Shown here piece after piece: positions 1 to 64,000 of a DNA stretch of 64,000 nucleotides. The notes under the pieces were generated by a model. That model did no database searches. It saw nothing but the letters and a program-made list of their open reading frames with translations, and was not told where the DNA came from. Both the position numbers and the translations under genes were made by a program. Numbering within the stretch: position 1 is the first letter of the stretch; each line of letters starts with the position of its first letter. This stretch comes from Patescibacteria group bacterium. GTDB taxonomy: Bacteria; Patescibacteriota; Minisyncoccia; Phycocordibacterales; PALSA-1337. The stretch is taken from contig JBBTRB010000003.1 of assembly GCA_038065395.1 (NCBI GenBank), positions 85,800 to 149,799 on the forward strand, given 5' to 3'.

Positions 1-319
1 GCTGATCTTCATGTATTTCATGTTCGAAGACTTTGATATATTTTTTGTGTATCCAGTTGTGATCATTGCTCCTAATTTCGGCAGTATCATGGAAAAGACT
101 CATCATCACGGTTTTGTATGGATCGGCCCCTTCTTCTTTTGCCAAAAACCAACTTATAACTGCTACTCGATAGGAATGAGAAGCGATATTATCTGACATA
201 TCATCCGTCAAAAGTGCCTGTCTATGCATTCGCATAAGTTTTCGCATCGTACCAACTTCATAGAGAAAATTGACGATTTTGTGCTCTTTCTTATTTTTCT
301 TTATCTTTTGAGATTTCAT
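1..319 (-). CDS. HD-domain phosphohydrolase (YfbR-like); 3' part runs off the window start
   Basis: Manual minus-strand translation from the ATG at 319: MKSQKIKKNKKEHKIVNFLYEVGTMRKLMRMHRQ...HSYRVAVISWF...SLFHDTAEIRSNDHN. This shows the H..RVA and HD motifs. It is absent from the ORF track because it leaves the window. Confidence 0.5.
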   Translation of the reverse strand, partial: MKSQKIKKNKKEHKIVNFLYEVGTMRKLMRMHRQALLTDDMSDNIASHSYRVAVISWFLAKEEGADPYKTVMMSLFHDTAEIRSNDHNWIHKKYIKVFEHEIHEDQ

Positions 320-353
320 ATCCAATTTCAAATGACCTACTTTTTTATATCTG

Positions 354-425
354 TGCCCCCGCGTGGAATCGAACCACGAATTACGGCTTAGAAGTCCGCA
401 GTTATATCCATTTAACTACAGGGGC
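354..425 (-). tRNA. tRNA-Arg (anticodon TCT)
   Basis: Hand fold of reverse complement GCCCCTGTAGTTAAATGGATATAACTGCGGACTTCTAAGCCGTAATTCGTGGTTCGATTCCACGCGGGGGCA. It has a 7-bp acceptor stem, a D stem, the T-loop GGTTCGATTCC and anticodon loop CTTCTAA. Confidence 0.7.
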
Positions 426-553
426 AAAATGAGTAAAAAGTGCGAAGTCAAAAGTCAAAAGACTCATACATCCGCACAATCACAGACTACCACGTACACC
501 TAAAAGCTCAAATGAGTAGGAAAAATGGAGCAAATGGAGATCGTGGACTAGCT

Positions 554-898
554 CTACAACGACGGATCACCAAATCCTCCATACCCCTTGATCAACACAG
601 CGCGCTCGGCAGCACGAGCAGAGAACCGTTCGATGATGCTCTGGAGTGTGGCTTCGTCGATCGTCTCTGGCTTCTTGGCAGTGTCGAGGTTGGATGCATC
701 GGAGAGACGATGTTCGCGTGTCATATAGGCATATCCACCCAAGGCAATGAGAGCGAGCGTGATCACAACCACCGTACCGAACATGCCACCCCAGTCCATA
801 TATGGATCACGACCGATACGGTGGAAGAACCCGCCACGCGTCGAGTTGAGCACTGCGCTGTTGGTACTATTCTTTTTGTGTGAGAAAAATGATTTCAT
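554..898 (-). CDS. hypothetical membrane protein (last gene of the pilM/N/O-like operon)
   Basis: ORF track, 114 aa. It has one hydrophobic helix and is packed tightly behind the pilO-like gene. Confidence 0.35.
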   Translation of the reverse strand: MKSFFSHKKNSTNSAVLNSTRGGFFHRIGRDPYMDWGGMFGTVVVITLALIALGGYAYMTREHRLSDASNLDTAKKPETIDEATLQSIIERFSARAAERAVLIKGYGGFGDPSL

Positions 899-902
899 AT
901 GA

Positions 903-1469
903 TTATGGATTGCGCGCAGGTGAAGACGACGCTTTGGACAGGAGCACCTCTACGGTGAAGGTTGCTCTCCATGAGCGTCCTTTGGCCGGCTCGGCCGAAG
1001 AGTCCAGACGTGCATCGCGTATCGTCACTGCATACGGGAGATTCTCAGTCAATGACAGTGCTCTCATGACTCCCGTCCAAGTGCCCGTCACCTGGACACT
1101 GGCACGAGCAAGCCCGTATATACTCCCCTCTATTTCTCCCGGTGCAACATCACTCAACCCCGAAAGCGACACGACACTCCCTGACTGTGGCCCAAGAGCC
1201 TCGAGCGCCTCGATGAATTCAACCACACGATCTGCAGGGATCAGGAACTTCGCAAGCGCTTTGCGATCGTCGAGGGTGCGTGCATGCAAAGCCTTCACGT
1301 CTTCTTCACGGCCACTGTTGGCTCGCTCGAGAGCTACAATGTCACGCGCTGTTGCGGCACGTTGGATCGATACGGTGACTACGTAGTGCATATAGGCGTA
1401 CACACCGATCACCAAAGTGACTACCGATATCGCCAGGAACAATAGGAATAAGTGATGATTTTTCTTCAT
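903..1469 (-). CDS. type IV pilus assembly protein PilO-like
   Basis: 188 aa with an N-terminal transmembrane helix. It overlaps the upstream PilN-like gene by 4 nt; position in the pilM-pilN-pilO order supports the call. Confidence 0.4.
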   Translation of the reverse strand: MKKNHHLFLLFLAISVVTLVIGVYAYMHYVVTVSIQRAATARDIVALERANSGREEDVKALHARTLDDRKALAKFLIPADRVVEFIEALEALGPQSGSVVSLSGLSDVAPGEIEGSIYGLARASVQVTGTWTGVMRALSLTENLPYAVTIRDARLDSSAEPAKGRSWRATFTVEVLLSKASSSPARNP

Positions 1470-2008
1470 TTGAATGTTTGGGTGATCCTCATCGAGAATA
1501 CGAGGTCTTTACTCTTGGCCAAATCCGAGACTGGTAGTTCAACCGCACCGCCAGGGACGAGCTCTTCGAGGCGTGCCTTGAAGGCAAGGAGCGTGTCGCG
1601 GTTCGGTGCAACTCCTTGGATGATGACCTCGAGTGCATCAGGTACCGGACTATTGACCGAGATCGAGTTGAGCTTGACTGTCCCACGAACACCGACAACA
1701 CTCTGGATACTGACCGACGGACGTGGAGTCTTGGGTACCTGCGACAATGCATTGATCGTATGGTTGTCACGCTGGAAGTCGAGCTCGAGTGTCGTCACAC
1801 TGATGTCCTCTGCATCTTTCTTGATCGACTTCAACAACTCGAACTGAGTTTCTTCTTCATGAACCGCAAAGAGGAATGTTGGGAAGAGTGTCCCTACTCC
1901 GATCAATCCTGACACCGACACAAGGAAACAAAATACGATGAATACGCGGATGCGATACTCTCGCCTGAGGATGCTGCGCTCTTTACTTGGAAGGAGTGTG
2001 TGTTGCAT
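1466..2008 (-). CDS. type IV pilus assembly protein PilN-like
   Basis: 180 aa with a single N-terminal transmembrane helix, immediately downstream of the PilM-like gene. Confidence 0.45.
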   Translation of the reverse strand: MQHTLLPSKERSILRREYRIRVFIVFCFLVSVSGLIGVGTLFPTFLFAVHEEETQFELLKSIKKDAEDISVTTLELDFQRDNHTINALSQVPKTPRPSVSIQSVVGVRGTVKLNSISVNSPVPDALEVIIQGVAPNRDTLLAFKARLEELVPGGAVELPVSDLAKSKDLVFSMRITQTFK

Positions 2009-2011
2009 ATA

Positions 2012-2935
2012 TTAATGATCCATCGCCAGTCCCGCCGCGACCACGTAGGCCAGAGAATCATTCTTGGAGATCGGTGGTACATAGTGGTTGAGGTCGAGCG
2101 TATTTTGCCAGGTATTGGCGACGCCGATAGGGACTCGGATATCTTGAGAAGCATCGATCAGGGCATGTTCATGCTCCACGGCATCTTGGCCCACCAAGAC
2201 GATCCTACTGATCGACGACGTATTGCCCTCTCGAGAACCCCAGTAGGAATACACACGAGCGATCTCTCGCGACAAGAGGTCGGTATATGACGGATGACCT
2301 TCTTCGACCTGTATACGACTGCCGAGTCCGATCGTCGAAGTGAACGACACCACTCCCCCAGAGACGATATATATACCCGTCTTACGATTCATCATGTGCA
2401 AGATGAGGAGTGTTTCTTCCGAATGTGGAGGCACGATCGCACGTGCGATCGCTTTGGGAACAACTTCGAACGAGACTGGGAACAAGTTGGCCTTGGAGAG
2501 GAGTTCGATATGATGTTCGATATATGTACGAGGTACGACCGAGACACTAGCACGCAATACTCCACCGGTGACCGACATTGGCAAGAGATCGTAGTAGAAG
2601 ACTGCATCTGCCGCCGCCAAAGGTACGTTTTCTTCTAGTTTGAATTCGATATTCTGACGAATCTCATTGATCGTTCCTCCGGGCACATTGGTCTGGAAGA
2701 GGTAGGCTTTTTCTTCAGGGATAGAGACTTTCACATACGAGAGTCCGGCTTTCTTGCCAAAATCGACCAGAAGGTCGGTGAACTTTTGAGTGTCTTTGAT
2801 GTCGCCATCTTGGATGACATTCTCTGGTACTGATAGTGCCGAGAATGTGCCGATGATCTCTTTGCCGCCCGCAGAATGCGCGTACTTGAGACAATGGATC
2901 TCGTCATCAGAAATATCGAGACCAGCATGCCTCAT
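2012..2935 (-). CDS. pilM: type IV pilus assembly protein PilM (actin-like ATPase fold)
   Basis: ORF track 2012-2986. Start chosen at MRHAGLDISDDEIHC (ATG at 2935), which matches the PilM N-terminus GLDIGS pattern; the upstream ATG at 2986 is an alternative. Confidence 0.6.
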   Translation of the reverse strand: MRHAGLDISDDEIHCLKYAHSAGGKEIIGTFSALSVPENVIQDGDIKDTQKFTDLLVDFGKKAGLSYVKVSIPEEKAYLFQTNVPGGTINEIRQNIEFKLEENVPLAAADAVFYYDLLPMSVTGGVLRASVSVVPRTYIEHHIELLSKANLFPVSFEVVPKAIARAIVPPHSEETLLILHMMNRKTGIYIVSGGVVSFTSTIGLGSRIQVEEGHPSYTDLLSREIARVYSYWGSREGNTSSISRIVLVGQDAVEHEHALIDASQDIRVPIGVANTWQNTLDLNHYVPPISKNDSLAYVVAAGLAMDH

Positions 2936-3014
2936 CACCAGGAACTTTGGTGGCGGGAACAGGCGAAAGAACGTCGACATATGCATGCGTACAAGTATAG
3001 CAAATAAATTCTGC

Positions 3015-3656
3015 TTAGTTTTCCCGAGGAGAGGAAAATGAACTCATCAACTCCTTCCTGTTGCGCCATATTTCACGAAGTGCTGGAAAGGACGAGACCG
3101 CGATGATCACGAGTACGACAGGGATAATATATCTGTCCGGATTGGGTATGAGCGATCCGAGTCCATAGCCGAGCCAGACCATCCCCCATGTCCACAGAAG
3201 TCCACCGATAACATTGAAAGCCAAGAATGTGCGGTAGTTCATGTTCCCTATTCCTGCCACAACCGGTGCGAAGGTACGGATGATCGGCATGAAACGTGCC
3301 AGGATGATCGTCTTCTTGCCATGCTTCTCATAGAACTGTTGTGCACGAGCGATATGTTTCTTGTTAAAAAAGAGAGAATCTTCCCGAGTAAAAATCGCGG
3401 GGCCGATCTTGCGTCCGATATGATATCCGACCGTGTCACCGACGACTGCCGCCAAGAATGTCCCGATGAGCAATCCCCACAGCGACACATAGCCTTGTGA
3501 TGCAAAGAATCCCGCCGTGAAAAGCAACGAATCTCCCGGCAAGAAAAACCCGATGAGAAGTCCCGTCTCGGTAAAGATGATGCCGATGACTCCGAGCGTC
3601 CCTACCGTAGAGATGATCGTGCTCGGATCGAGAAATGTGTGGAGGAAGTCGAACAT
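3015..3656 (-). CDS. DedA/SNARE-associated (VTT domain) membrane protein
   Basis: 213 aa, multi-TM, with typical DedA motifs (GLLIGFFLPGDSLLFTAG, RFMPIIRTFAPVVAG). Confidence 0.75.
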   Translation of the reverse strand: MFDFLHTFLDPSTIISTVGTLGVIGIIFTETGLLIGFFLPGDSLLFTAGFFASQGYVSLWGLLIGTFLAAVVGDTVGYHIGRKIGPAIFTREDSLFFNKKHIARAQQFYEKHGKKTIILARFMPIIRTFAPVVAGIGNMNYRTFLAFNVIGGLLWTWGMVWLGYGLGSLIPNPDRYIIPVVLVIIAVSSFPALREIWRNRKELMSSFSSPREN

Positions 3657-3659
3657 ATA

Positions 3660-4046
3660 TTATCCAGCCTGTGTGCCGGGAGGGATATCGCCATGCGGTT
3701 CGAGTAGTGAAAAAGCTCCCGCTTCTGTAGACACAGCGAAGATCATACCCTGACTCTCGAAGCCACGGATCGTGCGTGGTTCGAGGTTGGTGACGAACAT
3801 ACAGGTCTTGCCTGCAAGGATGGTGATATCAGGAAAATAGAGTGCAATCCCTGAAATGATCTGCCGAGGCTTCAAGACGACTTCCTTGGTTCCATCAGGT
3901 AGCAGGTTCTCGATCTTCTCGCCGAAGTCCACGGATAATTTCAAGAGTTTATCCGTGTCAGGAACTTTCTCAACAGAAAGGATCTTGCCTGCGCGTATTT
4001 CGACCTTTTTGAATTCATCGTAAGTGATCATGGGTGGATTATACAT
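3660..4046 (-). CDS. tRNA-binding protein (CsaA/EMAP-type OB fold)
   Basis: 128 aa: YDEFKKVEIRAGKILSVEKVPDTDKLLKLSVDFGE...MIFAV matches the CsaA/MetRS C-terminal tRNA-binding domain. Confidence 0.7.
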   Translation of the reverse strand: MYNPPMITYDEFKKVEIRAGKILSVEKVPDTDKLLKLSVDFGEKIENLLPDGTKEVVLKPRQIISGIALYFPDITILAGKTCMFVTNLEPRTIRGFESQGMIFAVSTEAGAFSLLEPHGDIPPGTQAG

Positions 4047-4053
4047 GAGAAAC

Positions 4054-4109
4054 GTAACTAGTAAAAAGTAACTCGAAAGATGCTTGTGATTTTCTAGTTA
4101 CGAGTTACT
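4054..4109. repeat. divergent copy of the GTAACTMG palindromic motif element (related to the 99-bp repeat at 41321 and 42049)
   Basis: Contains gtaactagtaaaaagtaactcg and ttctagttacgagttac, the same inverted half-sites as the 99-bp repeat. It lies directly upstream of the csaA-like start. Confidence 0.4.
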
Positions 4110-4118
4110 TATTACCTG

Positions 4119-4493
4119 TTACTTCTTGTCCAAATAACTCTGTAGTATCAACGCCGCAGCCGATGCATCCGTGAGCTCAGTCTTCCCCTGGAATCGTTCA
4201 GCTTGCACACTGGTCATGAACTCTGGTTCCCAGTGAACAACGAATCCTACCACCTCGAGACTCTTCTTGAGCTCAGTTGCCGCCGGCAAGATGGCATTTG
4301 CCCCGCCTTTGTAGTTTCGCGACTCCCCTATCACGATCTCTGTGACACCATTCTTCTCTGCAATCTCCTGTATTTCTGAAATAAGTTTCGCAGAAGTCGC
4401 GATCACGACTGCAGGAAATGCAAACTTCGCTTCTTCATCCGAAAGCGCGATACCGACTCTTTTGGTGCCATAGTCTATGCCGAGGAGTTTCAT
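4119..4493 (-). CDS. ruvX: Holliday junction resolvase-like protein RuvX/YqgF
   Basis: 124 aa: MKLLGIDYGTKRVGIALSD is the canonical YqgF N-terminus. Confidence 0.8.
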   Translation of the reverse strand: MKLLGIDYGTKRVGIALSDEEAKFAFPAVVIATSAKLISEIQEIAEKNGVTEIVIGESRNYKGGANAILPAATELKKSLEVVGFVVHWEPEFMTSVQAERFQGKTELTDASAAALILQSYLDKK

Positions 4494-4573
4494 AACAGAA
4501 CATTAACACGGTGCATATACTCTGACCAATTGCGAAACCATGACTTTTGCTTTATGATGGCAAAACACTCTTA

Positions 4574-4660
4574 GGATGGGTGGCTGAGCGGTTTAAGGCA
4601 ACAGTCTTGAAAACTGTCGTCCTCGCAAGGGGACCGTGAGTTCGAATCTCACCCCATCCG
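4574..4660 (+). tRNA. tRNA-Ser (anticodon TGA)
   Basis: GGATGGGTGGCTGAGCGGTTTAAGGCAACAGTCTTGAAAACTGTCGTCCTCGCAAGGGGACCGTGAGTTCGAATCTCACCCCATCCG. It has a long variable arm and anticodon loop CTTGAAA. Confidence 0.8.
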
Positions 4661-4731
4661 CAGATTATATAAAAGAAAATCCTCTCGACATTACATCGAG
4701 AGGACGAGATTACATGCAATCTCGAAAGTGA

Positions 4732-5391
4732 CTAGGATTTTGCAGTGGCTTTGAGTTCGGCAGCGTTCATCTGATCACGAACGCTCTGAAGCATCGACTT
4801 CCGATCGAACGACAGATCGATCTCATGAGCTCTGCCTGTAGCATTGTTCATCCGATCGCGAGCCTTCCTGATATGATCAGAAATGTTGAAATCAAACCTG
4901 ACAACACCCTTATCCTTGAGTTGCTGGAGAAACTCATCCCCGACGATTATCTGTCTGGCAAGATCACGCACATTTTCTTCAGCCAATTCTTTGGTGAGAA
5001 ACGAATCATCTCCATCGTACGACCGGAAGAGGTTGATGAGTTTCTTGAATTCATCCAACTGGGATTGAGCATCTTGGGAAGCAGTATGATACTTATCAAC
5101 CTGCCTACTAATCCATAAAATGATTCCAACGACGCTGATGCCGTATAACGCATGAATGATTCCAAACTCATATCCTGAGGGCGTGTACCTCAGAAGCACT
5201 ACGTTCAAGATGACGAGACCGGCAAGACCCAAGAGTATACTTATCGGGCAAAGGAAGTAAAACCTGTTACACTTGAGTCGATTTTCCTGATACACCCGCC
5301 CCACTTGCAACAGATTAACCCCGCTCTTCTTTTGATACGCATCGACCAACTCGGTAGACACACGACTGAGCATGTATTCGTTCTTATTCAT
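4732..5391 (-). CDS. hypothetical membrane protein
   Basis: 219 aa with two transmembrane helices; no recognisable domain. Confidence 0.4.
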   Translation of the reverse strand: MNKNEYMLSRVSTELVDAYQKKSGVNLLQVGRVYQENRLKCNRFYFLCPISILLGLAGLVILNVVLLRYTPSGYEFGIIHALYGISVVGIILWISRQVDKYHTASQDAQSQLDEFKKLINLFRSYDGDDSFLTKELAEENVRDLARQIIVGDEFLQQLKDKGVVRFDFNISDHIRKARDRMNNATGRAHEIDLSFDRKSMLQSVRDQMNAAELKATAKS

Positions 5392-5621
5392 TTTTCAATG
5401 CCTTTTTGAGGACCAAGGGGGTTCAATCCCATTTGTATGGATTTCGGCCCATACAAATACTTCTTGTATCCCGAACAGTTCGGCAGCTATTCTGTGTATA
5501 TTATAGCACACTGTATCCATACCTGTCAAATATATAAAGGCCTTAGCCTTGCAATTCAAATGACGAGGTCCGACCTTACCGAGGAACAATTCACATATCG
5601 ACACACACGCTCATCCTGCCA

Positions 5622-6098
5622 ATGCTATACTTATCCCATATGGAACCACTCATCTCCTGGCACGCACCTACCCACATCCACAGAGAGAAGCGCTCCGACT
5701 GGTATTGGGTCGTCGGTATCATCACACTGGCACTGGCGGCAGTGGCCTTTATGTTCGGCGAGGTTATCACCGGCATATTCGTGATCGTAGCGGCAGTTGC
5801 ACTGATCCTCCACGCCTCTCACCCACCACACACCGTCTCCTATCACATCAACGACCGTGGGATCCTGGCCAACGACACTCTCTATCCATTCCTGACACTA
5901 GAGTCGTTCTGTATCCCTCATGACCATGTGCCACCGAGATTGATCATCAAGTCACGCAAAGTATTCATGCCACTGATCGTCATATACATAGACGACGTCG
6001 AACCTGAAGAAGTCCGTCGCACACTCCTACGCTACATCGCCGAGACTGAACATCGTGAACCGATCCTGAAGTTGCTGTTGGAGAGGCTTGGGTTTTAA
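5622..6098 (+). CDS. hypothetical membrane protein
   Basis: 158 aa ORF with two transmembrane helices; it abuts the RhuM-family gene. Confidence 0.35.
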   Translation: MLYLSHMEPLISWHAPTHIHREKRSDWYWVVGIITLALAAVAFMFGEVITGIFVIVAAVALILHASHPPHTVSYHINDRGILANDTLYPFLTLESFCIPHDHVPPRLIIKSRKVFMPLIVIYIDDVEPEEVRRTLLRYIAETEHREPILKLLLERLGF

Positions 6099-6099
6099 A

Positions 6100-7119
6100 C
6101 TATTCGTTATTCTTAAGGATCTTTTTCACCTCCCTGTCGAAATCTGATTCGATCTTTTGATGTTTATTGAACTCTTTGTATTCCTCGATCGCTTTGGTAT
6201 CTGCATCCACCTTTGAGATCTGTCCTTTGCCAGCGAGGATTTTGTATTCGTTAAATGTCAGGAATTTATCGACACTCCCGGCGAACTCCTTCATGGTAAA
6301 CGTATTGTTACGTGCAATAAGACCTTCGATATAATCAAAAAAGCCTGTAACCGTCCGCTCGAGCTGTTTGATCTCGGATACTCCCAAATAATTCTTGGCG
6401 ATCGTCACGTCAGACTGCAACACTCTACCCTCCGGAGAGTTTTTCCATGTTGTAAGACCCATGTGTGGTGATCGTGCATTTGCCTTGGCGTGAATGATTT
6501 CCGGGCCAGTCTTGCCTGTTATAGCGAAGTGAAATTTGTTTTGTACCATGGCATAAAAATCCTGACTGACGGATGACTCGCGATCGTAGTCGATGCTACA
6601 TTCTGCAAAAATATCGGTGATCTGTTGGTACACTCGCCGTTCGCTCGCACGGATGGAACGTACACGCTCCAAAAGTTCTCGGAAATAATCCACGCTGAAT
6701 AGTTTTTTACCCTGTTTGAGCCTCTCATCGTCCAGTGCGAATCCTTTGATGATAAATTCTCGCAACACCTGGGTTGCCCATATACGAAACTGTGTGGCTC
6801 TTTTAGAGTTTACTCTGTAGCCTACGGCAATGACGGCATCGAGGTTGTAGTGTTGGGTATCGTACGATTTACCGTCATCTGCAGTTATCCGGAAAATCCG
6901 GACAACTGAATCTTCGCTCAATTCACTGCTTCTAAAGATGTTTTGAAGGTGTTCGCTGATCGTGCGCGTGTTGGCATCAAAAAGTTCGGCCATAAGCTTC
7001 TGAGTGAGCCAGACCATCTCTCCTTCTACACGAACCTCGATCTTGGGATTACCAGCCCCGGCAGTAAAGATCAGGAATTCGGCGGTGGTATTTCTTTGTA
7101 GGCCTTTATCATTCTTCAT
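6100..7119 (-). CDS. virulence RhuM family protein
   Basis: 339 aa: VWLTQKLMAELFDANTRTISEHLQNIF...DGKSYDTQHYNLDAVIAVGYRVNSKRATQFRIWATQVLREFIIKGFALDDERL matches the conserved RhuM core. Confidence 0.75.
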   Translation of the reverse strand: MKNDKGLQRNTTAEFLIFTAGAGNPKIEVRVEGEMVWLTQKLMAELFDANTRTISEHLQNIFRSSELSEDSVVRIFRITADDGKSYDTQHYNLDAVIAVGYRVNSKRATQFRIWATQVLREFIIKGFALDDERLKQGKKLFSVDYFRELLERVRSIRASERRVYQQITDIFAECSIDYDRESSVSQDFYAMVQNKFHFAITGKTGPEIIHAKANARSPHMGLTTWKNSPEGRVLQSDVTIAKNYLGVSEIKQLERTVTGFFDYIEGLIARNNTFTMKEFAGSVDKFLTFNEYKILAGKGQISKVDADTKAIEEYKEFNKHQKIESDFDREVKKILKNNE

Positions 7120-7254
7120 ACAAAGACTATTATACCACGCGACTCAAAATACTCAGGGCTTTCTCGGTGACATTGGTCGGAGAAGTTTGGGTTTTAAATA
7201 AAAATTCGGCCACCAGTTGCTTGGTGACCGATTATCTTTAGTGAGAAGAGCACC

Positions 7255-7515
7255 CTAATCAGGATGGGCCTTGCAATAAGGTTCATCCCAATCCTCTGGG
7301 CCACCTCCTCCTGACGCTTGACGATAGTGGTCAAAATTCAAAAAACGGATCTCTTTATCCTCTTTCGGAATTATATTTTCCGAATTTGCCACGATCATTG
7401 TTGAGCCTTCGGGTATCTTCGAGCCACAACAATTGCACTTTTTGTCATCACCGACCACCGTTTTCTCGAAATAGAAACCTATTTCTCTTTTCTCAAATCT
7501 TTTAACATCTGACAT
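7255..7515 (-). CDS. hypothetical small protein with a CxxC motif
   Basis: 86 aa ORF; contains KKCNCCGSKIP. Confidence 0.3.
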   Translation of the reverse strand: MSDVKRFEKREIGFYFEKTVVGDDKKCNCCGSKIPEGSTMIVANSENIIPKEDKEIRFLNFDHYRQASGGGGPEDWDEPYCKAHPD

Positions 7516-7642
7516 ATCCTGAGTTTGGTGAATTGTTTCAGGTCACCACGGCCTCCTTTCAAGAGCCAGCCTTATTTTTCAAAAACTGTTCTCAGTTAAA
7601 CATAATAGAGGTGTCTTGTCAAAAATCAAGGAATCAGTACCT

Positions 7643-8650
7643 TTATACGGGCAACATATCCCGCACCCCCTCCGCATTTAGTGTATACGCCCTGACGAAT
7701 GAGTCGTCTACATGAGCATACAGTACACCTTCGTCTTTCGTCGTCTGTACGAATTGACTTGCGAAAGTTATCGTCCGAGCTTCTGTATCACGGATGAATG
7801 GTTCGGGAGAGACCCATTCTATGATTCCCTTCTCGTAGTTGTATATAAAAAGTCCTACAGAAAATATTCCGTATAAGGTCTGTGTGCCAACCTTCTTGTT
7901 CGCTTCTCGTCCATTCATAATACCCACAAGTCTCCCCTCTCCGATATCGATGAACTCCCTAGAGAAAAGTGGTCCTGGAGATGCATGTCCCCCGATCCAC
8001 GGGATAGCGTGTTCTTTGGGATGGAAAAGTATGCCACCGAACTTCCACGGTTTCCCCATATCTTCGGCAACGGCAAGTCTCACTACAGAATACGTAAAGT
8101 CACTTTCCTTCTTGCTGGATTCGACCAGGTTGAGACGAATACCATTCGTATTCACCGGAGCAACCGACAACTCTTTGGCACCTCCGATAGAATCTGCAAG
8201 GAGTGTGGGCTCGGTCATCTCGAGCGAATCCAGATCTCTCCCAACCGCATGACCGAGATGGATCTTGTTCTTGCTGTGATGTGCATGGTCGATCAGTGGC
8301 AAGGTGAAGTAGAGATGCAAAAAGCCACTAGCATGATCGACCCATATATCCGGATCTTCCAGACCGATGAAGTCGAGGTTACCCTTGAGACTCTCAGTCA
8401 CTTCGGCTTCGTGTTTGATCTCGAGTCTCTCTCCTATCTCGAAACTTCCCTGAGCGTTCTTCTTGATCTTATGGAGCTCGCTCCTGTCGACATATCCACT
8501 GACTGACACATCACCTTCTCTACTGGTAATGCAACGGATCACACCTTCCTGATGATCTGTTCGTGGATCGAGTGCGATGGCCATGACATGAGTGAAGGTC
8601 GAGTCTGTCTGCACTACTTTGCCTTCGTGTTGGATGTAGGGAGTGTTCAT
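7643..8650 (-). CDS. hypothetical beta-propeller protein, possibly GH130/DUF377 glycosidase-like
   Basis: 335 aa: GLEDPDIWVDHASGFLHLYFT resembles the EDPR..Y.M.YT segment of GH130-family enzymes. This is a weak assignment. Confidence 0.4.
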   Translation of the reverse strand: MNTPYIQHEGKVVQTDSTFTHVMAIALDPRTDHQEGVIRCITSREGDVSVSGYVDRSELHKIKKNAQGSFEIGERLEIKHEAEVTESLKGNLDFIGLEDPDIWVDHASGFLHLYFTLPLIDHAHHSKNKIHLGHAVGRDLDSLEMTEPTLLADSIGGAKELSVAPVNTNGIRLNLVESSKKESDFTYSVVRLAVAEDMGKPWKFGGILFHPKEHAIPWIGGHASPGPLFSREFIDIGEGRLVGIMNGREANKKVGTQTLYGIFSVGLFIYNYEKGIIEWVSPEPFIRDTEARTITFASQFVQTTKDEGVLYAHVDDSFVRAYTLNAEGVRDMLPV

Positions 8651-9858
8651 TTTTTTATTTTATTCAAGACAAAGATACTTACAACCAAGAGTACCGCGAG
8701 TGATATTATTCCTGATTGGTACCCTCGAGCCCCTTCCCCCATAGCGATGAGGGCGACACTCCACACCATCGGTCCGATAAGTGTGGCGAATCGTTCGGCG
8801 ACGACATAATAACTATACGAGGAAGCAGTCAGGTGCTGAGGAGAAAGTTCTCCTACGAGCGAGCGACTTATCGCCCACACGGGACCATATAATATTCCTG
8901 CGAAAAGAAAGAGTGGTACCAATAGTTTGAAGTTCGTAATAAGTACCATACACAGGAAGATGAGACACCAGACACTGAGAATTAGTTTCAATGTTTTGAG
9001 ATTCCCTTTCTTGTCTGCGATCTTGCCAAATACAAGTGCTCCAAGTGCAGCCAAAACGAGGATGGATGCCGATAAGATCGATTTGGTCGTATCAGTAACT
9101 CCGTGAACCACTTCCAGATAGAGTGGAAAATTATTGGAAAATGTCAGTAGCGCATCACTGAACAAGAAATATCCGATGAAAAATAGTGCGAGTGCCTTGT
9201 GAGAAAATACTTCTTTGAACAGAAGAAAGATATTGGACGAATTGCCGATCTTGGAAGTCCTTGCGGAAATTTTATCTTCTCTGTAAGAAATGAGCATCGG
9301 CAATGACAACAACCCGAAAACGAGTGTGGCTGGGAGAAGAGCCTGTGCCCTTCCCGGGTCACCGAACAGTGTGATCCCATTTGCAAATGGCAACGCAATC
9401 AATATTCCGAAAACTTGTCCGATGGAATTGGCACCTTGACCAATACCTGATTTCCAGGATCGATCACTACCGTCCGATAAGTCGTTCAGCATTGGTGTGA
9501 AGTACAAAAAGCAGACGAGATACGCATATGTAGAAAGCGTATACAAAACCGTGACCAGAATCTCGGCATCACCAGAAAGCATGACAAGGAGAGATACTAC
9601 GACATAACCAATGAATGCGAGGAGTGACCAGAATCTAAGACCTTTTATTTTTGACTTGCCCGCATCAATCCTCTTGCTCACGATAGGAGCCGTAATAATG
9701 AAAAGTGCCGACGAAATGATGAGTGCCAGGTTATACCACCATGCCGGCTTCCCTTGATCAATCACCAACCACTGAGAAAAGTAAAAGAGGAAAGCTATCA
9801 AAACGATCGAATTTGCAAAATCATAGAGAGACCACAAAAATAGGTTCTTTTTGTTCAT
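8647..9858 (-). CDS. MFS transporter
   Basis: Twelve predicted transmembrane helices. Start moved to MNKKNLFLWSLYDF (ATG at 9858) because the longer ORF runs into the tRNA at 9893-9965. Confidence 0.7.
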   Translation of the reverse strand: MNKKNLFLWSLYDFANSIVLIAFLFYFSQWLVIDQGKPAWWYNLALIISSALFIITAPIVSKRIDAGKSKIKGLRFWSLLAFIGYVVVSLLVMLSGDAEILVTVLYTLSTYAYLVCFLYFTPMLNDLSDGSDRSWKSGIGQGANSIGQVFGILIALPFANGITLFGDPGRAQALLPATLVFGLLSLPMLISYREDKISARTSKIGNSSNIFLLFKEVFSHKALALFFIGYFLFSDALLTFSNNFPLYLEVVHGVTDTTKSILSASILVLAALGALVFGKIADKKGNLKTLKLILSVWCLIFLCMVLITNFKLLVPLFLFAGILYGPVWAISRSLVGELSPQHLTASSYSYYVVAERFATLIGPMVWSVALIAMGEGARGYQSGIISLAVLLVVSIFVLNKIKK

Positions 9859-9892
9859 GGGATGAATTATATCATTCCCTTGCCCCTTTTTG

Positions 9893-9965
9893 TGCCCTCG
9901 GTAGGAATCGAACCTACATTGCAGGATCCGCAATCCTGCGTCCTATCCATTGAACGACGAGGGCG
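9893..9965 (-). tRNA. tRNA-Arg (anticodon GCG by manual fold)
   Basis: Reverse complement GCCCTCGTCGTTCAATGGATAGGACGCAGGATTGCGGATCCTGCAATGTAGGTTCGATTCCTACCGAGGGCA. It has a 7-bp acceptor stem, the T-loop GGTTCGATTCC and anticodon loop TTGCGGA. Confidence 0.6.
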
Positions 9966-10026
9966 ATAAAAGTCAAATCACACATTCACAGACTAACACG
10001 TACACACAAAAGCTCAAACGAAGTGT

Positions 10027-10290
10027 TTAAACTAGCTTCTTGAGGGCGGCCATTGCACGAGACTTGGTACGTGCAGCAGTATTGGCCTTGATGTAACCGG
10101 TTTTGACGGCTTTATCGAGTGCCTGATAGATGGTAGGGATGAGTTTGGTTGCATCTGCCGTGTTTTTTGCAGCGAGGAGTTTGCGGAAATCCTTCATCTG
10201 CTTCTCGACCGTGCCCTTGCGGCGAAGGTTGAAAACGCGCTTCTTCTTTGAGGCGCGGAGGGCTTTCTTGGCTGATGAAGTGATTGCCAT
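10027..10290 (-). CDS. rpsT: 30S ribosomal protein S20
   Basis: 87 aa, basic; MAITSSAKKALRASKKKRVFNLRRKG matches the S20 family. Confidence 0.85.
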   Translation of the reverse strand: MAITSSAKKALRASKKKRVFNLRRKGTVEKQMKDFRKLLAAKNTADATKLIPTIYQALDKAVKTGYIKANTAARTKSRAMAALKKLV

Positions 10291-10368
10291 ATATGTGTGT
10301 ATGAAGTTACCATAGCCTTGAAATAAAGTAAAGGAGCGTACTGTTGTATTCTTGGTATACTAGTGACT

Positions 10369-10944
10369 ATGATCTCTTCCCTACGCGGTACCATCATCGA
10401 ATCCGGCGACAAGCATGTCACGATCGACGTCAACGGCATTGGTTACAAAGTGTACGTGACCGACTCGACCCTCCATACCCTCTCCAAAGAGACTTCAGTG
10501 TCGCTCTGGACGTATCTCGCTGTCCGAGAGAACGCTCTCGATCTCTATGGTTTCATCTCCCAGAAAGAACGTGGCCTCTTCGAACTCCTGATCACGATAT
10601 CAGGTATCGGGCCCAAGTCTGCACTCGGTATCATCTCACTCATCGATGCTGACACGCTCGTCCGCGCAGTCCGTAGTGGCTCGACATCGCATCTGGTCAA
10701 AGTCTCGGGTATCGGCAAGAAGACTGCCGAGAAGATCGTACTCGAGCTCAAGGATAAACTCGGTGGTCTCTCTGATATGAGTGAAGAATTCAGCACCGAC
10801 ATGTCGAGCGATGCCGACACCATATCTGCCCTGGTTGCTCTCGGCTACGATGCCGGCGAAGCACGTGACGCTCTCAAGAAAATCTCCAAGGATCTTACGG
10901 ATACGGGTGCCAAGGTCAAGGCTGTGCTCAAACTGTTAAGCTGA
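10369..10944 (+). CDS. ruvA: Holliday junction branch migration protein RuvA
   Basis: MISSLRGTIIESGDKHVTIDVNGIGYKVYV...ISGIGPKSALGIIS...VSGIGKKTAEKIVLELKDK shows the OB domain and tandem HhH motifs. Confidence 0.85.
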   Translation: MISSLRGTIIESGDKHVTIDVNGIGYKVYVTDSTLHTLSKETSVSLWTYLAVRENALDLYGFISQKERGLFELLITISGIGPKSALGIISLIDADTLVRAVRSGSTSHLVKVSGIGKKTAEKIVLELKDKLGGLSDMSEEFSTDMSSDADTISALVALGYDAGEARDALKKISKDLTDTGAKVKAVLKLLS

Positions 10945-11050
10945 TTCTCCACAGGTTGTCCACATCGTTTGGGATGGCGACGGGAGTATACTTTTGTAAA
11001 CCCGCTCTTTTCAAAGGAGCTCCTCGTAAACCAGTACATTAGGTGAACAT

Positions 11051-11854
11051 ATGAATACACTCGAGATGGCGATTGAACCTCTATCGGTTACTCAATCAAT
11101 CCAAAAAAATGGCTACGCATTGATTCCGTGGCCGAAACATGAACTCGAATCACTGGCCCAACGTGTCATGATGGGCTGGAACAAGTTCCTCGCTGAACCC
11201 TTGGAATCGAAAATAAAATGGTCGATCCCAAGCAAACATGCAGAAGGAACTGACAACGGGTACATGTCTCGCAATCATGAGAAAAAGCTGGATGGCAAGA
11301 AACATGACGACAAGGAATTCTTCCACTACCGTCGACATCTAAGCTCACTTCTGGAGGAACAAAATCTTGTGACGGGCGATCATCGCCAATTCCTCCTGGA
11401 CTGCGACAGACTCTTCATTGCGTGTCGGAACAAGGCACTAGAGGTTGCAGGACATCTCAGTGAGCTGGTACCAAACATGGATTTCTGTTCCATGATGCAA
11501 CATCCGTTCGCTGAATGTCGTCACGTCATGAGACTCCTCTCATACACAGCTCAACCCGTAAAGGGCAAGAAACTGGCAGAAGGCCACGAAGACCGATGCG
11601 CCTTCACGCTTCATGTTTGGGAGAACAAACCTGGTTTGTTCATCACAACTCCAGACAAGGGGGTCGTAGAATACACCGCAACACCCGGAATGATTGCTAC
11701 CTTCCCTGGCGCCAAGATGGCCCTCATCACAGAAGGGCTCCTCTCTGCTCGATACCATGGAGTCGTTGGTCGCGAAGAATCCGCCGGGGAACGCCGGCAG
11801 TCGATCGTCTTCTTTTCTCACGTGGAGCGAGAAGATATCAAATTGTTTGTGTGA
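11051..11854 (+). CDS. 2OG-Fe(II) oxygenase superfamily protein
   Basis: 267 aa with the H-x-D...H...R-x-S arrangement: EGHEDRCAFTLH, ARYHGV, RQSIVFF. Confidence 0.45.
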   Translation: MNTLEMAIEPLSVTQSIQKNGYALIPWPKHELESLAQRVMMGWNKFLAEPLESKIKWSIPSKHAEGTDNGYMSRNHEKKLDGKKHDDKEFFHYRRHLSSLLEEQNLVTGDHRQFLLDCDRLFIACRNKALEVAGHLSELVPNMDFCSMMQHPFAECRHVMRLLSYTAQPVKGKKLAEGHEDRCAFTLHVWENKPGLFITTPDKGVVEYTATPGMIATFPGAKMALITEGLLSARYHGVVGREESAGERRQSIVFFSHVEREDIKLFV

Positions 11855-11927
11855 CATTTTGCTCCTGGCCGGTCTCTCACGAGGCCGGCTTTTTGATTAT
11901 TCCCCCCACACTCTATATACTAGTTTC

Positions 11928-13229
11928 ATGCTCGACACCACTCTCAACAAAATCCGCTCTTTCATTCCAGTGAAACTCTTTCGATCACTCCAGCCGATAT
12001 ATCATTTCTCCTTGTCTTTCGTGGCGGCGCTGGTCTACCGATTCCCTTCACGTCATATCAAGATCATCGGAGTCACCGGTACCAAGGGCAAGAGTTCGAC
12101 CGTAGAGATACTCAGTGCCATCCTCGAAGAGTCTGGATACAAGACAGCGCTGTCGAACACGATCCGATTCAAGATCGGCGCGGCTTCTTCGGAAAATCTC
12201 TACAAGATGAGCATGCCCGGAAGATTCTTCGTCCAGCATCTCATCCGTCAGGCTGTCGATGCGCAGTGTGACTACTTGATATTAGAGATGACGTCACAAG
12301 GCGCATTGCTGCACCGACACAGGTTCATCAATCTCGACGCGCTCGTCTTCACCAATCTTTCACCAGAACACATCGAGGCTCATGGTTCGTACGAGAACTA
12401 TCGCGATTCCAAGCTTTCGATCTGTCGTACCTTGAAGTCCTCTTCGAAGAAAGGTTGCGCCATCATCGCCAACGGTGACGATCCTGAGAGTTCACACTTC
12501 CTCGCTTGCGAAGCCGATACCAAGACCACCTTCGGTCTCTCCGACGCCGAACCTTACACGATCAAGAAAGACGGCATCGACTTTACCTATCAGGGACAAA
12601 AGATATCTTCCCCTCTGTCTGGACTCTTCAACCTCTACAATATTCTCGCCGCCGCAACTGCCGCACGGAGCCAACAGGTACTACCCGAGACAGTTGCACG
12701 CGCTGTTTCGAAATTCTCCGGCATCCTTGGCCGTGTACAAAAGATCGAAGCAGATCCCGCCTTCGCCAAGGCTTCGGCGGGCAAGCAGGATTTCACCGTC
12801 ATTGTCGACTATGCACATACGCCCGACTCACTCGAGAAACTCTATCAGGTCTTCCAATCCTCACGCAAAATATGCGTGCTCGGTGGCACCGGCGGTGGTC
12901 GCGATACGTGGAAGCGTACAGAGATGGGGCGTATCGCCGACACCTACTGTGACGAGATCATCCTGACCGACGAAGACCCCTATGACGAAGATCCGAAGAA
13001 GATAGTAGACGATGTTGCTAGTGGTATCACCACCAAAAAGCCGACCATCCTCATGGACAGACGCGAGGCTATCCGCGAAGCTATCACTCGTGCAAAAACA
13101 GGAGACACCGTACTCATAAGCGGCAAAGGCACTGACCCCTATATCATGGGACCAGAGGGCACAAAGACTGAGTGGAGTGATGCGAAAGTTGCGAGAGAGG
13201 AGCTAGAGAAGATACTCGGGAAGAACTAG
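11928..13229 (+). CDS. murE: Mur ligase, UDP-MurNAc-tripeptide synthetase (MurE-like)
   Basis: IIGVTGTKGKSST P-loop, DYLILEMTSQG, DYAHTP. The ATG at 11928 (MLDTT) was chosen to avoid overlap with the upstream gene; the track ORF starts at 11694. Confidence 0.75.
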   Translation: MLDTTLNKIRSFIPVKLFRSLQPIYHFSLSFVAALVYRFPSRHIKIIGVTGTKGKSSTVEILSAILEESGYKTALSNTIRFKIGAASSENLYKMSMPGRFFVQHLIRQAVDAQCDYLILEMTSQGALLHRHRFINLDALVFTNLSPEHIEAHGSYENYRDSKLSICRTLKSSSKKGCAIIANGDDPESSHFLACEADTKTTFGLSDAEPYTIKKDGIDFTYQGQKISSPLSGLFNLYNILAAATAARSQQVLPETVARAVSKFSGILGRVQKIEADPAFAKASAGKQDFTVIVDYAHTPDSLEKLYQVFQSSRKICVLGGTGGGRDTWKRTEMGRIADTYCDEIILTDEDPYDEDPKKIVDDVASGITTKKPTILMDRREAIREAITRAKTGDTVLISGKGTDPYIMGPEGTKTEWSDAKVAREELEKILGKN

Positions 13230-14507
13230 CTATATCACCTCGACGCCGAAGGTACGATTGAGAACTTCGATGGTCTTGCTGCCCACTCTGTCTTTCTCAT
13301 CGGTGATACCGTGTTTCTTTTGGAACAGATCGAGAGACTTTTTGGTACAGACGCCGAGCTTGCCCGTTCGAGGACAGTCGTTCTTGCTCATCGGTACCGG
13401 AGGATATACCCCATCGAGCATCAGTGCGGTCTGGAGTGCGAACACATCTATCCCCTCTGTACTCTGACCTGCAACCTCGTTCTTCCAGGTATGGGGTAGA
13501 GCAACGGTGTCATAGAAACGATCATAGTTCACTGCGCTCTCTGGATCGAAAAAGTCTGACATGCCGATATATGTCTGGTATGCGATATCTCGGATAGCGA
13601 GCGGTCGTATCTCTGCATTCATGAAATGTGGTTCGTATATATAGCCATACTCGATCAACATACTGGCGGCACCGACCGTGTTGTAAGGACCGATAGCGAT
13701 GAGCTCCTGATCTTCGACGATACCCGTACTCTCTGGAGCAAAATCACTGATCGGTGAGTATTTCGAAAGTCTACCGAAGATCGTACTCGCCAATGCACGT
13801 GTCGTCGTACTGTTGATGTATTGTTTCTCAGGTACATAGATAGAGAAACCGGAGTACGAGCCCGGCTCAGATATTCTACGGCGCGGATAATCATTGAGAT
13901 GGAGATGGAGCACGATGTCGATATCATTATCTTGTACCCATTTGTTGATGCCATAGAGACGGATCGCCACATTGTTCGGAGCAGTCACATGCTCGACCGG
14001 CGGAACACTGAGTTCGAACTTGCCTATTTCCATGAGCTCGATCGTTTCGGATTTGTGAGCGTCTTTCCAGGCAATGATCTCCTCCCAGTTATTCTTGAAA
14101 TATTCTTGGAACTCTGGTTTCCATGACACCGTATCGCGCGTCACGAAGACCTGGTAGCGTGGATTCTTGCTCAAAAGTGCCGAGATCTCATCGGCAATAG
14201 AGACAACCACATCTCGCTCTTTGACTACACCGAACTCGGTCCCTCCGAAGTCTGGCTCATGTCCAGGCACAAGGAGGACGCGGACCTGGGTACGAGGTCG
14301 TCTGCGATCGACGTCGTATCTGGAGCGGAGGTCATCGACCGTCTTAGCACGGCCAACCATGATGATCGATGCGATCTGGTCGCCCACCCGGTCAAACGCT
14401 GACATGATCGATCCGATCACACCGGGTGTCTGTGGCGAATAGTGATCGGCCACCCACGGTGCACCCAATAACAAAAGTGCTATGCTCGTCGCCAAGAGAT
14501 ATCTCAT
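13230..14507 (-). CDS. N-acetylmuramoyl-L-alanine amidase with C-terminal peptidoglycan-binding domain
   Basis: Signal peptide MRYLLATSIALLLLGA. LVPGHEPDFGG fits the MurNAc-LAA amidase type, and the C-terminal CPRTGKLGVCTKKSLDLFQKKHGI fits a PG-binding motif. Confidence 0.65.
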   Translation of the reverse strand: MRYLLATSIALLLLGAPWVADHYSPQTPGVIGSIMSAFDRVGDQIASIIMVGRAKTVDDLRSRYDVDRRRPRTQVRVLLVPGHEPDFGGTEFGVVKERDVVVSIADEISALLSKNPRYQVFVTRDTVSWKPEFQEYFKNNWEEIIAWKDAHKSETIELMEIGKFELSVPPVEHVTAPNNVAIRLYGINKWVQDNDIDIVLHLHLNDYPRRRISEPGSYSGFSIYVPEKQYINSTTTRALASTIFGRLSKYSPISDFAPESTGIVEDQELIAIGPYNTVGAASMLIEYGYIYEPHFMNAEIRPLAIRDIAYQTYIGMSDFFDPESAVNYDRFYDTVALPHTWKNEVAGQSTEGIDVFALQTALMLDGVYPPVPMSKNDCPRTGKLGVCTKKSLDLFQKKHGITDEKDRVGSKTIEVLNRTFGVEVI

Positions 14508-14526
14508 ATGTAATAGTATACCCCAT

Positions 14527-15468
14527 ATGCCCGAATTGCCCGAAGTACAAACAACCGTCAACGGTCTCAACCGTACGATCGTCGGCCTGCGCATTGCCAA
14601 TGTCTGGTCGAATTACGACAGTTCATATTTCAAAGATTCACAAACCATCAAAGATCCTGCATACTTTGTGGTTTTCAAAAAGATCGTCATGGGAAGTACA
14701 GTAGTGTCAGCAGAGAGACGTGCCAAGAATATACTCATCCATCTCGACAACGGTCAGACCATCCTTATCCACATGAAAATGACCGGTCACCTCCTCTACG
14801 GCACCTATAGGTTCGATGCCTCCCTGCCGAAAGATCCGTGGCAGCCTGTCGAGCCCGAGAGTCTCAAAGATCCTTTCAACCGTCACGTTCGCTTCCTGAT
14901 CTCCTTCGACGATGGCACGTCGCTGGCACTCTCTGATGTGCGCAAATTCGCCAAGGTCACGGCGAGCCCCTCGGCCATCCTCCACGAGTCAGAACATCTC
15001 CGAGAGATCGGTCCAGAACCTCTCGATCCTGATTTCACCTTCGAGGCATTCACCACACGCATCGACAAAAGACCGAATGGCAAGATCAAACAAGTTCTGA
15101 TGGATCAGAGTATCCTCGCCGGTATCGGCAACATCTATGCCGACGAGTCCTTGTGGCGCGCAAGTATCCACCCGCTCACTCAGGTAAAGTCTGTTTCGAC
15201 CCTTCAACGCAGAGAATTATTCCAAGCAATCCTCCAGACCCTTTCACGAGGAATTGATTTTGGTGGCGACTCCACATCTGACTATCGCAATATCGATGGC
15301 GAGAAAGGTTCTTTCCACGAGCAGCACTACGCCTATCGCATGACAGGTACTCCCTGCCAGAAAAAAGATTGCATCGGCACCATCACCCGCATCGTCCTTG
15401 GCGGCAGAGGTACACACTTTTGTAGTGAGCATCAGAAATACGTGAAGAAAAAGGCTGCACACAAGTAA
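14527..15468 (+). CDS. mutM: formamidopyrimidine-DNA glycosylase (Fpg/MutM)
   Basis: MPELPEVQTTVNGL N-terminus and a C-terminal zinc finger (C...C...C..C); ATG at 14527. Confidence 0.85.
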   Translation: MPELPEVQTTVNGLNRTIVGLRIANVWSNYDSSYFKDSQTIKDPAYFVVFKKIVMGSTVVSAERRAKNILIHLDNGQTILIHMKMTGHLLYGTYRFDASLPKDPWQPVEPESLKDPFNRHVRFLISFDDGTSLALSDVRKFAKVTASPSAILHESEHLREIGPEPLDPDFTFEAFTTRIDKRPNGKIKQVLMDQSILAGIGNIYADESLWRASIHPLTQVKSVSTLQRRELFQAILQTLSRGIDFGGDSTSDYRNIDGEKGSFHEQHYAYRMTGTPCQKKDCIGTITRIVLGGRGTHFCSEHQKYVKKKAAHK

Positions 15469-15525
15469 TTGCTGACCCTCTTCGCAGGCGCCACGTTCAA
15501 TACTTGTCACCCTCAGTTAATATAT

Positions 15526-15905
15526 GTCATCCCCGCGAAAGCGGGGATCCAGGATCATACCACTGACATGATAGATCCTTCCATTGAGGATTAGACTTCT
15601 CGATCAATTCAAGTTTCCACTTCCTACTCCACTTCTTAAGCTGTTTTTCTCTTGTCAAAGCAGCATTCACATCTATGGTTTCTTCAAAATATACTAATTG
15701 AGATATATCATATTTTTCAGTGAATCCAGGTATTATTTTGTGTATATGTTCGTATATACGACGTTCGAGATTATTGGTTACTCCAATATATAATGTTCCG
15801 TTTCTTTTGTTAGTGAGAATATAGATGTAGTAACTCATACCTACGATTGTAGCTAACTAACATACGGGATGCTAATCCTGGATTCCCGCTTTCGCGGGAA
15901 TGACA
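15526..15905. mobile_element. GIY-YIG gene bounded by 31-bp inverted hairpin repeats (candidate autonomous member of the hairpin-TIR repeat family)
   Basis: Left TIR 15526-15556 tgtcatccccgcgaaagcggggatccaggat; right TIR 15875-15905 atcctggattcccgctttcgcgggaatgaca, its reverse complement with two T/C changes. The subterminal aggatcaY is shared with the MITE-like copies at 35259 and 62618. Confidence 0.5.
15527..15838 (-). CDS. GIY-YIG nuclease family protein (YhbQ/COG2827-like URI domain)
   Basis: 103 aa: YIYILTNKRNGTLYIGVTNNLERRIYEH is the GIY-YIG core. The last 9 codons and the stop lie inside the left hairpin repeat. Confidence 0.7.
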   Translation of the reverse strand: MSYYIYILTNKRNGTLYIGVTNNLERRIYEHIHKIIPGFTEKYDISQLVYFEETIDVNAALTREKQLKKWSRKWKLELIEKSNPQWKDLSCQWYDPGSPLSRG

Positions 15906-15916
15906 CCAGGAGAAAA

Positions 15917-16399
15917 CTACCTGTCCAAAATTCGATACAAGAAAATCCCCGCAGATACTGAAACGTTGAGCGACTCCTTGTGCCCCGCAAGAGGGATCTC
16001 GGCGATCACATCTGCCATCTTGAGAATTTCTTTTGAGACTCCTTCAACTTCATTACCCAAAATAATTACCGCCTTATCACCAACTTCAACGTCTTTATAA
16101 TCAGCAGAATTCTCCGCTTGCTCAAGGGCAATGATCTCAAATCCTTCTTGTTTTAATTTCTCCAGAAGTGTCGTAGCCTCTGAAACTAGTTCCCAGGCAA
16201 CAGTCTCCTCTGCCCCGAGTGATACTTTGGCGAAATCTTTCCTTTTATTCTTGAATCGATCGAGCGGCGTCGGTGTTGTGCCGATACAATAGATACGAGA
16301 TATGCCGAGCGTATCAGCCGTACGGAATATCGAGCCAACATTGTGAACACTGCGGATATTGTCGAGCACCAGGCGTATATCTCTCTTTTTTGCTATCAT
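15917..16399 (-). CDS. TrmH/SpoU family RNA 2'-O-methyltransferase
   Basis: VLDNIRSVHNVGSIFRTADTLGI...ALEQAENS...AIILGNEVEGVS...IPLAGHKESLNVSVSAGIFLY shows SPOUT motifs. Confidence 0.75.
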   Translation of the reverse strand: MIAKKRDIRLVLDNIRSVHNVGSIFRTADTLGISRIYCIGTTPTPLDRFKNKRKDFAKVSLGAEETVAWELVSEATTLLEKLKQEGFEIIALEQAENSADYKDVEVGDKAVIILGNEVEGVSKEILKMADVIAEIPLAGHKESLNVSVSAGIFLYRILDR

Positions 16400-16433
16400 A
16401 CACATACATTACCCAACCATAACCAATACATCA

Positions 16434-16796
16434 ATGCTTTCTCTTTTTCCATCGCTCTTGAGTTGGGGCCAACTCTCCCCTTTCATCCTCCGCATTATCC
16501 TCGGCTGTGTATTCCTCTACTGGGCATATACCGCGATCCGTAGCAAAAACATTTCTACTATCGAATACGTATTCGGATATATCGAAGGGGTCGCAGGACT
16601 TCTTCTCATCGCTGGTCTTTGGGTCCAGGGCGCGGCACTCGTTGCCTGTATCAAACTTGTAGGGTGCATCATCGGTAAGATCCGCACAGGCGCCTTCCTG
16701 ACCGATGGAGTCAACTACTATCTGATCCTCCTTGCGATCGCAGTCTCTCTTCTTCTGACAGGTGCAGGTTTCTTTGCTTTTGACTTGCCCCTCTAA
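16434..16796 (+). CDS. DoxX-like small membrane protein
   Basis: About 120 aa with four hydrophobic helices; start set at the internal ATG (MLSLFPSLLSWGQLSPF). Confidence 0.4.
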   Translation: MLSLFPSLLSWGQLSPFILRIILGCVFLYWAYTAIRSKNISTIEYVFGYIEGVAGLLLIAGLWVQGAALVACIKLVGCIIGKIRTGAFLTDGVNYYLILLAIAVSLLLTGAGFFAFDLPL

Positions 16797-16855
16797 GGAG
16801 CGATCCGACAACGCATATTGACGAAAGGGTCAAATTGCTAGTATATTGTTGAAAC

Positions 16856-16928
16856 GCGCCCATAGCTCAGGTGGTAGAGCAACTCCCTTTTAAGGAGTGG
16901 GTCCTTGGTTCGAATCCAAGTGGGCGCA
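16856..16928 (+). tRNA. tRNA-Lys (anticodon TTT)
   Basis: GCGCCCATAGCTCAGGTGGTAGAGCAACTCCCTTTTAAGGAGTGGGTCCTTGGTTCGAATCCAAGTGGGCGCA; anticodon loop CTTTTAA. Confidence 0.85.
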
Positions 16929-17009
16929 CATTGCATCTATGTAGCATTATGCTACTATAATAGGCATATATGGCTTCGGCCTTCCCCTGAACAGGGGTTA
17001 ATACGAAAA

Positions 17010-17046
17010 GGCGTATCATCCTATAATAGCGATGATGCGCTTTTTT
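17010..17046. terminator. bidirectional intrinsic terminator between tRNA-Lys and the MazF-like gene
   Basis: Hairpin ggcgtatcatc-ctataatag-cgatgatgcgc followed by tttttt on plus, with an A-run before it (T-run on minus). It overlaps the last codons of the MazF-like ORF. Confidence 0.4.
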
Positions 17047-17426
17047 AATTCCTCAAAATCTTTCGTGGACATAGAACCTATTTTATATTTAAGTCTCTTA
17101 CTATCTATCAAACGAAGCTGGGACAGATTTGCCGTACTCACGGAGTCTATTCCGTGTCGAAATTCAAAGTAATATTTTCCAGACTTATTTCTTGAAGTCA
17201 GGGGTATGCCCCACAAAGTCTCCTTGTTGAATTTCTTTAAAATGACAACGGGTCGTAAAAATTCTTCGCCTTTACCATCCTGTTCAAAGCCCACATTCAT
17301 TCTCAGCAAGGAAAACCAAACATCCTTTTCATTGAAAAATGGAACTCTCGAGCCATTCTCATGGAGATCATACTTTTGGATATGCCACTTTTGAAAATCC
17401 TTTTTCATTGCGCACAAGTATATCAA
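17016..17426 (-). CDS. MazF/PemK family endoribonuclease toxin (apparently orphan)
   Basis: RPVVILKKF...LWGIPLTS...GKYYFEF...VSTANLSQLRLIDSKRL...IGSMSTKDFEELKKRIIAIIG aligns with E. coli MazF (RPAVVLSPF...YPFEVVL...ADQVKSIAWRARGATKKGTVAPEELQLIKAKINVLIG). Confidence 0.6.
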   Translation of the reverse strand: MIYLCAMKKDFQKWHIQKYDLHENGSRVPFFNEKDVWFSLLRMNVGFEQDGKGEEFLRPVVILKKFNKETLWGIPLTSRNKSGKYYFEFRHGIDSVSTANLSQLRLIDSKRLKYKIGSMSTKDFEELKKRIIAIIG

Positions 17427-17457
17427 CCGTGCACATAGAAAGCTACCTATAGTGATC

Positions 17458-18192
17458 CTATCCCCTCAACTCCAACATCACTCTCTCCACTGCCAATTCA
17501 GAATCCCTCATCCCTCGATGAGCGTCGTGATATATGACGACCAGCCGTTCGAGAAGTCCTGATAATTCTTCCTTGGAATAATTCTGTGCATGTTTTTTTG
17601 CCTTGGAAAAAACAAAAGGGCTCAAGCCTGATGCAGGAGCAGTCGAGGCACTCTGCGCGACGATCATCGACTTCACCTGCCAGAACAACGTACCGATAAT
17701 ACTCTCAGCTTCGATCCCCTGTTCGACTGCCTGACGATAGAGTGTCCATGACATGAGAGAGTTACGCGAGCCGAGTGCATCAGCGAGCGCAAAGATATTA
17801 AAAGTTTCTTTACTTGAATCTTGAATCTTGTCTCTTGAATCTCCTGTCTCTACTATTTTCTCTGCATATTTCTCGAATCCTTTCTTAAGCTCAGCGACAA
17901 CCTTGCCTTCCAGGATGATAAAAATATTCGTCGACTCTTTCATGAGCGGAAGCAGATCGACCAACTCTTCCTTAGCTGTCCGATCCTCTGTTACACGATC
18001 GAGAAAGACGATGTACTTACTAGAAAAAAGACCTTGGCCTCCGGTATTTTCTTCGACGGCTCCACGACTCCAGCTATCAGCATCGATCTTCACGAAAGAA
18101 GCATCAGGGCGTTTTGTGCGTAGTGAACTCACCAACGCATGAGCCTTGTCGACACTCGTCTGTGTATCTGTTCCATGGAAGACGTAAAGCAT
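17458..18192 (-). CDS. holA: DNA polymerase III subunit delta (HolA)
   Basis: 244 aa, MLYVFHGTD...LYRQAVEQGIEAESIIGTLFWQVKSM; its stop lies 3 nt from the polA start. Confidence 0.6.
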   Translation of the reverse strand: MLYVFHGTDTQTSVDKAHALVSSLRTKRPDASFVKIDADSWSRGAVEENTGGQGLFSSKYIVFLDRVTEDRTAKEELVDLLPLMKESTNIFIILEGKVVAELKKGFEKYAEKIVETGDSRDKIQDSSKETFNIFALADALGSRNSLMSWTLYRQAVEQGIEAESIIGTLFWQVKSMIVAQSASTAPASGLSPFVFSKAKKHAQNYSKEELSGLLERLVVIYHDAHRGMRDSELAVERVMLELRG

Positions 18193-18195
18193 GTG

Positions 18196-20721
18196 TTATT
18201 TGAGATCTCCCCAATTCGCACCGACCGCCATCTCTGAGGTCAGTGTGATCCCTGCGATATCCTTGGGGTCAATGATCGATTCCATGATCGAGCGGATTTT
18301 CTCCCCTATTTCGTGTGCACGATCTTCGCGGATCTCATAGACCAGTTCGTCGTGCACCTGGAGTATCGGAAATGCCACATCAGTGAGACCTGCCTCCTTG
18401 AGCCAGCTGTCTACCTTGATCAATGCCAGCTTTACCACATCGGCTTCTGTCCCCTGGATCGGGGCATTGAAAGCCATGCGTTCGGCCTGTGCACGAATAT
18501 ACGGAATCTTGGAATTGATCCCCTCAAAATATCGACGACGACCAAAGAAGGTTTCTGTATACCCGGTACGAGCGGCGTCAGCCTTGACCTGGTCAATGTA
18601 TGCGGCGAGTGTAGAAAATGTCGCGAAATAATCATCCATGAATTTCTGAGCTTCGGCGCGATCGGTGCCGAGATTTTGTTTGAGCGCCATAACGCCCATG
18701 CCGTACAGGATGCCGAAGTTGATGACCTTGGCCTTGCGACGCATATCAGAAGTCACCTCGGTCAGTGGAACTTTGAATACCGAACTTGCAACCGACGTAT
18801 GGACATCTGTGCCATTTTTGAAAATATCGATCAACGTTTGATCCTTGGAGAGAAATGCTGCGATACGCAACTCGATCTGAGAATAGTCGAGTGACACCAG
18901 AGCAAAACCTTTCTCAGCTACGAACGCTTTGCGAATAGCTTTGCCCAGCTCGGACTTCACCGGGATATTTTGCAGATTCGGGTCGAGAGATGCCATACGA
19001 CCTGTCGTTGTCCCTGCGGGAATAAAGTCCGAATGCAGACGGTTGTTGCTATCGAGTTGTGGTGGGATAGCATCGATATAGGTAGAGAGGAGCTTTTGTA
19101 GTTCGCGATATTCGAAGATCATCGGAATGATCGGGTGCAGGTCACGGAGCTTCTCGAGTTCTGACTCACGTGTCGAACGTGCTCCCCCACTCGTCTTCTT
19201 CATGTTCTTGCCGACGAGTCCGAGCTTGTCGAACAGGATCTCACCGAGCTGTTTGGGTGAATTGATATTGAACTCAACCCCTGCGGCTGCAGTGATGTTT
19301 TTCTCCAAGAGTGCAAGTTCCTTGTGATATTTCTTGGAAAGATCTGCCAAGAATACTTTGTCGATCTTGACCCCACGCTCTTCCATCCGGTGCGTGATCG
19401 GGAGCAGGGGTAGCTCGAGTGTTTCGTATACGGTGCGGAGATTGCGCCTGTCGAGCTCTTCGAAGATCATTTTTTTGGCGACTTCATAGTCGTCAGTATT
19501 AGCGAAATTCAATATGTCTTCGAGTTGAGGATTGGTGGCATTGGAGTTTATGAGCCATAGTGCCACTCCGGTTTTCTCGATCTCTTCCTTGGAAACAAGA
19601 GGTGATTCTGCACCGCGGATCCCCGCCTGCGCGGGGATGACAGAAAATATGTCACCTTGCCCTCCCGTTTTGTCATCCCCGCGCAGGCGGGGATCTGCGC
19701 TCCCGACAGTAACTACACTCATTGCACTACTCTTCTTCCCTGCCAAGACATTTTCCAACCTTTGCCCGAGAGTTCGGAATTCCAACACATTCCACAACGC
19801 CTTTACCTTCTTGAGGTCAACGTTCTCTTTGAATGTCTTTTCTGGGAAGACGAAATCGATCGGTGCATCACGACGGATAGTCGCCAGCATCTTACTGAAC
19901 ATCGCCTCGTCTTTGTTATCTTTCAGGAGTTGTACGATACGTGGCGTGATCCCGGCTTTGATGAATGCATCTTCATGTCCTGCCTCAAGTTCCACATACA
20001 TATTCTCGAGTGTTCCGAATGAGGTGATGAGGATGGTCGCCGTCTTCTCGCCGACACCTTTGATCCCAGGAATATTGTCAGACGGATCGCCGCGAAGTCC
20101 TTTGTAGTCAGGGATGAGCTCTGGTCCAAAGCCAAATCTTTCCTGTACGGCTTTCTCGTCGTACATGATCGTATCTTTGATCCCCTTCTTGAGAGTGAAT
20201 ACTTTGACCTGCGTACCCGAGATCAGTTGCAACGTATCCATATCGCCAGAAGCGATGATGATCTCTAAATCTTCATCCGACCCGCGGATCCCCGCCTTCG
20301 CGGGGATGACAGGGTTCTTTTCCTCGCTTCCTGAATCTTGAATCATGAATCCCGCATTCTTGAGCTGCTCCACGATCGTCCCCAACATATCGTCAGCCTC
20401 AAAGCCTGCTTTGTCATAGATGGGAATATTGAGAGCCTCGAATACTTGCCGAGACGTATTGAGCTGACGGATCAGAGCATCATCGGTCTTTTGTCTACCC
20501 GCTTTGTATTCTTTGAAGACTTCATGTCGATGAGTCGGCCCTGCCAAGTCGTACGCAGCCACTATATAGTCTGGTTTGAGATCCTCAATGGTCTTGATCA
20601 GCATCGTTGAGAGTCCATATAGAGCTCCTGTCGGTTCGCCTTGTGCAGTCGAAAAGTCTGGCAATGCATGATATGCACGATGCAATATGGCATGCGAGTC
20701 GAGCAAAATGAGTCTTTTCAT
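18196..20721 (-). CDS. polA: DNA polymerase I
   Basis: 841 aa with an N-terminal 5'-3' exonuclease (GFEADDMLGT) and the C-terminal family A polymerase motifs (DYSQIELR, RRKAKVINFGILYG, QVHDELV). It carries repeat-encoded in-frame insertions. Confidence 0.9.
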   Translation of the reverse strand: MKRLILLDSHAILHRAYHALPDFSTAQGEPTGALYGLSTMLIKTIEDLKPDYIVAAYDLAGPTHRHEVFKEYKAGRQKTDDALIRQLNTSRQVFEALNIPIYDKAGFEADDMLGTIVEQLKNAGFMIQDSGSEEKNPVIPAKAGIRGSDEDLEIIIASGDMDTLQLISGTQVKVFTLKKGIKDTIMYDEKAVQERFGFGPELIPDYKGLRGDPSDNIPGIKGVGEKTATILITSFGTLENMYVELEAGHEDAFIKAGITPRIVQLLKDNKDEAMFSKMLATIRRDAPIDFVFPEKTFKENVDLKKVKALWNVLEFRTLGQRLENVLAGKKSSAMSVVTVGSADPRLRGDDKTGGQGDIFSVIPAQAGIRGAESPLVSKEEIEKTGVALWLINSNATNPQLEDILNFANTDDYEVAKKMIFEELDRRNLRTVYETLELPLLPITHRMEERGVKIDKVFLADLSKKYHKELALLEKNITAAAGVEFNINSPKQLGEILFDKLGLVGKNMKKTSGGARSTRESELEKLRDLHPIIPMIFEYRELQKLLSTYIDAIPPQLDSNNRLHSDFIPAGTTTGRMASLDPNLQNIPVKSELGKAIRKAFVAEKGFALVSLDYSQIELRIAAFLSKDQTLIDIFKNGTDVHTSVASSVFKVPLTEVTSDMRRKAKVINFGILYGMGVMALKQNLGTDRAEAQKFMDDYFATFSTLAAYIDQVKADAARTGYTETFFGRRRYFEGINSKIPYIRAQAERMAFNAPIQGTEADVVKLALIKVDSWLKEAGLTDVAFPILQVHDELVYEIREDRAHEIGEKIRSIMESIIDPKDIAGITLTSEMAVGANWGDLK
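19617..19695. repeat. inverted pair of hairpin repeats inside polA (CAGG-loop variant)
   Basis: ggatccccgcctgcgcggggatgaca (19617-19642) and tgtcatccccgcgcaggcggggatc (19671-19695). Read in the polA frame they give ADPRLRGDDK...VIPAQAGIRG. Confidence 0.8.
20286..20311. repeat. single hairpin repeat inside the polA 5'-3' exonuclease domain (GAAGGC-loop variant)
   Basis: ggatccccgccttcgcggggatgaca; in the polA frame it encodes VIPAKAGIRG. Confidence 0.8.
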
Positions 20722-20798
20722 AGAGCTATTGTACTCTCTGTTGTGAGTAATTCACAGATCTTCACAAAGATCGATCGATATCGTGTTAAAATATCCGC

Positions 20799-20933
20799 AT
20801 GCCAACGAACACATATCTCAATCCACAAATTTTCCCTTCACAAAAAGATCTCAAACCTGCCGACCATCATCGTATCCTCTATAGTGCCGTAGCCATCCTC
20901 CTCTGTGCCACTATCGTCGGGAGTGTGTACTGA
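20799..20933 (+). CDS. possible small membrane protein (44 aa)
   Basis: Manual translation MPTNTYLNPQIFPSQKDLKPADHHRILYSAVAILLCATIVGSVY in an otherwise empty 385-bp gap; low support. Confidence 0.2.
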   Translation: MPTNTYLNPQIFPSQKDLKPADHHRILYSAVAILLCATIVGSVY

Positions 20934-21106
20934 TGGAGAATACCTGGAGACAAACCTCCGGAAGAACCGGTCAATCTTCGCGCAGAAGCCGTCGCCAGAC
21001 TCAGAAATACATCATCTATCCAACCCATTAGCACCTCAACATCAGAAGCTCGAGCCCGTTCAATAGAAAGATTACGTTTACAAAGTAACAATTAATATCA
21101 ACTAAT

Positions 21107-21961
21107 ATGAATAAAAACTTTACTCTTCGAAAGGTTGCCTCGGTTGTCGGTTTGATGGGAGGAGCTTTTGCACTCAGTGTCGCCGCTCAGACAGTTCCTT
21201 GGACAGCGGCTCCGTCATCTCCACCAAACTGTAACCTCCCTGGATGTAACGCCCCTCTCAATACAGGTACGGGCGCTCAAATCAAACAAGGCGACTTATC
21301 AATTGGGCTTGATGATACCTATAATCCAACAATTAATGGTGGCTTGATTTTTACAAAGGGCCTTTTAGTCCTTAGTGATGCCTTCTATTTCAACCCTGAT
21401 CCTAATGTAACAATCGCACCCGGATCTGTCCTAACTACTCCGTCTGGCGATGGGACGATATCATGGCAAGCACCCGCTGGTGCGACCGCCAGCGGTGTTC
21501 GAGTATATGATTCTCCTGGTATCTGGACAGTTCCTGCTGGTGTGACCAAGGTCAATGTAGAGGTATGGAGTGCAGGACAAACCAATGGTCGCTCTGGCGG
21601 ATATGCTTACAAGCATGCCATACCAGTAACTCCAGGCGGTACGCAAACCATTGTCGTTGGTACAAATGCAGCTCCTGCCTCATGGTTCGGTGGTGCCTCA
21701 TATGGAGCTTCTGCTGCCGGAGTTGCTGCAGATGGTCTATCAGGAAGAGGTGACTACACGATACAAGGCAGTCGTGGATTCGGAGGATACGCCAACGGCA
21801 ACGGTGGTGATGCGCCTCGTGGCGGATCTGGTGCCAAAGTAGAAGGAAATGCACCTGGCACATGCTACCCAGCACGTATTCCTGGAGGCGGTGGAGGTGG
21901 TGCTCCGTGTTTCAATGGCGACGAAAAAGGTGCTAACGGTCGCGTCATTATCTGGTACTAG
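21107..21961 (+). CDS. secreted glycine-rich domain protein
   Basis: Signal peptide; the C-terminal half (VNVEVWSAGQ...GG.G...GGGGG...GANGRVIIWY) resembles the glycine-rich domains of phage tail-fibre-like proteins. Confidence 0.5.
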   Translation: MNKNFTLRKVASVVGLMGGAFALSVAAQTVPWTAAPSSPPNCNLPGCNAPLNTGTGAQIKQGDLSIGLDDTYNPTINGGLIFTKGLLVLSDAFYFNPDPNVTIAPGSVLTTPSGDGTISWQAPAGATASGVRVYDSPGIWTVPAGVTKVNVEVWSAGQTNGRSGGYAYKHAIPVTPGGTQTIVVGTNAAPASWFGGASYGASAAGVAADGLSGRGDYTIQGSRGFGGYANGNGGDAPRGGSGAKVEGNAPGTCYPARIPGGGGGGAPCFNGDEKGANGRVIIWY

Positions 21962-22053
21962 ACCTTTTCTCAAAGAGAATTTGTAAAAATCCCCAGAAGT
22001 TATCATGGGGATTTTTTGTTACATAGATACTATTTCAATGCCACTACAATAGA

Positions 22054-22497
22054 TCACTGTACCGAGATCCTATGCACCCCCTCCTTTATTTCAAAAGAAA
22101 GCTGCGCGTGCAGGACGAACTCCTTCAAGCCCACATTCTCCGGCCATTCTATCAAGATCAGATTGTGCCGATCAGCGATGAGTTGTTCCCACTTCAACAC
22201 TTCGAGCTCTTCCCTCCTCTCTAGTCTGTAGGCATCGATATGGACGAGTCGCTTCCATTGACCCTGACTGATATCGTACAACTTCATGATCACAAACGTC
22301 GGACTAGTAACGTCTCCGCTGATGCCCAGATGTTTCGCCACAGCTTTCACAAAAGCGGTTTTTCCCGCTCCGAGATGTCCAGAGAGTCCAACAACGAGCG
22401 CTTCGTCTCTCTCACCGTATTTCGCCGAGATATCCGTGAGCCACTGCCCTGCAATGTCATGCGTCTCATCGAGTGAATGTGAGGTGTAGGATTTCAT
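22054..22497 (-). CDS. tsaE: tRNA threonylcarbamoyladenosine biosynthesis protein TsaE
   Basis: GLSGHLGAGKTAFVKAVAKHLG P-loop, HIDAYRL and ILIEWPE motifs. Confidence 0.75.
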   Translation of the reverse strand: MKSYTSHSLDETHDIAGQWLTDISAKYGERDEALVVGLSGHLGAGKTAFVKAVAKHLGISGDVTSPTFVIMKLYDISQGQWKRLVHIDAYRLERREELEVLKWEQLIADRHNLILIEWPENVGLKEFVLHAQLSFEIKEGVHRISVQ

Positions 22498-22599
22498 GGA
22501 AGAAATATAGCACAAAGCCTGCCGAACCCTAGGGTAGACCTAGGGACAAAAAACAGCCCCGCCTTCCGAAGAAAGTGGGGCCGTGTGATATAGAACTGC

Positions 22600-23160
22600 T
22601 CACCTCGATAGGTGAGGTTGCCAACCAGAACGAGGAGGTGGCTGACCGGGTAGATGTGGCGACTTGTAAGTATTGCCGCGGTGCCCTCCATGCGATGAGG
22701 TGCCGTAGGCCTCCTGTGTATTTTTCCAATGCTGATCCTGATAGTTGGCAGGAGTGACGATGACTTCGATCTCTGATGAGGTTGAGAAGACTGGCTGGGA
22801 TCGGCGTTGTTCACGTTCCCTCACCCACCAGGGTTCGGAACTGACATAACCACCCATTGCTGCTTCGGTCGCAACTGCTGCTGCCCATGGATTGCCTCGC
22901 GGATGAACCGATGAACCGTAAGCTGGATCGACGGTACTGAAGCGCTGGTAACTACCATAACCACGATAGTCTCCGGCGAACACCGTCGTGTCACCCCCCA
23001 CCCCGAGTAGTCCGATACCGACTTTGAAGGAAGTGTCACTGAACTTCTCGGCACCACAGGCAGTGACTTCACGATGAACGTTCTTGCGTTCAACATGTGC
23101 ACAACCTGTACTGAACATCGCCATGAGCGCGATACCGAGGATATAGATATATGTTTTCAA
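22600..23160 (-). CDS. hypothetical lipoprotein
   Basis: Signal peptide with lipobox FSTGC; Gly/Tyr-rich mature part. Confidence 0.45.
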   Translation of the reverse strand: MKTYIYILGIALMAMFSTGCAHVERKNVHREVTACGAEKFSDTSFKVGIGLLGVGGDTTVFAGDYRGYGSYQRFSTVDPAYGSSVHPRGNPWAAAVATEAAMGGYVSSEPWWVREREQRRSQPVFSTSSEIEVIVTPANYQDQHWKNTQEAYGTSSHGGHRGNTYKSPHLPGQPPPRSGWQPHLSR

Positions 23161-23296
23161 GTAGCAAACCTTTCGTTATGTCCCAACACGTTGTCAGGAC
23201 TATGGGTATATTATAGCATGTTTTATGTGTACAAGTCAATACCCTCTCCGAATAGTGAGCGTATCGCTCGTATTCTTGATATACTTAGACGCACAT

Positions 23297-24970
23297 ATGA
23301 CACTCGTATTCGATGAAGACAAGCAGAATCGCAAACTCAACGATCTTTTGCACAAAGAAGAAGAAGACCTCGTACAGATGCTCGGGGGCAAATACAACGT
23401 CGAATACGTGAACCTCCTCGTCACCCCGATCAGTACCGACGCCCTACGCCTCGTCGAAGAAAAGGCCGCTCGAGATGCCCAGGTCGCCCCGTATGCCCTC
23501 ATCAACAAACGAGTCAAAGTCGCCGCTCGCAACCCTACCGACCCCAAGACTCTAGTAGTCCTCGAGGCTATTCGGGCCAAGAAATACGAACCTGAGCTCC
23601 ATATCACCTCTACCCAAAGCCTGGAGAAGGCCTGGAAGATGTACAAAGACCTTTCGTTCGCCTACGAGAGCAAGGCTGGCTCACTCGAAATATCGAGCGA
23701 GGACATCTCCTCTATCATCGAACAGGCCAAAAGTCTTCCCGAGGTTATCGCTATCCTCGAAAGTGCAACCTCCAACAAGAAGAGTTACCGTGTATCACGT
23801 ATCCTCGAGACCGTAGTGGCTGGAGCCCTTTCGATCGGTGCATCTGACATTCATTTTGAACCAGAAGAGTCTTACATTCGTTTGCGTTATCGTCTCGACG
23901 GTGTGCTCCAGGACGTCATGCGTTTCGATATAGAGACCTATGCCCTACTCCTCTCGAGACTCAAACTTATTTCAGGGATGAAGCTCAATATCAAGAAAGA
24001 CTCTCAGGACGGACGCTTCAGTATCAAACTCGCGATCGGTGATGTCGAAGTCCGCGCATCGATCCTCCCTGGTGCCTACAACGAGTCGGTCGTGTTGCGC
24101 CTCCTCAACCCAACGTCCATCGACGTACCACTGGAGAGTCTCGGTATCCACGAAAAGCTTCTCAAGATCATCATGACCGAGATCACTCGTCCCGACGGCA
24201 TGATATTGACCACTGGTCCAACAGGCTCGGGCAAGACCACGACTCTGTATTCATTCATAAAAAAGGTTCACTCTTCTGACGTGAAGATCATCACCATCGA
24301 AGACCCGATCGAGTATCACCTCCCTGGCATCGTCCAGACTCAGGTCAACGACAAAGGCTATACGTTCCTCGAGGGACTTCGTGCGGCGGTGCGTCAAGAT
24401 CCGGACATCATCATGATCGGTGAGATCCGTGACAACGAGACTGCCGGCATCGCCGTCAACTCTGCTCTGACCGGACACCTGGTCTTCTCGACACTTCATA
24501 CCAATGACGCCGCAGGCACCTTCCCTCGTCTCTCAGATCTCGGCATTAACTCGACCATCCTCCCTTCTGCCCTGCGCGTATCGATGGCACAACGTCTGAT
24601 GCGTCGTCTCTGTAATACCTGCAAAAAAGAAACGTCTCCTACAGGAGACGCACAAAAACACATCGAGGAGGTACTAGCCTCGATTGTCGACAGAACCCTT
24701 CTCCCGAAAGATCTTTCGAGGATGTGGGTTGCTGTCGGCTGCCCGGCCTGCAACAACACCGGATACAAAGGACGTATCGGTGTCTACGAAGCGATCCTCA
24801 TGGATCAGAGTGTCGAAAAAGCCGTCCAGTCCGGAGCCAGTGACCGAGATATCTGGGAAGTAGCGAAATCTCAAGGTATTCTCACTATGAAGCAGGATGG
24901 TGTATTGAAAATATTGAAAGGAATCACCTCCCTCGACGAGCTGGAGCGAGTGATTTCATTACGAGATTAG
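23297..24970 (+). CDS. pilB: type IV pilus assembly ATPase PilB/GspE family
   Basis: LTTGPTGSGKTTTLYS Walker A, Asp box and the tetracysteine motif CNTC...CPAC; ATG at 23297 (MTLVFDED). Confidence 0.85.
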   Translation: MTLVFDEDKQNRKLNDLLHKEEEDLVQMLGGKYNVEYVNLLVTPISTDALRLVEEKAARDAQVAPYALINKRVKVAARNPTDPKTLVVLEAIRAKKYEPELHITSTQSLEKAWKMYKDLSFAYESKAGSLEISSEDISSIIEQAKSLPEVIAILESATSNKKSYRVSRILETVVAGALSIGASDIHFEPEESYIRLRYRLDGVLQDVMRFDIETYALLLSRLKLISGMKLNIKKDSQDGRFSIKLAIGDVEVRASILPGAYNESVVLRLLNPTSIDVPLESLGIHEKLLKIIMTEITRPDGMILTTGPTGSGKTTTLYSFIKKVHSSDVKIITIEDPIEYHLPGIVQTQVNDKGYTFLEGLRAAVRQDPDIIMIGEIRDNETAGIAVNSALTGHLVFSTLHTNDAAGTFPRLSDLGINSTILPSALRVSMAQRLMRRLCNTCKKETSPTGDAQKHIEEVLASIVDRTLLPKDLSRMWVAVGCPACNNTGYKGRIGVYEAILMDQSVEKAVQSGASDRDIWEVAKSQGILTMKQDGVLKILKGITSLDELERVISLRD

Positions 24971-25285
24971 GAGGTCTTCGTTAAGACAGACCTTGGATAG
25001 TGGTGTCAATTGATTTTTCGCTGTGTATAGCGCTAGGATGATATGCAGATATCGAGGGAAAAGAGTGACGATAGCATTTCAAGCTCATGGATCTCTAAGC
25101 AATATCTTATCGCGCGATGCGTTAAGCGAGGTAGAGTCCCGAGGATGGTTTCAGTACGGATCGCCGAAGCGAAACAACCAAAACGTCCTTAGAACTATAC
25201 CCAAACCTGGGAAGGCCATTGCTTAGAGGTTCATGATCTCAAATCGAAAGAGCACAGTGTAAGATCCTATCATATATAAAACTGT

Positions 25286-26296
25286 ATGTCAAGCACGTCC
25301 TCACAACCCTTACAGGAGACGAAGGAGGCGGGTTTTCTAGACCAGACCCTGCGTCCTTCGCGCTGGGACGAGTATATTGGGCAAAGTACGATCAAAGACA
25401 ACCTCCATATCCTCCTGACTGCCGCCAAAGAACGCGAACATCCCCCTGAACATATCCTTTTTTATGGTCCTCCAGGACTTGGCAAGACCACACTGGCACA
25501 CCTTATCGCCAAAGAAACCCAAACTCAGATCAAAGTCACTTCCGGTCCCGCTATCGTCAAAGTCGGCGATCTTGCATCTATCCTCACCAACCTCTCTGCA
25601 GGTGACATCCTCTTTATCGACGAGATCCACCGTCTCAACAAAGCCATAGAAGAAGTCCTCTACCCTGCTATGGAGTCGGGTGTACTCGATATCATCATCG
25701 GCAAGGGCCCTTCTGCACGTACGATCCAGCTCGACCTGCCAGCTTTCACCCTGATCGCGGCCACTACTCGTATCGCTATGATCTCTGCGCCATTGCGTTC
25801 GAGATTCTCTGGTGGCGTGTTCAAGCTCGAGTTCTATACCAATGAAGAGATCGGCAAGATCATCAAACGCTCTGCCAAGATCCTCGGTATCGAGATCCAC
25901 GAAGACGCCGTACATGAGATCGCCACTCGTTCCCGTTTCACCCCACGTACAGCCAACTATCATCTCAAGCGTTGTCGTGACTATGCACAGATCCACAAGG
26001 TTCCCCTGTCACGCGAAGTCGTCGAGAAGGCCTTGGCGATGCTCGGTGTAGATACCATGGGACTGACTGCTGCTGACCGTGAGATCCTCAAGGTGATCAT
26101 TACGAAGTTTGGTGGTGGTCCTGTCGGTCTCAACACGATCGCTGCGGCACTTTCGGAAGAACAAGCCACTGTCGAAGAGGTCTACGAGCCATACCTGATC
26201 CAACTCGGCCTCCTCGAACGCACTCCCCGTGGACGTATCGCTACTGACAAGGCTTATGCGCATCTGGGTGAAAAAGGTTCAGCGAAGTTGTTGTGA
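25286..26296 (+). CDS. ruvB: Holliday junction DNA helicase RuvB
   Basis: [28 protein letters not shown] and a winged-helix C-terminus. Confidence 0.9.
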
Positions 26297-26649
26297 GGCA
26301 CATTCTTAAAGTGGGGTATTGGTTTTGATTTCATATAATCGATTGGGAAATTATTAGTGTTCGAGACCTGGCAGGCACCCTTAGTATACGCTTACATCTT
26401 CTCAGAAGAAACTCATGTGAAGTGGGGCGCTTTTCTCAGAAAGAAAGGTTGTTAATCATGACGACATGTCTTTTTTCACATTTCGTGAAAACACCCCAAA
26501 GTGACGGAAAACCCGTCACTTTGACCTATATGGAGAAAGTCGAAAAACGACACCTCCCACACCTACCATTTTCCCTTCTTTTCTATTTGAATGCGATTGT
26601 ATTTTCATGCAAAATCAGATACATTTTGTGTACTAATTATACAGAGCAT

Positions 26650-27180
26650 ATGGCCGGCCATAACAAATACTCAAAGATCAAACATATCAAAGCCAAGAAC
26701 GACGCTCAAAAAAGCAAAGCGTTCGGCAAGCTCGTGCGTCTCATATCGGTAGAAGCCAAGAAGTCGGGAGGCAACCTCTCTTCCCCGAGTCTAGCTACTG
26801 CCATCGAGAAAGCTCGCAAAGAGAACATGCCCAATGACACCATCGACCGAGCGATCAAAAAGGCCACGACCGACAACAGCGCCGCCATGGAAGCCATCCT
26901 CTACGAAGCCTACGGCCCAGGCGGAGTAGCGATCCTGATAAGCACCCTGACCGACAACCGCAACAAAACCGCCCAAGAGATCAAGCATATTCTCTCGCTT
27001 AACGAAACTGCTCTTGCCGCACAAGGAAGCGCTGCATGGGCTTTCACCAAGAGCAACGAAGGCTGGGAACCGACCATGACCACCCCACTCGAAGACACAG
27101 ATATAGAAAAGCTCACCAAACTCGTAGAAGATCTGGAGAACCACGACGACGTGCAAGATGTGTATACAAACGCGGAATAA
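26650..27180 (+). CDS. yebC: YebC/PmpR family protein (short variant)
   Basis: MAGHNKYSKIKHIKA...DRAIKKAT...ILYEAYGPGGVAILISTLTDNRNKT...DDVQDVYTN; only 176 aa. Confidence 0.7.
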   Translation: MAGHNKYSKIKHIKAKNDAQKSKAFGKLVRLISVEAKKSGGNLSSPSLATAIEKARKENMPNDTIDRAIKKATTDNSAAMEAILYEAYGPGGVAILISTLTDNRNKTAQEIKHILSLNETALAAQGSAAWAFTKSNEGWEPTMTTPLEDTDIEKLTKLVEDLENHDDVQDVYTNAE

Positions 27181-27270
27181 GTTCAACATTCAACTATTCA
27201 ACCATCACACCATTGAAAGATTCGTGTTTCTTGTTGTTGAATAGTTATATTGTTCAATAGTTAAATATGC
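27181..27270. repeat. AT-rich palindromic repeat, copy upstream of ruvC
   Basis: attcaactattcaa...cattgaaagattc...ttgaatagtt...ttgttcaatagttaaatat. Confidence 0.6.
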
Positions 27271-27282
27271 TACATTTCTCAG

Positions 27283-27783
27283 ATGATCATCCTCGGCATT
27301 GACCCCGGTTACGATAGACTTGGCATTGCAGTCATCGAGAAGCCGGCTCGAGGCAAAGAGCTTGTCTTGTATTCGGATTGTTTCCAAACGTCCGCGACCG
27401 ACACTATATACGAACGATTCCGCCAACTCGGCTCAGAGATGTCTCGAGTCTTGGAGCAATTCAAACCCGACGTCATGGCACTCGAAACCCTCTTCATGTC
27501 CAAGAACCAAAAGACCGGCATGCGCGTATCAGAAGCCCGTGGCATCATCATCCATGAAGCAGTCAAGAGAGACGTGCCTGTCCATGAATACAGTCCGGGC
27601 CAGATCAAGATGGCGGTAACCGGAGACGGAACGAGCGACAAAACCCGGATGATCCGCATGGTGCATATGCTCGTATCACTTCCAGAGAAAAAAACCCGCG
27701 ATGATGAGTATGACGCGATAGCGGTAGCGCTTACCTGTAGTGCGCACCAAAAAAATTCAACTATTCAAGCATTGAAAGATTGA
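27283..27783 (+). CDS. ruvC: crossover junction endodeoxyribonuclease RuvC
   Basis: MIILGIDPGYDRLGIAVIE...; the yebC-ruvC arrangement is the common one. Confidence 0.85.
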   Translation: MIILGIDPGYDRLGIAVIEKPARGKELVLYSDCFQTSATDTIYERFRQLGSEMSRVLEQFKPDVMALETLFMSKNQKTGMRVSEARGIIIHEAVKRDVPVHEYSPGQIKMAVTGDGTSDKTRMIRMVHMLVSLPEKKTRDDEYDAIAVALTCSAHQKNSTIQALKD

Positions 27784-27835
27784 GGGTTTCGAATTGTTTA
27801 ATTGTTAAATAGTTCAATATATAACTATCCCCAGC
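27752..27835. repeat. AT-rich palindromic repeat, copy overlapping the ruvC 3' end
   Basis: attcaactattcaagcattgaaagattga...ttgttaaatagttcaatat. It shares 13-mer and 12-mer exact blocks with the upstream copy and encodes the last 10 codons of ruvC. Confidence 0.6.
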
Positions 27836-27911
27836 TTCTTTTTCTTGCAAAAAATACTGAGCTTTGTTACAACTGTGGCATATCCCTATTATTGAGTATT
27901 AAGCCCCGAGC

Positions 27912-28145
27912 ATGCCGAGAATAAAAACGACAAAAGCAAAAGAGACGAGCGCTTCATCTGAACCAGAAAAAATCGATGAGAAAATTCTTGAAGATGCCAC
28001 AGAAGTTGAAACAGCTGACATCGAGGACAAGACCGATGTTCCTATCGTTCCGATCGTGGACGCAGAAGAAGATGAGCTCGCTGAAGATGAAGATACTCTC
28101 GACACAGAAGAGATTGACCCCTTTGGTGATACATGGGAACAATAA
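27912..28145 (+). CDS. hypothetical small acidic protein
   Basis: 77 aa, very acidic (D/E-rich), upstream of the PBP gene. Confidence 0.3.
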   Translation: MPRIKTTKAKETSASSEPEKIDEKILEDATEVETADIEDKTDVPIVPIVDAEEDELAEDEDTLDTEEIDPFGDTWEQ

Positions 28146-28173
28146 GTTCCGCCGAGTGGTATACTATATATCT

Positions 28174-30696
28174 ATGATACGAAAACGCATCCGGAAGCAT
28201 CATCTGCGATCCGGTCTTTTGCTTGGAATCTCCTTTGGTCTGATAGTGACCGGTTTTGTGGCACTTTGGGTCGCTACACTACCGATGCCCGACCTTCACT
28301 CTTTCGAGAATCGCCAGATGCCGGAATCAACCAAGATTTATGATCGCACAGGCACGATCCTCCTCTATGATACCGGTACGAATGCAAAACGCACCGCCGT
28401 TCCCCTCTCCGAAATATCTCCTCTGATCCAAAATGCAACTATCGCCATAGAAGACTCAGACTTTTATACGAATATCGGTATCGAACCAATGTCGATCATT
28501 CGTGCGGTCTTGGCCAACATTGTATCCGGTGAATACGCACAAGGTGCCTCGACGATCACCCAACAAGTAGTCAAAAATTCTCTCCTGACTAAAGACAAGA
28601 CTATCACTCGTAAGATCAAAGAATGGGTCCTCGCTATCAAGCTCACCCGTGTCCTGAGCAAAGACGACATCCTCGAAACATATCTCAACGAAACTCCGTA
28701 TGGAGGCACTATCTATAGTGTCGAAGAAGCCAGTCGTGCATTCTTCGGCAGACCTGCGAAAGACGTCACTCTGGCACAGGCGGCATATCTCGGTGCGATC
28801 CCTCAGGCACCTACCTACTATTCTCCGTATGGCACACACAGAGAAGATCTCGATGCACGCAAGAACCTCGTCCTCTCACGCATGAAGACGCTCGGCATGA
28901 TATCAGAAGAAGAATACACCCAAGCAAAAGAAGAGGTTGTGCAGTTCTTGTCCAAAAATGAAGGCATACGTGCCCCCCACTTTGTGATGATGGTACGTGA
29001 ATATATCACCCAAAAATACGGCGAAGAACGTGCGAGCCGCGGCGGACTCCGCGTGATCACCTCTCTCGACTATACGATGCAAGAGAAGATGCAAGGCACT
29101 ATATCTCGATTCGCACCATCGCTTGAGACCAACTTCAATGCCAGTAACACTGCAATGGTCGCGCTCGACCCCAAGACTGGTGATATCTGGGCACTGGTCG
29201 GCTCTCGAGATTATTTTGATGCCGCAATCGACGGCAACTACAACATCGCACTAGCAAAACGCCAGCCAGGTTCGACCTTCAAGCCTTTTGTCTACGCCAA
29301 TATGTTTGCACTCGGCTATACCCCAGACACCGTACTCTTTGACGTAAAGACGGAATTCTCCACGCTCTGTACTGTGGAGGGTAAACCCAAGAAGTCCGAA
29401 GATGATCCCAAGAAGGTCTGTTACTCACCGGTTGAATATGACGGTCTATTCCCAGGGCCTATGTCGATCCGTGAAGCATTGGCGCATTCTCGTAACGTAC
29501 CTGCCGTCAAAGCCTTGTACCTCAGTGGTATTCCTCGGGCGCTCAAGATCGCGCGCGACATGGGTATCACCACCTTCACCGATCCAGATCGCTACGGCCT
29601 TACTCTCGTTCTTGGAGGCGGAGAGGTTACTCTTCTCGATCTGACCAGTGCTTATGGAGTCTTCGCCAATGATGGTGTCCGCAACCCATATCGATATGTT
29701 CTCGAAGTCTGGGATGGCGACCAGAAGCTCGAAGAAGCAGGCACTCGACCGAACCAGGTGATCCCTCCAGAGATAGCCCGCCAAGTATCGGATATCTTGT
29801 CTGACAACAAAGTCCGCATGGATAGTCTCAAACCGATCGCTGACAGTGTCGGAAGACAAGTCGCCATCAAAACCGGTACTACCAACGACTTCCGTGATGT
29901 ATGGACGCTCGGATACACACCAAATCTTGTGGTTGGTGCATGGGCTGGCAAGAACGACAACACAGCGATGGATCACAATGTTGCAGGTCTCATCATCTCT
30001 CCTGTCTGGGGTGCATTCGTATCCGATGCAGTCAAAGACCTCTCTCGTGAGAATTTCAAAACTCCTCCTGCACCGATCACCGACAACAAGCCAGTTCTCC
30101 ATGGTGTCTGGCAAGGAGGCGTATCATATTGGATCGACTCAGTATCCGGAAAATTGGCCACAGAATACACCCCAACCGAAACCAGACGAGAGGTCGTCGC
30201 CAACAGTGTACATTCCATACTCCACTGGGTAGACAAGGACGATCCGTCTGGCCCTGCACCCAAAGATCCCAAAGACGACTCTCAATACGAATATTGGGAA
30301 TATGGTGTACGTGCATGGTTCGACACTTGGAAACAAAGTAACCCTTCCTTCATAGAGAACAACACCGTAGTCATCCCCAAAGACAAAGACGACATCCATG
30401 GTCCTGATAAAGCCATCTCGATCAGGATCATAAGTCCAACCGCAAGTACCACTGTGGATCGCCACAATCTCCTTTCGATGCGTCTCCAGGCGGCATCAAG
30501 CAAGAATAAAATAGTTAAAACAGAAGTCTACCTCAACAACAAGTACGTACTGACTGCTGAGAGAGATCCTCTCAACTTCTCTTTCGTACCGAATGATGCA
30601 GGCGCCGTGTCTGGCAAGAATACCCTCCTCGTCCGCACATACGACGATGTATACAACAAGGGCGAAGCTACTCTCGAGTTCAACGTATCTCAGTAA
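28174..30696 (+). CDS. penicillin-binding protein 1A (bifunctional glycosyltransferase/transpeptidase)
   Basis: N-terminal transmembrane helix; GT51 motifs (IAIEDSDFY, GASTITQQ) and a transpeptidase domain (STFKP, SRN, KTGT); ATG at 28174. Confidence 0.85.
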   Translation: MIRKRIRKHHLRSGLLLGISFGLIVTGFVALWVATLPMPDLHSFENRQMPESTKIYDRTGTILLYDTGTNAKRTAVPLSEISPLIQNATIAIEDSDFYTNIGIEPMSIIRAVLANIVSGEYAQGASTITQQVVKNSLLTKDKTITRKIKEWVLAIKLTRVLSKDDILETYLNETPYGGTIYSVEEASRAFFGRPAKDVTLAQAAYLGAIPQAPTYYSPYGTHREDLDARKNLVLSRMKTLGMISEEEYTQAKEEVVQFLSKNEGIRAPHFVMMVREYITQKYGEERASRGGLRVITSLDYTMQEKMQGTISRFAPSLETNFNASNTAMVALDPKTGDIWALVGSRDYFDAAIDGNYNIALAKRQPGSTFKPFVYANMFALGYTPDTVLFDVKTEFSTLCTVEGKPKKSEDDPKKVCYSPVEYDGLFPGPMSIREALAHSRNVPAVKALYLSGIPRALKIARDMGITTFTDPDRYGLTLVLGGGEVTLLDLTSAYGVFANDGVRNPYRYVLEVWDGDQKLEEAGTRPNQVIPPEIARQVSDILSDNKVRMDSLKPIADSVGRQVAIKTGTTNDFRDVWTLGYTPNLVVGAWAGKNDNTAMDHNVAGLIISPVWGAFVSDAVKDLSRENFKTPPAPITDNKPVLHGVWQGGVSYWIDSVSGKLATEYTPTETRREVVANSVHSILHWVDKDDPSGPAPKDPKDDSQYEYWEYGVRAWFDTWKQSNPSFIENNTVVIPKDKDDIHGPDKAISIRIISPTASTTVDRHNLLSMRLQAASSKNKIVKTEVYLNNKYVLTAERDPLNFSFVPNDAGAVSGKNTLLVRTYDDVYNKGEATLEFNVSQ

Positions 30697-30944
30697 CTCT
30701 GGTCTTGCCCAACAATGTATTGATCTCTGCGATCAATCCATTCCTTTTGATGAAAATCTCATTACGAGCCGCCTGACTGATGCCTTGTAGAGTCACCTTT
30801 GTGGATTGTATGTGTATAGCCTCTAGAGGTACTTCTATAGAAATGTGTTTTTTTACGACCTCTGCTATGGTCGCATGGATGAAGAAGCTCCCTGCACGTG
30901 CGTTTTGTATCTTCTTGAAGAAGTCTCCGATACTGCGCATAGTG

Positions 30945-32048
30945 TTAGCGGTTCATCGGCATCGCGAGATACATGAAGGTCTGATCCCCTGACACAGGTC
31001 GGATGACCATAGGACGATTCGGCCCACTGATCTGGAACGATACACTGTCAGCGTCGATCGACTGGAAACAATCGGCGATATATTTGCAGTTAAAATTGAT
31101 CTCTACCTTATCCCCTGTCAAAGCCGCATCTATGGTCGTACTGTTCTCACCAATATCACTGTTCTTGGTCTGAATTTCGAGCGTCTTGTTCTTGGGATCA
31201 ACGATCAGTCGTATCTGGTTGAACTTATCAGAAAATATGTTGGATATCTTGAGACTATTGAGGATGTCTTGCTTCAGGAATACCGCTTCGGTAACGAAAG
31301 ATTTTGGGATGATCTGTCGATAATCCGGGAAAACTCCGTCAGTAACGCGAGATACGAGATATATTCCCTTCGACTCGAAAGATATGAGGTTCTTGTTCAT
31401 TCGAACATCTGATGTACCCCCTATCACCTCCAAAGTTCTTACCAAGTCTGAAATATTCTTGAAAGGAACCAGGATATCATTCACATGGAGAGATTGTGGT
31501 GCTTTTATCTTCTTTTCCGCCAAGCGGAATGAGTCTGTGGCCGCAAACACGACGTTTTCCTCGTCTCGGTATATATACACACTCGAAAGTTCTGGTTTTA
31601 CACTCGATACCGAGGCGCTATACCATACCGATCGCAAACCTTTGACGAAAAGCTCTGTAGGCAAAGGAGTCGCATCCTCTGTTACCCGAGGAATACTCGG
31701 AAAATCCTCAGAAGGAACGGTTTTGATGGTGCATTTTGATTTTGCAGATGTTACGAGCATGTTTCCTGATACAAGCTCGAGAGTCACTGTAGGGTTCTGG
31801 TCAGGAAGCTGAGAAATGAAAGCTGAGATAACCTGAGCTGGTATAGCGACCACCCCTTCCCCTTCTACCTTGGCAGGAATAGTGACTTCGATACCAATGT
31901 CGAGGTTGGTTGCCCGTAGAACAACTTCGCCTTTCTTGGCCTCAAAAAGGATACAAGAAAGAACGGGTAGAGTTGCATGCTTGCCAGAAATCTTCTCTAC
32001 TAAGGAAATCGATTCTTTGAGTTTCTTTGTTTGAGTTTCTATTTTCAT
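30945..32048 (-). CDS. dnaN: DNA polymerase III subunit beta
   Basis: 367 aa with the three-domain clamp; MKIETQTKKLKESISLVEKISGKHATLPVLSCILFEAKKGEVVLRATNLDIGIEV. Confidence 0.85.
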   Translation of the reverse strand: MKIETQTKKLKESISLVEKISGKHATLPVLSCILFEAKKGEVVLRATNLDIGIEVTIPAKVEGEGVVAIPAQVISAFISQLPDQNPTVTLELVSGNMLVTSAKSKCTIKTVPSEDFPSIPRVTEDATPLPTELFVKGLRSVWYSASVSSVKPELSSVYIYRDEENVVFAATDSFRLAEKKIKAPQSLHVNDILVPFKNISDLVRTLEVIGGTSDVRMNKNLISFESKGIYLVSRVTDGVFPDYRQIIPKSFVTEAVFLKQDILNSLKISNIFSDKFNQIRLIVDPKNKTLEIQTKNSDIGENSTTIDAALTGDKVEINFNCKYIADCFQSIDADSVSFQISGPNRPMVIRPVSGDQTFMYLAMPMNR

Positions 32049-32286
32049 AAGTATTCTTTATATTAAACAAAACTTTTCGTTATTAGGGATGTGGAAAAGT
32101 GGATAACGTGATAAAAAGGCTCAACGGTAAGGTCAAATGAGAAGATCTATTCTGGGTATAACCTGAAGATCTTCGGGTGGTGTGTGAGTAGGTTCTCATG
32201 GTGGTGAAGTTATACTATTCTTATTCCTGATTTGTTCCGTACTTATTATCGACTTTTCCTTGAGATAACCACAGGTTAATCCACAG
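32049..32286. promoter_or_regulatory. putative oriC segment: DnaA-box cluster in the dnaA-dnaN gap
   Basis: tgtggaaaa, agtggataa, ataaccaca and taatccaca (each 1-2 mismatches from TTATCCACA/TGTGGATAA), plus the AT-rich stretch tctttatattaaacaaaac. Confidence 0.5.
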
Positions 32287-33618
32287 TTATATCATCGACC
32301 GGATCTGTGTGACCTCCTGAGTCAGGACACTGTCGGACTTGAGTTCTTCTTTGACCTTCTCGTAGGAGTGGATGACGGTAGTATGGTCTCTTCCTCCGAG
32401 TTTCTCCCCTATTGAAGGGAAAGATATGCCAAAGTCTTCTCGGAGGATATACATGACCATTTGTCGTGGGCGTACGATCTCTTTGCGGCGAGTCTTGTCG
32501 TATATGCTTTGTTCGTCGATATTGTAGAAATCAGACACGATCTTGACGACTTCCTTCACCGAGACCATCTTTTTTGGTCGAGTGTTGTTCTTGAGGATGT
32601 TCTTGATCTCATTGAGGTTGAGCTCTTTGTTCTTGAGCTGTGTCTGGCAGGCCACGATGTTCACTACTCCCTCTATCTCACGGATATTGTCCTGGATCGA
32701 AGAAGCGAGGAACTCCATGAGCTCCAAAGGAAGGGTTATGTTGTGTGTGGCGCATTTGGTACGGACGATGGCCATACGAGACTCTTGGTCTGGTTCGGGG
32801 ATATCGACCGACATGCCGGCATTGAAACGGCTACGAACACGCTCCTCGAGGCCAGGAATGACGTTGGGGTGTTTGTCAGATGAGAAGATGAGCTGTCTCC
32901 CTGAGTCTTTGAAGGTATTGAATAGGTGGAAGAATTCTTCTTGGAATTTCTCTTTGCTCGAGAAGAACTGCACGTCGTCCATGATGACTACGTCGTATTT
33001 GCGATATTTCTCCTTGAAAGCCTGAGCCTTGCCTTCTTGGAGGGCACTGAGGAACTCGGAACCAAATCGTTCTGAAGTGAGGTAGTAGATCTTCTTGTTC
33101 GGGAATGCAGTCTTGATCTGATTGCCGATGGCTTGGATAAGGTGTGTTTTGCCACGACCAGGACCTCCATATATGAGGAGTGGGTTGTACATCTGGCCGG
33201 GACTCTTGATGACGGTCTGAGAGGCGGCATGAGCGAGCTCATTGAATGGTCCAACAATGAAATTTTCGAAGGTATAGCGAGGGTTGAGGTTGTTCTCCTT
33301 GTCGATATAGAAATCCTGCAGTGGCATGGCCATCGTCGGCATCATGACGGGCTTCTTGCCACGAGAAGAGTCGCCTTTTGAGCCGGATTCTTTCTCGATA
33401 ACATACTCGAGAGCTCTTACCTGTTCATTTGTCTGGCGCAAAATACGCAAAATCGAGTTGTGGAACTTCTTGACCAGCCATTCTTGAGTGAAAGAGTTAG
33501 GAACTCCGAGATATACTACCCCCTCTTCTTCTTTGATGATGCGAGTTTCTTTGAACCACGTGGAGAAGTTAGCCTGCGAAACAGCAGTTTCTATTTCTAC
33601 GAGAGCAGTCTGCCACAT
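32287..33618 (-). CDS. dnaA: chromosomal replication initiator protein DnaA
   Basis: GGPGRGKTHLIQAIGN Walker A, the DnaA signature and a C-terminal HTH; start taken at MWQTALVEIE. Confidence 0.9.
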   Translation of the reverse strand: MWQTALVEIETAVSQANFSTWFKETRIIKEEEGVVYLGVPNSFTQEWLVKKFHNSILRILRQTNEQVRALEYVIEKESGSKGDSSRGKKPVMMPTMAMPLQDFYIDKENNLNPRYTFENFIVGPFNELAHAASQTVIKSPGQMYNPLLIYGGPGRGKTHLIQAIGNQIKTAFPNKKIYYLTSERFGSEFLSALQEGKAQAFKEKYRKYDVVIMDDVQFFSSKEKFQEEFFHLFNTFKDSGRQLIFSSDKHPNVIPGLEERVRSRFNAGMSVDIPEPDQESRMAIVRTKCATHNITLPLELMEFLASSIQDNIREIEGVVNIVACQTQLKNKELNLNEIKNILKNNTRPKKMVSVKEVVKIVSDFYNIDEQSIYDKTRRKEIVRPRQMVMYILREDFGISFPSIGEKLGGRDHTTVIHSYEKVKEELKSDSVLTQEVTQIRSMI

Positions 33619-33747
33619 TTTGGAGTAGTCATGCATAAAATAGGTGCTATAAGTATATACCTGTTTATAGTTCTGCAAACTTGTGGAGGACGTAAAGTTA
33701 TGTTGATAAGTTGGGGACACGAAGTTTTGTTGTTTATTATGTCATTC

Positions 33748-33916
33748 GCGCCGGCGCAGGAGGCGTGTTGTCTCAACCCACGATCGACTTTGCTCACAAG
33801 AACTGAACTGTTCGCAAAGTCGTCTTTTCTCGGCGACGTCTAAGGTAGTCATTATTATCCTTGTGGACACGTCGCCTGCGAAGAGGGTTTCGTCAACACG
33901 CCTCCTGCGCCGGCGC
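33748..33916. repeat. three-stem structured element, copy A (23-bp perfect terminal inverted repeats GCGCCGGCGCAGGAGGCGTGTTG)
   Basis: Outer stem 33748-33770 with 33894-33916. The inner hairpins GACTTTGC...GCAAAGTC and GGCGACGT...ACGTCGCC are homologous to copy B at 49657-49808. Confidence 0.6.
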
Positions 33917-33951
33917 TTGCCTTTTTAGCAAAATAATGTAATATTCTACAC

Positions 33952-34086
33952 ATGTCAGTCACGTATCAACCAAAGAAACGCAAGCGCGCAAAGACACACG
34001 GCTTCCGTGTGCGCATGAAGACCACCTCAGGTCGCAAGGCTATTGCTCGCCGTCGTGCGAAAGGTCGCAAGCGCCTCGCTGTATAA
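33952..34086 (+). CDS. rpmH: 50S ribosomal protein L34
   Basis: Manual translation [44 protein letters not shown] (44 aa); below the ORF-track size cutoff. Confidence 0.8.
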
Positions 34087-34089
34087 GGC

Positions 34090-34425
34090 ATGCTTCCACG
34101 CTCACACAAACTTTCGGCTCACGATGTTGTGTATATTATGGAAAAGGGACGAGTAGCACACTCTCCCCTTTTTACGTTACGGTGGGTACCTGCCGAAGGT
34201 CATACTCGTATCTCGGCGATCGTCCCCAAGAAAACCGCCAAGATGGCTGTCGGACGCACTGGTCTCCGACGCAAGATATATCATGCTCTACGAGAGCTCT
34301 ATCCACGGATCGTCTCTGGCTTCAAGATCGCTGTTCTTGCGAAAACATCAGCGACAGATCTTACTCAAGAAGAAATCGCTCGTGGTATTACCGAGGCTTT
34401 CTCCAAAGCCAGACTCATAGCTTAG
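34090..34425 (+). CDS. rnpA: ribonuclease P protein component
   Basis: 111 aa, basic, directly after rpmH (conserved rpmH-rnpA-yidC order). Confidence 0.8.
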   Translation: MLPRSHKLSAHDVVYIMEKGRVAHSPLFTLRWVPAEGHTRISAIVPKKTAKMAVGRTGLRRKIYHALRELYPRIVSGFKIAVLAKTSATDLTQEEIARGITEAFSKARLIA

Positions 34426-34474
34426 GCTAACCCACTATCTTCACCTGCTTCGATAGTGTATATTTATCTTCTAT

Positions 34475-35233
34475 ATGTACCACGAACTCATCTTTCGCCC
34501 CCTCTACAACGGCCTGATCGGCATCATGGATATCCTTCCATTTGTTGATATCGGCATAGCCGTTATCATATTTACAGTTGTGGTGAAGGTCATCCTCTTC
34601 CCTCTTTCCAAATCCTCGATCCTCACCCAGATCCGCATGAAGGAAGTTGAACCTGAGATGAACAAGATCAAAGCCGAATACGCCAAAGATCGTCAGCTCC
34701 AAGCCATGAAGGTCATGGAACTCTACAAGACAAAGGGTATCCGTCCATTCGCAGGCATTCTTCTCCTTTTCATACAGCTCCCCTTCCTCTTTGCCCTCAT
34801 CTCAGTCTTTTACAAGATCATACCTACAGTGAACCCAGATTTCCTCTATAGCTTCATCTCTGCGCCAGACATCTCGACACGAATATACTTCTTGGGACTG
34901 ATCGATCTCTCTCAGAAGAGCTTCATCCTCGCGCTCCTGACAGGAGTATTGCAGTTCCTCCAGATCCACTATTCCCCTGCGATGCGTCAGAGCAAAAAGG
35001 CTGTGGTTGTTCCAGGAACCGAGAATGATTTCTCCACACAACTCGCTGGCTCTATGCAAAAGCAGATGAAGTTCATGCTCCCTATCATCGCATTCGCCTC
35101 TACCTACTGGCTGATCCCGATGAGTTTCCCTCAGGCGGCCGCGATCATCGCTATATATTGGTCTACAAGTACCGTTTTCACTCTGGCACAAGAGATCTAT
35201 ATTCGCAGACAGTATGAGAAGAAGAGGGTTTAG
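34475..35233 (+). CDS. yidC: membrane protein insertase YidC (short, Gram-positive-like)
   Basis: Five-TM core with KVMELYKTKGIRPFAGILLLFIQLPFLFALI; 252 aa. Confidence 0.85.
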   Translation: MYHELIFRPLYNGLIGIMDILPFVDIGIAVIIFTVVVKVILFPLSKSSILTQIRMKEVEPEMNKIKAEYAKDRQLQAMKVMELYKTKGIRPFAGILLLFIQLPFLFALISVFYKIIPTVNPDFLYSFISAPDISTRIYFLGLIDLSQKSFILALLTGVLQFLQIHYSPAMRQSKKAVVVPGTENDFSTQLAGSMQKQMKFMLPIIAFASTYWLIPMSFPQAAAIIAIYWSTSTVFTLAQEIYIRRQYEKKRV

Positions 35234-35258
35234 GGTGTCTGTGTCATTCCTGCTTCTC

Positions 35259-35446
35259 TTGTCATCCCCGCGAAAGCGGGGATCCAGAGGCAAGGGCGTG
35301 GCTACTGACTTATATCTATATCATCACAAACTATTAGGGACCATCCCTGTAATTGCATGCCGAACCTGTCACGTTCAGCGAAGATATAGATTAATCGGAC
35401 TATATACTGGAAGTGATCCTGGATCCCCGCTTTCGCGGGGATGACA
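35259..35446. mobile_element. MITE-like element: hairpin TIRs around a 125-bp ORF-less core
   Basis: tgtcatccccgcgaaagcggggatccagagg ... atcctggatccccgctttcgcggggatgaca; the core is about 78% identical to the reverse complement of the 62618-62804 core. Confidence 0.6.
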
Positions 35447-35451
35447 CAGTA

Positions 35452-36747
35452 CTAATTACTGGACACCAGATCCAACGACCACAATGATAGGTCGTTTTTG
35501 TTCATGAAGAAAAGGAAGTCGTCACGTTCGTCGAGTTGAAGATTGAAAGAGTTGATGATTCGATCTGCCTTGTCAGAGAGCGAAGTCACAAGACGCACCT
35601 CACCTGTCGTTGCATTCACATCCCATATTTTGTCACTGGTTGATACAGTCCCCTTGTACCAGTCATCTGGATACGAAGCGTCGGGGAAAGATGTAGGAAC
35701 CCCACAATAGACGATGTGTTTGTAGAAATTACCCCAGACACATTTCTCGGCAAGCGTTTTGATACCTGGATCGAGGGTCTTTTCGGTACTGACAGTGTAG
35801 AGTGCCGAAGAGATCATTCCTGCCTGGTCGGTGAATGAAGCGAAGACCTGTTTTGCATCATGACTAGTACGAGTGGTAAGACCGACGGTTGGGCCGAGGA
35901 CTTTCTTCCATATACCGGTCTTTGGATTGACGAAATAGAGGAAGCCGCTTTGTTGAGAAGATGCTTTTGTAGTAAGGGTGATGGTGTTCTCTTCTGGCCA
36001 TTCGGCTACGAGCTGTGTCAGAGGTGTGTCGAATATACGTGTGATAGCCGAACCCTGGAATGTAGAGACGTACCCAACTCCCCTACCGTTCTCCTCGATG
36101 AGCATGAATACCTTGTCCTTTCGGGGTGAGGTTGCATACGAGATGATATTCGGAGGGAGTTTTTGACCCTTGAGTTCATACGGAGTTGTGCCAAGAGACT
36201 CTGGTGTCGAGGTGCCAACAGTCTTGGTTCGGATCAGTCCTGCATAAAGAGTTGTTGCTACCTCGGTGGTTTCTTCGAGTACAGAGGCGATGAATGCTGA
36301 CAGGTCTCTGTTCCATAGGCTCGTATAGGTGCGCGGTACAACTGTGTTGGAGAGTACGGAGGTGTCGAGTGTGTCACTGTGAGCTTCGATGACATTGCCA
36401 CGACCACGATCTACCCAGCGTACGAAGGTGGTCCGGGCAGTGGTGCTCGCACCGTACCCACCGACAGGTGTGTCACTCAAGAGTCGTAGGCTTGGAATAA
36501 CGACGACAGGCTGTTGCTGGGTCGAAGTTGCCTGTGAGGTCGGTTCGCCGGTACTCGGTGTCTGGGTCGGCATGTTCCCTGTTGAAGGACGGTTGAGAGG
36601 TTGGAAACCCGTGATACGACCGATCGGGTCAATGGTCTGGGTTACGGAGTTGCTTGTAGGTGCAATGAACCAATACGCAAAACCCGCAAGGATGATTACC
36701 AGGAGAAGTGTTGCTATAAGAAGGATTGTTTTTTTCTTTGATGACAT
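35452..36747 (-). CDS. hypothetical membrane-anchored secreted protein (T4SS operon)
   Basis: 431 aa with an N-terminal transmembrane helix and a Thr/Ser-rich linker. Confidence 0.5.
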   Translation of the reverse strand: MSSKKKTILLIATLLLVIILAGFAYWFIAPTSNSVTQTIDPIGRITGFQPLNRPSTGNMPTQTPSTGEPTSQATSTQQQPVVVIPSLRLLSDTPVGGYGASTTARTTFVRWVDRGRGNVIEAHSDTLDTSVLSNTVVPRTYTSLWNRDLSAFIASVLEETTEVATTLYAGLIRTKTVGTSTPESLGTTPYELKGQKLPPNIISYATSPRKDKVFMLIEENGRGVGYVSTFQGSAITRIFDTPLTQLVAEWPEENTITLTTKASSQQSGFLYFVNPKTGIWKKVLGPTVGLTTRTSHDAKQVFASFTDQAGMISSALYTVSTEKTLDPGIKTLAEKCVWGNFYKHIVYCGVPTSFPDASYPDDWYKGTVSTSDKIWDVNATTGEVRLVTSLSDKADRIINSFNLQLDERDDFLFFMNKNDLSLWSLDLVSSN

Positions 36748-36749
36748 GG

Positions 36750-37967
36750 TTATAACGTTTTTGCTTTTGCGACGAGTGCCCGAGTGGCTTCTACTGCCTC
36801 ATTTGCTTTTTTCATAAGGAAAATCCGTGTTTCTTCATTGGGGTTATTGATTATCCTGTCTGTTCGAATTTTCTGAATACGATCTTCGATGATAGCGTTC
36901 TTCTGTGTTAGGTCTGCCACAAGAGCCTTCTTCGCCGCCTCTGTTTTCAACATACCTGTTTGGTTATCGTATTCAACTTGTATCTGGAATACCATCGATG
37001 CTTCTTGGCCGATAGCAAGTTCTACAAGTTTTCTCTCTTTGTATTTCTCCAGCGCCTGTAGTTGATCGGGATCAGGAGCAAGGTTCTCCAGCTGACTCTT
37101 TTGGACTTCGTATACCTTCTCAACCTCTTGTACGGCTTTTGTCCAGTTAACGTTAAGGAAGCCATCTTTGTAATTGTAAGGACGAGCAGTCACATCTAAG
37201 GCAGTTTTTCCGATAACCAGTTTGCTGTTCGCGGTGTCGCGGCGTATTTCATCACTGAGTGAGTCGATCTCTGCTTCGAGGGTTTCGATTTCTTTTGCAA
37301 GTTCTTCGTCGGATAAGGATGAATTCTTCTTGAGCTCCTCTATTTCAGTAGCGGCACGAACGATGAGTGCTGTACGTTCAGCGTTTTTCTTCTCTGTATC
37401 AGTAAGCATTTTCTGAGTTTCGGCCATATTGGTACGGAAAGCAGAGGCCTCTTTGCTCAATTCACTGAATATTCCTGCTGACACGCTCTCATACCGTATA
37501 CTCAACGGAGGCACCAACGTCGTCGGTATTGCCACCAGTCTCGGGTCTATCGTGCGGAGGATAATATATGAAGTAAGGACGAGGAGTAGTCCGAGTGCAG
37601 CGTTCTTGACCTTCTCGAGGCCGGCACCCTTGCCCTGCCATGAGTCCGTACTCATATATTGGAATCCTCCCCAGACGATCATGAACACTGCCGATACTGC
37701 AGCCAGAGCGATGGCAAGGTTGAAGAGATATTGTACGTAGTATTTGAAGTTGAGTTGCGTCTGGGGTTGACCAGCAGTACTTGCGGTACATGGGTCATCT
37801 GCCTCAGGGTTCTGACTCGGCACACACGGGAGCGGTTCGAGCAATGTATATGTGGGCAGTGGGTTGTTCGCAGGATTGCCGCCAGTATTGCCCCCTACTG
37901 TTGACTGAGCATACACAGAAGTCCCGAGAGACAAGGCGATGATCGTGAGGATAAAGATTTTTTTCAT
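36750..37967 (-). CDS. VirB2/TrbC pilin-like protein with long coiled-coil C-terminal extension
   Basis: Signal peptide followed by two hydrophobic helices (AIALAAVSAVFMIVWGGFQYM and LGLLLVLTSYIIL), then about 250 aa of heptad-rich sequence. Confidence 0.4.
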   Translation of the reverse strand: MKKIFILTIIALSLGTSVYAQSTVGGNTGGNPANNPLPTYTLLEPLPCVPSQNPEADDPCTASTAGQPQTQLNFKYYVQYLFNLAIALAAVSAVFMIVWGGFQYMSTDSWQGKGAGLEKVKNAALGLLLVLTSYIILRTIDPRLVAIPTTLVPPLSIRYESVSAGIFSELSKEASAFRTNMAETQKMLTDTEKKNAERTALIVRAATEIEELKKNSSLSDEELAKEIETLEAEIDSLSDEIRRDTANSKLVIGKTALDVTARPYNYKDGFLNVNWTKAVQEVEKVYEVQKSQLENLAPDPDQLQALEKYKERKLVELAIGQEASMVFQIQVEYDNQTGMLKTEAAKKALVADLTQKNAIIEDRIQKIRTDRIINNPNEETRIFLMKKANEAVEATRALVAKAKTL

Positions 37968-37973
37968 AGGATT

Positions 37974-38999
37974 TTAGAATGAAATAAGGCTTCTCTCGTC
38001 CGGCTTCGAGAAAGAAGCGGTGAACGAAGTCGCTGCTTCCTGGAGGATGTTGAGGTTATGTTTGATCTGGAGTTCGATCGACGAGCGACCTTCTTCTTCG
38101 GGTGCACGGAGGACGATCGACTGGTTCTTCGCCAGATCTTCTCGGAGTGATCCGTTGACTGTCCAGAGGTAAGAGAGGTTCCCTGCCCCTTCGACAGGTT
38201 TGTTGAAACCATACGGTACTGCCAAGATAGAACTCTCACGTTGTCGGCCGAGATTGATATTGCTGCTGGCGGATTTATTGAAAAGAGGTCCATAGAGAGG
38301 GTCATCGATATACAAGAGTAACGATGCTGCCTGTGGAGATACGGATATATACCCTGTTGTTGCGGCACTGTTGTCTCTGGTGCGAGCGGTGACACTGATG
38401 GTATAAGGCCGAGGTACGATACCACCTTCGACTATCACGGAATTCTTGCCATAGCCAGATTGGTCACTGATAGCACGGTCGTTGCGTTGCCATTCGTAGA
38501 TCAGAGTTTTGGGGTCGTATTCGACTCCTGCACTATTGGCAAGATGCGGTATGGCGACGATCTTGACGTTATTTTCGAAGACGGGACTGATCTTGCCCAG
38601 GAAAAGTGGCGGAACATAGCCATCTGACTCGAGGATCAGGTCGACCGATCCAGAGCCGATAGTGATGGACTCTGCGAGCTGTTTGCCACTCGGAGCGATC
38701 ACGACGACACCGACCGCCACCTTTTTGCCCAGTGCTGGGGCGGTGACTTCTACTGTGTCTGCACCGAGTCCACGACGTCTCTCCTTGCCTTCGACGATCC
38801 ATACTACCGTGGATCCGCGGATATCTTCGACATAACTACGTACGGTCACGGTGATGGTCTGACCTGGTACAGGGTTGCTCGAAGACAGGGATAGGTCGAG
38901 TCCCCCTACCGAAGCAGGTACAGTCTGCGCGAACGTGACCGAAGAGAAGAACAGAGAGAAAATACAGACAAAAAAGATATAAAAAGACTTACCTTGCAT
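37974..38999 (-). CDS. hypothetical secreted protein (T4SS operon)
   Basis: 341 aa with a signal peptide. Confidence 0.5.
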   Translation of the reverse strand: MQGKSFYIFFVCIFSLFFSSVTFAQTVPASVGGLDLSLSSSNPVPGQTITVTVRSYVEDIRGSTVVWIVEGKERRRGLGADTVEVTAPALGKKVAVGVVVIAPSGKQLAESITIGSGSVDLILESDGYVPPLFLGKISPVFENNVKIVAIPHLANSAGVEYDPKTLIYEWQRNDRAISDQSGYGKNSVIVEGGIVPRPYTISVTARTRDNSAATTGYISVSPQAASLLLYIDDPLYGPLFNKSASSNINLGRQRESSILAVPYGFNKPVEGAGNLSYLWTVNGSLREDLAKNQSIVLRAPEEEGRSSIELQIKHNLNILQEAATSFTASFSKPDERSLISF

Positions 39000-39020
39000 G
39001 CATATATTGTAGCATAGAGA

Positions 39021-39488
39021 CTACGCAGCTTCTTCGTAATCCTGTGGAGCACGAACTCCGTCACTCACGAGGGGCTGGATGCTAGAGCGACTTGGTGCTG
39101 AGGGTTGAGGTTGGCTCGGTTGACGGACACCACCGGCATTAAAGGTTGGTTGTTTAGTGAATTTGCCATGAGTTGCGTCTTTGAGAGAGATACCTGTTTT
39201 TTCTTGAACCTTGAGAAATGCGAGCAGAATGATCATGCCCACTACGATCGTTGGCAAGGATTGCACGATAGGTAGTATCTCTGCGAGACCAGAAACTACC
39301 ATTGGCGCCAAACGACGGGCATTGAGGAGACCAAAACCTTTGTAATAGAAGTACCACGCTACACAGAACCAAAACGCCGGTCCAACCGCGATACCTACTC
39401 CAGGAATGATGCTCAAGAGGTCTGCTAGAAGCGCCACGAACACGAGTATGATCATGGCCATAATGCCTATCTGTGGAGGATTGTTCAT
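39021..39488 (-). CDS. hypothetical small membrane protein (T4SS operon)
   Basis: 155 aa with three hydrophobic helices and a Pro/Ser-rich tail. Confidence 0.45.
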   Translation of the reverse strand: MNNPPQIGIMAMIILVFVALLADLLSIIPGVGIAVGPAFWFCVAWYFYYKGFGLLNARRLAPMVVSGLAEILPIVQSLPTIVVGMIILLAFLKVQEKTGISLKDATHGKFTKQPTFNAGGVRQPSQPQPSAPSRSSIQPLVSDGVRAPQDYEEAA

Positions 39489-39504
39489 GTGAGGTAGTAT
39501 ACCA

Positions 39505-41316
39505 TTACCCTACCTGCTCCAACTCCTTCTTGGCTTGCTGGATCTGCATGACCTGAGCTGGGTTGGTGGTGATGATCTGGTCTTCGGTGTAGGATGCCAC
39601 GATCTTGATCGCAACGTGCTTGAGGCCGACGAAGAATATACCCTCCCCTACGTCTGACTCGAGCAAGAGATACTTTTCCTCATCGGTGAGGTTGAAGGTC
39701 TTCTGGATACTGTCGATAACTGCTGGGGATTGCTTGAGGAGGATCTGGATCGATGAGTTGGTGACGATCGGTAGGCCATACGGCGAGTTCAGGAAGTCCC
39801 CTACGTCCTGGGTGATTGTCATCAGTCCCAAGAAGTATTTGCGACCTCTTTTTGCCAGACTAAAGAGGAACGAAGCGGTGTCTTCGGATTTCATCATCCA
39901 CCATGCTTCATCGATGACCAGGAGGCGTTTCTTGAGGTTCTTGCGGACAGCGTTCCATATATAGTGCGTGACGATGTACATGGCAACTGGTTTGAGCTCG
40001 TCTTCCATGTCGCGCAGTGAGAACACCACGAACTTTTTGTTGATGTCGACGTTCGAAGGACGGTTGATGAAGCCAGACCAGGTACCTTTTGTGTATTTGC
40101 CGAGACGCTCTACCAGAGAGCTTGCCCCTTCCATGCCGGCAAGTACGAGCTCGAAGTCAGAGAGGAGTGGTGGTTCGACATTGCGGAAGTCGGACTCCGG
40201 TGTGATGTCTTTGAGGGCATATGTCTCGGTGATGGCGCGGTCGATGAGCGCATCTTCTTCCTGGGTGAGACCTCCCAACATGATACGGAAGAGACCGACG
40301 AGGTTGATGGTGTTGGAGCGCAGGATGTCAGCCGCGGACTCGTCTTGCCCAGGGATCGGCAGATCAAAAGGGTTGATATGGTGTTCGGAGTTCAGAGATA
40401 TATTGAAATATTTGCCTCCCGTAGCCTCGGCCATATACTCGTATTCTTTTTCTGGATCAATGACGATGACATCGGTATCGAACATCAGTGTTCGTAGGAT
40501 CTCGAGTTTGGTGCAGTAGGACTTACCTGCACCAGCTACGGCGAACGTCACAGAGTTATAGTTGCCCAGCAAGAATCTGTCAAAAAGCACCAACGAGGAG
40601 TTGTGACGGTTGATACCATAGAGGATGCCTTTGTCTGAGGTCAGGTCAAAAGAGACAAATGGGAAAAGGCTCGAAAGGGGCGAAGAGTTGAGCTTGGAAT
40701 GTACGGCGAGCTGGTCGTCCCCTGTTGGGATCACACTCTTGAACCCTTGCTCTTGTTGGAAGAGAGCTGGTTTGACGTAGATGAGTTTGGATTCGAGGAT
40801 GGACTTGATCTCGGACTCGAGCTTGTCGAGTTCGCCTTCGTTGTCTGCAAAGAGGGTGATGTAGACGCCAACATCGAAGAGGTGTTCTTGCGCTTGCATC
40901 AGTTGGTCGCGGAGCGCCTCGAGATCTTGGTAGGCGGTATCGAGTGCAGGGTCGCGTACGAGTCCTTTGCTCTCTCGGCGAGAGATCTGACTCTGAACCT
41001 CGGCAACTTTCTTTTGGAAATGACGGAGCACCTTGGCGGTATCGATCGGATGTACGAAAATAGAGACGTTGAAGACCTTGTCGAGGTTGATGATCGGGGC
41101 GAACCAGCTCTCATCGAGGAATCGTGGATATGAGATGACGAAGAGTGTTCGACCGACCTTCTCGCCGAGGTTGATGTCTTTGGAGCTGACCTTGAGTGCC
41201 GAAGGAGCGATGACATCCTTGAGCTCGAGCACGCCAGCCTGGTATATCTCCTCGGGCAGGATGGAGACGATCGGACTGGCTTCTTTTTTACCTAATAATT
41301 TTGAAAATATGGACAT
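39505..41316 (-). CDS. VirB4/TrsE/PrgJ-like T4SS ATPase, C-terminal 603-aa ORF
   Basis: Walker A AVAGAGKSY and Walker B LLVIDEAWWM. The Walker A sits only about 260 aa from the N-terminus, so roughly 200 aa of a normal VirB4 N-terminus are missing. Confidence 0.8.
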   Translation of the reverse strand: MSIFSKLLGKKEASPIVSILPEEIYQAGVLELKDVIAPSALKVSSKDINLGEKVGRTLFVISYPRFLDESWFAPIINLDKVFNVSIFVHPIDTAKVLRHFQKKVAEVQSQISRRESKGLVRDPALDTAYQDLEALRDQLMQAQEHLFDVGVYITLFADNEGELDKLESEIKSILESKLIYVKPALFQQEQGFKSVIPTGDDQLAVHSKLNSSPLSSLFPFVSFDLTSDKGILYGINRHNSSLVLFDRFLLGNYNSVTFAVAGAGKSYCTKLEILRTLMFDTDVIVIDPEKEYEYMAEATGGKYFNISLNSEHHINPFDLPIPGQDESAADILRSNTINLVGLFRIMLGGLTQEEDALIDRAITETYALKDITPESDFRNVEPPLLSDFELVLAGMEGASSLVERLGKYTKGTWSGFINRPSNVDINKKFVVFSLRDMEDELKPVAMYIVTHYIWNAVRKNLKKRLLVIDEAWWMMKSEDTASFLFSLAKRGRKYFLGLMTITQDVGDFLNSPYGLPIVTNSSIQILLKQSPAVIDSIQKTFNLTDEEKYLLLESDVGEGIFFVGLKHVAIKIVASYTEDQIITTNPAQVMQIQQAKKELEQVG

Positions 41317-41320
41317 GGGA

Positions 41321-41419
41321 AAGTGTAATTGGAACCTAGTAACTCGTAACTAGAAAAACACACACATGGCTTTTTCTAGTTACAAATTTCTTTTTACGAG
41401 TTACGGTGTTCATGTGATT
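41321..41419. repeat. 99-bp repeat, copy 1 (inside the split VirB4 gene)
   Basis: Character-by-character identical to 42049-42147. Internal inverted half-sites tagtaactcgtaactag / ctagttac...cgagttac; contains stops in the VirB4 frame. Confidence 0.85.
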
Positions 41420-42048
41420 TGTATCGGCTTCTCGGTCTCGCCCGGGTTGAAGATTTTGTAGAATAATTCTACCACTTCTTCGGTTCCGAGTTCTGCACTG
41501 CGGACGCCGCAGCGTACCAGTCCCTGTTCGACTACTGATACTCGCTGTTCGAGCTGACTCCTGTATTCCTGGAATTTGTCATCGAGCGATCCGGCATCCG
41601 CTCCCTTCTTGCCCTTGGGCATCATGTTGGCGAGAGGGTTCTTGCTGGCGGTCATGAGTGGTGGATCGTACGGTATGACCACGAAGAAACTCTTGGACAT
41701 GATGTTGGTGCTCTCGACAAAGGTGCGGATGAACTCGATATATTCTCGGACCTGGATCTTCATGAGCTCAGTGAGCTGCTCTTTGTACTGCCCTTCGAGG
41801 AGGGCAATGTATGGCCTGATATCGAGCTTCTTGGACTGGATACAAATCTGGATCGAGAAATCCAGCGAGTTGAGGAAGTTCTGGAACTGCATCATGATCG
41901 AATTCTGCTCATCAGAAGACTTGAGAGCGAAGTTCAGTGACGATGCCAGGATGATGGCACGCATGCCGCCGTTCTTGAGGATGACCACACCATCGCGGAT
42001 CTCCTGGATCGGTACAAAGTTTTGGGTTGATTGGGGTGCTGTAGGCAT
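41410..42048 (-). CDS. VirB4/TrsE-like N-terminal domain ORF (212 aa)
   Basis: NFVPIQEIRDGVVILKNGGMRAIILASSLNFALKSSDEQNSIMMQFQNFLNS matches the N-terminal domain of Gram-positive VirB4 homologs (TrsE/Orf16/PrgJ-type). It is in the same reading frame as the 603-aa ORF. Confidence 0.55.
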   Translation of the reverse strand: MPTAPQSTQNFVPIQEIRDGVVILKNGGMRAIILASSLNFALKSSDEQNSIMMQFQNFLNSLDFSIQICIQSKKLDIRPYIALLEGQYKEQLTELMKIQVREYIEFIRTFVESTNIMSKSFFVVIPYDPPLMTASKNPLANMMPKGKKGADAGSLDDKFQEYRSQLEQRVSVVEQGLVRCGVRSAELGTEEVVELFYKIFNPGETEKPIQIT

Positions 42049-42147
42049 AAGTGTAATTGGAACCTAGTAACTCGTAACTAGAAAAACACACACATGGCTT
42101 TTTCTAGTTACAAATTTCTTTTTACGAGTTACGGTGTTCATGTGATT
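42049..42147. repeat. 99-bp repeat, copy 2 (between the PrgI-like gene and the VirB4 N-terminal ORF)
   Basis: Identical to 41321-41419. Confidence 0.85.
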
Positions 42148-42580
42148 ACTTCTGGTTACGGTTAGAATACATACTCTCTTTGATATCCAAACTCCAGGTC
42201 ATGTCTTTGAGTTTGCTGTTGGAGATCTTGGGGATCATGACAGACGCATAGGTCTTGGCATCTTTGAGTGCAGTACGCGTGTCGGTTGGTCGTGGCTTGT
42301 CTTCTTTTTTCCAAATATAGAGCTTGGCATTGCTGTAGTATTTGAATGCTGACTCGGCGATGTTTATGAAAGGTCTGTTATGGAGCTTGAAGAAAGCGAG
42401 CGCCGCAGAGATACCGAGGATCACCATGATGGGAATGAGCGAGAGGACAAAACTCTTGAGGAAAACATATACCAGGAATGAAAGGCCTCCCCCACCCGCG
42501 AGATATATGAACTGTTTGAGAGTCAGTGGTCCGAAGATCTTATCTTCGACTTCGATGAATTGAGGAACTTGGAAACGCAT
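42146..42580 (-). CDS. PrgI family protein (VirB3-like, Gram-positive T4SS)
   Basis: 144 aa: MRFQVPQFIEVEDKIFGPLTLKQFIYLAGGGGLSFLVY followed by a second transmembrane helix, as in the PrgI family (PF12666). Confidence 0.5.
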   Translation of the reverse strand: MRFQVPQFIEVEDKIFGPLTLKQFIYLAGGGGLSFLVYVFLKSFVLSLIPIMVILGISAALAFFKLHNRPFINIAESAFKYYSNAKLYIWKKEDKPRPTDTRTALKDAKTYASVMIPKISNSKLKDMTWSLDIKESMYSNRNQK

Positions 42581-42608
42581 CGATAGTATTATACCTCACC
42601 CCCACTCC

Positions 42609-43331
42609 TTATTCTATTGCCTCGCGGTACGGATCTGGTCCCGGGGCAACCTTCGGTGCCGGAGGAGTTGCCTTTGGGGTTTCTTTGGTTGGAGCTCCGA
42701 CTACCTTGACCACTTTCTCCTCGGGGATCGAGGTCGGCTTGTTCATCAAGAGATCAACCAAGGGCTCTGTATGAACATCCACCCTCGCTGGCGCTATCGG
42801 CTGTGGTGTAGGTTCTGGATTCTCGAGCGCATCGAGGAGTGCTTCCCTGTGAGTACTGGTCGCAGTCTCATCAGACATAGTCTTGAGTGACTCCGTCTTC
42901 TCCTCTGCTCCCTCTTTCTGAGGCTCTTCGATGGTGAAGTTACCGATCTTCTCGAGATCAGAGATGGAGGAGGTGTATGTAGGATCAGTGAGATCTTTGT
43001 CTTGTTCGAACTTTTCTTCCAAAGATTGCATGGCAGATTTTATCTTCGAGAATATTTCCTTGTTAACGTCATCCGCAATTTCGGCAGATACACTTTCTCG
43101 GATGTTTGCTTGGTTAGATAAGTTTTTCACAAATTCTTTTGAGGGAATAAGGCCAAGCATCACCAAACCAATGAGATCAACAAGTTCTCCCAGTTGATCG
43201 ATGTGGAGTGAATGCTTATCCCCTATCGCTTGAATGGCAGTGTTTATCTCAGGTGAAGAAATAGCCTCCTGAAGATCTTTTGGAAGTTGCTCGAAGCGTT
43301 CTTGAATTTGTTCGGCGCTAAATTGTTTCAT
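42609..43331 (-). CDS. hypothetical acidic protein (T4SS operon)
   Basis: ORF track 42609-43400; start moved to MKQFSAEQIQ (ATG at 43331) to remove the overlap. Confidence 0.4.
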   Translation of the reverse strand: MKQFSAEQIQERFEQLPKDLQEAISSPEINTAIQAIGDKHSLHIDQLGELVDLIGLVMLGLIPSKEFVKNLSNQANIRESVSAEIADDVNKEIFSKIKSAMQSLEEKFEQDKDLTDPTYTSSISDLEKIGNFTIEEPQKEGAEEKTESLKTMSDETATSTHREALLDALENPEPTPQPIAPARVDVHTEPLVDLLMNKPTSIPEEKVVKVVGAPTKETPKATPPAPKVAPGPDPYREAIE

Positions 43332-43332
43332 A

Positions 43333-45213
43333 TTATTTTTTATCGGATCCAGACTTCTTTTCCTCGTCACCACCCTTCTCTTCCTTGTTACTATCGCCAA
43401 CCTTCTTCACCAGATCATCAAAAGATTCCTTGCTCTTAGCCTCTTCTCCTTCCTTGATTTTGTCTTCCAAATCCTTAATTCCTTTCTTTAGAGTATCAAT
43501 TTTAGCAATACTCTCTATTTTTGGAGGTTTCGGTCTTCCAAAACCTACGGGATTAGAATCACTATCCATTTCCTTTTCAAGGTCTTTCATCTCTCGCTCC
43601 ATATCCGCCTTGAGCTTCTTATTTTTTTCCAAATCGGATTTCGCCTGTTTCTTAGCGGCTTCCTTGTTCAATTTTTCTGCAGTCTCTCTTCCGGCACGTC
43701 CATTCAACATGAAGTTGAGTACCGTATTTTCGTATGGAAGATTCCTTCTGAATTCAGCCTGCATTGCCTTGGCATCTTTCTCGGCCTGGTCAGCACTAGC
43801 CTTATCCGAATATAGACTTCTGTTCACTGTTCCAACCCTCTTGTATAGATCCTCTTGAGCTTTCTTCTGTGCTTTTAGTGTAGCTTCATAACTAGCTTTT
43901 TTGTCACCAAAACCATTGGAACTCAAAGCAGACAGTCCTTTTGAGGCCATAAGTCCCAATCCTGGAACTCTACTAGATAATCCTCTCAAGGCTTCACTTT
44001 CATTGAGTCTATAAGCAGCTCTTCCGACAGTGTTTCTGTTTGTCCATCTTCCCAAACCGCCCCACATCCCTGCTGCACCGATCTTATCTGTATTGATAAA
44101 CTTGAGTATTCCACCACTGATACTGACCGCTGCAACCAATGGGAAGTTGAGGAGAACGATCACGATCACCGCGTTGATGACGAGTGTCATGATACTGGAG
44201 TACCAGGTCGTCGAGTTCGTAGAGGCGGCGCTGGCAAGGTCGACACCAGTCAGGAGCGGTGTTGTGGTCAGGACGCTGAGTGCCAGGTACATCAGGAGTA
44301 GATACACCGGCATGAAGACGAGCATGCCCTTGTAGAGACTGGTCCACTTTTCTGCATACTTCCCTATCTCCGGGACGATATGAGATGCGAACCAGATCGG
44401 TGAGAATGCCAGGAGGAAGATCAACACTACGAAACGAATGACGAATGCTAGTGCCGCCGCGGCGAAACTCAATGCCGCAGTGATCATGATCATGATCGAG
44501 GCGATACCGATCATCATGATCTTGATCGGTGCCGTCCAGGCCCCACCAGCTGCAGCGGTCGAAGCGGCCGGAGTGATACTACCGTTGGTGTTGTAGAGCG
44601 CAGGGATCTTCAAAGACTTCATGAAGATATCAGAGAGTCCCCCGTCATTGGATGACCCTATCGATCTATTAACGAGTCCTGCGGGACTGAGGTTGCCTGC
44701 ATTGAGCGAGTTGGCAGGAGCGATCGCATTGTAGAGTTGGATCGAGACGATGTTGGAGACATCGATACCGAGTCCTGCGAAGAAGAAACTAAAGTTGATG
44801 ACGACACCAGCGATGACAATGTTCTTGATGAGCGTTCCGAACTTGGCATCTTGGAGACCGAGGATCAGTCGTAGTGCCGCATAGAGCAAGGTGAAGATGA
44901 TGAAAAGGCCAGAAATATCACGCAACGCTTTCCAGGTAGTGAAGACTGCCGGTGTCTGTTGCAAGAATGACTTCATCTGCAAGGTCAGGTTGATCGAGTA
45001 GTTGAGCAAGAATCCGGACAATGCCAGTATCCATCCTGCCCCCATCTGGATGAAGTTGATGATCTGGGCCAATATCTCGGCTACGATCATCATCAAGTTA
45101 TCAAAACCAAAAAGGTTGGCCACAATATTTTGTGCATGCGCAACGTGTGTGCCCAAGAGCCATCCTCCGAGGATAGCGAGCGAGATTATGAAGATGTTAC
45201 GGATGTTCCTCAT
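43333..45213 (-). CDS. polytopic membrane protein, VirB6/TrbL/PrgH-like
   Basis: 626 aa with a signal peptide, 8 or more transmembrane helices and a C-terminal charged coiled-coil tail (KKQAKSDLEKNKKLKADMEREMKDLEKE). Confidence 0.5.
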   Translation of the reverse strand: MRNIRNIFIISLAILGGWLLGTHVAHAQNIVANLFGFDNLMMIVAEILAQIINFIQMGAGWILALSGFLLNYSINLTLQMKSFLQQTPAVFTTWKALRDISGLFIIFTLLYAALRLILGLQDAKFGTLIKNIVIAGVVINFSFFFAGLGIDVSNIVSIQLYNAIAPANSLNAGNLSPAGLVNRSIGSSNDGGLSDIFMKSLKIPALYNTNGSITPAASTAAAGGAWTAPIKIMMIGIASIMIMITAALSFAAAALAFVIRFVVLIFLLAFSPIWFASHIVPEIGKYAEKWTSLYKGMLVFMPVYLLLMYLALSVLTTTPLLTGVDLASAASTNSTTWYSSIMTLVINAVIVIVLLNFPLVAAVSISGGILKFINTDKIGAAGMWGGLGRWTNRNTVGRAAYRLNESEALRGLSSRVPGLGLMASKGLSALSSNGFGDKKASYEATLKAQKKAQEDLYKRVGTVNRSLYSDKASADQAEKDAKAMQAEFRRNLPYENTVLNFMLNGRAGRETAEKLNKEAAKKQAKSDLEKNKKLKADMEREMKDLEKEMDSDSNPVGFGRPKPPKIESIAKIDTLKKGIKDLEDKIKEGEEAKSKESFDDLVKKVGDSNKEEKGGDEEKKSGSDKK

Positions 45214-46832
45214 GGGTTTGTAGGCGGCTTGTTACATGCGTTTTGGAATGTGGAGGCTTTTGCAGTGAGGTCTTTATTCTCTTCTTTCACCTTCTTCACA
45301 TCATCAGCCGCCATGGTTACATTCATGCGAGACTTGATGGTGGCAACGAGCTCTGATATGCCCAGATAATTCTGGAGCTGTTGGTCTGGATTGGCCTCGG
45401 TAGTTGTAGCCAGGCCACTTGTTTTGGCGCTATTGAGTTGTTGCATCTGGATCTCTGCGTTGAGTTGCTTGGCAACCATCTCTGTGAAGAGTGGCGTGAA
45501 GTCGGTCGTCAAGAAACTGTCGAGCATAGAGATCTGGCTCTGGAAATAAGGCGCCATAGCGGTATTCTCAGGGAGAGATGACTTGGTCACGAGACAGGTG
45601 CGGGCTGTGTCGAATTTTGATTTCGTCTCAGTGAGGAGGGTGACTGTCTGGTCATAGTTTGCCTTGTATGTTGTTACGACCTTGATACCAGAATCGATAT
45701 CTTTCTCCAGTTGTTTGCGAGCGATCTCCCCTTCTCTCCTCGACTCATTGAGTATACGCGCGGTATATGATCCTTTGCCTCCAGAGTCGTTATCACTGAG
45801 AGTACTCAAGCCTTTTTCGAGAGCAACACTGACCATCTTGCTCACTAGTGCATCGAAGACCGCATTGATACTATCTGCCAGCTCGAGTTCTCGTACAGAA
45901 GAGCCGAGCTGATTGGCAAGAGAATTTTCTATGACAGATCCAGGGGTTTCGGTCTTGCAACTCTGGTAGGTGACACCTCCAGTCTTTTTGTCTACTTTTT
46001 TCTTGAGACTAGTACTTTCTCCATCTTCAGCTTGGCCAGTCTGAGCAGTCTGGTTTCCGAATTGTTTAAATTGCTCACCCTGACTTTCTGAAAGTGCCAT
46101 GTCTCCCGAAGTCACATTCTCTGTCACATCCTTGCATCTATTGAATGAGAGGAAGCCTCTTCCGCGGTTGAGATCCATGTTGACCTCAGAGTGCTTCTTG
46201 GAAATACGTGACAGAAGGTCACTGTGGGCATAGAGGTACGCACCAGAATAGCTATTCTGAGGCTCGGTCGAAAGAGCGACGAAGCTTGCCCAGCCTCCTT
46301 GGGAGAAGTCGCCAGCATTGAATCCGTTGATAGTGATACCGCGTGCAGCTGCATCCTTGGTATTCTGGATGATCTTGCCCAAGGTACAAGTGTACCTTTG
46401 ACTATTACGGGCAGACATTTGCAGGGCAAGAGTCAGACGAATATCAAAACTAAAAGGAGAACATAAGTTCGATAGCGGTCCACCTCCCCCGCCCTCTAGG
46501 AATTCGCCGGTTACTTGGTCGGCCGCATCGAGGAAGAATCCGTTCGGGTTTGTGATGAATGAAGGGCTGCCTTCGAAACCGGTATTGATCCAGTTGATAA
46601 CACTCGTGGTGAGTTGGTGGAGGAGTTGTTTCGCGATCGCCGTAGCCGCTCTGTCCAAGATGAAATCCTTCGCATTACCCATGATGTTATGGAAGTTGAA
46701 GTCCGTACCAATAGGCACATTGAGCCCCTGTGCTTGTGCGGGTAATGGTTTGATCAGGGGTACAAAAACAGCAACAAATAGGCATATGATCAGGATTTTT
46801 CTGTGTAGGTTTTGATTGAGAATAGGCATCAT
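45210..46832 (-). CDS. hypothetical secreted protein (T4SS operon)
   Basis: 540 aa with a signal peptide; overlaps the upstream gene by 4 nt. Confidence 0.5.
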   Translation of the reverse strand: MMPILNQNLHRKILIICLFVAVFVPLIKPLPAQAQGLNVPIGTDFNFHNIMGNAKDFILDRAATAIAKQLLHQLTTSVINWINTGFEGSPSFITNPNGFFLDAADQVTGEFLEGGGGGPLSNLCSPFSFDIRLTLALQMSARNSQRYTCTLGKIIQNTKDAAARGITINGFNAGDFSQGGWASFVALSTEPQNSYSGAYLYAHSDLLSRISKKHSEVNMDLNRGRGFLSFNRCKDVTENVTSGDMALSESQGEQFKQFGNQTAQTGQAEDGESTSLKKKVDKKTGGVTYQSCKTETPGSVIENSLANQLGSSVRELELADSINAVFDALVSKMVSVALEKGLSTLSDNDSGGKGSYTARILNESRREGEIARKQLEKDIDSGIKVVTTYKANYDQTVTLLTETKSKFDTARTCLVTKSSLPENTAMAPYFQSQISMLDSFLTTDFTPLFTEMVAKQLNAEIQMQQLNSAKTSGLATTTEANPDQQLQNYLGISELVATIKSRMNVTMAADDVKKVKEENKDLTAKASTFQNACNKPPTNP

Positions 46833-47719
46833 GGGTTTGCAGAAATAGTTGCGAATGTTGTTCCTGGTTCAGTTGAAGTAAATGCGATGTTGTGAGTATC
46901 AAAATGATCCTTAAGATTGAGAAGTGTCGACCGTAGAGATCGTTCTGCATCAGCATATGTACCCAGTGCGATCATGGACTGCATCGGATCTGTGGAAACA
47001 TTGCGAAATTGTTGATTTATGAAACCGAGAGCACTCAGGTTGTTGATGAGCTCGATGTGAATGTTCTGTATTGAAGATGGTGTTGGTATCGAAATGAGAG
47101 CTCGTATTAGGTTTTCGTACGAGACGATAACAGGGTCGAGATCTTCGAGTATGTCCATATCCTCGTCTTCGAGTGCGCTCGTGACGATCTCGAGAGGGTT
47201 TGTACGAGGTGCATGGGTGATAAATGCAGTTGCTACAGAGTTGCCATAAATGCGCATCGATCCAGCGTCATTGTTCGAGGATGCGACGATGTCTGCCGAA
47301 GAATACGCCACAGGAACAGGGGCATGTTGGACAATATCCTCCAATGTACTCTCGACACTATTCTCCACGGCAACACTGTCACTCGACAGATTCTGTTGTC
47401 GAAGTTGCATGTAACGTTCGAAGAAATCTCGACCAAGGACGTCGGTCAGAGTCAGGGGTTCCGAAGAGGATATCTCTGAGGATCCTGATGTCGAGGCTAC
47501 CGAGAGGAGCGCTTTCTTCCAGTCGATCGAATCGTCGAGTGCGATGAGTGTATCATTCGAAGTCGATGTTCTGGCAGTTACGACGGGGGCAGTACTTGTC
47601 GATATTTCAGCATCGGAGTGTGATCGGACATACGCCACAAATCCGGTTACAACGAGAGCACATACAACGGCAATAGTAATAGTATTTGTATGCGGGTAGA
47701 GTCGGGTCATACTCTCCAA
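46829..47719 (-). CDS. hypothetical membrane-anchored protein (T4SS operon)
   Basis: 296 aa with an N-terminal transmembrane helix. Confidence 0.45.
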   Translation of the reverse strand: MESMTRLYPHTNTITIAVVCALVVTGFVAYVRSHSDAEISTSTAPVVTARTSTSNDTLIALDDSIDWKKALLSVASTSGSSEISSSEPLTLTDVLGRDFFERYMQLRQQNLSSDSVAVENSVESTLEDIVQHAPVPVAYSSADIVASSNNDAGSMRIYGNSVATAFITHAPRTNPLEIVTSALEDEDMDILEDLDPVIVSYENLIRALISIPTPSSIQNIHIELINNLSALGFINQQFRNVSTDPMQSMIALGTYADAERSLRSTLLNLKDHFDTHNIAFTSTEPGTTFATISANP

Positions 47720-47790
47720 ATTGTATCAAAAAAAGGCCGTATACACCCAGAATTATGTGGATAGTAGCGAGGTCCGACCTCGCTACTCTG

Positions 47791-48786
47791 CTATGGAGAA
47801 GTTCCGATCTTGAGAATAGTCCCCTTCGGACTTCCTTGTGCAGAACACCCTGTGCCAGCGTATACCATGCACGAAGCTCCACCAGGTGTGTAGTCTCCCA
47901 GAACATTTACCCCGATAGTAGTTACATTATAAAAAGAATGAAGAATACTCGATCCTGTTGTATATAACAAAGAAGTCATGCTTCCTCGGACATCCTGGAT
48001 ATCGAGCAGTATAGATGAGCTGCAGGTACAATACGTTATGTTATAGACCATGCCACCAAAGGTCATTGCCCCGCCTCCTCCGAGAGCTGCACCACCGAGA
48101 GCTGCACCTCCGCCGATCGCTGCACCCCCAGCTCCACCACCACCGTCGTCATCCCCGCCTCCAAAAAATGACCCGACCGTGCTAAATGTAGCTCCAGTGG
48201 GCGTTAATTTATATAACAAATCAGACATAGTTGTATCGCCAGTGAGTTGGCCGAGGCCTGCATCGAACATCCATCCCGAAACCTCACGGTCGATCTCCTC
48301 GATACTTTTGCTGTCACCGCCAGAATTCCTCGTAGTTTCGGTGCCACCTGTCGTCCTTTGTCCGGAGGTGTTGGTGTAGAAATATGACTGATTTTGCCAG
48401 GCAGGAATGTCAGAATCTTGGTTTATAGGTTGATTTTGTTGAGGTTGTTGGGTAGAAGTCGTCACGGGCTGGGTCGATGTGCTCGTAGAAGTGTTGGTTG
48501 GGCGTGTATTCGTTGTAGTGTCACGATATTCTGGTGTGTTTTGTCTTACCGGGACTACCTGTACAGACGTATCGGTGCCGGTAAAAGGGTTGATATTGAG
48601 ACCTGTCGAAGTAGCAGTGGGGACAGCATCGGGAGACAGTCCTCGGTCAACAGAGGAGAAACTAGGGTTATTCGGGTCATCGGTCTGTGTCGTAGTCGGG
48701 AAAAACAGTGAATACACATAGAGGATAACCCCGATCAGGATGAGGAGAATGACCACAAAAATCCCTAGACGTAGTGGATGTTGCAC
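47791..48786 (-). CDS. hypothetical membrane-anchored Thr/Gly-rich protein (first gene of the T4SS operon)
   Basis: 331 aa with an N-terminal transmembrane helix, a Thr-rich linker and a Gly-rich segment. Confidence 0.45.
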   Translation of the reverse strand: MQHPLRLGIFVVILLILIGVILYVYSLFFPTTTQTDDPNNPSFSSVDRGLSPDAVPTATSTGLNINPFTGTDTSVQVVPVRQNTPEYRDTTTNTRPTNTSTSTSTQPVTTSTQQPQQNQPINQDSDIPAWQNQSYFYTNTSGQRTTGGTETTRNSGGDSKSIEEIDREVSGWMFDAGLGQLTGDTTMSDLLYKLTPTGATFSTVGSFFGGGDDDGGGGAGGAAIGGGAALGGAALGGGGAMTFGGMVYNITYCTCSSSILLDIQDVRGSMTSLLYTTGSSILHSFYNVTTIGVNVLGDYTPGGASCMVYAGTGCSAQGSPKGTILKIGTSP

Positions 48787-48834
48787 CTGAATATAATACC
48801 ATAGGAGCGAGTAGCAAGGTCCGACCTCGCCACC

Positions 48835-49644
48835 TTACTTCGCGAGCGCGTTCGCAAGTTCAATCCATTTGCTCACTGGTATATCTTCGGAACGAACTTT
48901 GGGATCAAGACCTGTCTGTTGCCATGCCTGTTCAAGAGTATTTATATCAAAAAGTGCTTCGAGGTTACGGATGGTGAACTTTCTTTTGTGTGCAAAGGCG
49001 GTTTTCACGATAGTGAAGAAACGACGAGTATGCTCGGAATCTGTGAAATGCGCGACACGATCCGTAGAGTTGATACCGCTGATCTCAAGTATCGCCGAGT
49101 CGACTGTTGGCGGAGGAGTGAACGCTCCTGGCGGTACGGTTGCAACGATCCGCGGTACACCGAAAGCTTTGACGGATACGGAGAGGATGCTCTCTTTGCC
49201 GTCACGAGCGACGATGCGTTCGGCGACTTCTTTTTGTACGAGGAGGACCATACGTTGCGGTCTTGGTGCATGTTCCAGGAATGATTCGAGGATCGCTCCG
49301 GTGATGTAGTACGGAATATTGGCAACCACGGCGTATCCCCCATCTTTCAGGCCTATGGTTGCACGGTCGAGCTCGAGGATATCTCCGTGGAGAAGCTCGA
49401 GTTTCCCTGAAATGATCTCGGTTGCATATTTTTCTCCGAGGAGTGCATAGGCCCGATCGTCTTTTTCTATAGCGATGACACGGTCACTCTTCTTGAGGAG
49501 TTCATCGGTCAACACTCCTGTACCAGGACCGATCTCGAGCACTGTCTCGTCTTGGACGATCTGTGATGCATCGACGATCTTACGCAGTACTCCTGGTGAA
49601 TTCAAGAAGTGTTGCCCAAGGGATTTTTTTGGAATTATTTTCAT
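48835..49644 (-). CDS. rsmA: 16S rRNA (adenine1518/1519-N6)-dimethyltransferase RsmA/KsgA
   Basis: KKSLGQHFL, VLEIGPGTGVLT and NIPYYIT motifs; ATG at 49644. Confidence 0.85.
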   Translation of the reverse strand: MKIIPKKSLGQHFLNSPGVLRKIVDASQIVQDETVLEIGPGTGVLTDELLKKSDRVIAIEKDDRAYALLGEKYATEIISGKLELLHGDILELDRATIGLKDGGYAVVANIPYYITGAILESFLEHAPRPQRMVLLVQKEVAERIVARDGKESILSVSVKAFGVPRIVATVPPGAFTPPPTVDSAILEISGINSTDRVAHFTDSEHTRRFFTIVKTAFAHKRKFTIRNLEALFDINTLEQAWQQTGLDPKVRSEDIPVSKWIELANALAK

Positions 49645-49656
49645 ATATAAGATGAG

Positions 49657-49808
49657 GCAGTATATCCTATTCCTCACCCACGATCAGCTTTGCTCACACT
49701 ACCTAAACCGTTCGCAAAGCTGTCTTTTCTCGGCGCCACCTTACAGGGATTATATATTCAATGTGGACGTGGCGCCTGCGAAGAGGGATCGGAACAGGAC
49801 ATACTGCC
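49657..49808. repeat. three-stem structured element, copy B
   Basis: Outer stem ggcagtatatcctattcctc / gatcggaacaggacatactgcc. Inner hairpins AGCTTTGC...GCAAAGCT and GGCGCCAC...GTGGCGCC. The single-stranded blocks cccacgatc, tcttttctcggcg and cctgcgaagaggg are shared with copy A. Confidence 0.6.
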
Positions 49809-49827
49809 CCATCTTGTCACACTTACC

Positions 49828-51747
49828 CTAAAAATCAATGAAGATCGCTTTGGCTCCCGTAACACCTGAATGTCCAGGATTGTGTTCGTGGATGAGGCTC
49901 TTCTGGATGTCAGCGATGAACTCCGATGGAGTGTTCACGCGTTGAGATCCATAGATCGTTCTGACCATAGCATGGCTCAGATACAGCTTTTTACGAGCAC
50001 GGGTCAGCGCTACATAGAAGATGCGACGCTCTTCTTCCTCTTCGGCTTGGCTGATATCGGCTTCGTCCATATGTTTGAGCGGGAACAGATCCTGTTCGAG
50101 CCCTGAGATGAATACATGGTCGAACTCCAGACCCTTCGAGGCGTGTATCGTCATCAGTTTCACAGCATTGATCTCTTTCTCGAGATCGTCTTGGTCACTG
50201 GCCAGTGCCGCATTACTCAAAAATGTTTCCATGCCCTCTTCTGGAGAGAGATGGTCATACTGTGTGGCTACCGATACGAGTTCTTGCACGTTGAGGATGC
50301 GCTCCTCGTCCTCACTTGTCCCTTCGCGGAGTGCACGCTCAAGACCGGTTTCTTGGATGACGAACTTCACCGCAAGCGACGGCTTTTTCTCTTTGCATTC
50401 ACGTGCAATATCATCGAGTAGTTTCCAGAAGTTGTTGATCTTGGCCTGCATCCCTGCAGGCAATGAAGCCTGGCCTCCGGCGGCGAGTTTGGTCAGAGTG
50501 ACTTTGCCGATGCCACGAGTCGGTACGTTGATACAGCGCATGATGTCACCCCAGGCTTCCCTGTTGAGAGCAGCTCGGATATAGGAGAGTACGTCTTTGA
50601 TCTCTTTACGTTCGAAGAACCTGGTGCCGACGAGTTGGTAGGCGATATTTTTCTTGATGAAGAATTCTTCCAACACGCGTGACTGGAAGTTCGTGCGATA
50701 GAGCACAGCGATGTCTTTGGGTTCAGAACCAGCTCGTATCAGAGATCTGACCTCGTCGGCGATCGTGCGCGCCTCGTCACTTTCGGTATAGTTGACCAAC
50801 AAAGATATTTTCTCTCCATGGTCGTTGTTGGTGTACAGAGTCTTCTTCCTGCGGAGAGTGTTCTTTTCGATGATGTCGTTGGCGGCAGTGAGGATCGTCT
50901 TGGTCGAACGATAATTTTGTTCGAGGGTGATGACGGTCGCATCAGGATAGTCCTTCTCAAAATTGAGGATGTTCTCGATAGTTGCCCCGCGCCAACTGTA
51001 GATGTTCTGGTCGATATCGCCGACCACGCAGATGTTGCGATGCTCAGCAGAGAGATACTGCGCGATGCGATATTGGACTTTGTTGGTGTCCTGATATTCG
51101 TCGATGTGAACATATTTCCAGATAGCAGCATATTTTTTGCGGACGTCTGCATGTTTGCCGAGGAGTTCAGAAGTCTTCAGAAGGAGATCATCGAAGTCGA
51201 GTGACTTCTCTTTTGCCATGACGGTGTCATATATCTCCCAGATCGCTGCAACCTTCTCTTCATAGTACCCACCTGCATGGTCAGCGAATGCTAGTCGGTT
51301 GAGCCCCTCGCCTTTTGCACGAGAGATCACCCCGATGATCTTGCCCGGATCGAATACTTTGGGATCCAAAGAAAGCTTTTCCAATGCCTCTTTGATCGCG
51401 CGACGCGAGTCGGAACGGTCGGCGATCGTGAAGTGTCGATGAAGGCCGAGGAGTACTGCATTTTCTCGGATAATATGGACTCCGAGCGAGTGGAAGGTGC
51501 TCACGAAAGGCTTACCTACCGCTGTGGTGCCAGACAACAGAGAGCCTACTCGGTCGCGCATCTCCTTTGCTGCTTTGTTGGTAAAGGTGATGGCTAGTAT
51601 CGCCGAAGGAGCGACTCCCTTCTGGATCAGGTGGAGGATACGATGAGTGATGACACGGGTCTTGCCGGCACCTGCACCCGCGATGATGAGCACCGGTCCA
51701 TCGGTTGTTTTGACGGCTTTATCTTGGGCATCATTGAGTCCATTCAT
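49828..51747 (-). CDS. UvrD/PcrA/Rep family ATP-dependent DNA helicase
   Basis: LNDAQDKAVKTTDGPVLIIAGAGAGKTRVITHRILHLI, DEYQDTN and the other SF1 helicase motifs. Confidence 0.85.
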   Translation of the reverse strand: MNGLNDAQDKAVKTTDGPVLIIAGAGAGKTRVITHRILHLIQKGVAPSAILAITFTNKAAKEMRDRVGSLLSGTTAVGKPFVSTFHSLGVHIIRENAVLLGLHRHFTIADRSDSRRAIKEALEKLSLDPKVFDPGKIIGVISRAKGEGLNRLAFADHAGGYYEEKVAAIWEIYDTVMAKEKSLDFDDLLLKTSELLGKHADVRKKYAAIWKYVHIDEYQDTNKVQYRIAQYLSAEHRNICVVGDIDQNIYSWRGATIENILNFEKDYPDATVITLEQNYRSTKTILTAANDIIEKNTLRRKKTLYTNNDHGEKISLLVNYTESDEARTIADEVRSLIRAGSEPKDIAVLYRTNFQSRVLEEFFIKKNIAYQLVGTRFFERKEIKDVLSYIRAALNREAWGDIMRCINVPTRGIGKVTLTKLAAGGQASLPAGMQAKINNFWKLLDDIARECKEKKPSLAVKFVIQETGLERALREGTSEDEERILNVQELVSVATQYDHLSPEEGMETFLSNAALASDQDDLEKEINAVKLMTIHASKGLEFDHVFISGLEQDLFPLKHMDEADISQAEEEEERRIFYVALTRARKKLYLSHAMVRTIYGSQRVNTPSEFIADIQKSLIHEHNPGHSGVTGAKAIFIDF

Positions 51748-51997
51748 AGAGTGAGTATAGTAGCACACCTCCCACGGACTCGAGGAATTATTTACACATC
51801 ATTATTTGACATTACGTCAAGTAATGATGATATACACATTTCAAATTGACAATTATTGCCCAACTGTTAACCTAGATAAGTTACCTCGTGGGTAAGTCCA
51901 GATAAAAGGCTTAGTAGAGCCATTTGTCGAAAGAAAATCCTCTTCCGGTATAGTTAGAAAATGTACAGACGGACATTGCGCTATACGAAGTCTTGTT

Positions 51998-53023
51998 ATG
52001 AAATATAATCTCAATTTAATAGTGTTCGCCGTAGTGTGCACCTGCATATTATTCCCTACATCCAATGCGCATGCGGGCATGCTTTCGTACGTCTCTGCCC
52101 TCTTTGGTAGTGAGTCTGCTGTAGCACAAAGCGTACCAACGACGAACGGTCAGAATCTCCAGACGATCGCACTCCTCCAGGCGGCCGTCAATATAGATCC
52201 GAACCCAGAGAAGGTTGCCGATATTATCCCTGTTCAGGCGGGCGACACTCTGTCAGCGGACCTTGCTATGGGCAACACCGGGACGTCTCATGGCACTATC
52301 AACACTCAGGTCAGTACCTATGTGATCCAGAATGGCGACACTCTCTCGGGTATTGCGGAGATGTTCGGCGTATCGGTCAATACGATCCTCTGGGCGAACG
52401 GCATCACCAAGGCATCGGGCATCCAGCCAGGACAGTCTCTCGTCATCTTGCCTGTGTCAGGTATCGTCCACAAGGTCAAAAGTGGTGATACGATCCTCGG
52501 CATCGTCGCCCAATACAAAGCAGACATCAATGAAGTTTTGGAATACAACGATATCACCCTCTCTTCCCCACTCTCTGTCGGCCAGTCGATCATCTTGCCT
52601 GACGTCGAAATCTCCACAGCCCTCCCTACTCGTATCGTTGTCGGTGGTTCACTATCGAGTGGATCGAGCCAGACAACTTCCAAGTATTATATTCGACCAT
52701 TGAAGGTCGGTGTACGCACCCAAGGCATCCATGGATACAATGGTGTTGACCTCGCGGCCCCTGTAGGGACTTCAGTCTATGCTTCTGCCGAAGGCTCGGT
52801 GATCGTCAGTCGCAGCGGTGCCTATAACGGTGGCTATGGCAACTTCGTCATCATCGCTCATCCGAACGGCACTCAGACACTCTATGCCCACCTTTCCAAG
52901 AATCTCGTAGCCTCTGGTGACTATGTCGAACAGGGTGACAAGATCGGTCTCGTCGGTAGTACCGGCAAGTCTACTGGTCCCCACCTCCACTTCGAGATTC
53001 GAGGAGCCAAGAATCCGTTTTAA
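51998..53023 (+). CDS. LysM-domain M23 family metallopeptidase
   Basis: Signal peptide, two LysM repeats (YVIQNGDTLSGIAEMFGV, HKVKSGDTILGIVAQY) and M23 motifs (GVDLAAPVGTSVYASAEG, HLHFEIR). Confidence 0.8.
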   Translation: MKYNLNLIVFAVVCTCILFPTSNAHAGMLSYVSALFGSESAVAQSVPTTNGQNLQTIALLQAAVNIDPNPEKVADIIPVQAGDTLSADLAMGNTGTSHGTINTQVSTYVIQNGDTLSGIAEMFGVSVNTILWANGITKASGIQPGQSLVILPVSGIVHKVKSGDTILGIVAQYKADINEVLEYNDITLSSPLSVGQSIILPDVEISTALPTRIVVGGSLSSGSSQTTSKYYIRPLKVGVRTQGIHGYNGVDLAAPVGTSVYASAEGSVIVSRSGAYNGGYGNFVIIAHPNGTQTLYAHLSKNLVASGDYVEQGDKIGLVGSTGKSTGPHLHFEIRGAKNPF

Positions 53024-54537
53024 ACCTTCTTATACTGCAACGCCTCCAATATATGCTCCTTGCGTATCGTATCAGTACCCGCAAGGTCAGCGATCGTCTG
53101 AGCGACTTTGATGATACGGTGATATCCTCGGCCAGATAGTTCGAACTTTTGTGCAGAGAGTTTGAGTGTTTCGCGTGCATTCTCATCGAGAGTGACACAG
53201 AGGTCTATGTCTCGGGCATTCATTTCACTATTATAATATTTCGTCAGTCCATACTTTTTGAACCGTTGTTCTTGGCGAAGTCTTGCGACGATGATGCGTG
53301 CGCGGATATCCTTCGATGACTCCCCTGTCGGAGTTGTAGCAGAGAGCTCGTCATAGTCGACTTTGTGTACGTTCATCCAGATATCGATACGGTCGAGTAT
53401 CGGGCCAGATATTTTGCGGCGGTATTTGTCTATCTCTCGGCGAGGACAGACGCAGCCGTTCTCTATGCCTTTGCCACAGGGGCACGGGTTCATCGACGCT
53501 ACGAATATACACTGTGCGGGGAAAGTCACTGTCCCTCGTGCTCGAGATATGGTGACGCTGTGGTCTTCGAGCGGTTGGCGGAGTGCTTCGATGACGTCGC
53601 GATCGAACTCGGTGAATTCGTCGAGAAAGAGTACGCCTCTATGTGCCAAGGTTATCTCGCCTGGCTTAGGGATCGCTCCACCACCGATGACTGATGGGTA
53701 TGATGCGGTATGGTGTGGTGCACGAAAAGGTGGATGAGTGATGATATGTTCGGTCAGACTCCGGGCGGCAGAGTGTATGCCGGTGACTTCGACCGCCTGT
53801 TCGTATGAGAGCGGTGGCAAGATCGAGTGGAATGCATGTGCAAGCATAGTCTTGCCGGTGCCAGGCGGACCACTCATGATGATGTTGTGAGCACCTGCAG
53901 CAGCGATCTCCAGACTACGCTTGGCGGTTTCGTTGCCACGGACCGTCTGCATGTCGGTCGTATGTGCATAGTCGAGAGTTGGTGAGAGGGTGGCGGGACC
54001 GATCGGGCACAGAGGTTTATCGCCCGAGAGGTGCCCGATGATCTCGTCGAGCCTCGAAGCCGCATATATAGTCATGTTCTGTGCCAAGGATGCTTCGGCG
54101 ATGTTGTCCGTCGGTACGAATGCAGTAGTGAAGCCGTGTCTATGTGCCTGACATAAGAGAGGTAGAAGCCCAGATGTCTTGCGGATGTTACCCTCGAGTG
54201 ATAGTTCGCCGAACAAAAGTGCATTCCTCTCAGGTGCCTGTACGTCCCCTGTTGCGGTGAGGTATGCGATCGCCATGGCAAGGTCAAAAGAAGGACCTTC
54301 TTTGCGTAGATCTGCTGGGGCGAGAGATATGACGACCTTGTGGTTGCGTTGTTTGGGAGAAGTAAATCCGGAGTTCTTGATCGCGGCAGATATGCGGTCT
54401 TTGGCCTCATCTACCGACCGGTCTCCGAGTCCTACAATAGAAAAAGCATGGAGACCGTTCGAGATATCTACTTCGACAGATATGATCTCGATCGCCAGGC
54501 CGACTAGCTGTGCGCTATATGTTGTAGCGATACTCAT
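53020..54537 (-). CDS. YifB/ComM family ATPase (Mg-chelatase-like)
   Basis: Lon-like N-terminal domain, AAA+ core (MSGPPGTGKTMLA, VLFLDEFTEF), zinc ribbon and a C-terminal Mg-chelatase domain. Confidence 0.85.
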   Translation of the reverse strand: MSIATTYSAQLVGLAIEIISVEVDISNGLHAFSIVGLGDRSVDEAKDRISAAIKNSGFTSPKQRNHKVVISLAPADLRKEGPSFDLAMAIAYLTATGDVQAPERNALLFGELSLEGNIRKTSGLLPLLCQAHRHGFTTAFVPTDNIAEASLAQNMTIYAASRLDEIIGHLSGDKPLCPIGPATLSPTLDYAHTTDMQTVRGNETAKRSLEIAAAGAHNIIMSGPPGTGKTMLAHAFHSILPPLSYEQAVEVTGIHSAARSLTEHIITHPPFRAPHHTASYPSVIGGGAIPKPGEITLAHRGVLFLDEFTEFDRDVIEALRQPLEDHSVTISRARGTVTFPAQCIFVASMNPCPCGKGIENGCVCPRREIDKYRRKISGPILDRIDIWMNVHKVDYDELSATTPTGESSKDIRARIIVARLRQEQRFKKYGLTKYYNSEMNARDIDLCVTLDENARETLKLSAQKFELSGRGYHRIIKVAQTIADLAGTDTIRKEHILEALQYKKV

Positions 54538-54630
54538 ACCACCATCATAGGGGTACGGTATGAAGAAACGATGAATTTAGGTTAAAATCCCGATAAAAAT
54601 TCACGAGCATATCCAGATGAAGATAGTGGA

Positions 54631-54999
54631 CTAGCTCGAGTGATCGTGCTTGAGGGAGATACGTGCCGCAGGATTCGCTTCGAGGCGCTCCTTTTCTATA
54701 GGTTTCTTGCAGATTTCGCAGGTGCCATAGGTGTCCGTGTCGATCTTTTCGAGAGCAGCTTTGACGTCAGTGAGCTGTTTTTCGAGCTGGTGTGCAATAC
54801 CGATGTTATCATCGAGTTCTTCGAGTTTGTCAGCGAGTTCGTTCTCATCAGCAGGATCAACCTCCATGGCGCCTGTCGTAGCTTCCCAGCCACCTGGTGA
54901 ACTCGAGTCTTTCTGTGCGATACCACCGAGCTCTTGTTCCAGAGTGATCTTTTCCTCGAGCAGCTTCTTTTTGAAGAGTTCTAGGTCTTTTTTGTTCAT
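54631..54999 (-). CDS. TraR/DksA family protein (YocK/YteA-like)
   Basis: DTYGTCEICKKPIEKERLEANPAARISL aligns with B. subtilis YocK (GTYGICEVSGKEIPFERLEALPTATTL). Confidence 0.55.
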   Translation of the reverse strand: MNKKDLELFKKKLLEEKITLEQELGGIAQKDSSSPGGWEATTGAMEVDPADENELADKLEELDDNIGIAHQLEKQLTDVKAALEKIDTDTYGTCEICKKPIEKERLEANPAARISLKHDHSS

Positions 55000-55008
55000 G
55001 CCACCATA

Positions 55009-56946
55009 CTAACGTACAAAAGCGCGATTTTCAAGCCGGTCGAGTATCTCGATGATAGTACCTTCTTTGCCGGCCATGAGTAGTGTCTTGTTGTTGATGA
55101 ATGAGTACAAGAACAGGGTGTCTCCGGGGACTGTACGGAATACGCGAACATCCTTGTTTTGTATGATCCGGTCTTCGAATGATCCACGAATAGTAAAGTA
55201 GGTCGATGTCTCGACTGGAGCTGGAATAGTCGATGTTGCTATAGTTGAAGTTCCTGTTGGGGTTTCGGTCGGTGCAGAGATGGTTTCTCGAGCGGTTGTC
55301 GGGAGGAATGGCTTGAGATCGTCTACCATCAGCCTTTCCCATTGGAGCATACCTGCGAATGTGTTCTGGAAGAATTGAGTTGTGCCGATAACGAAGACGT
55401 CTCGTTCCCCTGTTGGGGTGGTGTATATGCCGAGAGTCCAGAGAGGTTCGAATGATCGTGCCAGGATGTCGGGCACCTCGATAGCTATGCGTGCGAGCAT
55501 ATCGGAGCTACTGACCTGAGTGTTTCCATCTGTTATGACGAGTTCATGGATCGTGCCTGGGTCGCGAGGCATTTCGATCTCGGCTCGGATCTTTTGGATA
55601 GCTGCTTGTGAAGCTAGGCCTCGTACGTCGACTCTCGACTGTGTATCAACAGGGATGATATCCGAAGCGACCACTCCTGGATCTTGTTGCTGTTGAGGGT
55701 TTTGTGATGGGAGAGGGACGAAGACGCTCTTGCTGTAGAGATAGTAAGCCCCAAAAAGTCCTGCACCGATGAAGAATGCACTCAGGAGTATGAGAATGAG
55801 CTTGAGAGTGTTGTGAGAACTGGTAGGAGTAGTTTCGGTTTGCTCGCTATCCCCCGCCTCTGCCTCCATCTCAGATGTCTTCTTTTGTGTATCTGCGGCG
55901 ATCGCAATAGAGGCCTTTGAGACTTGTTTGTGAGCCAGGATCTCGGCTACGTCGCTCTCGTAGGTACGGAGATTCTTGAGATCAGTCTTCTCCGGTGCCT
56001 GTATCTTGCTCGTTTGCTGGACAAGAGATCGGCCGCCAAGTGTTTTGGTTGCAGGATTGGCTGGAGAGTTCGGGTTACGGACGAAAGGGCTCGGACTCGG
56101 GCTCGGAGAAACGGGAGGCATATTCGCAGGGTTACCAAAAGCTGATACGAACGGCTTTGGCTGTCCCGGCATCATCGGTGTTGTAGGCTTTGTCAGAGTT
56201 GGTCCTCCGGCCGAGGGTTTTGGTGGAGGTTGCGATGGAGGTGGTGTCGACGATGGAGACATTGAAGACGTCTCAACTTTTGATGCAGTACTTGGAGCCG
56301 AAGGTGTCACTGCACCCATCCCTCCTTCGACCGGGGTGGTATTTGGGAAATTTTGCTGCAACGTAGGAGGAGTAGTGGATTTTGGAGCTGAAGGTGTGAA
56401 ATTATGAGGTTTTGCATCGAACGTGCCCTTGAAAGCCGGGATCTCTGGCAACGGCGGGAGTTTGATCTTCGGGGTCGGCTTTACCACAGGTGCGCTTTTT
56501 GTGGCGAAGACTCCAGGGGCTACATAGTTGGGGTCAAGGACATTCTTCGTCGGGGATTCTGTGGCCGTGCTCGGTTCCGTAGGCAGATTGATCGGTATAG
56601 GAGCAGACGTTTTCGGCTCAGTTGTGACTTTTGGTGGGACTGTTGGTATGGCGGACGGCGCCTTCGGTGTAGGAATAGGGGTCATGTTTACCTGTGGAGC
56701 CATTGTAGTCGCTACGATCTTCGGTGCTACGGGGATTTTCGGTAGAACCTTTTTGAGTTGGAATGTCTGCCCTGGCAAAGGCTCCGACTCTTCCTTGATC
56801 GGTGAGATGTTGTCTTCAGATATGTCGAATACCTGTTCTCCTCGAGAAACTTCCCCCTCTCCTTCTGGTGATGATGTGATGTCAGTATCTACTGGTAGTT
56901 GTGTATCTGGGTTCGGAATGAGGATGTCGTCGTTCATACGTATCAT
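55009..56946 (-). CDS. hypothetical Pro/Thr-rich single-pass membrane protein
   Basis: 645 aa with a long Pro-rich low-complexity N-terminal region, one transmembrane helix (LKLILILLSAFFIGAGLFGAYYLY) and a roughly 240-aa C-terminal domain. Confidence 0.45.
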   Translation of the reverse strand: MIRMNDDILIPNPDTQLPVDTDITSSPEGEGEVSRGEQVFDISEDNISPIKEESEPLPGQTFQLKKVLPKIPVAPKIVATTMAPQVNMTPIPTPKAPSAIPTVPPKVTTEPKTSAPIPINLPTEPSTATESPTKNVLDPNYVAPGVFATKSAPVVKPTPKIKLPPLPEIPAFKGTFDAKPHNFTPSAPKSTTPPTLQQNFPNTTPVEGGMGAVTPSAPSTASKVETSSMSPSSTPPPSQPPPKPSAGGPTLTKPTTPMMPGQPKPFVSAFGNPANMPPVSPSPSPSPFVRNPNSPANPATKTLGGRSLVQQTSKIQAPEKTDLKNLRTYESDVAEILAHKQVSKASIAIAADTQKKTSEMEAEAGDSEQTETTPTSSHNTLKLILILLSAFFIGAGLFGAYYLYSKSVFVPLPSQNPQQQQDPGVVASDIIPVDTQSRVDVRGLASQAAIQKIRAEIEMPRDPGTIHELVITDGNTQVSSSDMLARIAIEVPDILARSFEPLWTLGIYTTPTGERDVFVIGTTQFFQNTFAGMLQWERLMVDDLKPFLPTTARETISAPTETPTGTSTIATSTIPAPVETSTYFTIRGSFEDRIIQNKDVRVFRTVPGDTLFLYSFINNKTLLMAGKEGTIIEILDRLENRAFVR

Positions 56947-57012
56947 TATACTATTGTTCCTGTTGAAAAAAGAAGTGGATCAGTGGAACGTAGTATGTCA
57001 TACTTGGTACAT

Positions 57013-57636
57013 ATGGTATCTCCCCTGTTTCGATTTGCGCAAAAGAAGAATAAAAAAGGTTTTACACTCATCGAACTCCTGGTAGTCATGTCTATTATCG
57101 CAATGTTGTCGAGCGTCATCCTTGTATCTTTGAGAAGGGCTCGAGATAAGTCTCTGGATGCCAAGGTCAAACAGCAACTGAGGAATTTTAGAACAGCAGC
57201 TGAACTATACAAAGATGTGGTAGGTAATGGTACCTATGGAGGAGGGCAGGTTATGGCCGAAGATGGCAACGATGCAGGTATCACCATAGCCAACGGTTGT
57301 GCAGGTGGAATGTTTGGTCATTCAAGTATTGCTCCCTACTTTTTAAAATCAAATTATCCTGCATATGTTACAGATGCCATTACTTCGCCTCCAGATACAA
57401 ATTATGCATCTTGTATAGCAATTAGATTTCCAGATGAAGATGGAAATATTAGCACGGGTAACGCGACAAGGTATATGGTAACCGTAAGGTTGTCAGATAA
57501 TTCTTATTACTGCGTTGATTCATTGGGTAATAGTCTTACACGATTAACAAATCCAGTCAGGACTAGATCGACTATCAATGTACTAGGAGCCTTTTTTACA
57601 CTTGAAGATTGCAATAGTGTACTCAATTGTAACTAG
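57013..57636 (+). CDS. type IV pilin (prepilin-type N-terminal cleavage/methylation domain protein)
   Basis: KKGFTLIELLVVMSIIAMLSSVILVS class III signal peptide; exact start uncertain (ATG at 56995 or 57013). Confidence 0.65.
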   Translation: MVSPLFRFAQKKNKKGFTLIELLVVMSIIAMLSSVILVSLRRARDKSLDAKVKQQLRNFRTAAELYKDVVGNGTYGGGQVMAEDGNDAGITIANGCAGGMFGHSSIAPYFLKSNYPAYVTDAITSPPDTNYASCIAIRFPDEDGNISTGNATRYMVTVRLSDNSYYCVDSLGNSLTRLTNPVRTRSTINVLGAFFTLEDCNSVLNCN

Positions 57637-57656
57637 TCTTAATTAGGGCCTCGTGT

Positions 57657-59441
57657 TTACAATACCTTACCCCACTTCCCTATCCACTCCCTGAAATCTT
57701 CCCAGCCGAATTTTTTACCCTCAATACTATTCATATCTTTGAAAAAAGGTATCAGTAGTGACAGGTCGCTTTGTAAAAAGATTTCAGTTTGTTTGATGAT
57801 CTCATGTGTATCAGCATGCCAATAGTCTGGTTTGTGCGAATAGTACGCATCTAGTCGTCGATGATATTCGAGCGAATTCACGAGTCTGTGTTGTATACCA
57901 TTCAACACGAGACTTTGGATTGATGTGGTTGGATATTTCGATAATTGGCTGAGAGTCTGAGCAAGTTTTCCAATTGAGATATTTTCTTGCCCCATATTTT
58001 TCCGGATGGACTCCATCACGATCGTGGTGAGTGTCCATGTCGAATATGGTGCAGGTTTTGTATCTACGATCGGTGCGTATGCATGAGTGCGCCGATGTTC
58101 GACTGCATATGGGATAATCCCAGAGATATATTGAGGAAAACAGGTGTGTATGAGGTAGCCGAAGTTCGCATCCTCATTGGTGCCAACAGGTGGGAAAAAC
58201 GGCAACGGTTGTGAAGTGTCGAGTCCCATCACACCGAGATATTCTGCGCCACTGTACAACCTATACCCCTCTGCCATCCTCGCGATATTCGCCGATGACC
58301 TATTCTTCCTATACTCTTCCTCAGAATTTCCCCACAAGCTGTGCGGATGATCGGTATGATCTACCATCGTCGGTGGATGGGCTCGCATCCAGGAATGCCC
58401 GACGATTCCGGGGAATGTGACCGCAACTTTCTTGGAAGTGAGAGCTTGGCTGTGTATGTCTATGAATAAGGTGTTATTGATACCACCGAGTTCTGGGTCG
58501 AACTGGATATCCGCTGGTGAAATCTGTGAAATAAGCGAAGAGACGTTTTGTCCGAGTAGTTTCTCGTGCTCGCCGAGGTAGTCGACGTCCACAGTCGGGA
58601 AATAGTTCATTGCTTGTTCGTAGCTATCGAAGAACCATGAAGGCCGTGGTGGCATCGAGGAGATAGTGAGGGATTCAATGGTGGAGGTTGGCTTGTATCC
58701 GGGGAGTGTGTGCACAGTGCAGATCGTATCGTCATCCACCATGAGTATTTTTCTGCCTCGCGCATATAACATCAAGAAATTACGTAGTGCGCCGACATGG
58801 TTCTGGTCAGTATCGTCACCGCAGACAGTGAACTCGGCGATACTATACTCGACATTCTTATTCTTTGAGTACTCGTGTGCGAATTCCTTTCTCTTTGAAA
58901 TATCATGGTGAGAAATAGTCCCAGGGTATTTTTTCCTCAGTATATCTAGGGCGAGCCGATTCTTCTCCAAGAATTCCCTATCAGAATCATCCGCAACTAC
59001 AAATTCCGGTGTGCGGCCATATTTCATGACGTTTCCCATATAACTTTCGATACAACGAGCGAGTTCTGTTGGTCGGTTACGTGTTGGGATACCGATCATT
59101 TCTATCCTATTCGTCATCCCCGCATCTTTTCCTATCGAACCCACGATCTTCGCACGAATATCATCTTCAGATACGAGCAACCCAGCCTCAGCACATTTCT
59201 CTAATACCTCTACATACTGCGAAAAACTTCCCGTATGCTCTGCATAACGAGAAGTGTATATTTCGACATGACGTCGCAGAGTCTGCCAGGTATTGCTGTA
59301 GAGGAGGAGTGCCGTCTCGTCGGGTGCAAGATCGACGTATTTTCCCTGGCTGTCTATCCCTGAAACACGGTTACGTACTCCGTGATCGACCGGTTCCATA
59401 GAGATGAGATTGCATCTATATCGTTGGTCGGAGTCTTTCAT
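57657..59441 (-). CDS. glycosyltransferase family 2-like protein with large C-terminal extension
   Basis: IPTRNRPTELARCIESY...EFVVADDSDREF matches the GT2 N-terminal motif including DxD. Confidence 0.55.
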   Translation of the reverse strand: MKDSDQRYRCNLISMEPVDHGVRNRVSGIDSQGKYVDLAPDETALLLYSNTWQTLRRHVEIYTSRYAEHTGSFSQYVEVLEKCAEAGLLVSEDDIRAKIVGSIGKDAGMTNRIEMIGIPTRNRPTELARCIESYMGNVMKYGRTPEFVVADDSDREFLEKNRLALDILRKKYPGTISHHDISKRKEFAHEYSKNKNVEYSIAEFTVCGDDTDQNHVGALRNFLMLYARGRKILMVDDDTICTVHTLPGYKPTSTIESLTISSMPPRPSWFFDSYEQAMNYFPTVDVDYLGEHEKLLGQNVSSLISQISPADIQFDPELGGINNTLFIDIHSQALTSKKVAVTFPGIVGHSWMRAHPPTMVDHTDHPHSLWGNSEEEYRKNRSSANIARMAEGYRLYSGAEYLGVMGLDTSQPLPFFPPVGTNEDANFGYLIHTCFPQYISGIIPYAVEHRRTHAYAPIVDTKPAPYSTWTLTTIVMESIRKNMGQENISIGKLAQTLSQLSKYPTTSIQSLVLNGIQHRLVNSLEYHRRLDAYYSHKPDYWHADTHEIIKQTEIFLQSDLSLLIPFFKDMNSIEGKKFGWEDFREWIGKWGKVL

Positions 59442-59465
59442 CCCCGTAATGTACCATACAGGCGT

Positions 59466-59984
59466 TTATTTCCTACCACCTCTCAAGATATATTTGCTGG
59501 AGTTGACGTCAAGATCGGTGAAATGATCTGCAGCTTCGATGAGTTTGGCAGAAGTAGACTTGCCGAAAGAGACGACCTCTACTTGGCAACCTTGGTTCAT
59601 CTGGAGGTATTCGACGAGCGGTACGAAGTCCCCGTCCCCCGTTATGAGGATCACAGTGTCGAGCTTGGGTGAAAGTTTGACGGCGTCGATCGCGAGTCCG
59701 ACGTCCCAGTCGGCTTTCTTGGCACCAGAACTAAAGATCTGGAGATCTTTGACTTTGGTTTCGATACCCATCTTGGTGAGTGCGTCGAAGAAGCCACTTT
59801 CATCACCAGACTCGGTGGCGATCACGTAGGCGACTGCGCGGACAAGTTTGCGACCTTCGAGGGCATCTTTGACGATAGCACCGAAGTTGACCTTGGAATG
59901 ATAGAGATTTTTGCCACTATGATAGAGGTTCTGTGCGTCGATATATATGCCGACGCGTTGTTCTTTGTGTTTGATGACTGACAT
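59466..59984 (-). CDS. NYN domain (LabA-like) protein
   Basis: GIYIDAQNLYHS...VAYVIATESG...VILITGDGDFVPLVEYLQ matches the NYN/PIN-like signature. Confidence 0.7.
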   Translation of the reverse strand: MSVIKHKEQRVGIYIDAQNLYHSGKNLYHSKVNFGAIVKDALEGRKLVRAVAYVIATESGDESGFFDALTKMGIETKVKDLQIFSSGAKKADWDVGLAIDAVKLSPKLDTVILITGDGDFVPLVEYLQMNQGCQVEVVSFGKSTSAKLIEAADHFTDLDVNSSKYILRGGRK

Positions 59985-60104
59985 AAATTAGTTACAAGTT
60001 AAAAAGTATAAAGTAAAAGTAGACCTAAGACTCAATATATGAAAATTAATAAAAGCTCTGTAAGTATATGCGCTATCTACCTTCTTGTCACTTCGCTCAA
60101 TATT

Positions 60105-60194
60105 CGTCATCCCCGCGAAGGCGGGGATCTGCGCACAAGAATAGACAAATATTAACAGACTAGGTCATGGATCCCCGCCTTCGCGGGGATGACA
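60105..60194. repeat. bare inverted pair of hairpin repeats (GAAGGC-loop variant) with a 39-bp spacer
   Basis: cgtcatccccgcgaaggcggggatc (60105-60129) and ggatccccgccttcgcggggatgaca (60169-60194). Confidence 0.8.
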
Positions 60195-60221
60195 GGAATA
60201 TGGATGGGGTGACACACGAAA

Positions 60222-60488
60222 CTACTTCTTGAGATCGAGTTTCTTGATGATCGTAGAGTAGCGCTTTGGGTAGTTCTTCTTGAGGTAGTTGAGATGTGTC
60301 TGACGATCCGCGACCATACCGAGCAAGCCACGACGAGAATGGTTGTCTTTCTTGTGTTTCTTGAGGTGATCGGTCAACTCTACGATCTTCTTGGTGAGGA
60401 TCGCGACCTGGACTTCAGGAGAACCGGTATCCGTAGCGTGGATGCCTGTTTCTTTGATGATTTTGGTTTTTTGTCTGACACTCAACAT
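60222..60488 (-). CDS. rpsO: 30S ribosomal protein S15
   Basis: 88 aa: TGSPEVQVAILTKKIVELTDHLKKHKKDNHSRRGLLGMVADR. Confidence 0.9.
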   Translation of the reverse strand: MLSVRQKTKIIKETGIHATDTGSPEVQVAILTKKIVELTDHLKKHKKDNHSRRGLLGMVADRQTHLNYLKKNYPKRYSTIIKKLDLKK

Positions 60489-60545
60489 TGCTCAGCAATC
60501 GTAACATGAATACCTTATAAATACAAGTACTTATCAAAAATTTTA

Positions 60546-60573
60546 CCCCGGTGTGTCTTGCGACACACCGGGG
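60546..60573. promoter_or_regulatory. perfect GC hairpin in the rpsO 5' leader
   Basis: ccccggtgtgtcttgcgacacaccgggg, about 58 nt upstream of the rpsO ATG on the transcribed strand. Confidence 0.35.
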
Positions 60574-60864
60574 CGTACATTGGTTTTGTTTGGGAATGAG
60601 GCGATCAACACGGTCATCGCTGTGTAAGATGACCCAGGAGTTGTCCTCGTAGTTGACCCCCTAAGCGTCACCGGTACGGTATAAGCATAAGCGCCTTTCT
60701 CTTCGCTGGCCAGTTGGTACTGTGAGTGACGCCATAAAACAATAGGCGTCCCAATGGATGGTGTTGTGAAATTGCCACAACAAGAACATCCAGAGAGTAC
60801 AATATCATATCTAGTACTTTTGTCAAGTGCTCTCAGAAACGCATACTGCTACAATAGAGTAGTC

Positions 60865-61785
60865 ATGTCGCACAATATCTCCTCTCTCAAGCAGCAATTC
60901 CTAGAATACGTAGAGATCGAAAAGGGTCGTTCGGTCAAAACTGTTGAAAATTATGATCATTATCTCTCTGTTTTCATTCAACATTCGAAAGCCAAACAGC
61001 CGAGCGATATCACCGAGTCTGCTATCCGCGAATTCCGTCTATGGCTCAACCGCCAGTCTACAGGCAATAACCGCGCAACAGGAGCCACCCTCAAGAAAAA
61101 GACCCAGAACTACTACATGATTGCCATTCGCGCATTCCTCAAATATCTGGCCAAGTGCAATATCAAGACATTGAGCCCAGAATACATAGAGCTGGCCAAG
61201 ACGGGTGACAGACACCTCGATCTCATCTCTTCTGCAGAACTGGAGCGACTCCTTGACTGTCCCAAGGGTGACAGTCTCAGGGCGTTGAGAGATAGAGCCA
61301 TTCTTGAGATGCTTTTCTCTACAGGTTTGCGTGTATCTGAACTCTGCTCTCTCACTCGCGATATCGATATAACCGCTGACGACTTCTCTATTCGTGGCAA
61401 AGGAGACAAGATACGCGTAGTTTTCCTCTCCCCTGCCGCCAAGCAGATCCTCAAGAAATATCTCGACAAGCGTACTGATGCCGAGGACGCATTGTTCATA
61501 AAGATGGATGGTAAGGAGAATAAAGGCTCAGATTCAGGTCTTACTCGTCGCTCGATCGAGCGTATCGTCAAAGATCGCGCTGTAGAAGCTGGAATATCCA
61601 AAAAAGTCACTCCTCACGTCATTCGTCACTGTTTTGCCACCAATCTCCTTTCCAATGGTGCCGATCTGCGCTCAGTCCAGATGCTCCTCGGTCATGCCAA
61701 TATCAGTACTACGCAAATATATACCCATATCACCGACAACGAGCTCAAAAAGGTGCATCAGAAGTTTCATGGGAGGTCGAAATAG
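60865..61785 (+). CDS. tyrosine site-specific recombinase XerC/XerD family
   Basis: HVIRHCFATNLLSNGADLRSVQMLLGHANISTTQIYTH catalytic R-H-R-Y region and a XerD-like N-terminal core-binding domain; ATG at 60865. Confidence 0.8.
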   Translation: MSHNISSLKQQFLEYVEIEKGRSVKTVENYDHYLSVFIQHSKAKQPSDITESAIREFRLWLNRQSTGNNRATGATLKKKTQNYYMIAIRAFLKYLAKCNIKTLSPEYIELAKTGDRHLDLISSAELERLLDCPKGDSLRALRDRAILEMLFSTGLRVSELCSLTRDIDITADDFSIRGKGDKIRVVFLSPAAKQILKKYLDKRTDAEDALFIKMDGKENKGSDSGLTRRSIERIVKDRAVEAGISKKVTPHVIRHCFATNLLSNGADLRSVQMLLGHANISTTQIYTHITDNELKKVHQKFHGRSK

Positions 61786-61802
61786 TGTGTTATTATTTTG
61801 TC

Positions 61803-62570
61803 ATGCGAATCATCTCCTGGAATGTCAACGGAATCCGAGCAAATGCGAAGAAAGGCGGCTTCGAATGGCTCGTCAATGAGTCTGCTGACATATTCTGTGT
61901 CCAAGAAACCAAGGCACACCCAGAACAACTAGAGGAAAGTGTCAGAAATCCTGCTGGATATCACTCCTATTTTGACCATTCCAAGGGTCGCAAAGGATAC
62001 AGTGGTGTAGCAGTATTCAGTAAAATAAAGCCAGAAAAAGTCGAGTATGGACTCGGGGTAGATGAGCTCGATCAAGAGGGTCGCTTCCTCGCCCTGTTTT
62101 TCAAGGATTTTGTATTCATAAATATCTACTTTCCCAACGGTGGTGGCGGTCCAGAACGTCTGGATTTCAAACTTCGCTATTATGAGGCCTTTTTGAAATA
62201 CGTGAATAAGCTCCGCGCAGCAGGTCATGAAATCGTCTTTTGTGGCGATATCAACACTGCTCATACTGCTATAGATCTGGCTCGACCCAAAGAAAACGAA
62301 GGAAATACAGGCTTTTTGCCGATTGAGCGTGCTTGGCTCGATAGTGTAGTCAAAGAGGGCTTCGTGGACACATTCCGACACTTCTACCCTACTGACGTGG
62401 GCAGATATACCTACTGGGATCAAAAGACTTTTGCACGAGAGCGCAATGTTGGATGGAGGATAGACTACTTTTTCGTGACGCCAGGACTCCTCGAAAGGCT
62501 CAAAAGCGTGGCAATTCTCGATAACGTATTGGGCTCAGATCATTGCCCTATCGAAATAGTTCTGAGATAG
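61803..62570 (+). CDS. xth: exodeoxyribonuclease III (Xth)
   Basis: MRIISWNVNGIRA, CVQETK, GDINTAHT and GSDHCPI motifs. Confidence 0.85.
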   Translation: MRIISWNVNGIRANAKKGGFEWLVNESADIFCVQETKAHPEQLEESVRNPAGYHSYFDHSKGRKGYSGVAVFSKIKPEKVEYGLGVDELDQEGRFLALFFKDFVFINIYFPNGGGGPERLDFKLRYYEAFLKYVNKLRAAGHEIVFCGDINTAHTAIDLARPKENEGNTGFLPIERAWLDSVVKEGFVDTFRHFYPTDVGRYTYWDQKTFARERNVGWRIDYFFVTPGLLERLKSVAILDNVLGSDHCPIEIVLR

Positions 62571-62617
62571 TTCTGTGGCTTAATAAGAGGCTATTAAATG
62601 AAATACAGCATCTATCT

Positions 62618-62804
62618 TGTCATTCCCGCGAAAGCGGGAATCCAGGATCACTTCCAGTATAGAGTTGATGCAAGTCATATAAACAATGAATGTGAAGGGT
62701 TCAGCATTTACTCACAAGGATAGTTTATAGTAGTTTGCGATTATATAAATATAAGTAAGTAACCATGCCCTTGCTCCTGGATTCCCGCTTTCGCGGGAAT
62801 GACA
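62618..62804. mobile_element. MITE-like element: hairpin TIRs (T-variant) around a 125-bp core, inverted relative to the 35259 copy
   Basis: tgtcattcccgcgaaagcgggaatccaggat ... tcctggattcccgctttcgcgggaatgaca. Confidence 0.6.
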
Positions 62805-62868
62805 AAAAAAGCGAGGGTAACACATATAAAAAAATGTCTTGCAGATAGAGATTGTGGATAGCTCCAAT

Positions 62869-62921
62869 AAAAAACCGCGTTGGGTGTCTAGAGAACTAGT
62901 AAGACACGTAGCGCGGTTTTT
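62869..62921. terminator. bidirectional intrinsic terminator
   Basis: aaaaaaccgcg-ttgg-gtgtct...agacac-gtag-cgcggttttt: a nested perfect hairpin flanked by an A-run and a T-run. Confidence 0.55.
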
Positions 62922-63287
62922 GAAGTTGCTGCTCGGGGTAAAAAAGAACAAGTCTTCTTCTATCCGAACGGTTCCTTAGATACGGTGTGCATTGCCCTTT
63001 GAAAAGTGGTTCCTCCGGAGGAGGACCTAATGAGATCGTAAGACAATATATGCACCGTTGTTTCCTAAGCAACAGAAGGACGAGGAAGGTTTACGAACAA
63101 CCTCCGCATCAACTTCATGAAAAGGAGAGCAGCCTACCCTGCTGCTAATTTTGTGGAAAGAGCTTTCGGTGTTCTATCGAGAAGATATTCTCTCTTCGCG
63201 ATACCTCGGGAACATCTCGAGGTCTGCACAAAAGTATATGTCCTTTAGATCAGTGTGTAAAGGACATACTGTGGATAACCTGCAGAT

Positions 63288-64000
63288 CTAAGAGACATGA
63301 TATTTTTTACGGATCTCCTCGATGTCTTTTTTGTCTTCTTCCCTTTTTCGTTCGGCTCCAGCAGTTCCCAGTGCTTTCAAGGCTGTTTCATTCATAGAAG
63401 CGAGCTCTATAGCCCTTTTGTCTATGTATTCTGTAGTGTTGAGCTTCGGATCGGAGAGTATTTCGTCGAATATTGCATGCAGAATATAGCCCACCTTCGG
63501 TCCCGGGGCTAGATGTGTCACCTCCATGATGGCTTTACCGTCGCGTTTCATCATGGCGAGAGATATAGGGTCACGTAATGCTTCGTCTACCATGGCTTTG
63601 TACTTTCTCAGTCTATAAGGGTCTTCTTTTGGCCTACCTGTGCCGATTCGGTCGCAAATGCGTACATTCATCAGATCCCAGATGTTTTCATGGCCAACAT
63701 TGACGATCATCCTACGAACGGCAGACAAGTTTATCTGTTCAGTATCAGAGAAGAACATGTGCCAGCGTACCAATTTGACCACTTTCTCAATGATTACACG
63801 TGAAAACCTCATTCTCTCGAGTATTTTGCGTGTTTCACGTGAACCAACCACCTCGTGGCCGTAGAATGTGTATTGATTTGTCTCACGTGAAAACCTTCGG
63901 GTCTGTGGCTTGGCTATATCATGGAAGAGGGCCGCAAGACGAATATCTAGAGGCCACTCCTTGTCAGCGGCATGTTGTAGGCTACGCAAAAGGTGTTCCC
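63288..64000 (-). CDS. cca: CCA-adding enzyme / tRNA nucleotidyltransferase, HD-domain C-terminal part (N-terminus beyond window end)
   Basis: LAALFHDIAKP...YGHEVVGSRETRKILE matches the HD domain of class II CCA-adding enzymes; the ORF continues past 64000. Confidence 0.6.
   Translation of the reverse strand, partial: EHLLRSLQHAADKEWPLDIRLAALFHDIAKPQTRRFSRETNQYTFYGHEVVGSRETRKILERMRFSRVIIEKVVKLVRWHMFFSDTEQINLSAVRRMIVNVGHENIWDLMNVRICDRIGTGRPKEDPYRLRKYKAMVDEALRDPISLAMMKRDGKAIMEVTHLAPGPKVGYILHAIFDEILSDPKLNTTEYIDKRAIELASMNETALKALGTAGAERKREEDKKDIEEIRKKYHVS

Follow-up and report, generated by a model that had tools for sequence, protein, structure and literature searches.

We identified, in the 64-kb stretch of DNA analyzed here (the window), a structured element that we read, with a probability of roughly 0.55, as a selfish, non-autonomous mobile element of Patescibacteria (CPR bacteria) that is mobilized via a folded single strand. 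Its conserved part is a three-way junction of about 110–120 nt within a whole element of ~160–180 nt, closed by a stem whose sequence is unique to each copy. The structure is maintained by compensatory changes, the element is polymorphic between relatives, some copies occupy coding sequences in frame, and copies decay neutrally in place. We propose that the junction would fold in a single-stranded intermediate (ssDNA or RNA), where it would be the recognition or active module for a putative trans-acting mobilization enzyme, and that the fold would matter for spreading and not for the adjacent gene. The closing stem would be perfect in a fresh copy, with a sequence different for each one, and the inserted copy would then decay, leaving survivors in what little intergenic space these compact genomes have. 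Counting against this reading, the copies have no transposase, reverse transcriptase or nuclease as a regular neighbor, and the ~34 invariant junction nucleotides exceed a usual protein-binding site and look more like the core of a ribozyme or riboswitch.

Copies of the Element in the Window

Copy A (33748–33916) has the minus strand as its sense strand and lies between dnaA (32287–33636, minus strand) and rpmH (33952–34086, plus strand). Read in the sense direction, it begins with the 5′ closing arm GCGCCGGCGCAGGAGGCGTGTTG (33894–33916), which forms a perfect 23-bp inverted repeat with 33748–33770 and is missing from the orthologous spacers of relatives, followed by the linker ACGAAA and block 1, CCCTCTTCGCA (together 33877–33893), the block being invariant in 14 of 14 sequences. 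Hairpin P2 (33832–33876), the hairpin 2 of an earlier sequence-only reading of this DNA, has the 8-bp stem GGCGACGT/ACGTCGCC and a 29-nt loop, and leads into block 2, GAGAAAAGAC (33822–33831). Hairpin P3 (33786–33821), hairpin 1 of the earlier reading, has the stem GACTTTGC/GCAAAGTC, a tandem G·A internal loop (GC-GA-AC / GU-GA-GC) and a UUCNGUU motif in its apical loop, as seen in the alignment. Block 3, GATCGTGGG, and the linker TTGAGA (together 33771–33785) precede the 3′ closing arm (33748–33770), which pairs with 33894–33916. Blocks 2 and 3 are invariant in every copy, including the metagenome matches retrieved with a pattern lacking block 2 and the genome matches retrieved with a pattern lacking block 3.

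Copy B (49649–49815, sense strand again minus) scores 140 bits with our covariance model R1 and sits between the stop of a UvrD/PcrA-type helicase gene (49828–51768, minus strand; stop at 49828) and the ATG of rsmA (48835–49644, minus strand; ATG at 49644). Its closing arms (49791–49815 and 49649–49673, minus strand) pair over 25 bp, with three G-U pairs on the sense strand, and enclose, on that strand, block 1 (49777–49787), P2 (49732–49776), block 2 (49722–49731), P3 (49686–49721) and block 3 (49677–49685). An identical copy B is present in L024, a second assembly of the same species.

The sequence-only reading counted two copies. Searching the window for the exact invariant blocks revealed a third, truncated one at 15472–15496 on the plus strand, CTGA-CCCTCTTCGCAGGCGCCACGT, which matches block 1 exactly. 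It begins a few nucleotides past the stop of fpg/mutM (14482–15468, plus strand) and ends at or just short of another repeat (15525–15905).

Secondary Structure and Covariation

The features from which the structure was proposed are all there. The blocks given as shared on the plus strand (cccacgatc, gtcttttctc(ggcg) and (cc)tgcgaagaggg) occur in both copies; hairpin 1 pairs GACTTTGC with GCAAAGTC in copy A and AGCTTTGC with GCAAAGCT in copy B; the corresponding stems of hairpin 2 are GGCGACGT/ACGTCGCC and GGCGCCAC/GTGGCGCC, respectively, with compensatory changes between copies at five positions of the P2 stem; and the closing stem of copy A is the perfect 23-bp inverted repeat (33748–33770 / 33894–33916) that had been claimed. 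The closing stem of copy B is also present and a little longer than had been given: it spans 25 bp (49649–49673 / 49791–49815) and includes three non-Watson-Crick positions. On the minus strand these three read G-U and on the plus strand A-C, which explains why copy B is more stable by 10 kcal/mol when its minus strand is folded. Relative to shuffled sequence, the folds of both copies are much more stable (z from -7.5 to -11.4).

Covariation was counted over 14 sequences and 35 pairs, using RNAalifold and an explicit pair count. In the alignment, 94.3% of cells at these positions are paired, vs. 76% in shuffles and 37–48% when partners are slid, and 22 of the 35 base pairs show double (both-side) compensatory changes, among them 10 of the 12 pairs of P3. 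The covariation score was 0.555 vs. 0.186, and the observed value was reached by 0 of 500 shuffles. The proposal of selection on structure, made from two copies, is borne out by covariation in all helices over 14 copies.

On the sense strand, the order of parts is a 5′ arm of 21–32 nt; CU-GA-A; CCCUCUUCGCA; P2, with an 8-bp stem and a ~29-nt loop; GAGAAAAGAC; P3; GAUCGUGGG; U-GA-AG; and the 3′ arm. Across the family, P3 has a stem of 8–13 bp, usually a tandem G·A internal loop, and a UUCNGUU loop. The strands joining the helices of the junction, CCCUCUUCGCA, GAGAAAAGAC and GAUCGUGGG, are invariant and, read from the alignment, 14, 10 and 12 nt long. Within the junction, CCC of block 1 pairs with GGG of block 3, and UCUU of block 1 pairs with AAGA of block 2.

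With its invariant strands, the junction makes a promising candidate for a ribozyme or protein-binding fold of a new kind. One alternative to a mobile element is a small structured RNA gene, possibly a ribozyme, that rides on host transcripts and is freed by stem cleavage, e.g., by RNase III; the ~120-nt three-way junction would then be a trans-acting product, which may also template its own retro-mobility. Invariant junction strands combined with covarying helices are seen in catalytic and ligand-binding RNAs, and RNase III substrates are similar in size to closing stems of 21–32 bp, yet no Rfam family is matched even at E = 10, and we consider this alternative rather unlikely. At gathering thresholds, Rfam 15 found only four tRNAs in the whole window, and at E ≤ 10 copy A had no match and copy B two chance-level ones (14 bits vs. 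cut-offs of 85 and 113), so that the Rfam-style models to which the sequence-only reading had looked provide no matching family. Self-cleaving ribozymes (hammerhead, twister, hatchet, pistol, hairpin and HDV-like) likewise gave no Rfam match, and a hammerhead core was rejected because joining strands of 14, 10 and 12 nt do not fit one.

Distribution across CPR Bacteria

Pattern scans of genome representatives and of JGI metagenomes returned 7 and 12 loci, respectively, the latter including several duplicates and two chance matches in GC-rich coding sequence (L013 and L015). Beyond the window, the scans yielded 11 loci, all of them in CPR bacteria. The total is 13 distinct full-length copies and, in L006/L008, one orthologous pair, all from CPR genomes or metagenomes. 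Each pattern fixed two of the three blocks, and only 14 sequences were so collected; the block left unfixed in each pattern is still invariant in the matches. Every full-length copy scores 118–154 bits with R1. When R1 was run over 206 kb, 42 kb and 96 kb with the aim of including diverged copies, it found no matches besides the known ones, and copy number is low, at most three per genome or window.

Searches outside this group returned no relatives. Copy A had no blastn match in phage and plasmid collections; of three scans of viral contigs, one hit 10 loci, none fitting R1, and the other two hit none; and a profile search of four in-frame translations against 5.8 billion proteins gave two word candidates, neither of which scored. 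Nor did we find a paper on small mobile elements of CPR/Patescibacteria. On balance, we favor the view that it represents a family of structured mobile elements in CPR bacteria that had not been described before, which would mean that a structured selfish element can persist at low copy number in their tiny, dense genomes.

Comparison with Orthologous Sites

The dnaA–rpmH spacer measures 315 nt in the window vs. 139–151 nt in genomes with DnaA identities of 97% and 92%, and the whole unit, including the closing stem, is missing from this spacer in L003, L001/L002 and L004 (DnaA 97%, 92% and 85% identical, respectively). The alignment breaks directly after the conserved ...AAAAAGGCAAG, whose other strand reads to us as a candidate -35-like hexamer for rpmH (TTGCCT; not in the promoter-scan list). 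The uvrD–rsmA spacer is 183 nt in the window vs. 7 nt in LFCL01 (L026; TAG CCATTTT ATG), where the element is missing, and the fpg–spoU spacers of the window and of L014 carry copies in opposite orientations.

A dnaA promoter-like site (TTTGCA-16-TATACT, 33652–33679, minus strand), whose hexamers fall in alignment columns that do not vary among four genomes, lies outside the element. Both this site and a DnaA-box-like site (33701–33709), the only one near copy A, lie between copy A and dnaA, and the conserved promoter-like site therefore places copy A upstream of the dnaA promoter. Copy A is accordingly not in the dnaA leader, and the cluster of boxes is elsewhere, at 32090–32285 in the dnaN–dnaA spacer. 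A dnaA leader or DnaA-box element was rejected on these grounds and by the absence from relatives.

The broader idea of a host cis-regulatory element for replication and repair genes (a riboswitch-like leader, an attenuator or a regulator site), of which the cis-regulatory leader in the sequence-only reading is one form, is already largely refuted and in our estimation very improbable. Strong structural conservation, and the many copies in or beside genes for dnaA, uvrD/pcrA, fpg, UvrB, RecG, DnaE and RecO, would fit such a role, but the element is missing at orthologous sites of close relatives, copy A is beyond the dnaA promoter, four copies lie in frame within coding sequence, the others flank heterogeneous genes, and the orthologous pair L006/L008 shows uncompensated decay. 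The position of copy A beyond the dnaA promoter also counts against the structured RNA gene, as does the lack of a conserved promoter upstream of the copy on its own strand.

Several further features of these sites were observed. A promoter-like site within copy A (TTCGCA-17-GATAAT, 33854–33882, minus strand) combines block 1 with AT-rich sequence of the P2 loop; several intergenic copies, and no in-ORF copy, have hexamers like these, and the site may provide an outward promoter toward dnaA or rsmA. In L025, whose RsmA is 78% identical, the uvrD–rsmA spacer contains a different structured insertion (L025:3420–3640, ~210 nt, z -4.2), and insertions seem to have landed in this spacer more than once. 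The LFCL01 uvrD/pcrA ortholog (L026:2087–3993) is divided in the gene calls into two ORFs (236 and 398 aa) that abut, which suggests a frameshift or pseudogene. The box cluster at 32090–32285 consists of three DnaA-box-like sites, near the minimum of cumulative GC skew, which changes at ~32–36 kb; the genes flanking the 32–36 kb region point toward it on both sides, which is unusual for an origin.

Closing Arms

The closing arms are 21–32 bp long, mostly perfect, and unrelated in sequence between copies (z about 0–2.5). Element ends without a fixed sequence are the opposite of ordinary transposon logic. L005 and L010, from one MAG, have cores that are 93% identical and arms that are unrelated, as do the L007 type and L019, from one metagenome, with cores 92% identical; overall, arm similarity and core identity are uncorrelated (r = 0.08). 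Gradual divergence of the arms was rejected, as their similarity does not track core identity and L006/L008 shows no hypermutation. The arms had no BLAST match to the rest of the sequence gathered, including the flanks of other copies. An origin as an inverted copy of the target flank was rejected by the empty sites and by the foreign arm-encoded peptides in UvrB, DnaE and RecG, and assembly from core fragments was rejected as well: look-alike 7–13-mers were seen, but k-mer sharing was not above that of shuffled controls (p about 0.3). The window contains no empty palindromes awaiting a core. No direct repeat that could be a target-site duplication was found beside any of 14 copies or in two filled/empty comparisons, and no common target sequence or conserved boundary bases were found among the copies.

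Once in place, the arms change freely. Arm mismatches comprise 9 G-U vs. 7 A-C, i.e., no strand bias; the orthologs L006 and L008 have 4 differences in 163 nt, about the rate of the flanks, and the 4 include uncompensated changes in an arm and in P3; and arms are degraded in the older-looking copies L009 and L007 and in the outer parts of L016. Stems thus look perfect at birth and unconstrained afterwards. Since the arms are under no constraint in place and decay is uncompensated, the structure appears to serve spread and not the host. The same neutral decay stands against a structured RNA gene.

Similar cores with unrelated arms are compatible with two histories. One is gene conversion of the core between resident copies, with no new arms per insertion; a mosaic of this kind is seen between L005 and L008, which differ at 2 of 45 nt in P2 and at about a third of the 36-nt P3. 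The other, equally compatible with the observation, is that new arms are made at each insertion, which, if true, points to a novel enzyme activity. Under the mobile-element reading, the first arm might serve as template for the second, with the short CCC/GGG helix priming fold-back (fill-in) synthesis, a step that we offer as speculation. It is possible, though doubtful, that the element moves by an undescribed mechanism altogether, one that combines a catalytic or enzyme-recognized junction in single-stranded nucleic acid, a stem rebuilt at each insertion, and a preference for the transcribed sense strand of replication and repair genes. The stem would then be the fold-back fill-in of a one-sided tail, and entry would be, for example, through transcripts or through ssDNA exposed during DNA damage.

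Copies in Coding Sequences

Long ORFs hold four of the 13 distinct full-length copies, on the sense strand, in the genes for UvrB (L007), RecG (L009), DnaE (L019) and RecO (L011), and in all four Pfam domains flank the insert on both sides. The four share one reading frame (E-PSSQA ... IVG-E), and all have a CCC...GGG core of 107 or 110 nt (2 mod 3) with no stop codon. Among the 10 intergenic copies, 8 belong to other core-length classes and all 10 have 1–5 stops in that frame; the other length classes acquire an in-frame TGA because of the invariant GGGUGA. From the open frame and the stop-free length class we infer that in-ORF copies are translated, with a predicted insert of ~55–60 residues, as a spliced element would escape such constraint. 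Within genes, copies would survive only when sense-oriented, in one frame, and in the stop-free length class.

That constraint is what chiefly bears on another alternative, a small self-splicing or protein-spliced intron whose closing stem joins the exon ends, which we regard as the least probable of the explanations considered. Like introns and inteins, the element sits in conserved DNA-metabolism genes, and its stem juxtaposes the flanks (the stem base of copy B is 12 nt from the uvrD stop and 4 nt from the rsmA start), but an open frame is needless if the insert is spliced, yet all four in-ORF copies are open, in one frame, and of the TGA-avoiding length class. Moreover, no gene split by a stop-bearing copy, or by any copy, was found among the loci examined, and there are no conserved boundary bases. 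The in-ORF copies also weigh against a structured RNA gene freed by stem cutting, which would destroy the mRNAs of uvrB, recG, dnaE and recO, and yet these copies are open and in frame.

For the mobile element, these copies mean that a translated insert is tolerated inside the essential replication and repair proteins DnaE, UvrB, RecG and RecO. Such inserts inflate protein lengths and can mislead the annotation of CPR genes and of “origin-region” motifs.

Other in-frame inserts were seen in the same material. RecG of L009 (residues ~395–460) and UvrB of L007 (~225–265) have second, unrelated in-frame inserts, whose DNA forms long hairpins (-94.5 and -70.1 kcal/mol, respectively, for the stretches folded); palindromic inserts that keep the frame may be widespread in these CPR proteins. 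Beside the L010 copy, an ndk ORF (L010:2008–2655) of 215 aa matches the 135-position NDK profile in two stretches, and this nucleoside diphosphate kinase ORF may carry an insert of its own.

Strand, Orientation and Neighboring Genes

The two tandem G·A motifs exist on the sense strand only, and the core helices contain 11 G-U vs. 3 A-C. These strand features support a folded sense single strand, RNA or ssDNA alike; for the structured RNA gene they count in favor. Orientation is biased as well. Among 14 copies (the 13 distinct full-length ones and the truncated one), 12 point the same way as their host or adjacent gene, and read-through would transcribe them, which would again suit an RNA; the other two, L010 and L017, are antisense to their neighbors, which would not. 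In the window, orientation follows the strand and GC-skew switch at 32–36 kb, being plus at 15.4 kb and minus at 33.8 and 49.7 kb. As co-orientation fits the gene strand and the skew switch alike, transcription and replication are indistinguishable as its source.

The in-ORF hosts are replication or repair proteins in four of four cases, and the three copies of the window adjoin dnaA, uvrD/pcrA and fpg. If replication and repair genes make up ~5–10% of a genome, four of four by chance would be unlikely. The genes next to the other intergenic copies are unrelated (mur ligase, mraY, map/ndk, secD, ABC transporter and spoU). Possible reasons for the association with DNA metabolism are that inserts are tolerated in these long proteins, that insertion occurs into genes active during mobilization of the element, or that there is a homing-like advantage, as for inteins.

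Comparison with Known Systems

Rickettsia palindromic elements (RPEs) are known as in-frame, translated insertions in ORFs (PMC10969869). Like them, the element is palindromic, non-autonomous, of similar size (~150 bp for RPEs), resident in a reduced genome, and present both between genes and in ORFs, four of which it occupies in frame and without stops. However, RPE families are similar along the whole element, including the palindromic ends, whereas here only the internal junction is conserved; the phylum is different and no sequence similarity is expected; and RPE copy number is higher, with 44 integrations into genes reported in R. conorii vs. at most three copies per genome or window for the element.

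Bacterial MITEs (Correia/NEMIS, ERIC, RUP and BOX) are, like the element with its 160–180 nt, small, non-coding, hairpin-forming, and present or absent between relatives, and they sometimes lend promoters or stop codons to neighboring genes. Unlike it, they have terminal inverted repeats that are family-wide and related to a parent IS, together with target-site duplications. What sets the element apart from MITEs is that conservation is confined to its interior, each copy having ends of its own. The sequence-only reading had set a structured element against a recently copied MITE; in this it was half right, for the element has neither the conserved terminal repeats nor the target duplications of a MITE, yet as an insertion it is mobile. 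Its suggestion of an ERIC-like repeat found no support: the 22-nt ERIC2 core had no match in the window with up to three mismatches, and the host, which DnaA homologs place in Paceibacterota/Parcubacteria near Taylorbacteria, is a CPR bacterium and not one of the Enterobacteriaceae.

In integron attC sites, IS200/IS605 ends and REP/REPIN sequences, as in the element, a folded single-strand shape is selected, the stem sequence is free, and there are features specific to one strand. A further alternative is accordingly a structure-specific DNA recombination or replication site, whose folded strand is recognized by a tyrosine recombinase or HUH enzyme. Free stem sequence with conserved structure is a hallmark of attC-type sites, the strand-specific features and the orientation that follows the strand switch at 32–36 kb fit it too, and the Y-shaped fold with sheared G·A pairs may resemble parvovirus ITRs and the folds of Streptomyces telomeres. 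Nevertheless, we think it quite unlikely, given that the element has no conserved basal boxes (R''/R') or R-box-like bases (RYYYAAC/GTTRRRY) at the stem base, that no integron integrase, Y1 transposase, other HUH or RAYT gene adjoins any copy, that copies are solitary and do not form cassette arrays, and that attC is conserved at the base and variable at the apex, the reverse of what is seen here.

Retron msr-msd loci similarly enclose internal hairpins in a variable closing inverted repeat (a1/a2), but the element has no adjacent reverse transcriptase, and in-frame coding copies are not a retron feature. Mitochondrial double-hairpin elements, GC-clusters and “byp” hairpins are small mobile insertions of compact genomes that also enter protein-coding genes, as the mobile element described here does; they are organellar, and their sequences are different from that of the element.

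Other Repeats in the Window

A second repeat family is present at 15525–15905, 19607–19706, 20282–20311, 35260–35446, 60105–60194 and 62618–62805. Its unit is a ~30-nt hairpin, TGTCATCCCCGCGAAAGCGGGGATCCAGGATCA, which we take to resemble the stem of a type I-E CRISPR repeat, and which occurs in inverted pairs 22–320 nt apart. Between the members of the 15525/15905 pair is a 103-aa ORF for a GIY-YIG nuclease (15527–15838, minus strand), and in L014 a hairpin unit of this family adjoins a copy of the element.

At 25082–25239 the window contains a long-stem element with a branched core and no sequence similarity to the family studied here; its arms of 22 nt flank 114 nt and are 86% complementary (fold z -4.7 and -5.3), and it lies between a PilB/T2SSE ATPase gene and ruvB (25286–26296), again a recombination gene. 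Finally, a perfect 99-nt direct repeat (41321–41419 / 42049–42147) has its two copies 728 nt apart, each just upstream of a minus-strand gene and each containing its own inverted repeats rich in GTTAC/GTAAC.

Follow-up and report, generated by a model that had tools for sequence, protein, structure and literature searches.

A hairpin-bounded, non-coding repeat downstream of yidC in a Patescibacteria genome as a probable non-autonomous unit of the Ssn system

What is the short stretch that separates yidC from its convergent neighbour in a Patescibacteria genome, and how did it arrive there? The stretch lies in a window of 64,000 nucleotides, the whole stretch of DNA analysed here, whose sequence corresponds to positions 576402-640401 of CAYHKE010000001.1 (GCA_964357315.1), annotated as Patescibacteria group bacterium. 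The same sequences are present in the Hainich H41 groundwater assemblies. A sequence-only reading of the window had described an ORF-less, MITE-like element located directly after yidC. This location is correct, the element (called D below) starting 26 bp past the stop codon of yidC (34475-35233, PF02096). At its other side, D ends 5 bp short of the 3' end of a convergent gene coding for 431 aa, which is the last gene of a type IV secretion-like cluster. D also adjoins the replication-origin gene set dnaN-dnaA / rpmH-rnpA-yidC.

Element D is a non-coding inserted repeat of 187 bp that occupies positions 35260-35446. The sequence-only reading had placed a 188-bp element at 35259-35446, where it is indeed found, the earlier start adding one unpaired T. 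This structure can be divided into three regions. The two ends are formed by the same 28-nt sequence, TGTCATCCCCGCGAAAGCGGGGATCCAG, which occurs once in each orientation without a single mismatch: the left terminal hairpin, a Ssn-related, NTS-like motif detected as an exact pattern match, is located at 35260-35287 on the forward strand, and its exact inverted counterpart, the right terminal hairpin, at 35419-35446 on the reverse strand. Each end is composed of an 8-bp stem, ATCCCCGC/GCGGGGAT, and a GAAA loop. The earlier description of 31-bp hairpin ends holds as to the inverted hairpins and not as to their length, the perfect repeat covering 28 nt in D and 30 nt in the element at 62618-62804. 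The inner region is an AT-rich, non-coding core of 131 bp (35288-35418, forward strand; gap-free alignment with three other copies), and the 125 bp previously given for it are obtained only under the assumption of 31-nt ends. The GC content of D is 43% in the core and 64% in the ends, that of the window being 48%; in all copies the ends contain 57-68% GC and the cores 34-43%.

The 28-nt end pattern is present eight times in the window versus 0.00 expected, and the hairpin centre, CCCGCNNNNGCGGG, 11 times versus 0.9 expected. A partial copy of the outer hairpin arm, TGTCATTCCTGC (35242-35253, forward strand), matches it at 11 out of 12 positions and is situated 6 bp outside the left end of D; this fragment had already been noticed, one base off, at 35241-35252, and the repeated hits at the site that it had been taken to suggest are no more than a possible reading. 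Throughout the window there are fifteen 12-mers as near to the end motif as TGTCATTCCTGC, 11 of them in full hairpins, when 0.55 are expected, so that the presence of such a copy at 6 bp from a full end is unlikely to be due to chance.

At least four copies make up the family to which D belongs. One of them is copy E (62618-62804, 187 bp, reverse strand), which is in the opposite orientation and carries a T:A stem variant at both ends; the alignment of D with its reverse complement has no gaps. Identity between D and E amounts to 146/187 positions (78%) for the whole element, 94/131 (72%) for the core and 26/28 for each end; the value of about 78% formerly assigned to the core is that of the whole element. 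Copy F (L019:1351-1537, 187 bp, reverse strand) is on a separate Hainich contig and was the one match of a metagenome scan carried out with the left subterminal sequence. The equivalent scan with the right end gave 0 matches, copy F being one base different there. Copy G (188 bp; L029:14323-14510, equivalent to 573361-573548 of the record) was detected with E=1.3e-29 when a profile of the core was run on the 10 kb beyond each window end, and it sits 3 kb to the left of the window in the same genome. These four copies (187, 187, 187 and 188 bp) align with one 1-nt indel only and are located in unrelated contexts, in agreement with the earlier proposal of a dispersed family in both orientations.

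Pairwise identity among the cores of D, E and F is 72-80%. The first ~50 nt and the last ~22 nt of the core are conserved between copies, the middle being variable. The ends are preserved, with 0-2 mismatches between the two of any copy, and the cores differ by 20-28%, a divergence that does not indicate a recent burst. Three copies (D, E and G) are found within the 80.9 kb covered of one genome, whose contig measures 761.7 kb, which by extrapolation would give some 25-30 copies per genome. Short-read contigs of the same population break inside D, a behaviour to be expected from a multi-copy repeat. In the DNA examined, an nhmmer profile of the core matched family copies only. Searching 185,579 species representatives for the right-end 19-mer rendered 11 matches, all of them in unrelated coding sequence without hairpin and attributable to chance, and two scans of viral contigs gave 0 matches to the family. 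A profile search of protein collections with the longest-open antisense frame returned only the ORF already present in copy E. Within the collections scanned, no member of the core family was detected outside this groundwater population.

The end hairpin has a published counterpart, called NTS (Neisseria Transformation Sequence) or SRM (Ssn-related motif), with the consensus CGTCATTCCCGCGMAVGCGGGAATCYRG (Chenal et al. 2025, PMC11893778). The ends of E match this consensus at 27 of its 28 positions and those of D at 25, and the palindromic core is ATTCCC N8 GGGAAT. Two of the three differences in D, at positions 7 and 22, are a compensatory replacement of T:A by C:G; as both positions changed together, the stem of D is kept. 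By its sequence, the end hairpin of D is the published NTS/SRM motif and belongs to the SRM repeat class. The protein associated with this motif, SsnA, is a single-domain GIY-YIG protein of ~94 aa that binds the motif as ssDNA only and cuts a few nucleotides upstream of it; the three nucleotides that precede the palindrome on its 5' side matter for cleavage, and the C that directly follows on the 3' side for binding (PMC11893778). GTC 5' of the palindrome and C 3' of it are present in 8/8 ends of copies D to G, and at the level of sequence none of the nucleotides reported as important for binding and cleavage by SsnA is missing from the ends of D.

Genes coding for SsnA usually have a copy of the motif on either side (PMC11893778), and a hairpin-ssnA-hairpin unit of 381 bp is present in the window at 15525-15905 (reverse strand). 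As the sequence-only reading had pointed out for a GIY-YIG unit, this region is bounded by the same hairpins as D. The gene that it contains (15527-15838), 19.5 kb from D, is intact and codes for a single-domain protein of 103 aa in which Pfam GIY-YIG (PF01541) is recognised at residues 3-76 with E=1.3e-17. Residues Y6, Y17 and E64 of this protein have the same numbers as those replaced in the N. meningitidis SsnA mutants Y6A, Y17A and E64A, and the protein fits the description of the Ssn nuclease family (cd10448), whose members have one GIY-YIG domain, the catalytic residues Tyr, Tyr and Glu, and a length of ~94-105 aa. It is an ssnA homologue and a predicted ssDNA nuclease. Its family is very large: more than 7,900 matches were obtained, and the best 120 listed, from several phyla, show 65-78% identity. 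Among solved structures, the nearest is 1zg2 (UPF0213 protein BH0048, E=0.009). The TGA stop codon of ssnA is located inside the terminal hairpin, likewise in the relative L022. The earlier reading of D as a member of a family is supported overall; what it lacked was the identification of the hairpin as NTS/SRM and of the GIY-YIG gene as an ssnA homologue.

Other hairpins of the same kind are scattered over the window. A mini doublet of 90 bp (60105-60194, forward strand) consists of two inverted hairpins, both with a GAAGG loop, separated by a spacer of 34 bp. Two outward-facing hairpins with a GCAGG loop at both, 28 bp apart, lie in frame inside polA (19615-19698, reverse strand), and a single hairpin, also in frame inside polA (20284-20311, reverse strand), encodes VIPAKAGIRG.

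With respect to the way in which D came to be downstream of yidC, the three closest available relatives (L020, L022 and L023) are informative. Their YidC proteins are 76-77% identical to that of the window, and their gene order, dnaN, dnaA, rpmH/rnpA, yidC, a convergent gene of 432 aa and the secretion-like cluster, matches the window on both sides of the site. The distance between yidC and the convergent gene is 36 bp in L020, becomes a 12-bp overlap in L022 and L023, and is 218 bp in the window, where D takes up 187 bp of it. No hairpin is present at the yidC site in L020, L022 or L023. The search for an empty site downstream of yidC, which had been recommended earlier, gave 3/3 syntenic relatives without the element; D is therefore an insertion, and appears to have entered as a unit into the short gap between yidC and the convergent gene.

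The position of D between convergent genes, shared with E and the ssnA unit, and the presence of GC-rich hairpins at its ends could suggest a bidirectional terminator or an mRNA stabiliser that has been kept there. This explanation is scarcely credible. There is no T-run after the hairpins, a terminator scan finds nothing at the ends, and the promoter and terminator scans gave nothing above shuffles. Besides, the relatives do with a gap of 36 bp or with overlapping stop codons, the mini doublet and copy G are situated between genes of the same direction, and the same hairpins are found inside polA.

Polymorphism is also found for the ssnA unit. In L022, an ssnA unit is located between a gene coding for 157 aa and a TraG-like gene, and at the same site L023 contains a solo symmetric palindrome, TGTCATCCCCGC-TTTC-GCGAGGATGACA, L020 a decayed solo, and the window a gap of 16 bp. 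Each end of a unit contains the 8 bp ATCCCCGC as a direct repeat, and the solo of L023 is what would be left if the DNA between these repeats were deleted; alternatively, it could be the target into whose centre the ssnA unit went. Tandem half-hairpin copies are also observed at both ends of the ssnA unit of L022, a feature of the same type as the partial arm copy beside D.

Concerning the features of a MITE, D is short, non-coding and multi-copy, possesses inverted ends and has empty sites, but target-site duplications are absent: none flanks D, E, F, G, the ssnA unit or the mini doublet. Like classical MITEs (Correia elements) and the palindrome-associated elements of the IS200/IS605 type, it is a short, ORF-less, multi-copy sequence with inverted ends and insertion polymorphism, and likewise its ends are shared with a protein-coding unit. 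However, it differs from classical MITEs in that the coding partner is no known transposase, there is no target-site duplication, and each end is itself a hairpin. The ends of D are shared with the ssnA unit, and SsnA is known solely as an ssDNA nuclease.

The next question is what the core might be. The sequence-only reading had considered both flanking ORFs as antisense artefacts. As to the strand, this is so for the ORF starting MPLDPRFRGDDK (34802-35293, minus strand), whereas the ORF ending ...DPGSPLSRG (35214-35444) is on the plus strand. That the ORFs over the element are artefacts is sustained, since no frame is open in all four copies and the codon-position signal is absent: the variable sites are distributed by codon position as 12/13/19 at best, a weak bias that does not fit the one long frame. 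Gene callers still annotate ORFs of 41-42 aa over two of the copies.

The core might also be a decayed, internally deleted ssnA, as in a MITE of the classical sense, a reading that refers to its origin only and is compatible with the explanation preferred below. It is suggested by the ATG that the four-copy consensus, read colinearly with the ssnA unit, carries 10 nt after the left end, by the 48-codon frame that ends at the same TGA in the right hairpin with the same ...DPGSPLSRG tail, by the first codons, MATYLYLYHHKLLGT, which are loosely like MSYYIYILTNKRNGT (GIY motif), and by the best local alignments to the DNA of the ssnA unit, which for D as well as for E cover the region of the start codon. 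However, dinucleotide shuffles reach the observed DNA score in 46/500 cases for D and 372/500 for E, and a profile of 120 SsnA homologues, run on all six frames, singles out none of them. For the consensus peptide the score is 0.0 bits, a value equalled or exceeded by 114/1000 shuffles; Pfam GIY-YIG gives no match at E<=10, and BLASTP of the N-terminal part gives E=1.3. Moreover, the frame is open in only one of the four copies and the variable sites are not enriched at its third codon positions. The possibility of a coding-gene fragment, already raised in the sequence-only reading, was thus not significant when tested against ssnA, and an origin from this gene seems rather improbable. Pfam and NCBIfam scans were also applied to the core as an ssnA remnant, and no test was significant.

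Another view of the element is that of a small-RNA gene closed by the 28-bp terminal stem, like WsnRNA46 of Wolbachia or FtrB of Francisella. Copy F aligns to the full Rfam model of WsnRNA46 (RF02625) with 36.5 bits (E=3.6e-06), D matches the FtrB hairpin weakly, and on the sense strand two core helices are paired in 4/4 copies, with several G-U-compatible changes. The architecture of WsnRNA46 is also the same, a GTCATCC...GGATCCAG hairpin followed by a spacer and an inverted hairpin, and Wolbachia is among the SRM-rich genera. However, neither the interior of the hairpin nor the spacer (50 nt in WsnRNA46, 131 nt here) is related in the two. The alignment of copy F rests on the two terminal hairpins, the interior being skipped (129 nt versus 50), and its score is far under the gathering score of 65.3; D, which gives no match to RF02625 at E<=10, is not a member of this family.

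The core itself gives little indication of a structured RNA. Its consensus folds are weak on both strands (-11.8 and -8.3 kcal/mol), and the covariation observed among the four sequences is reached by 31/500 shuffles. No conserved promoter-like or terminator-like site is present, and the copies are found in either orientation relative to their neighbours. For these reasons, a small-RNA gene is a very unlikely explanation of the element. The 28-bp terminal stem dominates every fold. A structured core RNA was also approached by single-sequence and consensus folds and by pair counting, in which only the end-to-end stem was robust. An Rfam scan of the window at gathering thresholds detected four tRNAs and nothing else.

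The explanation that we prefer, and consider probable, is that D is a non-autonomous repeat unit of the Ssn system, constituted by two inverted NTS/SRM hairpins around a 131-bp spacer and inserted whole. In this explanation, each end would fold into a hairpin whenever the DNA is in an ssDNA state, as in replication, DNA uptake or conjugative transfer. SsnA would then bind the folded hairpin and nick the DNA directly beyond the border of the element, a few nucleotides 5' of the hairpin. With its ends inverted, the element would offer a single cleavable boundary per strand, the 5' one. The nicks could drive the unit to be copied elsewhere in trans, in the manner of REPINs or MITEs; alternatively, they could turn it into a hot spot, or a restriction point, at which incoming ssDNA recombines, as shown for NTS in Neisseria. 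The core would be a passenger or a spacer, and its conserved subterminal stretches may matter for propagation.

Mobilisation by SsnA, which is inferred, is the weakest link of this explanation. SsnA has been reported to bind and cut ssDNA, and strand transfer or transposition are not among its reported activities (PMC11893778). This fact, together with the absence of target-site duplications, explains why the proposal is held as probable rather than as firm. In addition, with a single end in cleavable orientation per strand, a simple one-strand cut-out is left unexplained.

A different interpretation is that the hairpin pairs are static target sites of the Ssn system and not a mobile element, accumulated and dispersed through recombination with incoming DNA, either homologous or mediated by the hairpins, in the way suggested for NIME arrays, and that their role is to restrict or steer the integration of transforming ssDNA for the host. 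In favour of it, the SsnA-NTS pair reduces the transformation of N. meningitidis by motif-bearing DNA (PMC11893778), and the RS families of NIMEs are dispersed without known transposition (PMC1797815). The lack of target-site duplications, the age of the copies, as indicated by their 20-28% core divergence, and the pilus and secretion genes encoded in the window, compatible with DNA uptake, also fit static sites. However, four colinear copies of nearly equal length are present in unrelated single-copy contexts, the yidC site is cleanly empty in the relatives, and the empty sites have no hairpin as a possible recombination substrate. Since recombination needs homology at the target, insertion of a unit accounts for these data more easily, and static sites appear unlikely.

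The non-autonomous Ssn unit can be compared with NIMEs, which are dRS3-RS-dRS3 units with 20-bp inverted repeats and spacer families of 50-150 bp, the ends being rich in GC and the spacers in AT (Bentley et al. 2007, PMC1797815). In architecture, D is equal to one such unit standing alone: it likewise has inverted dRS3-type hairpins (ATTCCC N8 GGGAAT), a spacer of 131 bp and a GC 'wave', and is non-coding. Nevertheless, the units described here are isolated, whereas those of Neisseria form long arrays next to surface-protein genes, and the family is small, length-invariant and outside Neisseria, while in 2007 NIMEs were stated to be absent elsewhere (PMC1797815).

A second point of comparison is the REPIN (REP-BIME) with its RAYT (Bertels and Rainey 2011, PMC3116915), in which two inverted palindromes plus a spacer make up the replicating unit. 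Both systems share a doublet that can form one long hairpin, a palindrome-flanked gene and halves that evolve together. The partner here is a GIY-YIG nuclease, whereas that of REPINs is a Y1 (IS200/IS605-type) RAYT transposase, and the spacer here is longer and has its own sequence family.

A further feature concerns the variants carried by the ends. In each copy the two ends have the same loop variant (GAAA for D and E, GAAG for F, GCAG for G), and the stem pair also agrees, being C:G at both ends of D and T:A at both ends of E. The mini doublet and the adjacent polA pair likewise share loop variants; the exception is the ssnA unit, whose ends differ at two positions. The loop positions that vary are the free positions (M, V) of the NTS consensus, and therefore neither hairpin stability nor protein recognition explains the matching. 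If the ends were drawn at random from the four variants, 4/4 matching pairs would be obtained with a probability of ~0.004. Either the ends pair together and are corrected or selected jointly, or one end is copied from the other at the time a unit is formed.

A bolder version of the same idea, possible if doubtful, is that hairpin doublets are replicating units mobilised in trans by a GIY-YIG ssDNA nuclease, that is, a REPIN-like system run by a nuclease and active in the tiny CPR genomes, with hairpins landing even in frame inside polA. If this were true, the matched loop variants would indicate that propagation passes through a fold-back or hairpin intermediate in which one end serves as template for the other, and the solo palindrome and half-hairpin arrays of the relatives would be footprints of the nuclease-run system.

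The system described by Chenal et al. resembles the one found here in the motif of the ends, the GIY-YIG protein of ~100 aa, the motif-flanked gene and the many dispersed copies. The host differs, the Patescibacteria (CPR) being a group absent from the main text of that work (PMC11893778). Chenal et al. dealt with single hairpins and with the hairpin-ssnA-hairpin unit, of whose architecture the authors note only the look of an insertion sequence, and the terms MITE, NIME and REPIN do not appear in the main text (PMC11893778). Hairpin doublets with a conserved core or with empty-site evidence were not found described in the text available from that source (PMC11893778).

The Ssn/NTS system was first described in 2025, and the locus studied here provides clean comparative material on the mobility of its repeats. 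This material includes an orthologous empty site of a non-coding doublet, a site with four states (full ssnA unit, solo, decayed solo and nothing), and doublets in which the free-loop variant of one end is always matched at the other. With this locus, NIME-like units are known not only from Neisseria but also from a reduced CPR genome. With respect to annotation, the element accounts for the spurious ORFs of 41-42 aa and the 'VIPAKAGI/DPRFRGDD' peptides, as well as for the breaks of short-read contigs at its positions. The repeat system to which the element belongs had been described before, in Neisseria and other bacteria, and the element adds a new local member to it.

A single orthologous site exists in four states across the window and three syntenic relatives whose yidC site is empty (L020, L022 and L023). 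In L022 it carries the full hairpin-ssnA-hairpin unit together with tandem 22-bp half-hairpin repeats (L022:14980-15500), in L023 a solo symmetric palindrome (L023:11736-11763) and in L020 a decayed solo palindrome (L020:14858-14885), while in the window nothing is present (39489-39504). The ATCCCCGC direct repeats occur in both ends of the hairpin-ssnA-hairpin unit, and the solo palindrome of L023 is the product expected of a deletion between them.

Hairpins of this type are also found inside a gene. The polA reading frame (window 18196-20721, minus strand) contains three Ssn-type hairpins (19615-19642, 19671-19698 and 20284-20311) and stays open across all of them. The hairpins contribute the residues VIPAKAGIRG (aa 137-146), DPRLRGDDK (aa 342-351) and VIPAQAGIRG (aa 360-369), and the Pfam match to the 5'-3' exonuclease N-terminal domain of polA is split into two stretches. 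These in-frame hairpins recall the in-frame palindromic elements of Rickettsia. In N. meningitidis, only 2% of NTS are located within genes (Chenal et al., PMC11893778).

The genome holds a second, shorter doublet type. In this 90-bp mini doublet (window 60105-60194), a 34-bp spacer separates two hairpins in inverted orientation, each with a GAAGG loop. The neighbouring genes, rpsO on one side and the NYN-domain gene on the other, are co-directional. Regarding the ends of the longer family, a strain variant of copy E (L026:12031 region, Hain_H41_02um_R2 contig) shows a G-to-T change in the stem of the right hairpin (GCTGGAAT for GCGGGAAT). One stem pair is thereby lost and, therefore, ends vary within the population. 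Three further 12-mers, two of them CGTCATCCCCGC and one TGTCATTCGCGC, differ from the outer arm of the hairpin by at most one mismatch; they were located at window 48147-48158, 59112-59123 and 33740-33751, those at 48147 and 59112 within long ORFs. A second hairpin arm was absent from all three; each could be a decayed half-site or a match by chance.

Public gene calls overlie the ends of two family copies: a 41-aa hypothetical protein on copy E (window 62598-62723, equivalent to L025:11845-11970) and a 42-aa one on copy G (L029:14471-14599). Both are annotation artefacts; in a collection of 5.8 billion proteins, only the 41-aa product had words in common with the antisense frame of the family. 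Located 64 bp past copy E, with convergent genes on either side, a long stem-loop (AAAAAACCGCG…GTGTCT…AGACAC…CGCGGTTTTT; window 62868-62921) with a 5' A-run and a 3' T-run looks like a bidirectional intrinsic terminator; a simple scan called no terminator there.

The chromosomal origin gene set occupies window 30900-35250 (dnaN and dnaA on the minus strand; rpmH, rnpA and yidC on the plus strand). The minimum of the cumulative GC skew falls at around 30-32 kb, and the element after yidC is thus separated from the likely origin by roughly 1.5 kb. A type IV secretion-like cluster (window 35452-47700), comprising PrgI, TraC-like, TraG-type P-loop ATPase, TrbL-like and pilin-like genes, is conserved directly downstream of yidC, both here and in each of the three relatives.

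With respect to ssnA itself, its TGA stop (window 15527-15529; also in the L022:15405 region) is provided by the terminal hairpin (…GGATGACA). The C-terminal tail of the protein, …(D)PGSPLSRG, is therefore hairpin-encoded, and many database SsnA homologues of 103-104 aa may likewise owe their stop and tail to a hairpin.

Follow-up and report, generated by a model that had tools for sequence, protein, structure and literature searches.

The 12 genes packed on the minus strand beside the replication origin of this Patescibacteria genome in all likelihood (probability roughly 80%) encode a chromosomally fixed, vertically inherited Patescibacteria-type type IV secretion system (T4SS) that is derived from MPF-FATA conjugation systems of monoderms and lies outside any conjugative element. 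The genes fill ~13 kb (35452-48786) of the 64-kb window, by which we mean the whole stretch of DNA analysed, taken from a contig of 761,713 bp that belongs to the metagenome-assembled genome (MAG) of a tiny-genome Patescibacteria member (Parcubacteria/Paceibacteria) and comes from a 0.2-um groundwater metagenome. A first-pass annotation had described a tight, 12-gene minus-strand operon here; its coordinates proved exact, and independent gene calling on identical DNA in two public assemblies returned the same 12 genes. The cluster encodes VirB4, TrsD, a PrgI/VirB3 protein, a VirB2-like pilin, a probable VirB6 and seven lineage-specific proteins, most of which are secreted or membrane-bound (Table 1). 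All 12 ORFs are intact, overlapping or abutting, and intergenic distances range from -4 to +28 nt with the exception of three longer spacers, two of 93-97 nt on either side of trsD and one of 71 nt between the 296-aa and 331-aa protein genes.

Table 1. Features of the T4SS cluster and its surroundings (positions in the window).
Feature	Position	Strand	Basis or characteristics
dnaN	30945-32048		Pfam
dnaA	32287-33720	-	Pfam; 1.7 kb from operon end
Direct repeat (D3 and D6), dnaA copy	33776-33887		Upstream of dnaA
MITE-like palindromic element	35260-35446		Operon 3' end
Membrane-anchored protein, 431 aa	35452-36747	-	Final cluster gene; Thr-rich linker, then beta-rich domain
VirB2-like T4SS pilin domain with C-terminal coiled coil	36750-37967	-	PF18895
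Secreted beta-rich protein, 341 aa	37974-38999	-	Signal peptide; 41/41 loci; weak Ig-like signals
Small polytopic membrane protein, 155 or 146 aa	39021-39488	-	3 hydrophobic segments; directly 3' of virB4
VirB4-type ATPase, 603 aa	39505-41316	-	CD1110-family profile, PF19044, PDB match
Hairpin-bearing spacer, 99 nt	41321-41419	-	Between trsD and virB4
TrsD-like protein, 212 aa	41410-42048	-	Profiles; free-standing VirB4 N-terminal-domain homolog
Second copy of 99-nt spacer	42049-42147		Between prgI and trsD
PrgI-family protein (VirB3 analog), 144 aa	42146-42580	-	PF12666, E=9.2e-12; membrane hairpin
Acidic Pro-rich protein, 240 aa (annotated ATG) or 263 aa (upstream TTG)	42609-43331 (43400)	-
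Polytopic membrane protein, 626 aa	43333-45213	-	Signal peptide; ~6-7 predicted TM helices; charged coiled-coil C-terminal tail
Secreted protein, 540 aa	45210-46832	-	Conserved Cys-containing N-terminal domain; long C-terminal three-helix bundle; lineage-specific
Membrane-anchored protein, 296 aa (293 aa, annotated start)	46829-47719	-	All-alpha-helical predicted ectodomain
Membrane-anchored Thr/Ser/Gly-rich protein, 331 aa	47791-48786	-	C-terminus with Cys; variable cluster member
24-nt palindromes	47763-47786; 48810-48833		Border the 331-aa protein gene
ksgA/rsmA	48835-49677	-	PF00398, E=4e-49; co-oriented, directly upstream of cluster
Promoter-like core and leader hairpin (direct repeats D3 and D6)	49676-49787	-	Upstream of ksgA; paralog of the dnaA copy
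uvrD/pcrA	49828-51768		Upstream of ksgA
comM	53020-54537		4 kb upstream
Integrase-family gene	60754-61785		XerD/XerC-like

The VirB4 protein scores 367 bits with the NF045971 conju_CD1110 profile, whose cut-off is 325, and aligns to positions 178-733 of this 752-position model (E=1.4e-109). It matches PF19044 (E=1e-24) as well and retains both Walker motifs, A (AGAGKS) and B (LLVIDEAW), intact. Its best solved structure is the Thermoanaerobacter VirB4 (PDB 4AG5, E=6.5e-39) and its nearest plasmid homologs, at 28-36% identity, all come from Firmicutes or Actinobacteria, which marks the system as of the monoderm type, in agreement with the earlier description of it as Gram-positive-type and MPF-FATA-like. 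The usual N-terminal ~180 residues are absent from this protein; the TrsD-like protein covers positions 1-119 of the CD1110 model, matches VirB4_plasma (6e-12) and TrsD NF041427 (3.6e-6), and has a precomputed Pfam assignment to PF26593 (TraC-like). Where the first-pass annotation saw a split VirB4/TrsE ATPase, the VirB4 identity stands but the sense of a broken gene does not: trsD and virB4, which are separated here by a 93-nt spacer holding several stops and a hairpin, are separate genes in all 79 related loci, with TrsD at ~212 aa and lengths constant. A broken or pseudogene VirB4 was rejected because this separate pair is the normal arrangement.

Conservation across relatives, all of them Parcubacteria, Paceibacterota, Taylorbacteria, Zambryskibacteria or Nomurabacteria MAGs, was assessed in 41 full-length loci from different species for synteny, 80 species loci for VirB4 and the 79 loci above for the trsD/virB4 separation. 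The order uvrD-ksgA-T4SS-yidC-rnpA-dnaA-dnaN is retained in 41 of the 41 loci, the outcome of a comparison that had been proposed as a check. VirB4 identity is 77-93% across the 80 species loci, and over the 41 loci the median identities of VirB4 (80%), TrsD (63%) and PrgI (54%) compare with 59% for DnaA and 52% for DnaN. For most of the lineage-specific proteins the median is only 27-32%, with 38% for g405. Measured against the relative L008, VirB4 has a dN of 0.058 and a dN/dS of about 0.03, whereas the envelope and surface proteins have dN values of 0.38-0.76 with dS saturated. Judged from these substitution rates, the motor is under very strong purifying selection, with the extracellular parts evolving 6-13 times faster. 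Such data bear directly on the idea that the cluster is a functionless, decaying conjugation remnant with a broken VirB4 and with VirB8, VirB1 and VirD4 lost. VirB4 does occupy two ORFs with stops between them, and several canonical parts are undetectable; however, the two-ORF layout is constant in the relatives and matches what is known of the TrsD family (PMC12102498), the ORFs and Walker motifs are intact, and the identity and dN/dS of VirB4 are those of a constrained gene. Because of this conservation we regard decay as effectively refuted.

Among the remaining core components, the PrgI-like VirB3 analog anticipated by the first-pass annotation was recovered in 41/41 loci and has a hydrophobic segment at 44-62. 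The 626-aa protein had been called VirB6/TrbL-like; it is indeed polytopic, while the evidence for a VirB6 identity is weak but convergent. Profile searches gave no direct VirB6 match for the window protein, but 3 of its 41 orthologs match PF04610 (TrbL/VirB6, best 6e-5) and 2 of 41 each match the pLS20_p028, Mbov_0396 and CD3337/EF1877 T4SS membrane families. Comparison by hhalign gave E=0.003 across 119 columns with pCF10 PrgH and no significant result with a CD1112 VirB6, and the gene is located upstream of prgI, as VirB6 is in pCF10 and pCDC3875. Taken together, these sequence signals suggest that the protein is probably an 'extended' VirB6 analog.

The coiled-coil protein that had been thought pilin-like has a VirB2-like pilin domain, made up of a signal peptide and two hydrophobic helices (residues about 80-140), followed by a C-terminal coiled coil of ~265 aa that is predicted to be extracellular. 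PF18895 (T4SS_pilin) scores 27.4 bits in this protein (cut-off 26.6) and is matched by 40 of the 41 orthologs (best 2.3e-9), one of which matches PF04956 (TrbC/VirB2) as well. The C-terminal module is variable, being replaced by an M15 peptidase motif in the ortholog from L044. A home-made pilin HMM found no second copy among the 382 window ORFs. Overall, VirB4, TrsD, PrgI/VirB3 and the pilin are the firm component assignments.

The lineage-specific proteins yielded fewer family assignments. The operon yielded no VirB8-like or VirB1-like protein, and structure prediction of hypotheticals, suggested earlier for the whole set, was carried out for two, neither of which has a VirB8- or VirB1-like fold. 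The AF2 model of the 296-aa protein (g296; pLDDT 74.7, residues 130-290 mostly >85) consists of helices only, a Foldseek search of the PDB returned nothing at E<=0.001 and hhalign found no match to PrgL, and a VirB8-like identity was rejected on these grounds. Its homologs frequently carry PF18884 in the N-terminal linker (precomputed accession only). The sole family signal in the 331-aa protein, which tblastn detected in only 6 of 41 loci, is a sub-threshold Pfam match to YqfQ (E=0.024, below the cut-off). The acidic Pro-rich protein has one weak hydrophobic segment (residues 44-62), occurs in 26 of 41 loci at ~32% identity and gave no significant family match in profile searches. The small polytopic protein was found in 18 loci by tblastn; D23, P29, G51 and P79 are invariant in its family alignment, and hhalign detected no similarity to PrgF. 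For the 341-aa protein, 5 of the 41 orthologs match Ig_3 at 7e-4; the PDB gives weak Ig matches only. The 431-aa protein, present in 41/41 loci, has two invariant Cys along with conserved W and D residues; its propeller signals are not significant (TolB, E about 0.6; PD40 in 1 of 41 orthologs).

The chromosomal setting of the cluster is that of the replication origin. The presence of dnaA and dnaN, a minimum of the cumulative GC skew (G-C) at 31-35 kb and DnaA-box-like sites clustered at 32090-32285 (boxes at 32090, 32098 and 32277) together mark the replication origin beside the cluster, which supports the earlier placement of the operon next to it. Transcription of the operon runs toward the origin, head-on to replication, an orientation that fits poorly with a simple argument that the genes were placed there for high expression. 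At the other end, ksgA adjoins the cluster in 38 of 41 loci and is probably the first gene of its transcription unit.

The first-pass annotation had reported no relaxase, VirD4 or integrase. Neither a relaxase nor a coupling protein (T4CP) was found in the 64-kb window, nor was an element integrase; a single integrase-family gene does exist ~12 kb off, and it is a full-length match to XerD/XerC (E=1.6e-73). The same annotation had held that flanking direct repeats together with a conjugation module would mark an integrative conjugative element. Two ~112-nt direct repeats, 80-85% identical and 15.9 kb apart, do bracket the operon, while the module is absent from the window. It could be argued that the cluster is an integrative conjugative or mobilisable element lying between these repeats, with its relaxase and coupling protein encoded elsewhere, given the tyrosine recombinase gene, the conjugative ancestry of the system and the MITE-like element. 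Yet rpmH, rnpA, yidC and ksgA lie between the repeats as well, and the two copies share position and orientation before dnaA and ksgA. Each copy has its own bracketing 25-32-nt inverted repeat, and their alignment contains -35/-10-like hexamers (TTCGCA-17-GATAAT) and compensatory hairpin changes, so we read them as a duplicated promoter/leader. This element is absent from the 80 related species loci despite identical synteny, the recombinase is of the Xer type, the GC content shows no anomaly, VirB4 is more conserved than DnaA, and no empty site was seen, all 41 loci examined having the filled, conserved arrangement. Since the repeats are in promoter position, enclose core genes and are missing from syntenic relatives, we consider a mobile element highly improbable. 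Synteny, normal GC and the low VirB4 dN/dS instead uphold the earlier claim of residence in the core chromosome. A second kind of repeat is found within the operon, where the two copies of the 99-nt spacer are 100% identical direct repeats (RNA fold -26 kcal/mol, z=-4.07). Two further assemblies of this organism contain them; the 80 related species loci lack them.

By analogy with characterised systems, we infer that this chromosomal T4SS is a resident, non-conjugative machine for host interaction or uptake, in line with the earlier suggestion that it serves a small-genome episymbiont for secretion or attachment, which the conserved core-chromosome locus and the lack of a conjugation module in the window favour. 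The proposed mechanism draws on established T4SS knowledge and on work in Saccharimonadia (Wang 2023, as relayed in PMC12857230). VirB4 and TrsD, docked on PrgI and VirB6, would power assembly of a pilus- or tube-like structure, built from the VirB2-like protein, that crosses the single membrane and the wall and that would touch the host cell along with the fast-evolving surface proteins. This structure could then serve as a conduit for uptake of host macromolecules or delivery of effectors, needed for episymbiont growth, and would not move its own DNA by conjugation. Consistent with this, tubular structures that are possibly T4SS pili have been observed linking the space between a cultivated Minisyncoccota parasite and its host, along with uptake of host RNA (bioRxiv 10.64898/2026.06.21.733656). 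A narrower alternative is a dedicated DNA-uptake (competence) T4SS like Helicobacter ComB or archaeal Ced, importing host or environmental DNA for nucleotides. As in ComB, relaxase and T4CP are not nearby, comM is located upstream, CedB weakly matches VirB4 (5e-8), these organisms lack nucleotide synthesis, and import of DNA or other macromolecules has been proposed (PMC12102498). However, ComB- or Ced-specific components were not found, the window contains the usual competence route in the form of the type IV pilus genes PilM, PilB and a pilin, and the cultivated Minisyncoccota parasite imports RNA rather than DNA from its host. Moreover, according to PMC12857230, the epibiotic growth of Southlakia, a member of a different class (Saccharimonadia), requires the T4SS and its pilin array while comEC is dispensable, which argues that the essential role in that organism is something other than uptake for transformation. 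We therefore find a dedicated DNA importer unlikely, though less so than a mobile element.

The resident T4SS described here is a further example rather than a discovery, as the kind of system, its missing conjugation genes and its proximity to the origin were published in papers of 2023-2025; all that the first-pass annotation highlighted had appeared in print for Patescibacteria (PMC12102498, PMC12857230; for essentiality in Saccharimonadia, Wang 2023). Quinonero-Coronel et al. (2025; PMC12102498) reported T4SS components of Paceibacteria and Microgenomatia without relaxase in a dnaA/dnaN/rnpA/ksgA/rpmH neighbourhood. Our cluster shares with that clade a VirB4 nested in MPF-FATA, an adjacent TrsD, PrgI/VirB3, VirB6, a PF18895 pilin, the lack of a relaxase and of a T4CP near virB4, an undetectable VirB8, and dnaA, dnaN, rnpA, rpmH and ksgA as neighbours; we see no essential difference. 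The same study reports a distant VirD4 homolog in most Patescibacteria genomes. Details it does not discuss (the word 'coiled' is absent) are the single pilin with its long coiled coil, the M15 peptidase in one relative, the species-specific hairpin repeats that flank trsD and the head-on orientation. Southlakia epibionticum ML1, whose T4SS is essential for epibiotic growth by Tn-seq (Wang et al. 2023, as cited in PMC12857230 and PMC12102498), likewise has a monoderm-type chromosomal system with VirB3, VirB4, TrsD, VirB6 and VirB2-like pilins and no conjugation role. In those accounts, 6 divergent pilins form an array there, the genes immediately 3' of virB4 include essential ones for peptidase and lysozyme, and VirD4 is distant, whereas the present operon has one pilin, no hydrolase and accessory proteins from unrelated, Paceibacteria-specific families. 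With Firmicutes MPF-FATA systems (pCF10 prgD-pcfC and CTn2/CD1110-type plasmids such as pCDC3875) the cluster has in common a CD1110-family VirB4 and, for pCF10 and pCDC3875, the local order VirB6 - PrgI - (small protein) - VirB4; a free-standing TrsD is also found in the pGO1 subclass (pGO1/pSK41 trs, TrsD+TrsE). The Firmicutes systems are plasmid- or ICE-borne and encode a VirD4-type T4CP, relaxase/MobC, a VirB1-like SLT/CHAP hydrolase (PrgK), VirB8-like PrgL/PrgD and LPXTG adhesins, without a VirB2 pilin. In our cluster, by contrast, T4CP, relaxase, VirB1, VirB8 and LPXTG adhesins were not found and a VirB2-like pilin is present. The nearest wall hydrolase to the operon is an M23/LysM protein encoded 3.2 kb off on the opposite strand.

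All twelve minus-strand reading frames of the T4SS cluster lie exactly where the first-pass annotation had placed them, and independent public gene calls agree. Most neighbouring genes abut or overlap, with spacings of -4 to +28 nt; the wider spacers are two of 93-97 nt flanking the gene for a 212-aa protein and one of ~71 nt before the last gene. Upstream of the cluster, ksgA and uvrD/pcrA lie on the same strand, and on its 3' side the operon is convergent with yidC-rnpA-rpmH, beyond which lie dnaA and dnaN. Because of the dnaA/dnaN neighbours, the minimum of the cumulative G-C curve at 31-35 kb of the window and three DnaA-box-like sites between dnaN and dnaA, the cluster is truly origin-proximal. 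Its genes are on the minus strand, rightward of the skew switch, and are hence read toward the origin and against the direction of replication. This head-on orientation applies to the uvrD-ksgA-T4SS unit as a whole (~16 kb), which falls on the lagging-strand side of the switch; the convergent arrangement with yidC-rnpA is kept in 41 of 41 related loci. At the gathering threshold, Rfam searches of the whole window returned four tRNAs only.

Coordinates of the T4SS cluster, its neighbours and other features of the window (g plus a number denotes a cluster protein by its length in amino acids)
Feature	Position	Strand
T4SS cluster	35452-48786	-
g431	35452-36747	-
g405 (pilin)	36750-37967	-
g341	37974-38999	-
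g155	39021-39488	-
virB4	39505-41316	-
trsD	41410-42048	-
prgI	42146-42580	-
g240	42609-43331	-
g626 (VirB6 candidate)	43333-45213	-
g540	45210-46832	-
g296	46829-47719	-
g331	47791-48786	-
ksgA	48835-49677	-
uvrD/pcrA	49828-51768	-
uvrD-ksgA-T4SS unit	35452-51768	-
GC-skew switch	31000-35000	
dnaA	32287-33720	
LysM+M23 endopeptidase	51998-53023	+
ComM/Mg-chelatase-like ATPase	53020-54537	-
XerD/XerC-type recombinase	60754-61785	
112-nt direct repeats	33776-33887; 49676-49787	
dnaA and ksgA upstream regions	33748-33916; 49649-49815	
99-nt spacer repeats	41321-41419; 42049-42147	
Related hairpin	4054-4122	
TGTCATCCCCGCGAAAGCGGGGATCCAG palindromic elements	35260-35446; 60106-60193; 62617-62805; 19607-19706	
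Type IV pilus genes	903-2986; 23225-24970; 56899-57636	
Large proteins beside prepilin	55009-56946; 57657-59441	
RhuM-family and PemK-type genes	6100-7119; 17016-17426	

The 603-aa protein is a VirB4 ATPase, matching NF045971 (the CD1110 family) over positions 178-733 of 752 and above the curated cut-off (E=1.4e-109, 367 bits), as well as PF19044 (E=1e-24). Rival models scored lower, namely mycoplasma ICE (249 bits), F-type TraC (170), VirB4_CagE (112), Bacteroidetes TraG (60) and TcpF (18). Among solved structures, its best relative is the C-terminal domain of Thermoanaerobacter VirB4 (4AG5, 6.5e-39), and its nearest plasmid homologs, at 28-36% identity, all come from the monoderm Firmicutes or Actinobacteria. 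These matches point to a VirB4 of MPF-FATA affinity, as in the Patescibacteria-clade T4SS; its probable placement inside that clade rests on 77-93% identity to proteins from Parcubacteria metagenome-assembled genomes (MAGs). Directly upstream of virB4, the 212-aa protein matches NF045971 positions 1-119 and the TrsD/TraD family (precomputed family PF26593); it is a TrsD homolog adjoining virB4, again as in the Patescibacteria clade. The first-pass annotation had described VirB4 as split. There are indeed two ORFs, in the same frame and parted by several stop codons and a hairpin, but they are separate genes of constant size (~212 and ~604 aa) in 79 of 79 related loci, so that the pair is a TrsD+VirB4 arrangement and not a broken gene. 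It is known from the pGO1 subclass, and PMC12102498 reports it as the commonest T4SS component of Patescibacteria.

The remaining recognizable parts are membrane and filament components. A PF12666 profile match (E=9.2e-12) bears out the proposal of a PrgI-like VirB3 analog for the 144-aa protein encoded near virB4. For g626, profile searches gave no direct VirB6 family match with the copy in the window; 3 of 41 orthologs match TrbL/VirB6 (best 6e-5), and three monoderm-element VirB6-type membrane families are each matched by 2 of 41. Comparison by hhalign with PrgH of pCF10 gave E=0.003 at a probability of 10% over the C-terminal transmembrane region, and comparison with a CD1112-family VirB6 was not significant. 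The gene lies upstream of prgI, the same place as VirB6 in pCF10 and pCDC3875, and g626 is probably, though not provenly, an "extended" VirB6. The pilin-like protein with a coiled coil, g405, carries a T4SS_pilin domain (PF18895) that is marginal in the window copy, just over the cut-off, but recurs in 40 of 41 orthologs; one of these additionally matches TrbC/VirB2. It is a VirB2-like pilin encoded near virB4, as in the Patescibacteria-clade T4SS, and a home-made pilin HMM detected no second pilin in the window. The domain is followed by a coiled coil of ~265 aa, which should be extracellular, judging from VirB2 topology. In a Zambryskibacteria MAG (JACOVQ010000008.1, locus L044:12922-13770) the coiled coil of the g405 ortholog is replaced at the C-terminus by a peptidase motif of M15 type (HDRGLAVD ... 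DHWH), and Pfam Peptidase_M15_4 is present in 2 of 41 orthologs (E=1e-14). On the strength of this replacement, the C-terminal module of the pilin appears exchangeable.

For the seven further cluster proteins, searches of Pfam, NCBIfam and PDB sequences gave nothing significant, whether with the single protein or with its family. Topology prediction makes g431, g296 and g331 membrane-anchored, g341 and g540 secreted, g155 small and polytopic, and g240 acidic and Pro-rich with one weak hydrophobic segment. PDB profile searches with g431, g341 and g626 returned nothing significant; both g341 and g431 are rich in beta structure and give hints of Ig-like or propeller folds. Profile searches and structure prediction of g296 revealed no VirB8-like (NTF2-fold) bitopic protein of the PrgL/TraM type in the cluster. 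The best topology candidate, g296, for which a single-sequence homolog search retrieved 3 proteins only, is predicted to be purely helical (AF2 model from a 17-sequence alignment, pLDDT 74.7), and with no Foldseek PDB match below E=0.4 and no hhalign match to PrgL it was rejected as the missing VirB8. As candidates for PrgF, g155 and g405 were both ruled out by negative hhalign comparisons. Profile searches also detected no VirB1-like wall hydrolase domain (SLT/CHAP) in the 12 cluster proteins. A LysM+M23 peptidoglycan endopeptidase is encoded 3.2 kb upstream of the cluster on the opposite strand; its gene and that of a ComM/Mg-chelatase-like ATPase lie just past uvrD. As far as the fetched flanks reach, the M23 gene adjoins uvrD in 6 related loci. 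This endopeptidase is a candidate wall-remodelling partner of the T4SS.

The scanned and precomputed ORFs of the 64-kb window yielded no relaxase, coupling protein (T4CP) or element integrase, so the reported lack of relaxase and coupling protein holds across it. The accompanying claim that there is no integrase stands for element integrases; a tyrosine recombinase gene, the only one in the window, is present, but its product is a full-length XerD/XerC match and hence Xer-type. According to the first-pass annotation, an integrative conjugative element would be indicated by a relaxase/VirD4/integrase module together with flanking direct repeats. Such a module is absent from the window, but direct repeats of ~112 nt do bracket the region. 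Both copies face the same way, one immediately before dnaA and one before ksgA; core genes (rpmH, rnpA, yidC and ksgA) lie between them, and the repeats are missing from related species. Because of this promoter-like position and content, the enclosed core genes and the species specificity, they are no sign of an integrated element. Comparative synteny gave a consistent picture, the order uvrD-ksgA-[g331]-g296-g540-g626-g240-prgI-trsD-virB4-[g155]-g341-g405-g431 | yidC-rnpA | dnaA-dnaN being kept in all 41 full-length loci, each from a different species. Together with an unremarkable GC content, this upholds the reading that the cluster is embedded in the core chromosome: the region is core genome.

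The window matches a contig of a Patescibacteria MAG (GCA_964357315.1) and contigs of 0.2-um-filtered Hainich groundwater metagenomes. For two window genes (57657-59441 and 2012-2986), exact protein matches occurred on short ENA contigs only and were missing from the MAG contig with the T4SS genes, which shows that the window derives from an assembly or strain slightly different from GCA_964357315.1. Scanning species-representative genomes with the VirB4 protein yielded at least 587 relatives, of which the best 80 (77-93% identity) are all from Parcubacteria, Paceibacterota, Taylorbacteria, Zambryskibacteria and Nomurabacteria MAGs; some automated TPA records among the relatives bear a generic "Saccharibacteria" label. 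The relatives place the organism in the class Paceibacteria (Parcubacteria) of the CPR. Across the 41 loci, median identity is 80% for VirB4 (somewhat inflated, as loci were ranked by VirB4 similarity), 63% for TrsD and 54% for PrgI, next to 59% for DnaA, 52% for DnaN, 38% for g405 and 27-32% for most lineage-specific proteins. Against the closest species, where dS is saturated, dN is 0.058 for VirB4, 0.12 for TrsD, 0.16 for PrgI and 0.38-0.76 for envelope/surface proteins. This 6-13-fold gradient from motor to surface parts indicates a highly constrained motor and fast-evolving exposed parts, as would be expected of a functional host-contact machine.

With the Patescibacteria-clade T4SS (PMC12102498) the locus has in common a VirB4 of MPF-FATA affinity, TrsD, PrgI/VirB3, a VirB2-like pilin, the absence of a nearby relaxase and a dnaA, dnaN, rnpA, rpmH and ksgA context. 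MPF-FATA ancestry, TrsD, PrgI, VirB6, a VirB2-like pilin and relaxase absence have been published for the phylum, as have proximity to these five genes in Paceibacteria and Microgenomatia and distant VirD4 homologs in most Patescibacteria genomes (PMC12102498). In contrast, what distinguishes conjugative MPF-FATA T4SS and ICEs, namely a relaxase (MOB) with oriT and a VirD4/TcpA-type coupling ATPase of that class, was not found in the window, nor is there an element integrase with att repeats and a patchy distribution; the locus does not qualify as a conjugative MPF-FATA element. Since it shares these features of the clade, with g626 as a probable VirB6, and lacks those of conjugation, it ranks as one more well-preserved representative of a known kind. 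All elements of the first-pass interpretation are already published for the phylum. What we add is small and not surprising: a gradient of conservation, a lone pilin whose C-terminal module is swappable, species-specific hairpin repeats within the operon and the head-on orientation.

Patescibacteria need host cells and account for a large part of bacterial diversity; their T4SS is currently the top candidate organelle for tapping the host. The parts list, the conservation of the parts and the lack of a conjugation module in the window are direct observations; for the mechanism, we infer from established T4SS architecture and Saccharimonadia genetics. VirB4/TrsD, seated on PrgI and VirB6, would power the building of a VirB2-type filament or tube that spans the monoderm envelope, variable secreted proteins would mediate wall passage and host contact, and the structure is predicted to be used for uptake of host material or effector delivery. 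Three reports lend support to this model. In Southlakia, the T4SS and pilins are essential by Tn-seq and comEC is dispensable (PMC12857230). An import hypothesis has been proposed for Patescibacteria T4SS (PMC12102498), and a cultivated Minisyncoccota parasite has tubular structures and takes up host RNA (bioRxiv 10.64898/2026.06.21.733656). Our specific proposal for the Paceibacteria machine, to which we give roughly a one-in-five chance, is that the missing VirB8, VirB1 and adhesin roles are filled by the fast-evolving secreted proteins g540, g296, g341, g431 and g331, and that the single VirB2-like pilin displays its swappable C-terminal module (a coiled coil here, an M15 peptidoglycan peptidase in the Zambryskibacteria relative) on the filament surface. 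If so, the pilus itself would carry host-wall-breaching or host-recognition activity for a conduit importing host macromolecules, e.g. RNA. The locus leaves the published picture unchanged and supplies a clean, complete Paceibacteria example with figures attached (VirB4 more conserved than DnaA, the dN gradient, TrsD always separate). Given a genetically tractable Paceibacteria co-culture, the pilin, g540, g296, g341 and g431 are well-delimited targets for structural/cryo-ET work.

Several repeats accompany the operon. Both spacers flanking trsD (prgI|trsD and trsD|virB4) consist of an identical 99-nt sequence, and each copy folds strongly into a hairpin (-26 kcal/mol, z=-4.1). Two further assemblies of the same organism carry the pair, against 0 of 80 related species loci, and a related hairpin with a GTAACTCG/GTAACTAG motif lies elsewhere in the window. 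Candidate readings of these sequences are a REP-like element between genes and a signal for mRNA processing or stabilisation. The regions preceding dnaA and ksgA, the latter probably heading the T4SS transcription unit, have a common core of ~112 nt (80-85% identical) with -35/-10-like hexamers and a small leader hairpin whose pairing is kept by compensatory changes. A separate long inverted repeat surrounds each core (one of 32 nt with 91% complementarity, the other of 25 nt with 88%), and the arm sequences differ between the dnaA-side and ksgA-side copies; some relatives have unrelated perfect inverted repeats of 32-35 nt at the same positions (loci L007, L010 and L018 before dnaA, L019 before ksgA). 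A structured leader, a DNA cruciform and a MITE remnant are candidate readings. A conserved co-regulatory feature was rejected, as the element is species-specific and the within-genome similarity is missing in 33 of 35 relatives, the remaining two being a coordinate artefact (L043) and a weak case (L085). A family of palindromic elements based on TGTCATCCCCGCGAAAGCGGGGATCCAG, arranged as inverted pairs 22-131 nt apart, looks MITE/REP-like; a complete copy, whose 28-nt arms are perfect, occupies the space separating yidC from the operon 3' end, and another (19607-19706) lies inside the polA reading frame.

Elsewhere in the window, scattered type IV pilus genes encode PilM (followed by two small genes), an ATPase of the PilB/GspE type (E=1e-135) and a prepilin that has an N-methylation motif. 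Of two large proteins encoded beside the prepilin, the first has no match and the second a sub-threshold GT2 match only. Amid housekeeping genes, a RhuM-family protein (E=2e-102) and a PemK-type toxin gene may represent small mobile or defence-related insertions.

Follow-up and report, generated by a model that had tools for sequence, protein, structure and literature searches.

The 187-bp unit at positions 62618–62804 of the window (the 64-kb stretch of DNA analyzed here as a whole) is best read as a REPIN- or NIME-like doublet that would be a partner of the ssDNA nuclease Ssn. We put at roughly three in four the probability that it is a non-coding, inverted doublet of NTS-type SRM motifs belonging to the SRM-Ssn system, with the biochemistry expected of Ssn; our confidence in any particular copying mechanism is much lower. 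If so, the relation of the doublet to the nuclease gene ssnA would be that between a REPIN and a RAYT, or between a MITE and the parent IS. The NTS (Neisseria Transformation Sequence), CGTCATTCCCGCGMAVGCGGGAATCYRG, is the dRS3 repeat in a longer, oriented form (Chenal et al., Nat Commun 2025, PMC11893778), and we reached the literature on NTS and SRM through the DNA string of the element itself; searches for literature combining GIY-YIG with MITE, TIR, REPIN, REP or COG2827 found none.

The unit starts TGTCATTCCCGCGAAAGCGGGAATCCAGGA and ends TCCTGGATTCCCGCTTTCGCGGGAATGACA. A repeat search placed its inverted arms at 62617–62650 and 62772–62805 (34 nt each, 97% complementary, 121 nt apart), and each end of the unit is a hairpin with an 8-bp stem, a 4-nt loop and unlike borders, TGTCAT and CCAG. 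In the forward reading, the left SRM (TGTCATTCCCGCGAAAGCGGGAATCCAG, T variant, 62618–62645) lies on the plus strand and the right SRM (also the T variant, 62777–62804) on the minus strand; the two point inward around a 131-nt non-coding core (62646–62776) that includes the extended TIR bases (GATCA.. and ..TGCTC). Both ends agree with the NTS consensus at 27 of 28 positions, the sole mismatch being T for C at position 1; the authors' own search for NTS admitted at most one mismatch to CGTCATTCCCGCGMAVGCGGGAATCYRG (PMC11893778). Both ends also contain ATTCCCGCGAAAGCGGGAAT, a perfect 20-bp dRS3 repeat as that repeat is defined (ATTCCC-N8-GGGAAT; PMC11893778). The C-variant sites in the window have at least three mismatches to the NTS, which makes them SRM and not strict NTS.

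The SRM class is described by the degenerate pattern HGTCWY N0-2 YYVSBRH N0-5 WNVSBRG N0-2 RNCYNB (PMC11893778), which both ends of the unit match. The 64-kb window holds 11 matches to it (mean of 0.32 and maximum of 3 in 100 dinucleotide shuffles), and these are exactly the 11 termini that had been found independently beforehand: those of two 187-bp doublets, a 90-bp doublet, both ends of the ssnA unit, and three sites within the polA reading frame. The 16-nt hairpin core, allowing up to three mismatches, occurs nine times in the window when 0.41 occurrences are expected. The 90-bp doublet (60105–60194), a short form situated between an NYN-domain gene and rpsO, has half-SRMs outside both of its ends. 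SRMs occur not only as inward-facing pairs and in frame within polA but also solo, in tandem and facing outward. Among the 109 inward-facing pairs in all of the DNA compared, most span some 60–120 bp and the ssnA units some 360–400 bp; the 185–206 bp class is rare, with five members that include both window copies.

Selection acts on the hairpin. Across the 25 distinct SRM types at the loci compared, the GTCAT and the C that follows the stem are invariant, and compensatory changes occur at four of the seven stem pairs. The T and C variants themselves differ by one such change, from U-A to C-G at a single pair. The question of whether these variants define subfamilies can be answered in the negative, because the ssnA unit combines a C end with a T end, and other genomes (L091 and L092) have mixed pairs as well. 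As single-stranded DNA, the 187-bp element has a minimum free energy of −47.7 kcal/mol (z = −10 relative to shuffles), and both ends are paired in the minimum-energy structure. Rfam searches of the whole window, together with a permissive search of 62560–63300, returned four tRNAs only; a match to FtrB was far below threshold and was set aside as an artefact of the long hairpin.

The unit (copy B) is homologous over its full length, in reverse orientation, to a second 187-bp SRM doublet (copy A, of the C variant) at 35260–35446 on the minus strand, whose neighbors are yidC and a convergent 431-aa gene. In BLASTN comparisons, the copies are 79% identical over 196 nt and the 121-nt core alone is 73% identical (E = 3e-12); the corresponding repeat arms pair 35240–35377 with 62687–62824 (138 nt, 78%) and 35399–35446 with 62618–62665 (48 nt, 94%). 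The SRMs have been kept better than the core that they enclose, at 26 of 28 positions versus 73%. The earlier note on this DNA had described the unit as having the architecture of the copy at 35259, a homologous core and the inverted orientation, and these statements are borne out, as is its remark that the T-variant termini are those found at the end of the GIY-YIG unit: positions 62775–62804 are identical, at 30 of 30 nucleotides, to 15876–15905, the arm located 5′ of ssnA.

The only core similar to 62646–62776 is that of copy A, and no further copies of the 121-nt core were found outside of the source genome among the approximately 290 loci compared. Beyond about 16 subterminal nucleotides, the core has no similarity to ssnA, nor does it contain a convincing ORF. 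A 7-aa string (YIYIITN) in the core of copy A was considered as a possible remnant of ssnA and was rejected: it is of low complexity, in the wrong orientation and missing from copy B. Rfam assigned the core to no family, and matches to two plant miRNA-precursor models (E of about 0.002; 29.5 and 25.4 bits against gathering thresholds of 195 and 110) are best read as artefacts of the long hairpin.

The same motifs flank a nuclease gene in the window. Some 47 kb from the doublet, a 381-bp ssnA unit (15525–15905, minus strand) consists of an SRM, a 103-aa GIY-YIG gene and a second SRM; its SRMs (15525–15552 on the plus strand and 15878–15905 on the minus strand) face inward and match the SRM pattern, and no other coding unit in the window has ends like those of the doublet. 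The ssnA-type gene (15527–15838, minus strand) reaches into one of these motifs, such that its stop and last nine codons fall within the SRM. Its product has a single domain (Pfam GIY-YIG, E = 1.6e-17, residues 3–76), which is the only Pfam match to pass comfortably; the T5orf172 model is marginal (E = 8.9e-4, 20.2 bits against a 20-bit cut-off). Searches with this protein yielded only a sub-threshold match to a group I intron endonuclease in NCBIfam, no relative at E ≤ 0.01 in the PDB, and no informative match in PADLOC. Assignment to CDD model cd10448 (GIY-YIG_unchar_3) is a further criterion for the Ssn family.

What is known of Ssn proteins comes from their biochemical description (PMC11893778). 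SsnA has 94 aa and GIY-YIG as its only domain, and NTS/SRM motifs typically border its gene; the protein binds the hairpin as ssDNA only, and cuts a few nucleotides upstream on one strand only. Such ssDNA-only binding and cleavage are known for four homologs, and Ssn proteins differ in their specificity (PMC11893778). Mutation of Y6, Y17 or E64 abolished the activity of the N. meningitidis protein (PMC11893778), and residues with these numbers are invariant in 20 homologs of the window protein; we infer that the two numberings are equivalent. The only in vivo role published for SsnA is not in mobility but in the restriction of transforming ssDNA, whose integration is limited by the NTS and SsnA in N. 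meningitidis. By analogy with the enzymes characterized from Neisseria and Wolbachia, the Ssn encoded in the window would be expected to cut at 62618–62804.

The association between motif and nuclease is widespread. The window protein has more than 8000 relatives (97–104 aa, about 70% identity) across phyla, many of which end in peptides encoded by SRMs (e.g., WIPDQVGNDK, WIPAFAGMT and DPGSPLSRG). Homologs of at least 54% identity from Saccharibacteria, Coxiellaceae, Alphaproteobacteria, Rhizomicrobium, Bradyrhizobium pachyrhizi and Methylophilaceae carry inward-facing TGTCAT-hairpin-CCAG motifs at their borders, with stems that differ by compensating changes. At IMG/VR loci, ssnA is flanked on both sides in 18 of 44 cases and on one side in 11 of 44; the flanking figures given in PMC11893778 are 42% and 71%.

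Examination of relatives revealed that the presence of these units varies at three sites. A syntenic relative, L007 (76% amino acid identity in YidC and 95% in a VirB4-like protein), has no element at the site of copy A: there, yidC and its convergent neighbor overlap, and therefore leave no room for one. Conversely, a 16-bp spacer in the window corresponds to an ssnA unit in this relative. At the site of copy B, the gene order xerC-xth-spacer-cca is kept in dozens of relatives, yet the 187-bp element is absent from all 10 of the closest xth-cca spacers examined, and one relative (L049) has a 73-bp doublet elsewhere within this spacer. The relatives' xth genes are only 55–73% identical to that of the window, and the spacer is too diverged for the junction at the xth-cca locus to be placed to the base. 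All contigs that have an identical YidC carry copy A, and two of them break inside it; an exact-protein look-up of xth for strain variants returned no record, the called start probably being different. The density of SRMs differs as well, with 11 in the 64 kb of the window versus three pattern matches, about two of them genuine, across 389 kb from the loci of relatives.

Because copies A and B share their core, and because orthologous sites in relatives are without the elements, the doublet must have been acquired, or copied, as a whole. Its ends match those of the ssnA unit, including some 16 subterminal and some 20 outer nucleotides: the left 44 nt of copy B agree with the 5′ end of that unit at 91% identity, and the right end together with its outer flank of about 20 nt agrees with the 3′ end at 81% over 53 nt. 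That outer flank (62805–62824, minus strand) contains a truncated half-SRM (TGTTACCCTCGC followed by TTTTTT) directly 5′ of the right SRM, and since the similarity between copies A and B, as well as that to the ssnA unit, runs about 20 nt past the right end, the flank probably belongs to the copied unit. Only two copies of the 187-bp form were found, and they are 79% identical; therefore, there is no sign of recent activity.

Truncated half-SRMs are not confined to this flank. Of 73 SRMs, 13 have one at 19–24 nt upstream; these 13 represent several phyla and come from the window, Woesebacteria, Coxiellaceae and an alphaproteobacterium. The half-SRMs consist of the 5′ flank and 5′ arm, sometimes extending into the loop, and stop 3–7 nt before the full SRM. 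Four or five half-sites occur in tandem in L007, with a period of 22 nt. The distance of the junction from the full motif is similar to the reported cut position of Ssn, and the half-sites are possibly its footprint.

How might such a unit be copied? Wherever DNA becomes single-stranded, as during replication, repair or the uptake of transforming DNA, each SRM would be expected to fold into its hairpin, and Ssn would bind this hairpin and cut the strand that carries it, a few nucleotides to the 5′ side. The predicted cuts are just to the left of 62618 on the plus strand and just to the right of 62804 on the minus strand, i.e., one cut per strand on opposite sides of the element. Synthesis with strand displacement could start from the resulting 3′-OH ends and run through the element, and the displaced strand would fold upon itself (−47.7 kcal/mol). 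Because inward-facing SRMs provide only one cleavable site per strand, Ssn alone could not excise the unit from one strand. GIY-YIG enzymes hydrolyze DNA and cannot rejoin it, and to our knowledge they have no ligase or strand-transfer activity; any copying must therefore use host replication or recombination, and in a putative sequence of events, cleavage by Ssn would be followed by copying of the unit by these host processes.

A bolder extension, which we offer tentatively and consider doubtful on balance, is that SRM doublets and ssnA units constitute a distinct class of prokaryotic mobile elements that lack a transposase. Ssn would nick 5′ of each inward hairpin, and host replication or annealing would copy the segment to new sites, often beside or inside existing SRMs, leaving half-SRMs 3–7 nt from the junction. 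Such elements would have been active enough in Patescibacteria to produce in-frame insertions in polA. Two outward-facing SRMs (19615–19642 on the minus strand and 19671–19698 on the plus strand) are in frame in the polA linker at 19615–19698, where they encode ..ADPRLRGDD..VIPAQAGIRG.., and the segment that carries this pair is absent from most PolA homologs. A solo SRM in the 5′-nuclease domain (20284–20311, minus strand) is likewise in frame, encoding VIPAKAGIRG, and sits within a 22–26-aa insertion that neither the Pol I of Taq and M. smegmatis nor some 40 PolA sequences from Patescibacteria contain. In a further PolA (P0130), the same two loops carry independent pairs of SRM peptides.

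The foremost alternative takes the doublet for a true REPIN, replicated by a RAYT (Y1/HUH) encoded elsewhere in the 0.76-Mb genome, with Ssn merely using the same hairpins, for example in the restriction of ssDNA. The resemblance is considerable: As in REPINs, two inverted short palindromic repeats (here 121 nt apart) fold into one long hairpin, the gene for the cognate protein is itself flanked by the repeats, and singlets coexist with doublets. Moreover, ATTCCCGCGCAGGCGGGAATC, the core of the Neisseria NTS and dRS3, was itself classed as the REP of REPINs that are tied to a Group 2 RAYT (Bertels & Rainey), and the analogy to REP/RAYT, along with the likeness of NTS-ssnA-NTS to an IS, was already noted by Chenal et al. 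(PMC11893778). The same classification work found that REPINs decay where the RAYT is frameshifted (Bertels & Rainey), and because this decay follows the loss of a RAYT in Neisseria, it points away from Ssn as the replicator. RAYT-like Y1_Tnp genes are also common in Patescibacteria (6490 matches), and in L004 and L092 they lie 3.6 and 5.3 kb, respectively, from ssnA.

Several observations speak against this alternative. A tblastn search detected no RAYT homolog in the 64-kb window, and none of the best 120 of the 6490 matches is on the source contig. At five independent RAYT-like loci in Patescibacteria (those of L004 and L092, together with L115, L118 and L119), no SRM adjoins the gene; these genes carry other palindromes, that of L119 having a distinct one of its own, ATCGACAACGGTTGTCGAT. 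The gene that is flanked by SRMs is ssnA, which encodes a GIY-YIG hydrolase and not an HUH/Y1 transposase, and the spacer of 121–131 nt is about as long as the rule for REPINs (below 130 bp) allows. Replication by a distant RAYT thus seems to us unlikely, though it has a better claim than the other alternatives.

The doublet might instead be a non-mobile site maintained by the host, such as a cleavage or 'restriction' mark for Ssn, a barrier to transcription or replication, or a stem that stabilizes the xth transcript, its second copy having arisen by ordinary recombination between SRMs. Domestication is the view favored by Chenal et al. for the NTS and SsnA of N. meningitidis, which limit the integration of transforming ssDNA (PMC11893778). 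The stronger conservation of the SRMs (26 of 28) than of the core (73%) would suit such a role, as would the location of the element, 47 nt past the stop codon of xth. But a site kept by the host does not readily account for presence and absence that differ among relatives at three sites, and the in-frame SRMs in the loops of polA give the impression of tolerated insertions, not of designed sites. As for effects on transcription, we considered the SRM hairpins as intrinsic terminators and rejected this: they are not followed by a T-run, and therefore are not terminators of this type. We give a host-maintained, immobile site only a slim chance as a full account of the element; a host role is nonetheless compatible with its being an SRM doublet, and the two are not exclusive.

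That the element is a classical MITE, i.e., an internally deleted derivative of a DDE-type IS that was moved in trans by the transposase of that IS, is very improbable despite its 34-nt TIRs, small size, non-coding and intergenic nature, and second, diverged copy, because there is no target-site duplication at any of the four window units (62618–62804, 35260–35446, 15525–15905 and 60105–60194), there is no transposase gene with these ends (TGTCATYCCCGCG...) in the window or near any window SRM, and the 'TIRs' are autonomous NTS/SRM hairpins that are also found alone, in tandem or in outward orientation, unlike the ends of an IS, and that equal a motif with a known and different protein partner, Ssn. 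The sequences bordering 62618–62804 (ATCTATCT before TGTCAT and AAAAAAAG after ATGACA) are unrelated. The term MITE-like, which the earlier note had applied to the unit, thus holds only in a loose sense: the architecture, the homology to copy A, the inverted orientation and the T-variant ends are as the note described them, whereas a MITE in the narrow sense is not supported.

Considered as an SRM doublet, the element can be compared to several known systems. At the level of sequence, it agrees with the NTS and SRM in every defining respect and has the geometry of a REPIN, and it lacks the target-site duplication and transposase of a MITE. The likeness to the NTS/SRM-Ssn system (PMC11893778) extends to the 28-nt oriented hairpin, which at the ends of this unit differs from the NTS at one of 28 positions; to the invariant GTCAT 5′ of the palindrome and invariant C after it; to the gene of about 100 aa for a single-domain GIY-YIG protein between inward-facing motifs; and to the strong over-representation of motifs whose stems vary among taxa by compensatory changes. 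The differences are that the host here is a groundwater Patescibacteria MAG, that the 187-bp doublet has a conserved core and has been copied as a unit, that truncated half-motifs lie about 20 nt outside the ends, and that three of the 11 window motifs are in frame in an essential gene, whereas in N. meningitidis 2% are in genes (PMC11893778).

NIMEs were reportedly described, by Parkhill et al. in 2000, as repeat segments of 50–150 bp bounded by dRS3 inverted repeats. The layout here is as in NIMEs, and the T-variant end holds a perfect dRS3; in contrast, the unit is single and not part of a mosaic array, it comes from a different phylum, and the C variant (ATCCCC..GGGGAT) falls outside of the strict dRS3 consensus. 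MITEs such as Correia/NEMIS and Nezha are also small and non-coding, with TIRs, and fold as hairpins, but the present unit has neither a target-site duplication nor a DDE transposase as a partner, and its ends are autonomous hairpins with a nuclease of their own. Rickettsia palindromic elements (RPE) likewise have family members in frame inside protein genes, as SRMs are in polA, a likeness in layout.

The element, then, belongs as an ordinary member to a repeat system reported in 2025, and its host lineage is new to that system. Four points are apparently additional to the available text of PMC11893778: the filled and empty orthologous sites for both the doublet and the ssnA unit; the non-coding doublet with ends, outer flank included, that reproduce those of the nuclease unit; the half-motifs at a fixed distance outside the ends in several phyla; and the tolerance of motifs in frame in an essential polymerase. 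Together they bear on whether Ssn, RAYTs or neither of the two spreads NTS/SRM repeats. Patescibacteria are considered heavily dependent on DNA uptake, and given this reliance, an ssDNA-specific nuclease with targets in the genome may matter for their biology.

Copy B lies between an Exo_endo_phos (xth-like) gene at 61785–62570 on the plus strand and a convergent HD/CCA-type gene on the minus strand that ends at 63288, which is the convergent placement that had been noted before. The accompanying description of a non-coding 'safe-landing' site of about 700 bp is correct as to the convergent pair and the length of the spacer, which is 717 bp; however, about 400 nt of it are a block conserved in relatives, and the site is only partly empty. 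This block (about 62,868–63,285) is conserved in five relatives, a minus-strand transcript of about 355 nt is predicted from it, and Rfam returned no match to it. A hairpin followed by a T-run can be read from the sequence on the minus strand at 62,921–62,868; a terminator scan did not list this hairpin, its only matches being to a stem-loop at 63128–63146. The block further contains a promoter-like site on the minus strand (63261–63233), DnaA-box-like TGTGGATAAC motifs, and long-range helices with compensatory changes.

Three in-frame SRMs, each a hairpin motif, lie within polA (18196-20721, minus strand), at 19615-19642, 19671-19698 and 20284-20311, and are translated as the peptides VIPAKAGIRG, DPRLRGDD and VIPAQAGIRG. 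These peptides occupy two loops that are empty in most PolA homologs, and P0130, another PolA from the Patescibacteria, carries independent pairs of SRM peptides in the same two loops. In this respect, the polA motifs resemble the Rickettsia palindromic elements; they contrast with the NTS of N. meningitidis, for which PMC11893778 reports 2% within genes.

Outside the ends of SRMs we find truncated half-SRMs, consisting of TGTCAY and the 5' arm and in some cases reaching into the loop. Of 73 full motifs, drawn from several phyla, 13 have such a half-SRM 19-24 nt upstream, with a gap of 3-7 nt between the end of the half-SRM and the start of the full motif; this junction distance is similar to the published cut position of Ssn. 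The sites in the window are at 62805-62824, 35240-35259, 15505-15524, 60085-60104, 60195-60216 and 19643-19670, and others are present in loci L004, L007, L049, L089 and L090, the syntenic relative L007 having four to five half-SRMs in tandem (10318-10405) with a period of 22 nt.

In L007 (9749-10405), an ssnA unit is situated between a 157-aa gene and a VirB4/TraG-like gene, at a site whose counterpart in the window (39488-39505) has a 16-bp spacer, and its protein is 70% identical to that encoded by the ssnA of the window. Three 57-nt tandem repeats (9760-9900) are located just upstream. Among IMG/VR loci L123-L287, on contigs with a viral or prophage classification, there are at least 120 stretches with NTS-type SRMs and 45 homologs of ssnA; in L137, a single such contig, 1.2 kb contains at least 13 SRMs on the same strand.

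RAYT-like (Y1_Tnp) genes of Patescibacteria in L115, L118 (5001-5762) and L119 (5001-5702) hold fixed positions. In two lineages this position is within a cluster of type IV pilus genes, with the prepilin peptidase gene on one side and pilin genes on the other. The gene in L119 is flanked by a palindrome of its own, ATCGACAACGGTTGTCGAT, and not by SRMs. This appears to be a separate REP-RAYT system that has possibly been domesticated.

The remainder of the xth-cca spacer (approximately 62,868-63,285, minus strand) is a block kept in relatives L008, L010, L011, L012 and L014, with the retained strings GGGTAGGC, CTTCTGTTGCTTAGG and GGTGCA/TGCACACC. A promoter-like TTTACA-17-TATACT (63261-63233, minus strand) lies inside an inverted repeat and adjoins a DnaA-box-like TGTGGATAAC; the promoter motif is on the opposite strand in L013, L015, L016, L020 and L049. 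From reading of the sequence, a hairpin followed by a T-run extends from 62,921 to 62,868 on the minus strand, and is not among the hits of the terminator scan. RNAalifold recovered six compensatory pairs, and a search of Rfam with the block returned no match even at E <= 10. The block is a candidate for a previously unknown ncRNA of about 355 nt.

A pair of perfect 99-nt direct repeats (41321-41419 and 42049-42147; separation 728 bp) brackets a 212-aa ORF (41410-42048, minus strand) in a type IV secretion-like cluster; related motifs of 33-43 nt (TTTTCTAGTTAC...) are present at 4080-4122. A region of about 110 nt adjoining dnaA (within 33748-33916) has a second copy 15,900 bp away (49676-49787), with matches of 85% (33776-33835 vs. 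49676-49735) and 80% (33853-33887 vs. 49753-49787), and the two arms of a 32-nt inverted repeat (33748-33779 and 33885-33916, 91%) lie on either side of the copy beside dnaA.
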